From positions 1 through 15,333 of the forward strand of contig CAJWCD010000090.1 in the NCBI GenBank assembly GCA_913020725.1: 15,333 nt of DNA, read 5' to 3'. The position numbers were made by a program, and so were the translations under genes. Below are positions 1-15,333 of the stretch, piece by piece (within the stretch, counting starts at the first letter, position 1; the number at the start of each line of letters is the position of its first letter). This DNA is from an uncultured Pseudomonadota bacterium. GTDB lineage: Bacteria; SAR324; NAC60-12. Under the pieces are notes generated by a model. The model made no database searches. It was not told the origin of the DNA and worked only from the letters and a program-made list of their open reading frames with translations.

Positions 1-44
1 CGCCCGGCGGCGAGTCCAAGAAGGTAAGTCCACTCACCGACTAA
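1..44 (+). CDS. Possible 3' end of an upstream gene (...PGGESKKVSPLTD*), product unknown
   Basis: Open frame from the window edge to TAA at 42-44 with mostly G/C-ending codons; too short to identify. Confidence 0.3.
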   Translation, partial: PGGESKKVSPLTD

Positions 45-145
45 ACGGTTGGAGAACAGACCTCGGAAGCACTGTGCCTCTTGCATCCTCGCTCCAGTTG
101 TGGAATACTCCTGCCGCATACCTCTTTCAAATCCCAAGTGGCCCG

Positions 146-337
146 ATGAGACACATCCACTGCAAGCTCCTGCTTGCGTTTGCCTTCCTGCTGTTCACTG
201 TTCCTGCCTTAGCCGCTGAAACCTGTGAGGTTAAGCCTGTTGAGGTTTCCAATACTGCAACACGCCATACCCTCGTGATTTGCAACACTAAATCTAAAGA
301 GAACCTAATGGGAATCCCTTCTCCTTTGTTTGCCTGA
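146..337 (+). CDS. Small hypothetical exported protein or gene fragment (63 aa)
   Basis: ATG at 146 gives MRHIHCKLLLAFAFLLFTVPALA-AET..., a Sec-type signal peptide (basic n-region, hydrophobic h-region, ALA cleavage site). It stops 9 nt before the cyclase ATG. Confidence 0.45.
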   Translation: MRHIHCKLLLAFAFLLFTVPALAAETCEVKPVEVSNTATRHTLVICNTKSKENLMGIPSPLFA

Positions 338-346
338 AAACATTTC

Positions 347-2173
347 ATGTCTGACTCCACTCCCCGCCGCAAGCTCGCCGCCATCCTCGTCGCCGACGTG
401 GTCGGCTTCAGCAAGAAAATGGGCGAGGACGAGAATCGCACCCTGCGCAACCTCAAGGCCTGCCGGGTGATCACCGACAGTGCGATTGAAAGTAACCACG
501 GGCGAGTTTTTGGCAGCGCGGGGGATTCCGTGATCGCGGAGTTCGCCAGCCCGGTGGACGCGATTGTGGCAGCAGTGGAGTTCCAAAAAAACCTACGGGA
601 CCGCAACGAAGTGGTTCCTTCAGAGGACCAGATGCTGTTCCGTGTGGGCCTCAACCTCGGTGACGTGATCGTGGAGGGCGACAATCTTTTCGGCGACGGG
701 GTGAACGTGGCGGCGCGGCTGGAACCGCTGGCGGAGGCGGGGAGCATCCTTGTCTCCGGGAAGTTCCACGAGGAGGTGCGCCGCAAGCTCGACCTAGGCT
801 TCGTGAGCAAGGGGGCGCAGGAGATGAAGAACATCGAGGAGCCGGTCCCGACCTTCAAGGTGCTGCTGGGGCACGAGGGGGAGCAGGAGGCGACCCCGGC
901 GTCCGCCGCCGCCCCTTCGCCTTCAGTCTCCGCCCCGGAACAGACTCCCGCCGCCGAGGCCAAGGTTCCCGCCATCGCGGTGCTTCCCTTCACGAACATG
1001 GGGGGCGACCCGGAGCAGGAGTACTTCGCGGACGGCATCACCGAGGACATCATCACCAACCTCTCGCTCTGGCGCATCTTCCCGGTGATCTCCAGAAACT
1101 CCAGCTTTGCGTTCCGGGGGCAGGGGCAGAACCTCAAGCAGGTCGCCAGTGAACTTGGCGCACGCTACATCGTGGAGGGCAGTGTGCGGAAAGGCGGAAA
1201 CCGCGTGCGCATCACGGCGCAGCTCATTGACGCGGATGAGGACCATCACCTCTGGTCGGAGAAGTGGGACCGCACGCTGGAGGACATCTTCGAGGTGCAG
1301 GACGAGGTTTCCGAGGCGATTGCGGCGCGTGTGGCTCCGGCCATTGCTGGAAAGGAGCAAAGCCGCATCAAGCGTAACCGACCCGACAATCTCAGCGCGT
1401 GGGAGAAGTACCAGCAGGGCTTGCGGTGTCTCCACGAGCGGCAACGCACGGATTATGAGGATTCCGGGTTGACAGAGGCCAAGTTGCATCTGGAAGCCGC
1501 AATTGCCGCAGATGATTCCTTGGCAGACGCTCATGCTCATCTGGCCCTGTGTGGTGTGGTGGAACTGGCCCAACGCCTGGCAAAGGACCGGGCGCAAACC
1601 ATGAGTCTCATGTTCGACCATGCCCGAAAAGCAATATCACTGGATGCCGAAAACACTACGGCCCTCAGCGTGCTTTCGGCTTACTACCTGTTCAACGGGG
1701 AAATACAGAACTGCTATGACTACGCGCAAAGGGCAGTGAAAAGCAACCCCAGCCACATTATGGGATACCAACGCCTGGGCATGGCTTTGAATAGAATGGA
1801 TCGCTTCGAGCAGGCCGAACCTGTCTTCCAAAAAACCCTCAAACTCAGTCCCGTTGACCCAGAGATTTGGGTTATTCATGTGGGATGCTTTCAGGCCTTC
1901 ATGGGACAGGCTCAGTACCAGAACGCCTTGGAAGCCTGCGACCGGGCGATTGCCTCCAACCCTAGAATGGGCAATCTTCACGGCTTTCGGGCGGCGGCCC
2001 TTGGGCATCTGGAAAGATTTGATGAGGCCCAAAAGGAGCTCGCGATCTATCTGGAAGCCCGTCCGAATCTGAAGACTCGCGAGGATTTCCGCAAACTCTT
2101 CTTCCGAACTTGGGTACTGACCGACATTCTTATCGAGGGGCTGATTAAGGCTGGCTGGGAACCTGAAGCATAA
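347..2173 (+). CDS. Class III adenylate/guanylate cyclase domain protein with TolB-like domain and C-terminal TPRs
   Basis: Cyclase motifs AILVADVVGFS, GDSVIAEF, FRVGLNLGDV and GDGVNVAARLE; Ala/Pro linker; TolB-like IAVLPFTNMGGDPEQEYFADGITEDII...YIVEGSVRKGGNRVRITAQLID; helical TPR-like repeats in the C-terminal half. Confidence 0.93.
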   Translation: MSDSTPRRKLAAILVADVVGFSKKMGEDENRTLRNLKACRVITDSAIESNHGRVFGSAGDSVIAEFASPVDAIVAAVEFQKNLRDRNEVVPSEDQMLFRVGLNLGDVIVEGDNLFGDGVNVAARLEPLAEAGSILVSGKFHEEVRRKLDLGFVSKGAQEMKNIEEPVPTFKVLLGHEGEQEATPASAAAPSPSVSAPEQTPAAEAKVPAIAVLPFTNMGGDPEQEYFADGITEDIITNLSLWRIFPVISRNSSFAFRGQGQNLKQVASELGARYIVEGSVRKGGNRVRITAQLIDADEDHHLWSEKWDRTLEDIFEVQDEVSEAIAARVAPAIAGKEQSRIKRNRPDNLSAWEKYQQGLRCLHERQRTDYEDSGLTEAKLHLEAAIAADDSLADAHAHLALCGVVELAQRLAKDRAQTMSLMFDHARKAISLDAENTTALSVLSAYYLFNGEIQNCYDYAQRAVKSNPSHIMGYQRLGMALNRMDRFEQAEPVFQKTLKLSPVDPEIWVIHVGCFQAFMGQAQYQNALEACDRAIASNPRMGNLHGFRAAALGHLERFDEAQKELAIYLEARPNLKTREDFRKLFFRTWVLTDILIEGLIKAGWEPEA

Positions 2174-2269
2174 CAGCCAATGAGTGGAGCAAGGGGGCCC
2201 CAGCCCCCCGGCACCCCCTGAAGCCGAAGCCTATTTGGTGATCCCGCCCCGGGAGAAAACCGCTGGGGA

Positions 2270-2474
2270 TCAAACCTTGGAGCCAGGGTTGACCAGAAGA
2301 CTAATGCGGGGGCTCTTCCCCGGACAGGACTCGTAATCCACCAGCCCTGCCTCCTTGAGCTGCTTGAGCCCCCTGAGCTTTTGGTCCGGCGAAATACCCA
2401 CTTCCCAAGCCTTTCATACGGGGATTTCACTTCCCACTTCGTTGGTGCGTGGCGGCGGCAGTAGCCCCACGCAC
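2270..2474 (-). pseudogene. Remnant of a small winged-helix DNA-binding protein gene (frameshifted, 5' truncated)
   Basis: Minus strand reads ...YERLGKW, then a frameshift near 2396-2399, then ISPDQKLRGLKQLKEAGLVDYESCPGKSPRISLLVNPGSKV* (stop 2270-2272). The K-x-R-x-L-x-x-L-x-E-A-G-L-V...G-K-S-P pattern is a wHTH recognition helix plus wing. Confidence 0.55.
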
Positions 2475-2478
2475 GGGG

Positions 2479-2544
2479 TTCCGTGGCACATCGCTCTCAA
2501 CCTTGATGGAGGGATTGGGGCTGTCGCATCCGATTGATGCCTGA
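2479..2544 (+). pseudogene. C-terminal remnant of the small gene that usually precedes this type of HNH gene
   Basis: Reads FRGTSLSTLMEGLGLSHPIDA*, with its TGA (2542-2544) overlapping the HNH start (ATGCCTGA). It resembles the 'RGTSLxxLMxxLG' tail I recall for small proteins upstream of such HNH genes. No convincing 5' part is present. Confidence 0.5.
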
Positions 2545-2964
2545 GTCCCGCATCTCCCCGGAAGTCCTGCAAAAAGTCGCAGATCAAGCCAAAGGGTGCT
2601 GCGAGTACTGCCGCAGTCAGGCACGTTTTGCCATGCAGGCGTTTTCGGTGGAACACATCCTCCCGCGTAGCCGGGGAGGGAATCCCACCTTGGACAATTT
2701 GGCGCTGGCGTGTCAAGGTTGCAACAATCACAAGTACACCAAAACGGACAGCAGGGCTCCTGTCGGTCGCCAAACCGTCCATCTCTTCCACCCCAGACAC
2801 CACCAGTGGTCGCAGCACTTCGTCTGGAATTCAGACTACAGGCTGATTCTTGGCCTGACTCCAACCGGAAGAGCCACGGTTGAAGTCTTGCGAATCGGGA
2901 GGGCTTGGTCAATTTGCGACGCCTGCTCTACACAATGGGGGAGCATCCTCCGGCCTTGTCTTAA
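2537..2964 (+). pseudogene. HNH endonuclease (McrA-like, Zn-binding), frameshifted near 2892
   Basis: CEYC...VEHILPRSRGG...NLALACQGCNNHK, LFHPR..QWSQHF.W, GLTPTGRATVEVL. The family-typical tail NREGLVNLRRLLYTMGEHPP continues in the -1 frame from 2893 to TAA 2962-2964, 7 nt before the pepN stop. Confidence 0.85.
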
Positions 2965-2971
2965 ATCACGA

Positions 2972-5683
2972 TCACCCCAGCGTCTTGCTGACCACCTCCA
3001 AAACATCCTTGGAGAGCCGGGGGGACTTCCGGATGCGTTCGAGTTCAGCGACCATGAGGGCTTGCCGCGTGTTGTCGTACTTCTTCCAGCGGTTGAAAGC
3101 GCCAACCAGCCGTGCCGCCACTTGTGGATTGAGCGCATCGAGGGCTAGCACCTGCTCGGCCAAAAACGCATATCCTGCTCCAGAAGCCTCGTGGAAGTGG
3201 ATCGGGTTTGAGCGCACAAACGCTCCGATCAGGGAGCGCGCCTTGTTCGGATTGGTGAGGTCGAAAGCCGGATGCTGAAGCAGCAACTTCACCCGCGCCA
3301 GCGTGTTTGGCAGGCTGGAGATGGCTTGCAAGCCAAACCACTTGGTGATGACCAGCGCATCATCCTGCCAGCGTTGATAGAACGCATCTAGCGCGGTTTC
3401 CCGCTGCGGACAAGCGAGGTTCACCAAGGTGCCGAGCGCACCCATCGTGTCGGTCATGTGCTTTGCCGACTGGAAATGCTGGAAAACGAAGGCACTTGTT
3501 TCCGGAGTTTCCAAGGCTCCCAAGTAGCGTAGGGCGCGGTTGTGCAAGGCACGCAGTCCGGCGTGATCGGCTCGGAACTGGTAGGGGCCGTCCACACGAC
3601 AGGCGCGGTACGCCTCGCGCAGTTCGGGTTCCAGCGTTTGCGCGATTTGCCGAATCAGCGAATTGCGGACCTCGTGAATGCCCTCCACGTCCACCACCGG
3701 CATTTCCTCGCCCAACGTCTTTTCATCCGGAAAGGTGATCGCCAGCGCAATCAGGGCTGGGTCGGATGATTCCACTTGTAGCAGCAGTGAGCGGACAGCT
3801 CCGTGCAGTTCGGGGGAAAGCTCCGGAGCCGTGCCTGCACGCCAGTCTGGAATTTGAGAAAGCACGGCGCGGGACATGAGTTGTTGTCCGGCACTCCAAC
3901 GGTTGAAGAGGTCCGGATCATGGGCCATCAGGTGTGCGAGATCGGTAGCGGAGTAGTCGCAGTACAAACGCACAGGCGCGGAAAATTCACGCAACAACGA
4001 GGGCACAGGCGGTTGTGCGATTCCAGTGAAGGTGAAGGTTTCGCTGGCCTTGCGCAGTTCCAAAACCTGTTCAGAAGTGTTCGTCTCATCGGTTCCCGCA
4101 AGTCGTAGCAGCAGCGGCTGGCCTTCGGAATCAAGCAGTCCCACGCGGATGGGTAGGTGATACGGTTGTTTCTGCACCGGAGCTTGCTCAGCGGTGCAAT
4201 TTCCGGAGCTTCCCGCCTGCTGCGTTTTTCCAAACCCACGCTGCCCCGGCGTGTCTGCGACCGCTTGCCGCATCGTCAATGTGTAGGTTTGCGCCTCTGC
4301 GTCATGCGTTCCGGAAACATGCAGTTCCGGAGTGCCCGCTTGCGAGTACCAATTGCGGAATTGCGTCAAATCGATCCCGCTGGAGTCTGACATTGCCGCT
4401 ACAAAATCATCGCAGGTGACGGCTTGTCCGTCATGCCGCTGGAAGTAGAGGTCCATGCCCTTGCGGAAATTGGCCTCGCCAAGCAGGGTGTGCATCATGC
4501 GGATCACCTCCGCGCCCTTTTCGTAAACCGTGGCAGTGTAGAAGTTGTTGATCGTGAGGAAGGCATCCGGACGCACCGGATGGGCCAGCGGTCCGGCGTC
4601 TTCCGGAAATTGCGCGAGCCGCAAAATTCGCACGTCGTCAATGCGCTTGAGCGGACGCGAGTTGCGATCGGCGCTGAATTCCTGATCGCGGAAAACCGTC
4701 AAGCCCTCCTTGAGGCTGAGTTGGAACCAGTCGCGGCAGGTGACGCGGTTGCCCGTCCAGTTGTGGAAGTATTCGTGCGCGATCACGCCTTGGATGACAG
4801 CGTGGTCGTCATCGGTCGCGCTTTCCGGATCGGCCAGCACGAGTTCCGTGTTGAAGAGATTGAGTCCCTTGTTTTCCATCGCTCCGGCATTGAAATCATT
4901 GACCGCGACGATCATGTAGGTGTCGAGGTCGTATTCTAACCCGAAGCGTTCTTCGTCCCAGCGCATCGCCTGCTTGAGGCTTGCCATCGCGTGATGCAGG
5001 CGGCTGACGTTTTCCGGTTCGGAGTAGAGGCGCAGGGTGATGTTGCGTCCGGAAGCGGTGGTGAACGCATCCTCCAGCACTCCAAGATTTCCTGCGACCA
5101 GCGCGAAGAGGTAGCTTGGTTTGGGAAAAGGGTCCTGCCATTGCGTCCAATGCCGTCCGTTGTCGGAGGTTCCGGAAGCAACGCAGTTGCCGTTGGAAAG
5201 CAGCACCGGGAATTTAGTCTGATCGGCCTCCAGCGTGACCGTGTAGCGGGCCATCACGTCCGGGCGGTCGAGGAACCATGTGATCTTGCGGAAGCCCTCT
5301 GCTTCGCACTGCGTGCAGAACATGCCGCTGGACTGGTACAACCCTTCCAGCGAGGTGTTGGCTTCCGGATGGATGCGCACCCGCGTTTTCAGTGTGAACG
5401 AGTCCGGAACCTCCGGAAGGGAAAGTTGTTCCGTGCTGAGTTCGTACTGCGCCGCAGCAAGTGGCACTCCGTCAAGTTCCACGGCAAGGGTTTCCAACTC
5501 CCGGCCTGCCAGCAGCAGTGGACTTGCTGAATCCTCGGCTGCTGGGTTGCGGCGGAAGCTGGTGGTGGTTTCAACAAGCGTGTGATCGGTGTGGAGCCGG
5601 AAGTGCAATTGAACCTGATCAATCCAGAAATCCGGAACACGGTAATCCTTGCGGAAGGTGAGGGTCTGGGTGTCGGTGCGCAT
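2972..5683 (-). CDS. pepN: Aminopeptidase N (M1 zinc metallopeptidase), 903 aa
   Basis: GAMENKGLN, HEYFHNWTGNRVTCRDWFQLSLKEG (HExxH-18-E), TQCEAEGFR, NNFYTATVYEKGAEVIRM and C-terminal NPQVAARL. Start moved to ATG 5683 (MRTDTQTLTFRKDY), which matches typical PepN N-termini. Confidence 0.97.
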   Translation of the reverse strand: MRTDTQTLTFRKDYRVPDFWIDQVQLHFRLHTDHTLVETTTSFRRNPAAEDSASPLLLAGRELETLAVELDGVPLAAAQYELSTEQLSLPEVPDSFTLKTRVRIHPEANTSLEGLYQSSGMFCTQCEAEGFRKITWFLDRPDVMARYTVTLEADQTKFPVLLSNGNCVASGTSDNGRHWTQWQDPFPKPSYLFALVAGNLGVLEDAFTTASGRNITLRLYSEPENVSRLHHAMASLKQAMRWDEERFGLEYDLDTYMIVAVNDFNAGAMENKGLNLFNTELVLADPESATDDDHAVIQGVIAHEYFHNWTGNRVTCRDWFQLSLKEGLTVFRDQEFSADRNSRPLKRIDDVRILRLAQFPEDAGPLAHPVRPDAFLTINNFYTATVYEKGAEVIRMMHTLLGEANFRKGMDLYFQRHDGQAVTCDDFVAAMSDSSGIDLTQFRNWYSQAGTPELHVSGTHDAEAQTYTLTMRQAVADTPGQRGFGKTQQAGSSGNCTAEQAPVQKQPYHLPIRVGLLDSEGQPLLLRLAGTDETNTSEQVLELRKASETFTFTGIAQPPVPSLLREFSAPVRLYCDYSATDLAHLMAHDPDLFNRWSAGQQLMSRAVLSQIPDWRAGTAPELSPELHGAVRSLLLQVESSDPALIALAITFPDEKTLGEEMPVVDVEGIHEVRNSLIRQIAQTLEPELREAYRACRVDGPYQFRADHAGLRALHNRALRYLGALETPETSAFVFQHFQSAKHMTDTMGALGTLVNLACPQRETALDAFYQRWQDDALVITKWFGLQAISSLPNTLARVKLLLQHPAFDLTNPNKARSLIGAFVRSNPIHFHEASGAGYAFLAEQVLALDALNPQVAARLVGAFNRWKKYDNTRQALMVAELERIRKSPRLSKDVLEVVSKTLG
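4173..4198. repeat. Palindromic stem-loop inside pepN (TGCACCG-GAG-CTTG-CTC-AG-CGGTGCA)
   Basis: 7-bp outer stem 4173-4179/4192-4198 and inner GAG/CTC stem with a CTTG loop. CCGGAGCTT is directly repeated at 4177-4185 and 4203-4211. Confidence 0.6.
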
Positions 5684-5779
5684 GGTTCGTGTTGAGTTTG
5701 AGCGGAATTGTGGTTGAGATGATGGGAGCAACCCAAAGTCTGTCAGGGTACTGGAAAAATCATCAGAGTGGAATTGAGA

Positions 5780-6952
5780 ATGTTGAACCAAGCCTTTGCT
5801 GGAACCGAGCAGTTTGCAGAAATCCGGGATGCGGTGCGTGGGTTGTGCGCGAAGTTTCCGGGGGCATACTGGCGCCAACTGGATCGCGAGCGTACTTATC
5901 CCGAAGAGTTTGTGCAGGCGCTCACGGATTCAGGGTTTCTGGCCGTGCTGATCCCAGAAGAATTCGGGGGCAGCGGTTTGGGCATCCAAGAAGCTGCTGC
6001 TATTCTTGAAGAGGTGCAGCGTGCCGCATGCAACAGCGCGGCGTGTCACGCGCAAATGTACATCATGGGCACACTGTTGCGGCACGGCTCCCCGGAGCAA
6101 AAATCCAAGTGGCTCCCGCAAATCGCATCCGGGACGTTGCGTTTGCAGGCCTTTGGCGTCACCGAACCCACCAGCGGAACGGACACCACCAACCTCCGGA
6201 CTTTCGCTAAGCGTGACGGGGACCGCTACCTTGTCAACGGCCAGAAGCTCTGGACCTCGCGGGTGGAGCATTCGGACCTCATGCTGCTGCTGGCCCGCAC
6301 GACTCCAAAGGAGGAGGTGACGAAACGCACAGCAGGCTTGTCGGTGCTGCTGGTGGACCTGCGTGAAGCCATAGGCAACGGGATCACAATCCAGCCCATC
6401 CGCACGATGATGAACCACGCGACCGCCGAGGTCTTTTTCGAGAACTTGGAGGTTCCGGCAGCAAACCTGATTGGGGAGGAGGGCAAGGGTTTCCGCTACA
6501 TTCTCGACGGCATGAACGCCGAGCGCATTTTGATCGCTGCCGAATGCGTGGGGGATGCTCGTTGGTTTCTCGAAAAATCCGTTGATTACGCCTCCCAGCG
6601 TGTGGTGTTCGACCGCCCGATCGGCCAAAATCAGGGGGTGCAGTTCCCGATTGCTCGCGCTTTTGCAGAGACCGAAGCTGCCGCGCTCATGGTGCGGGAA
6701 GCCGCCCAGCGTTTCGACTCCGGACAGCCGTGTGGCAAGGAGGCGAATCTGGCGAAACTGCTCGCTGCTGATGCCTCATGGAAAGCAGCAGAATCCTGTC
6801 TGCAAACGCACGGCGGTTTCGGGTTTGCGGAGGAATTCGACATCGAACGCAAATTCCGGGAAACACGGCTTTACCAAGTCGCTCCGATTTCCACCAACCT
6901 CATCCTCAGCTACCTCGCCGAGCATGTGCTGGGGTTGCCGCGCTCGTATTGA
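5780..6952 (+). CDS. Acyl-CoA dehydrogenase family protein
   Basis: IPEEFGGSGLG, GVTEPTSGTD, NGQKLWTS, LIGEEGKGF, GMNAERILIA, RVVFDRPIGQNQGVQF, QTHGGFGFAEEFDIERKFRE. YQVAPIS replaces the usual YEGT, so the catalytic Glu is probably the helix-G one (NAER). ATG 5780 preferred over GTG 5768. Confidence 0.95.
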   Translation: MLNQAFAGTEQFAEIRDAVRGLCAKFPGAYWRQLDRERTYPEEFVQALTDSGFLAVLIPEEFGGSGLGIQEAAAILEEVQRAACNSAACHAQMYIMGTLLRHGSPEQKSKWLPQIASGTLRLQAFGVTEPTSGTDTTNLRTFAKRDGDRYLVNGQKLWTSRVEHSDLMLLLARTTPKEEVTKRTAGLSVLLVDLREAIGNGITIQPIRTMMNHATAEVFFENLEVPAANLIGEEGKGFRYILDGMNAERILIAAECVGDARWFLEKSVDYASQRVVFDRPIGQNQGVQFPIARAFAETEAAALMVREAAQRFDSGQPCGKEANLAKLLAADASWKAAESCLQTHGGFGFAEEFDIERKFRETRLYQVAPISTNLILSYLAEHVLGLPRSY

Positions 6953-6987
6953 CACAAATCACGAAAAAACACCACAGCACCACCTCC

Positions 6988-7854
6988 ATGAATAGCATCG
7001 CAACTTCCTCAGAACTTGACCTCGCGCACCTTCAGCAGTGGATTGGCAACACGGAAACTGCAGAGGATTGGGTCTCGCCCACTGCGGTGGAGGGGTTCCA
7101 GCACACCTTGGATTACGACGAAACGGAGCTGCTTCACGCCCCTCCCGGATTTCACTGGACGCTGGGGATTGCCAAGCCGAAAATCTCTGAAGTGGGCCGG
7201 GACGGACACGCTGCGCTCGGAGGGTTTTTGCCGCCGATGTCCGGACTCAACCGCATGTGGGCGGGCAGCGTCCTTGCCTTTAAGCAACCGCTGGCGGTGG
7301 GGCAAGCTGTGGAACGGAACTCCACGGTCAGCAACGTGGAGCTTAAATCTGGACGTTCCGGGCCTCTCGTTTTTGTCACAGTCCAACACCGCTACGATCA
7401 AGCCGGGGCAACGTGTTTTGAGGAAGAGCAAAAGCTGGTGTTCCGCACACCTCCGGACCCCGGCAAGCCTGTCCGCGAACCGGACCCGGCTCCCACGAAT
7501 CCGGAAGTGCAACGCGAAATCACCCCCAATCCGGTGATGCTTTTCCGTTACTCCGCGCTCACCTTCAACGGCCATCGCATTCATTATGATGTGGACTACT
7601 GTCGCGACGTGGAGGGCTATCCCGGACTGGTGGTGCATGGGCCGCTGCAGGCGACGTTGTTGATGGACTTGGCGGTGAGGATGAAGCCGAACGCCCGCTT
7701 CCGGAGGTTCAAGTTCCGGGCACTGAATCCGGTGTTTTGCACCGGGCCGTTTTTGGTGTGCGGTCGTGAGGCCGACCGTCACTTGCAACTCTGGGTAGCG
7801 CATCCGCAGGGCACCTTGGCGATGCAAGGCACTCTTGACTACGAGGACAAATGA
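6988..7854 (+). CDS. Double-hotdog MaoC-like (R)-specific hydratase (itaconyl-CoA / mesaconyl-C4-CoA hydratase, HTD2-like family)
   Basis: GRDGH...GGFLPP, RMWAG, KSGRSGPLVFVTV and LFRYSALTFNGHRIHYD...EGYPGLVVHGPLQA. ATG 6988 avoids overlap with the ACAD gene; ATGA overlap with the SDR. Confidence 0.9.
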   Translation: MNSIATSSELDLAHLQQWIGNTETAEDWVSPTAVEGFQHTLDYDETELLHAPPGFHWTLGIAKPKISEVGRDGHAALGGFLPPMSGLNRMWAGSVLAFKQPLAVGQAVERNSTVSNVELKSGRSGPLVFVTVQHRYDQAGATCFEEEQKLVFRTPPDPGKPVREPDPAPTNPEVQREITPNPVMLFRYSALTFNGHRIHYDVDYCRDVEGYPGLVVHGPLQATLLMDLAVRMKPNARFRRFKFRALNPVFCTGPFLVCGREADRHLQLWVAHPQGTLAMQGTLDYEDK

Positions 7855-8609
7855 AAAAGACCGCACTGATCACAGGCGCAGGCACCGGCATTGGCCGCGC
7901 CCTGAGTGAATTCCTGATCAAAGCCGGGCTTCAAGTGATTGCGGTGGGGCGTCGTCCGCAGCCGCTGGAGTCGCTGCGTGCCAGCCATCCCGATGCCGTT
8001 GTTGCGGTTTCCGCAGACGTGGGCACGGAAGCAGGACGCCTTGCGATTGCCGAGGCCGTTTCTGGAGCATCCCTGAACTTGCTGGTCCACAACGCGGCGG
8101 TGCTGGAACCCGCCGGGCCGCTGGCCGAAATGTCTTTGGAAGCGTGGCGCGAGCATCAGGCGATCAATCTGGAAGGTCCGCTTTTTCTGACCCAAGCATT
8201 GCTCCCACGGCTCGAGTCCGGCTCCCGGATCCTGCACATTTCATCGGGGGCGGCGCACACTGCGATTCAGGGCTGGGCGGCGTACTGCATGTCCAAGGCC
8301 GCGCTGCACATGGGCTACCAGTGCTGGCGCAACGAGTTGCAGGCGCGGGGCGTTCTGGTGGGGAGTGTGCGTCCGGGCGTGGTGGACACCCCGATGCAGG
8401 AGGCCATCCGGGATTTTGATGAAACCGCCTTCCCCCTTGTGGAAAAATTCCGGGCCTTCAAGGCGGATGGGGAACTGGAACCTCCGGAACGAGTTGCCTG
8501 CTTTCTGGGGTGGTTGCTGCTGAAGGCACCAGAAGCCACCTTCACGGCACAAGAACTGGACATCCGGGACGAAACTTTGTGGTCAAACTGGGAAGACTTT
8601 CAACCCTAG
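7851..8609 (+). CDS. Short-chain dehydrogenase/reductase (benzil reductase YueD / sepiapterin reductase-like, likely NADPH)
   Basis: TGAGTGIG, basic GRR after strand beta2, HNAA, ISSGAA, YCMSK (YxxxK), PGVVDTPMQEAIR. Confidence 0.92.
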   Translation: MKKTALITGAGTGIGRALSEFLIKAGLQVIAVGRRPQPLESLRASHPDAVVAVSADVGTEAGRLAIAEAVSGASLNLLVHNAAVLEPAGPLAEMSLEAWREHQAINLEGPLFLTQALLPRLESGSRILHISSGAAHTAIQGWAAYCMSKAALHMGYQCWRNELQARGVLVGSVRPGVVDTPMQEAIRDFDETAFPLVEKFRAFKADGELEPPERVACFLGWLLLKAPEATFTAQELDIRDETLWSNWEDFQP

Positions 8610-8818
8610 ACGGTGTGGCCCATGCTCGCTTCCGGATCGGCTTGCTCTAGTGCGTCAGCAATACGATCCACCCAGACTTGGGCCGCTTCCGGGTTCGGTT
8701 GTGACTTGCGCAGGGCTTCAAGGTAGGCCCACACCGTATCCGCTCCTGCTGTGAGTTGCAGGTTCCGGGCGTGGGAGAGGTGCTCCAGCCAGTTGGGCGG
8801 GAGCGGAGCCTTCGTCAC
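8606..8818 (-). CDS. Hypothetical 70-aa helical protein
   Basis: GTGA start/stop overlap with the CDGSH gene (8815-8818); fills the gap exactly to a 4-nt convergent overlap with the SDR stop; amphipathic helical composition. Confidence 0.65.
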   Translation of the reverse strand: MTKAPLPPNWLEHLSHARNLQLTAGADTVWAYLEALRKSQPNPEAAQVWVDRIADALEQADPEASMGHTV

Positions 8819-8997
8819 AGGGTCGTGCAGTTGCGGTGGGCACCATCACAGAAGGGCTTCTTTTCGGAAAGCCCGCAGCGGCAGAGCGCAATCGTTCCCT
8901 CCTTCTTCTCTTCGGTCCCATCCTCATGCACTAGGGTTGCGCCGCCCTTGATCAGCAGCGGCCCCTTGGCGTTCACTTGAATTTTCAGATCTGACAT
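8815..8997 (-). CDS. CDGSH-type [2Fe-2S] protein (60 aa)
   Basis: ALCRCGLSEKKPFCDGAH (CDGSH motif, 3Cys-1His), N-terminal GPL strand motif, strong SD AAGGAG (complement of 9003-9008). Confidence 0.92.
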   Translation of the reverse strand: MSDLKIQVNAKGPLLIKGGATLVHEDGTEEKKEGTIALCRCGLSEKKPFCDGAHRNCTTL

Positions 8998-9036
8998 TTG
9001 GTCTCCTTGTTTGAGTGGGGTTCAGTCAATCCCTAC

Positions 9037-9064
9037 ATTTTAATCGCGGACAGGCAGGTTGCAA
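9037..9064 (-). promoter_or_regulatory. Putative sigma70 promoter for the CDGSH operon
   Basis: TTGCAA (9064-9059), 16 nt spacer, TAAAAT (9042-9037), about 40 nt upstream of the CDGSH ATG. Confidence 0.55.
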
Positions 9065-9140
9065 GCCGTGCAGAACCCGAAAAAACGCCGCAGAAGTCGC
9101 ATTGAAACACATTGATTCCAACAAATCGACATTCAGGGGG

Positions 9141-9172
9141 TTGACCATTTTTGATAAACTTGAGATTATAGT
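9141..9172 (+). promoter_or_regulatory. Putative sigma70 promoter for the sigma factor gene
   Basis: TTGACC (9141-9146), 17 nt, GATTAT (9164-9169) preceded by TG at 9161-9162; overlapping TATAGT at 9167-9172; AT-rich context. Confidence 0.4.
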
Positions 9173-9243
9173 AGGTACCGTAACAGCTTTGCAAGCATGA
9201 TTTGGAGATGTCAACGAACCCAAATTGCTGGGGTCGTAACGAT

Positions 9244-10884
<1,641 letters not shown>

Positions 10885-10895
10885 GCTTCCTGAAC

Positions 10896-10930
10896 TTCGG
10901 GGTTGCTGGCATGTGTTAGCCAACCCCGGA
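10896..10930 (+). other. Long intergenic stem-loop between the sigma gene and moxR
   Basis: TTCGGGGTTG (10896-10905) pairs with CAACCCCGGA (10921-10930), extended by an inner G-U-containing stem. No U tail. Confidence 0.6.
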
Positions 10931-10934
10931 CCCC

Positions 10935-11930
10935 ATGTCTGCGTCCCTCATGCAGTTGCCTCTTCACGACACCTTCACTCAGCTTCAGCACAACCTTCAG
11001 GCCAGCATCCTAGGACAGCCCCAGCTTGTGGAACGGCTGTTGATCGCGCTGTTGTCCGACGGCCATTTGCTGGTGGAAGGGTTGCCCGGACTTGCGAAAA
11101 CTCGGGCTGTGAAGGCCCTTGGCGACCGCGTTGAAGGCGAATTTCACCGCATTCAATTCACTCCGGATTTGCTGCCTTCCGATGTCACTGGAACCGATGT
11201 CTTTCGTCCAGAGGATCACAGTTTCGTGTTTCAGCCGGGGCCGATTTTCCACAATCTGGTGCTGGTGGATGAGATCAACCGTGCTCCGGCCAAGGTCCAG
11301 TCCGCTCTGCTGGAAGCCATGGCCGAGCGGCAAGTGACGATTGGACGCCGGACTTATCCGCTGCCTGCTTTGTTTTTGGTGATGGCAACCCAGAATCCTA
11401 TCGAACAGGAAGGCACCTACCCGCTTCCGGAAGCGCAGTTGGATCGTTTTTTAATGAAAGTGACGGTCGGCTATCCCCCGCGTGAAGACGAACAGCGCAT
11501 TCTGAGGCTTGCCCGACAGGAAGCACGGGACGGCAGCGAGCGCACCGCACAGGTTTCAACGCATGAGTGCATTCCAGCCCAAGACGTGCTTGAGGCGCGG
11601 CAGGAGATCTTGAACCAGCACCTTGCAGAACCACTGGAGGGCTACATCGTGGAATTGGTGCAGGCGACCCGCGACCCGGAACGCTATGATCCAGAGTTGG
11701 CGGGCTGGCTCAACTGGGGGGCGAGTCCACGGGCGACCTTGGCACTGGACCGTTGTGCACGGGTGCGGGCGTGGTTGCAGGGACGGGATTTTGTCACGCC
11801 AGAGGACATTCAGGACATTGCCCCGGATGTGCTGCGTCACCGCTTGTTGCTCAGTTATGAAGCTGAATCCTCCGGAATCACCGTGGAAACGGCCATCCAA
11901 CGGCTGCTCTCGCTGGTTGCTGTACCTTAA
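10935..11930 (+). CDS. moxR: MoxR-family AAA+ ATPase (MoxR-proper type)
   Basis: GHLLVEGLPGLAKT (Walker A), RIQFTPDLLPSD, LVDEINRAPAKVQSALLEAMAERQVT (Walker B), ATQNPIEQEGTYPLPEAQLDRF, GASPRA, VLRHRL. Confidence 0.96.
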   Translation: MSASLMQLPLHDTFTQLQHNLQASILGQPQLVERLLIALLSDGHLLVEGLPGLAKTRAVKALGDRVEGEFHRIQFTPDLLPSDVTGTDVFRPEDHSFVFQPGPIFHNLVLVDEINRAPAKVQSALLEAMAERQVTIGRRTYPLPALFLVMATQNPIEQEGTYPLPEAQLDRFLMKVTVGYPPREDEQRILRLARQEARDGSERTAQVSTHECIPAQDVLEARQEILNQHLAEPLEGYIVELVQATRDPERYDPELAGWLNWGASPRATLALDRCARVRAWLQGRDFVTPEDIQDIAPDVLRHRLLLSYEAESSGITVETAIQRLLSLVAVP

Positions 11931-11949
11931 CTCCATCCAGCACTGAACC

Positions 11950-12894
11950 ATGTCTAGCAAGCCGCTTTCGTTTGAGATTCCAGAAATCGTCAATCCCTCC
12001 GGGAGGGAGGGCAGCCCGCACCGTAGGCCGATGAACTACACCACCGACGAGACACGAGAGAGCACGGTCAAGGAAACCGGAGGGCAACCCCGTATTGACT
12101 TTGAGGGCACGAGCAACCCGTACATCAATTATGAAAGCATTGACCTGCTACTCAGCCTCCAGCATCCCCGCAGCGAGGGTTACGACGAAATGTGCTTCAT
12201 CCTTTCCGGACAGTGCAAGGAACTGCTCTTCAAGATGGTGCATTTCGAGCTGCACAACGCCCGGCTCTGCATCATCCGGGATGACTTGCCCCGTGCCTTT
12301 GTGATTCTGGACCGCACAAAGAAAATCTTTCGCTACATCGGGGACATCTGGGATGTGCTTTCCACCATCACGGCGCATGGTTTCAGCGAGTTCCGGAACC
12401 ATCTCGGCTCGGCGTCAGGGCAGCTTTCCTTCATGTACCGACACGTTGAGTTCATCTTGGGTAACAAGTCCAAGGCGATGGAACAGGCACACCGCAACGT
12501 CCCGCATGTTTATCCCGCCATCAAAAAAGCGTTCGAGGAACCCAGCCTTTACGACGAGGTCATCCGGATGCTGGACCGAAAAGGCTATGCCATCGCTGAG
12601 GAATTGCTGGAGCGGGACTGGACCCTCCCGCACCAATCCCACCCGTCCGTCCAAAAAGCATGGCTGGAGATTTACGGCAACCCCGTTCCGGAGAACGAGC
12701 TTTATCGCTTCGGCGAGGATTTGACCGAAATCGCCGACCTCTTCTCGCAGTACCGCTGGCGACATTTTGTTTCGGTGCAGAGGATTCTTGGACTCAAACC
12801 GGGAACCGGAGGGTCCACCGGAGTCGGTTGGCTCAAGGGCATCACGGAGCACCGCTTCTTCCCAGAACTCTGGGATATCCGTACCCAGTTGTAA
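11950..12894 (+). CDS. kynA: Tryptophan 2,3-dioxygenase family heme protein, divergent (alternative start 12031)
   Basis: Y..Y...D.LLSLQHPRS, DEMCFI...Q..EL, WDVLSTIT, FR..LGSASG, PSLYDE, RWRH..SVQRILGLKPGTGGSTG..WL, FFPELWDIRTQL. The family call is firm; the substrate is not. Confidence 0.88.
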   Translation: MSSKPLSFEIPEIVNPSGREGSPHRRPMNYTTDETRESTVKETGGQPRIDFEGTSNPYINYESIDLLLSLQHPRSEGYDEMCFILSGQCKELLFKMVHFELHNARLCIIRDDLPRAFVILDRTKKIFRYIGDIWDVLSTITAHGFSEFRNHLGSASGQLSFMYRHVEFILGNKSKAMEQAHRNVPHVYPAIKKAFEEPSLYDEVIRMLDRKGYAIAEELLERDWTLPHQSHPSVQKAWLEIYGNPVPENELYRFGEDLTEIADLFSQYRWRHFVSVQRILGLKPGTGGSTGVGWLKGITEHRFFPELWDIRTQL

Positions 12895-13000
12895 CAAGAT
12901 CGCAAGGGGCATCCGCCCATTGGGTTCCGAGCCCAGCGCCCTGCTTCTCAAAAGGAACTCTTGAGGTGGTCGTCATCAATGTCTTGGCCTGAGCAAAAAA

Positions 13001-13357
13001 ATGGGTTGGCTTTCGTTTCACATTGTCATCTTGGGCCTGCTGGTCTACCTTGCTGGCTAGGGACACAACTGTAACGAGATAGAAGCCATGTCGCGCATTT
13101 GGGGAAGCCTCAACGATTACCAGCACCTTACCGAACCTCTGCTAGGAGTCGAGGAGTCCGAATCCTCACCTTTGGAGGTCCTCAAGATCCCTGCATTCCG
13201 CTTTTGGGGCTGTGTTTTGCTGGCCCTAGTTCCTTCAGCCTTCCTTTTGCTCCCCAACCCCTTCCAGTGATCCGAGTCTGAATCTGTCATGGAATTCCAG
13301 CAAATTTCCTCCCTTCGAGAGCAAGCGAACGATCACCTCGCAAATCCTGACGATTGA
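13001..13357 (+). pseudogene. Possible decayed membrane-protein gene with two in-frame stops
   Basis: One frame reads MGWLSFHIVILGLLVYLAG*(TAG 13058)GHNCNEIEAMSRIWGS...FRFWGCVLLALVPSAFLLLPNPFQ*(TGA 13268)SESESVMEF...NPDD*. It has two TM-like segments, and the last TGA overlaps the lactonase ATG (TGATG). Confidence 0.35.
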
Positions 13358-14262
13358 TGGCCGCTGGACCTGAGCAACTCAATTACGAAATCGTTCACGA
13401 GGTTCCAAACCAATTGGGCGAATGCCCAGTTTGGGACGAACGCGCCCAACGGCTTTACTGGGTGGACATCAAGGGTCGCCAAATCCTGCGGCTCGATCCT
13501 TCCTCCGGAACCGTGGAAACCAGAAATGTTCCCGGCAAGCCCGGAATGCTCGCCTTGCGCACGGACGGAGGCTTGGTGATCGCACAGGATCGCGCCCTCG
13601 CCAAGTTCGATTTCGATGCCGGAACTTTGCAACCACTCGTCCAGATTGAACCGGAGGCGAGCACCAAAGTGCGGCTCAACGATTCCAAAGTGGATCGCCA
13701 GCAGCGGCTCTGGATTTCCTCGATGGCCGATCCAACGATTCCCGGAGAGCAGCACGGAAGCCTTTTCCGTTGGCAAGAGGGCCGATCCCCGGAGTTCGTG
13801 TTGGGTCCGGTGGGAGTGGGGAACGGACTCGCCTTTGCACCGGACGACGAAACCTTCTACTTCGCGGACACCCACGCCCGCACCGTCTGGCAATGCCGTC
13901 TGAATCCGGAGGATGGAGCCTTGCTCGATCGGCAGGTTTTCGCGCAATACCTCGATGAACCGGGGCGTCCGGACGGGGCGTGTGTAGACGCTGAGGGCTA
14001 CTACTGGCTGGCGGTGGTCGACGGTTGGCGGCTGGATCGCTTTGCTCCGGATGGCCGGTGGGATCGCTCGCTTGCCGTGCCCTTCCAGAAGCCAAGCTGT
14101 CCGGGTTTTGGCGGAGCAAAGCTGGATCAGCTTTATGTCACCAGCATTGCCGCCGGAAGTTCCACTCCACTGGAACCCAACCAACCCCATGCAGGAAAGC
14201 TGGTTGTCTTTGAACCTGGCGTTTGTGGACTCGAGGAACCGCGCCTTTCATTGAGGGCATAA
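13357..14262 (+). CDS. SMP-30/gluconolactonase/LRE family sugar-acid lactonase
   Basis: LGECPVWD...LYWVDI, RLNDSKVD..RLW, GNGLAFAPD...YFADT, GRPDGACVDAEGYYW, FGG..LDQLYVTS (E/N/N/D metal ligands of the six-bladed propeller). Confidence 0.93.
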   Translation: MAAGPEQLNYEIVHEVPNQLGECPVWDERAQRLYWVDIKGRQILRLDPSSGTVETRNVPGKPGMLALRTDGGLVIAQDRALAKFDFDAGTLQPLVQIEPEASTKVRLNDSKVDRQQRLWISSMADPTIPGEQHGSLFRWQEGRSPEFVLGPVGVGNGLAFAPDDETFYFADTHARTVWQCRLNPEDGALLDRQVFAQYLDEPGRPDGACVDAEGYYWLAVVDGWRLDRFAPDGRWDRSLAVPFQKPSCPGFGGAKLDQLYVTSIAAGSSTPLEPNQPHAGKLVVFEPGVCGLEEPRLSLRA

Positions 14263-14488
14263 ATCAGGCTCTTGCACTCATCCAATCAGTTTTCTGTTGG
14301 AACTGAATCCCGACCAGACTGTGGGGAAACAGGGCAAGAAGACTCTGTTGCCACGCCTATTAGGGCACCTCTCCATCACAAGATTTCACATGAGCCTGAT
14401 AATTCAACTTGCTAGATGTCAGTTGTCCGGATTCAATATCTTGCAGAGGTCAATCAATCTGATCTATGACGGGTTGTTGACATAACCA

Positions 14489-14518
14489 AGACCAGCGGTT
14501 CGGGCTGCTGGTTTCTTT
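14489..14518 (+). terminator. Terminator-like hairpin with U-rich tail in the leader of the SBP gene
   Basis: AGACCAGCGGT-TCGG-GCTGCTGGTTT followed by CTTT, about 20 nt before the SD. Confidence 0.4.
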
Positions 14519-14535
14519 GAATGAACTGAAGAACA

Positions 14536-14542
14536 TAAGGAG
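14536..14542 (+). promoter_or_regulatory. Shine-Dalgarno site
   Basis: TAAGGAG 6 nt upstream of ATG 14549. Confidence 0.8.
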
Positions 14543-14548
14543 AAGCTC

Positions 14549-15333
14549 ATGAAAATATTCATGAATGTAGTGGTCTCAGGCATTGTGCTGAGCTTTATGA
14601 TGGCAAGTCTTGCCTCGGCGGAAACGCTTCGTGTTGGCACGGAGTGTACCTATCACCCATTCAACTACCGAGACTCCAGTGGACAACTACAGGGCTACGA
14701 TGTTGATGTTGCCAAGGAGGTTGCTGTGCGCATTGGTGCAAAGCTCAACTTTGTCTGTCAAAAATGGGACGGCATGATCCCCGCTCTGTTGGCGAACAAG
14801 TTTGATCTCATTGTTGCGTCCATGTCCATCACGAACAAACGTAAGAAGAAGATTGACTTCTCCTTCCCATATCGCGTGTCCATCGGACAGTTCATCGGTG
14901 CCAAGTCCAAAAACCTCAAATTATTCAATGCGGATGGCTCTGTAAACCGCAATGGGTTCAATGGGGTGCGAATCGGCATCGAACGGGCAACGACTTACGA
15001 TAACTGGATCCAAGCCAAGGTGCCCAACGCAGACATCGCCTATTATGATTCCAACGAAGCAATGTATCTGGACCTCAAGGCCGGTCGGGTAGATGCAATC
15101 ATGACAAACCCGATGAAGGCATTTCTCCGCTTTTTGAGCAAGCCCGACGGGGCAGGTTATGAAGTGGTGGGCCCGCAGCTTGCCGAGGAGGAATATTTTG
15201 GCATTGGTGTAGGTATTGGGTTGCGCAAGGGCAATGATGCCTTGCTGTCACGACTTGATGTTGCCCTCAAATCCATGGCCAAGGACGGTTCCCTTGAGCG
15301 GTTTGCGAAGAAAATCTTCCCCTTTACAATCCA
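14549..15333 (+). CDS. Polar amino-acid ABC transporter substrate-binding protein, family 3 (HisJ/ArgT/opine-binding type); runs off the window end
   Basis: Absent from the ORF track; translated by hand: signal peptide MKIFMNVVVSGIVLSFMMASLASA, then LRVGTECTYHPFNY, GYDVDVA, WDGMIPALLANKFDLIVASMSITNKRKKKIDFS, LDLKAGRVDA, FGIGVGIGLRK. Strong SD. Confidence 0.95.
   Translation, partial: MKIFMNVVVSGIVLSFMMASLASAETLRVGTECTYHPFNYRDSSGQLQGYDVDVAKEVAVRIGAKLNFVCQKWDGMIPALLANKFDLIVASMSITNKRKKKIDFSFPYRVSIGQFIGAKSKNLKLFNADGSVNRNGFNGVRIGIERATTYDNWIQAKVPNADIAYYDSNEAMYLDLKAGRVDAIMTNPMKAFLRFLSKPDGAGYEVVGPQLAEEEYFGIGVGIGLRKGNDALLSRLDVALKSMAKDGSLERFAKKIFPFTI

Follow-up and report, generated by a model that had tools for sequence, protein, structure and literature searches.

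TCCGGA, a hyper-abundant palindrome with a helical-scale spacing rule in an uncultured SAR324 bacterium

Introduction

In cyanobacteria, the existence of hyper-abundant palindromes has puzzled researchers for about 30 years. Two papers describe cyanobacterial HIP1 (GCGATCGC) together with alternate highly iterated palindromes, or HIPs (Elhai 2015, PMC4390886; Xu et al. 2018, PMC5861425); the second reports that HIP1 sites are more conserved than controls and have a periodicity of 18-94 kb, and the word 'helical' is absent from it (PMC5861425). The palindrome TCCGGA resembles the HIPs in being short, hyper-abundant across a lineage and present in all coding frames as well as in non-coding DNA. 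In both cases word identity and strength vary among related genomes, the function is not known, and a role in chromosome structure is proposed. In contrast to HIP1 as portrayed there, TCCGGA is a 6-mer rather than an 8-mer, lies outside the cyanobacteria, occurs exactly as often as its two pentamers predict, has sites whose conservation does not clearly exceed that of controls, and shows a periodicity of helical scale (10.6 bp) whose sign varies between genera; unlike the HIPs of those accounts, it has no matching methyltransferase that we could find.

Other short words offer partial parallels. The uptake sequences (USS/DUS) of Pasteurellaceae and Neisseriaceae (Haemophilus, Neisseria) are 9-12 nt long, non-palindromic and present at about 1-2 per kb, and we know of no helical-phase rule between their copies. 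TCCGGA is likewise an over-represented short word in and between genes, a likeness that extends to population-level drive without conservation of individual copies, but it is shorter, palindromic and helically phased. Very-short-patch repair with Dcm in E. coli needs a C5-methylase plus Vsr and has no spacing rule; it provides the precedent of a repair bias at a methylated site that shifts genome-wide oligonucleotide frequencies while the word itself is functionless, but neither a C5-methylase nor Vsr was found in the genome studied here. SeqA binds paired GATC sites on one helix face and requires them to be hemimethylated. As with SeqA, a protein (here putative) would read pairs of a short palindrome and helical phase matters, but the same face that SeqA favours is avoided in our genus, where no methylation is known.

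Results

The window, that is, the whole 15,333-nt stretch that was analysed, belongs to contig CAJWCD010000090.1 of assembly GCA_913020725.1, from an uncultured Pseudomonadota bacterium (GTDB SAR324; NAC60-12). The assembly is a 93% complete draft in 204 contigs (mean 17 kb), and genes were called with our own simple caller. An earlier note on this DNA had reported about 39 TCCGGA sites where roughly 5 were expected. We count exactly 39 (3028..14431; first at 3028, last at 14426-14431), including all 17 of the coordinates that it gave as examples, while dinucleotide-preserving shuffles of the window yield a mean of 5.47, or about 5.5 (sd 2.27, largest 13), and reach 39 or more in 0 of 200 cases. 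All sites but the one at 14426, which falls in an uncalled stretch, lie in called genes: 9 as TCC GGA, 6 as xTC CGG Axx and 23 as xxT CCG GAx. The caveat that Pro-Glu/Asp codon pairs inflate the count is therefore apt for the commonest frame, these 23 sites, but does not give the cause of the excess.

The excess extends to the whole genome. TCCGGA occurs 7675 times, once per 449 bp, which makes it the commonest hexamer of all; its observed/expected ratios under Markov models of order 0, 1 and 2 are 7.35, 6.51 and 3.37, each ranking 1 of 4096, so that it is indeed the top outlier hexamer genome-wide (7.3x). When synonymous codons are shuffled, 2106 ± 39 genic sites are obtained against 7126 observed (3.4-fold; top z among hexamers), and the enrichment therefore persists under the codon-preserving shuffling that the earlier note had proposed as a check. 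Sites occur in all three reading frames (2144/1156/3826), each above its shuffle (3.6-, 1.9- and 4.2-fold), with xxT CCG GAx making up 54% of genic sites (3826/7126). Shuffling codon order gives 1220 sites, fewer than the 2106 of the synonymous shuffle, indicating that the proteins themselves offer many suitable contexts. In non-coding DNA (266 kb) there are 298 sites against 61 expected (4.85x, rank 1 by observed/expected), and in a strict non-coding set 8 against 2.3 (Poisson P 0.0026). Strong depletion (0.05-0.4x) is seen for almost all of the other GC-rich 6-bp palindromes. At the DNA level, no other hexamer in the genome is as strongly over-represented as TCCGGA. Genome-wide, it occupies 33% of all protein-permitted positions, defined as those where the protein sequence allows it. 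Around the sites only positions -1 and +6 are AT-biased; we found no wider motif, A-tract or AT periodicity there, and none of the site clusters and promoter arrangements examined indicates a candidate gene.

The picture changes when the word is compared with its own parts. The maximal-order Markov ratio for TCCGGA is 0.997 (rank 2084): two overlapping pentamers predict its count. Among CCGG sites, a 5' T is present at a frequency of 0.515, a 3' A at 0.515 and both at 0.264, which means that the flanks are independent; in G013, a relative from a different genus, their joint ratio is 1.09 (0.277 versus 0.255). Such independence is not expected from all-or-none recognition of a hexamer. Of the properties by which a HIP is recognized, TCCGGA therefore has the excess over composition and low-order Markov expectation with top-outlier rank, and its excess is not codon-derived and appears in all frames and in non-coding DNA; it shows no excess over its own sub-words. 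The view that the hexamer is the unit holds for the spacing rule described below, for which the full hexamer is needed, but not for abundance.

We compared site density with protein-permitted positions along the window, where TCCGGA had been proposed to mark core genes but not accessory ends. The gene pepN (aminopeptidase N, 2972..5683, reverse strand) does contain the claimed 17 sites, but it has 35 permitted positions, for which 11.5 sites are expected at genome-wide occupancy (P = 0.039 for 17 or more); the high count arises mostly because pepN has many Pro-Glu/Asp, Ser-Gly and [FILV]-Arg contexts. The three stretches said to be empty are indeed free of sites. The left end (1..3027) has typical GC (0.587) and ranks only 24th in length among the TCCGGA-free gaps of the genome, for which chance alone predicts 9.9 gaps over 3 kb. 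Its adenylate/guanylate-cyclase plus TPR gene (347..2173, forward strand) uses 0 of 12 permitted positions (3.5 expected, P 0.015); its GC and codon usage are typical, and it is conserved within the genus, in G001 (90%), and also in G013 (75%). Many partial copies of this gene lie at contig ends in G001. The middle stretch (8637..10390) comprises two small ORFs, an intergenic region and the 5' half of rpoD; it is syntenic and 90% identical in G002, which makes it core DNA, not accessory. The primary sigma factor gene rpoD (9319..10884, forward strand) has only 9 permitted positions, with 2.0 sites expected and 2 present. The right end (14432..15333) is plausibly variable DNA, because its GC is about 0.51 and positions 14268-15333 have no DNA-level match in G001, G002, G003 or G013; its solute-binding-protein gene (14561-15331) has only 5 permitted positions (1.1 sites expected), so that its zero count carries no statistical weight.

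Genome-wide, occupancy is not overdispersed among the 764 genes with at least 10 permitted positions: the standard deviation of z is 1.02, and 0 genes fall below -3. Occupancy is lower, in a graded manner, in low-GC genes (0.18-0.24 versus 0.33-0.36), and enrichment in low-GC DNA is reduced yet still raised (3.7-5.2x versus about 8x). Forty-seven 2-kb windows are empty, 22 with GC below 50% and 25 with typical GC, where 17.7 are expected by chance over all windows. Density thus does not separate genes by origin beyond amino-acid content and chance, and TCCGGA holds only weakly as a marker of native versus foreign DNA. We infer that amino-acid content and chance, rather than the origin of the genes, account for its uneven distribution in the window, whose empty stretches are poor in permitted positions; the proposal that it sets core genes apart there is not sustained.

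Across relatives, we scored the trait as an at least 3-fold excess of TTCCGGAA over its reversed control. Within the family 12 of 18 relatives show it, against 0 of 12 in the sister family, bearing out the suggestion of a lineage-specific hyper-abundant palindrome. In G013, TCCGGA is enriched 7.9x, and a second palindrome, CTGCAG, is strongly enriched as well (6.4x). The turnover of individual sites is close to the synonymous (neutral) rate. Conservation with G002 is 149/198 (0.75) versus 0.57-0.71 where the same context is coded otherwise, significant only in frame 0 (p 0.006); with G001 it is 57/143 (0.40) versus 0.27-0.53 for same-context controls, which is not significant. Sites are therefore at most marginally more conserved than same-context controls. 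Turnover at this rate implies that abundance is a dynamic equilibrium rather than conservation of particular sites, and it fits neutral drive as well as weak selection.

The spacing of sites follows a distinct rule: two full hexamers less than about 75 bp apart tend not to be separated by whole helical turns, the period being 10.6 bp. Against permutations among protein-permitted positions, the spectrum peaks at 10.7 bp with a power of 48.7 (null maximum 8.4, 300 permutations), and against a within-gene, within-frame null it peaks at 10.6 bp with a power of 27.9 (versus 7.1). For pairs 15-44 bp apart, the latter null predicts 142 in phase and 183 in anti-phase, where 41 and 184 are observed. 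The amplitude is 0.46 between hexamers, but 0.18 between hexamer and half-site, 0.05 between half-sites and 0.06 between hexamer and bare CCGG. The window contains six close pairs (≤60 bp apart, 4310..7505) with spacings of 16, 36, 39, 48, 9 and 48 bp, five of them in the half-turn (anti-phase) half of the 10.7-bp period.

The preference differs among relatives. Counting distances of 20-23 plus 30-33 bp as in-phase and 25-28 plus 35-38 bp as anti-phase, without a protein-constrained null and in related, not independent, genomes, we obtained in-phase:anti-phase ratios of 19:156, 4:53 and 10:107 in genus g1, 52:149 in G014, 68:29 and 42:22 in genus g5 (pooled P 3e-7), and 69:42 in G013 (P 0.004). 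The preference in g5 is opposite to that of our own genus. G003 shows no alternation (82:98), and in 796 kb of G013, despite its 7.9x enrichment, periodicity does not reach significance between 15 and 110 bp. A repeat as the source of the pairs in G006 and G003 was rejected, the listed pairs all being different sequences. The change of sign between genera argues against a universal DNA property or mutational drive, and the lack of clear phasing in G013 and G003 means that enrichment and phasing may have different causes. Our literature searches found no report of this phenomenon.

TCCGGA is a typical type II restriction-modification palindrome, which we take to be the BspEI/AccIII specificity, and the earlier note had linked its abundance to methylation or repair, a link that our data do not support. 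We found no matching methyltransferase that tracks the trait across relatives. The 93% complete draft yielded no C5-methylase (PF00145), Vsr, MutH or Eco57I-type methylase and no PF07669, and hence neither of the two enzymes of very-short-patch repair, the C5-methyltransferase and Vsr. A C5-methylase was found in 0 of 3 genomes of our own genus; across the family, 6 of 13 genomes that show the trait have one, as do 3 of 6 that do not. A type I HsdM fragment is present. The sole N4/N6-methylase-like protein, C49 (PF01555/PF02086-like), is a weak match (30.4 bits against a 26.7-bit cut-off) whose specificity is not readable from sequence. It does not follow the trait: it was found in 26 of 30 relatives, including the trait-less f1 genomes G004, G007, G011 and G015 and, as a weak match, G010, but was not found in G012 or G018, both of which have the trait. 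No NgoMIV- or Bse634I/Cfr10I-type endonuclease was matched in the genome; these families also matched 0 of 14 control genomes, so that the search had no demonstrated power.

Discussion

Our preferred explanation, to which we give a probability of only about 0.42, is that TCCGGA is kept abundant, and its copies kept off the same helix face, by a putative dimeric DNA-binding (architectural) protein that reads it. Such a dimer would read the CCGG core as a whole and each flank on its own; if the half-sites added up in binding energy, the flanks would be independent, as observed. Occupancy would be held near one third by selection that is weak and genome-wide, or by a drive towards site density, and bound sites on the same face may interact by bending, bridging or looping, harmfully in our own genus and favourably in g5.

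The mechanism proposed by Elhai for cyanobacterial HIPs would instead have a TCCGGA or CCGG methyltransferase and a methyl-directed repair bias turn near-sites into sites, a functionless build-up. It suits the restriction-modification character of the word, the difference in the trait between genera of one family, the depletion of other GC-rich 6-bp palindromes (as in restriction-exposed genomes), the near-neutral turnover that drive predicts and the additional CTGCAG enrichment in G013; in cyanobacteria, alternate HIPs also co-occur with matching methyltransferases (PMC4390886). We nevertheless consider it unlikely. The enzymes that it calls for were not found in the draft, C5-methylases were not found in the three genomes of our genus and do not track the trait in the family, C49 and the trait were each found without the other, and the flank synergy predicted by all-or-none recognition is not seen. 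Nor can this model account for the 10.6-bp period of the spacing or for its reversal between genera; the spacing rule would need a separate cause. Intrinsic DNA mechanics, with TCCGGA as a directional bend or flexible element and selection on curvature or stiffness setting density and phase without any specific reader, would account for a period (half-power range 10.2-11.2 bp) equal to the helical repeat, for an effect that fades over about 100 bp like torsional or bending coherence, and for its restriction to full hexamers. The same physics should apply everywhere, yet the preferred phase is reversed in g5, and in G013 and G003 the preference is weak or absent; there is no A-tract or AT periodicity around the sites, and no evident reason for one hexamer among 4096 to rise 7-fold, making this explanation distinctly improbable.

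More improbable still is a recombination or uptake drive, in which word-bearing DNA is preferentially taken up or recombined and the word spreads through the genomes of the population. The density of about 2 per kb in genic and intergenic DNA, the independent contribution of positions, the near-neutral turnover and the scarcity of sites in atypical low-GC DNA, as in recent arrivals, all agree with it, but a 6-bp palindrome is not very specific beside the 9-12 nt of known uptake sequences, and no uptake system known to us imposes helical-phase rules between copies. That the excess is a by-product of codon or dipeptide usage (Pro-Glu/Asp, Ser-Gly and Arg contexts), with no DNA-level cause, is scarcely credible: the predominance of the xxT CCG GAx frame and the outcome of the codon-order shuffle point that way, but this reading is already contradicted by the excess in non-coding DNA, by its 3.4-fold survival of the synonymous shuffle in every frame and by the persistence of the spacing rule with protein sequence fixed, and an equal excess (7.9x) is seen in a relative with 42% GC.

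The present case takes the old puzzle outside the cyanobacteria and adds a new handle on it, a strong helical-scale spacing rule not reported in HIP1 studies. Mutation or repair bias would not easily produce a rule that holds with protein sequence fixed and is reversed between related genera, and the rule makes the idea that something binds these sites testable. The case also shows how one DNA word can determine about a third of synonymous choices where proteins permit, which is relevant to codon-usage models, to binning and to composition-based detection of foreign DNA, for the last of which the word is a weak marker. Extending the preferred reading, that of a protein which recognizes TCCGGA, one may picture the family as writing a 6-bp palindrome chromosome-wide as the address of a putative abundant architectural protein, with copies read pairwise through helix geometry and the pairing rule flipped between genera. 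We regard this broader picture as possible but on balance doubtful. If true, it would amount to a folding code written into the chromosome sequence, unlike anything described to our knowledge in bacteria, in which the same face is forbidden in one genus and preferred in another.

TCCGGA is enriched at the level of DNA

An exact count places 39 TCCGGA sites in the window, with start positions from 3028 to 14426, and none in 1-3027, 8637-10390 or 14432-15333; the number, the positions and the three empty stretches in the earlier note, which had been counted by hand, are all reproduced. Dinucleotide-preserving shuffles of the window contain 5.47 ± 2.27 sites (largest value 13), and 0 of 200 reach 39. 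The draft genome from which the window comes (G000, with the window as contig C90; 3,446,541 bases in 204 contigs, 56.7% GC, 93% completeness) holds 7675 copies, one per 449 bp, making TCCGGA its most frequent hexamer overall. Observed counts exceed expectation 7.35-fold on base composition, 6.51-fold with a first-order Markov model and 3.37-fold with a second-order one, and each time TCCGGA ranks 1 of 4096, so that the standing of TCCGGA as a top outlier, on which the earlier note had staked its proposal of a highly iterated palindrome (HIP) like that of cyanobacteria, holds genome-wide. The remaining NCCGGN palindromes are depleted (ACCGGT 0.32, CCCGGG 0.18, GCCGGC 0.21), and GC-rich 6-bp palindromes except TCCGGA are nearly all strongly so (GGGCCC 0.05x, CGCGCG 0.09x, CCGCGG 0.09x, CACGTG 0.10x).

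We analyzed the coding contribution with 3083 genes (87% coding) called by our own simple codon-log-odds caller. Every reading frame contributes genic sites: TCC GGA accounts for 2144, xTC CGG Axx for 1156 and xxT CCG GAx for 3826. When codons were swapped synonymously within each gene, with protein and per-gene codon usage unchanged, 2106 ± 39 sites were obtained vs 7126 observed (per-frame ratios 3.6, 1.9 and 4.2), and the resulting z for TCCGGA was the largest among all hexamers; a codon-order shuffle gave 1220. Trimmed uncalled stretches (266 kb) hold 298 sites vs 61 expected (4.85x, rank 1 by observed/expected), and a far stricter selection, 16 kb of non-coding DNA free of any 50-codon open frame, holds 8 vs 2.3 (Poisson P = 0.0026), which is weak alone given its small size. 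Because the enrichment survives the shuffles and is present in non-coding DNA, it is a property of the DNA: a codon or dipeptide artefact is ruled out, and the disappearance under codon-preserving shuffling that the earlier note had allowed for did not occur. TCCGGA showed no consistent tendency to fall at amino-acid-divergent positions, as it would if it rewrote proteins.

Abundance follows half-sites and spacing follows the whole hexamer

The maximal-order Markov ratio for TCCGGA is 0.997. Given CCGG, a preceding T has frequency 0.515, a following A 0.515, and both together 0.264, the product of the two; T is far rarer before CCG with a non-G next base (26,766/113,847 = 0.235). The unit of abundance is therefore CCGG plus a T before and an A after it, each favoured regardless of the other, and not an all-or-none hexamer. 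Outside the hexamer there is an AT bias at the adjacent bases only, and TTCCGGAA, at 20.6x, is no more informative than the hexamer; the surroundings of the sites in G000 were examined and show neither a longer motif nor phased A-tracts.

The spacing of sites was evaluated by reassigning at random which permitted positions, meaning those where the protein sequence allows TCCGGA, count as realised, so that protein sequence was fixed and any amino-acid periodicity, that of alpha-helices included, was controlled. The distances between sites are periodic at 10.7 bp and peak near half-turns, and their power of 48.7 compares with at most 8.4 among 300 permuted sets; at d = 20-23 bp there are 6 pairs vs ∼60 expected. 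A stricter null, permuted within gene and frame, gives a period of 10.6 bp (half-power range 10.2-11.2, power 27.9 vs 7.1). We refer to pairs separated by whole helical turns, and hence on the same face, as in-phase, and to those at half-turn spacing as anti-phase. Under the stricter null, in-phase pairs number 41 vs 142 expected at 15-44 bp (0.29), 105 vs 150.6 at 45-74 bp (0.70) and 273 vs 273.9 at 75-109 bp (1.00), and anti-phase pairs in the same ranges number 184 vs 183 (1.00), 270 vs 231.9 (1.16) and 280 vs 235.9 (1.19). Since the in-phase deficit is confined to 15-74 bp, with a ratio of 1.00 beyond, the spacing effect is mostly an avoidance of whole-turn spacings within ∼75 bp.

The periodic amplitude is 0.46 for pairs of hexamers, 0.18 for a hexamer with a half-site (in the same phase), 0.05 for two half-sites and 0.06 for a hexamer with bare CCGG: the spacing rule requires the full hexamer. 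The statement that the unit is the hexamer, made from the sequence alone, is therefore right for spacing and wrong for abundance. The window has six pairs no more than 60 bp apart, five of them anti-phase. Neither clustering of sites nor their arrangement at promoters hinted at a reader gene, the maximum being 4 sites per 150 bp.

The trait and its turnover in related genomes

Relatives were scored by the count of TTCCGGAA against its reversed control, an excess of at least 3-fold defining the trait. It is present in 12 of 18 same-family relatives and 0 of 12 from the sister family (maximum there 2.4); genera g3, g6, g9 and g10 are without it. In G013, a genome of genus g12 with 42% GC, TCCGGA likewise leads all hexamers in observed/expected (7.9x in the 796 kb examined), with near-independent flanks (0.277 vs 0.255). 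The same enrichment at this GC content means that the trait is independent of base composition. The second most over-represented hexamer of G013 (loci L110-L149, 796 kb) is CTGCAG, at 6.4x, which in G000 is depleted (0.34x); GCAGCA is also elevated in G013 (4.6x). CTGCAG could be another iterated palindrome particular to its lineage, or its excess could stem from the use of CTG/CAG codons.

Turnover was followed in codon alignments of 96 orthologue pairs with G002 and 68 with G001, both of the same genus as G000, counting only identical amino-acid contexts; third-position identity at conserved four-fold sites is 0.79 and 0.62, respectively. With G002, 149 of 198 sites are common (0.75) vs 0.57-0.71 for other codings of the same contexts, significant in frame 0 only (p = 0.006). 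With G001 the figure is 57 of 143 (0.40) vs 0.27-0.53, which is not significant. Sites found in a single genome number 49 in G000 vs 30 in G002, and 86 in G000 vs 24 in G001. Site conservation is close to that of the other-coding controls; thus turnover proceeds at about the synonymous rate, and the abundance is a steady state.

Pairs in relatives were counted by fixed-gap patterns at d = 20-23, 25-28, 30-33 and 35-38 bp. In this order the counts for genus g1 are 8, 69, 11 and 87 (G000), 2, 23, 2 and 30 (G001) and 3, 42, 7 and 65 (G002); for g2, 21, 68, 31 and 81 (G014) and 12, 36, 70 and 62 (G003); for g5, 20, 13, 48 and 16 (G006) and 18, 9, 24 and 13 (G016); and for G013, 28, 16, 41 and 26. 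The expected in-phase share, 0.483, comes from the G000 coding null and was applied to all relatives, which are non-independent as related genomes. Measured against this G000-derived share, anti-phase pairs strongly prevail in g1 and G014 (P between 1e-10 and 4e-26), the two classes do not alternate in G003 (P = 0.5), and in-phase pairs prevail in g5 (pooled 110:51, P = 3e-7) and, less strongly, in G013 (69:42, P = 0.004). The listed pairs of G006 and G003 all differ in sequence, and those of G006 concentrate at 32-33 bp, about three turns. The full spectrum of G013 (15-110 bp, 796 kb) has no significant period, with a power of 0.34 at 10.7 bp, compared with a mean of 5.8 and a 5th percentile of 2.2 for random subsets of G000 pairs of equal size; its phase preference is therefore weak or short-ranged.

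One further genome, G017, was left out of the phase comparison because a dispersed repeat is the source of its anti-phase excess. This 32-bp repeat has a TCCGGA at either end, the two 26 bp apart, and occurs in ∼30 or more places (e.g. contigs C27, C28, C29 and C30). G007 carries a 29-bp hairpin-like repeat, likewise delimited by TCCGGA, in several copies.

Site-free stretches and gene occupancy

Pfam matches identify in the window a cyclase-TPR protein (347-2173), aminopeptidase N (pepN, 2972-5683, minus strand, with 17 TCCGGA inside), an acyl-CoA dehydrogenase, a dehydratase-like protein, a short-chain dehydrogenase, rpoD (9319-10884), a MoxR ATPase, tryptophan 2,3-dioxygenase, a gluconolactonase-like protein and a solute-binding protein that extends past the right end. 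PepN relatives are only ∼47-57% identical and are scattered across several phyla; RpoD has mixed matches in the sequence atlas.

The earlier note had taken the sites to mark core genes. As permitted contexts we counted Ser-Gly, x-Pro-Asp/Glu if x has a codon with T as its last base, and Phe/Ile/Leu/Val-Arg before a residue for which a codon starting with A is possible. Genome-wide, 7126 of 21,641 permitted positions are used (32.9%; 32%, 47.5% and 17% in these contexts). Among 764 genes with at least 10 permitted positions, the standardised deviation has an sd of 1.02 and none lies below -3; per-gene occupancy is uncorrelated with GC3 or codon score. Of 35 permitted positions in pepN, 17 are used (11.5 expected); the corresponding numbers are 2 of 9 in rpoD (2.0 expected), 0 of 12 in the cyclase-TPR gene (3.5 expected, P = 0.015) and 0 of 5 in the solute-binding protein gene (1.1 expected). 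Same-genus synteny spans 2970-12895 (81% identity with G001, 87-91% with G002) and 13250-14267, which makes the site-free middle stretch core DNA. At the left end, the gene without sites has typical composition and is matched by a G001 contig end at 90% identity and by a G013 gene at 75%. The right end, from ∼14268, is low in GC and has no DNA-level match in four relatives; its permitted positions are too few for inference. The 3027-bp gap of the window ranks 24th in the genome, where 9.9 gaps >3 kb are expected. On occupancy, synteny and gap statistics we reject the view that the sites tell core from accessory genes within the window.

Across the genome a weak form of the marker stands, in that low-GC DNA is poorer in sites. 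Occupancy is 0.18-0.24 in genes below 54% GC vs 0.33-0.36 in typical genes, and, once composition is corrected for, windows below 50% GC are enriched 3.7-5.2x vs 7.7-8.4x for typical ones. Nine TCCGGA-free gaps exceed 4 kb vs 1.1 expected, most of them low-GC. There are 47 empty 2-kb windows, with 17.7 expected by chance across all windows; 22 have GC <50%, and 25 have typical GC, the left end of our window among them. The longest site-free stretches include C12:1-4449, C12:7509-15572, C4:55987-61192, C72:1-3147 and C100:9915-13216 (contigs of G000; GC 38-48%). Four of these five are mostly uncalled by the native-codon caller, and C12:7509-15572 is 91% called; they may be foreign islands or mis-binned contig ends.

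A short dispersed repeat lies on both sides of the cyclase-TPR gene (1-210 and 2192-2261). Pieces of 70-210 bp with 77-91% identity occur on at least seven other G000 contigs (C190, C81, C75, C180, C186, C201 and C80), often close to contig ends, with both pieces adjoining on C180 and C190; similar pieces are found on several G001 and G002 contigs. The 5' part of the gene is 83-90% identical to several G001 contig ends or near-ends (C28, C257, C168, C198 and C201; also C126 and C223). The gene appears to belong to a multi-copy family that breaks the G001 assembly, with a single assembled copy in G000. Over 12043-12751, matches on contig C19 of G002 skip from 10881-12042 to 12752-12843; G002 seems to be without most of the tryptophan 2,3-dioxygenase gene, which is present in the window and in G001.

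Methylation and restriction genes

No C5-methylase, Vsr, MutH or Eco57I-type methylase was found in the 93%-complete draft of G000, which does have part of a type I HsdM where one contig ends. The CCGG-family endonuclease folds NgoMIV and Bse634I have no match in G000, nor in any control genome, so this blank carries no weight. A conserved 579-aa protein is encoded between bacA and an EamA-type transporter gene on contig C49 (18038-19774; L081:514-2253, minus strand), and matches only a short beta-class methylase/SAM-binding motif region (residues ∼167-255; 30.4 bits vs a cut-off of 26.7). It is present in 26 of 30 relatives, including the trait-less family members G004, G007, G011 and G015 (with a weak match in G010), and was not found in G012 and G018, both with the trait; as its presence does not follow the trait, we reject it as an orphan methyltransferase behind TCCGGA. 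Of 31 genomes, 12 have C5-methylases, with G000, G001 and G002 of g1 not among them; in the family, 6 of 13 trait carriers have one vs 3 of 6 genomes lacking the trait. Not found in the draft of G000 and not tracking the trait in relatives, they are likewise rejected as the cause. The link to a methyltransferase or repair suggested in the earlier note is thus not supported by these searches.

Discussion

In cyanobacteria, alternate HIPs (GGCGCC, rCCGGy and GCsGC) are reported together with matching methyltransferases in Elhai 2015 (PMC4390886), where TCCGGA does not figure. Xu et al. 2018 (PMC5861425) describe HIP1 as conserved, with a periodicity of 18-94 kb, and there the word 'helical' does not occur. 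A full-text literature search, with subscription journals largely outside its reach, listed no report of this TCCGGA phenomenon.

Four facts have to be accounted for together: enrichment at the DNA level, half-sites whose frequencies multiply, near-neutral turnover, and a helical-scale pair rule that requires the whole hexamer and has opposite signs in different genera. They are hard to reconcile with codon effects, and equally hard to reconcile with a drive from methylation-directed repair alone or with DNA mechanics alone. We lean toward a putative dimeric protein, to which we give a probability of roughly 0.4, because all four facts would fit it. Such a protein would recognise the CCGG core and each of its flanks, and its bound copies would interact according to the relative face of the helix on which they lie.
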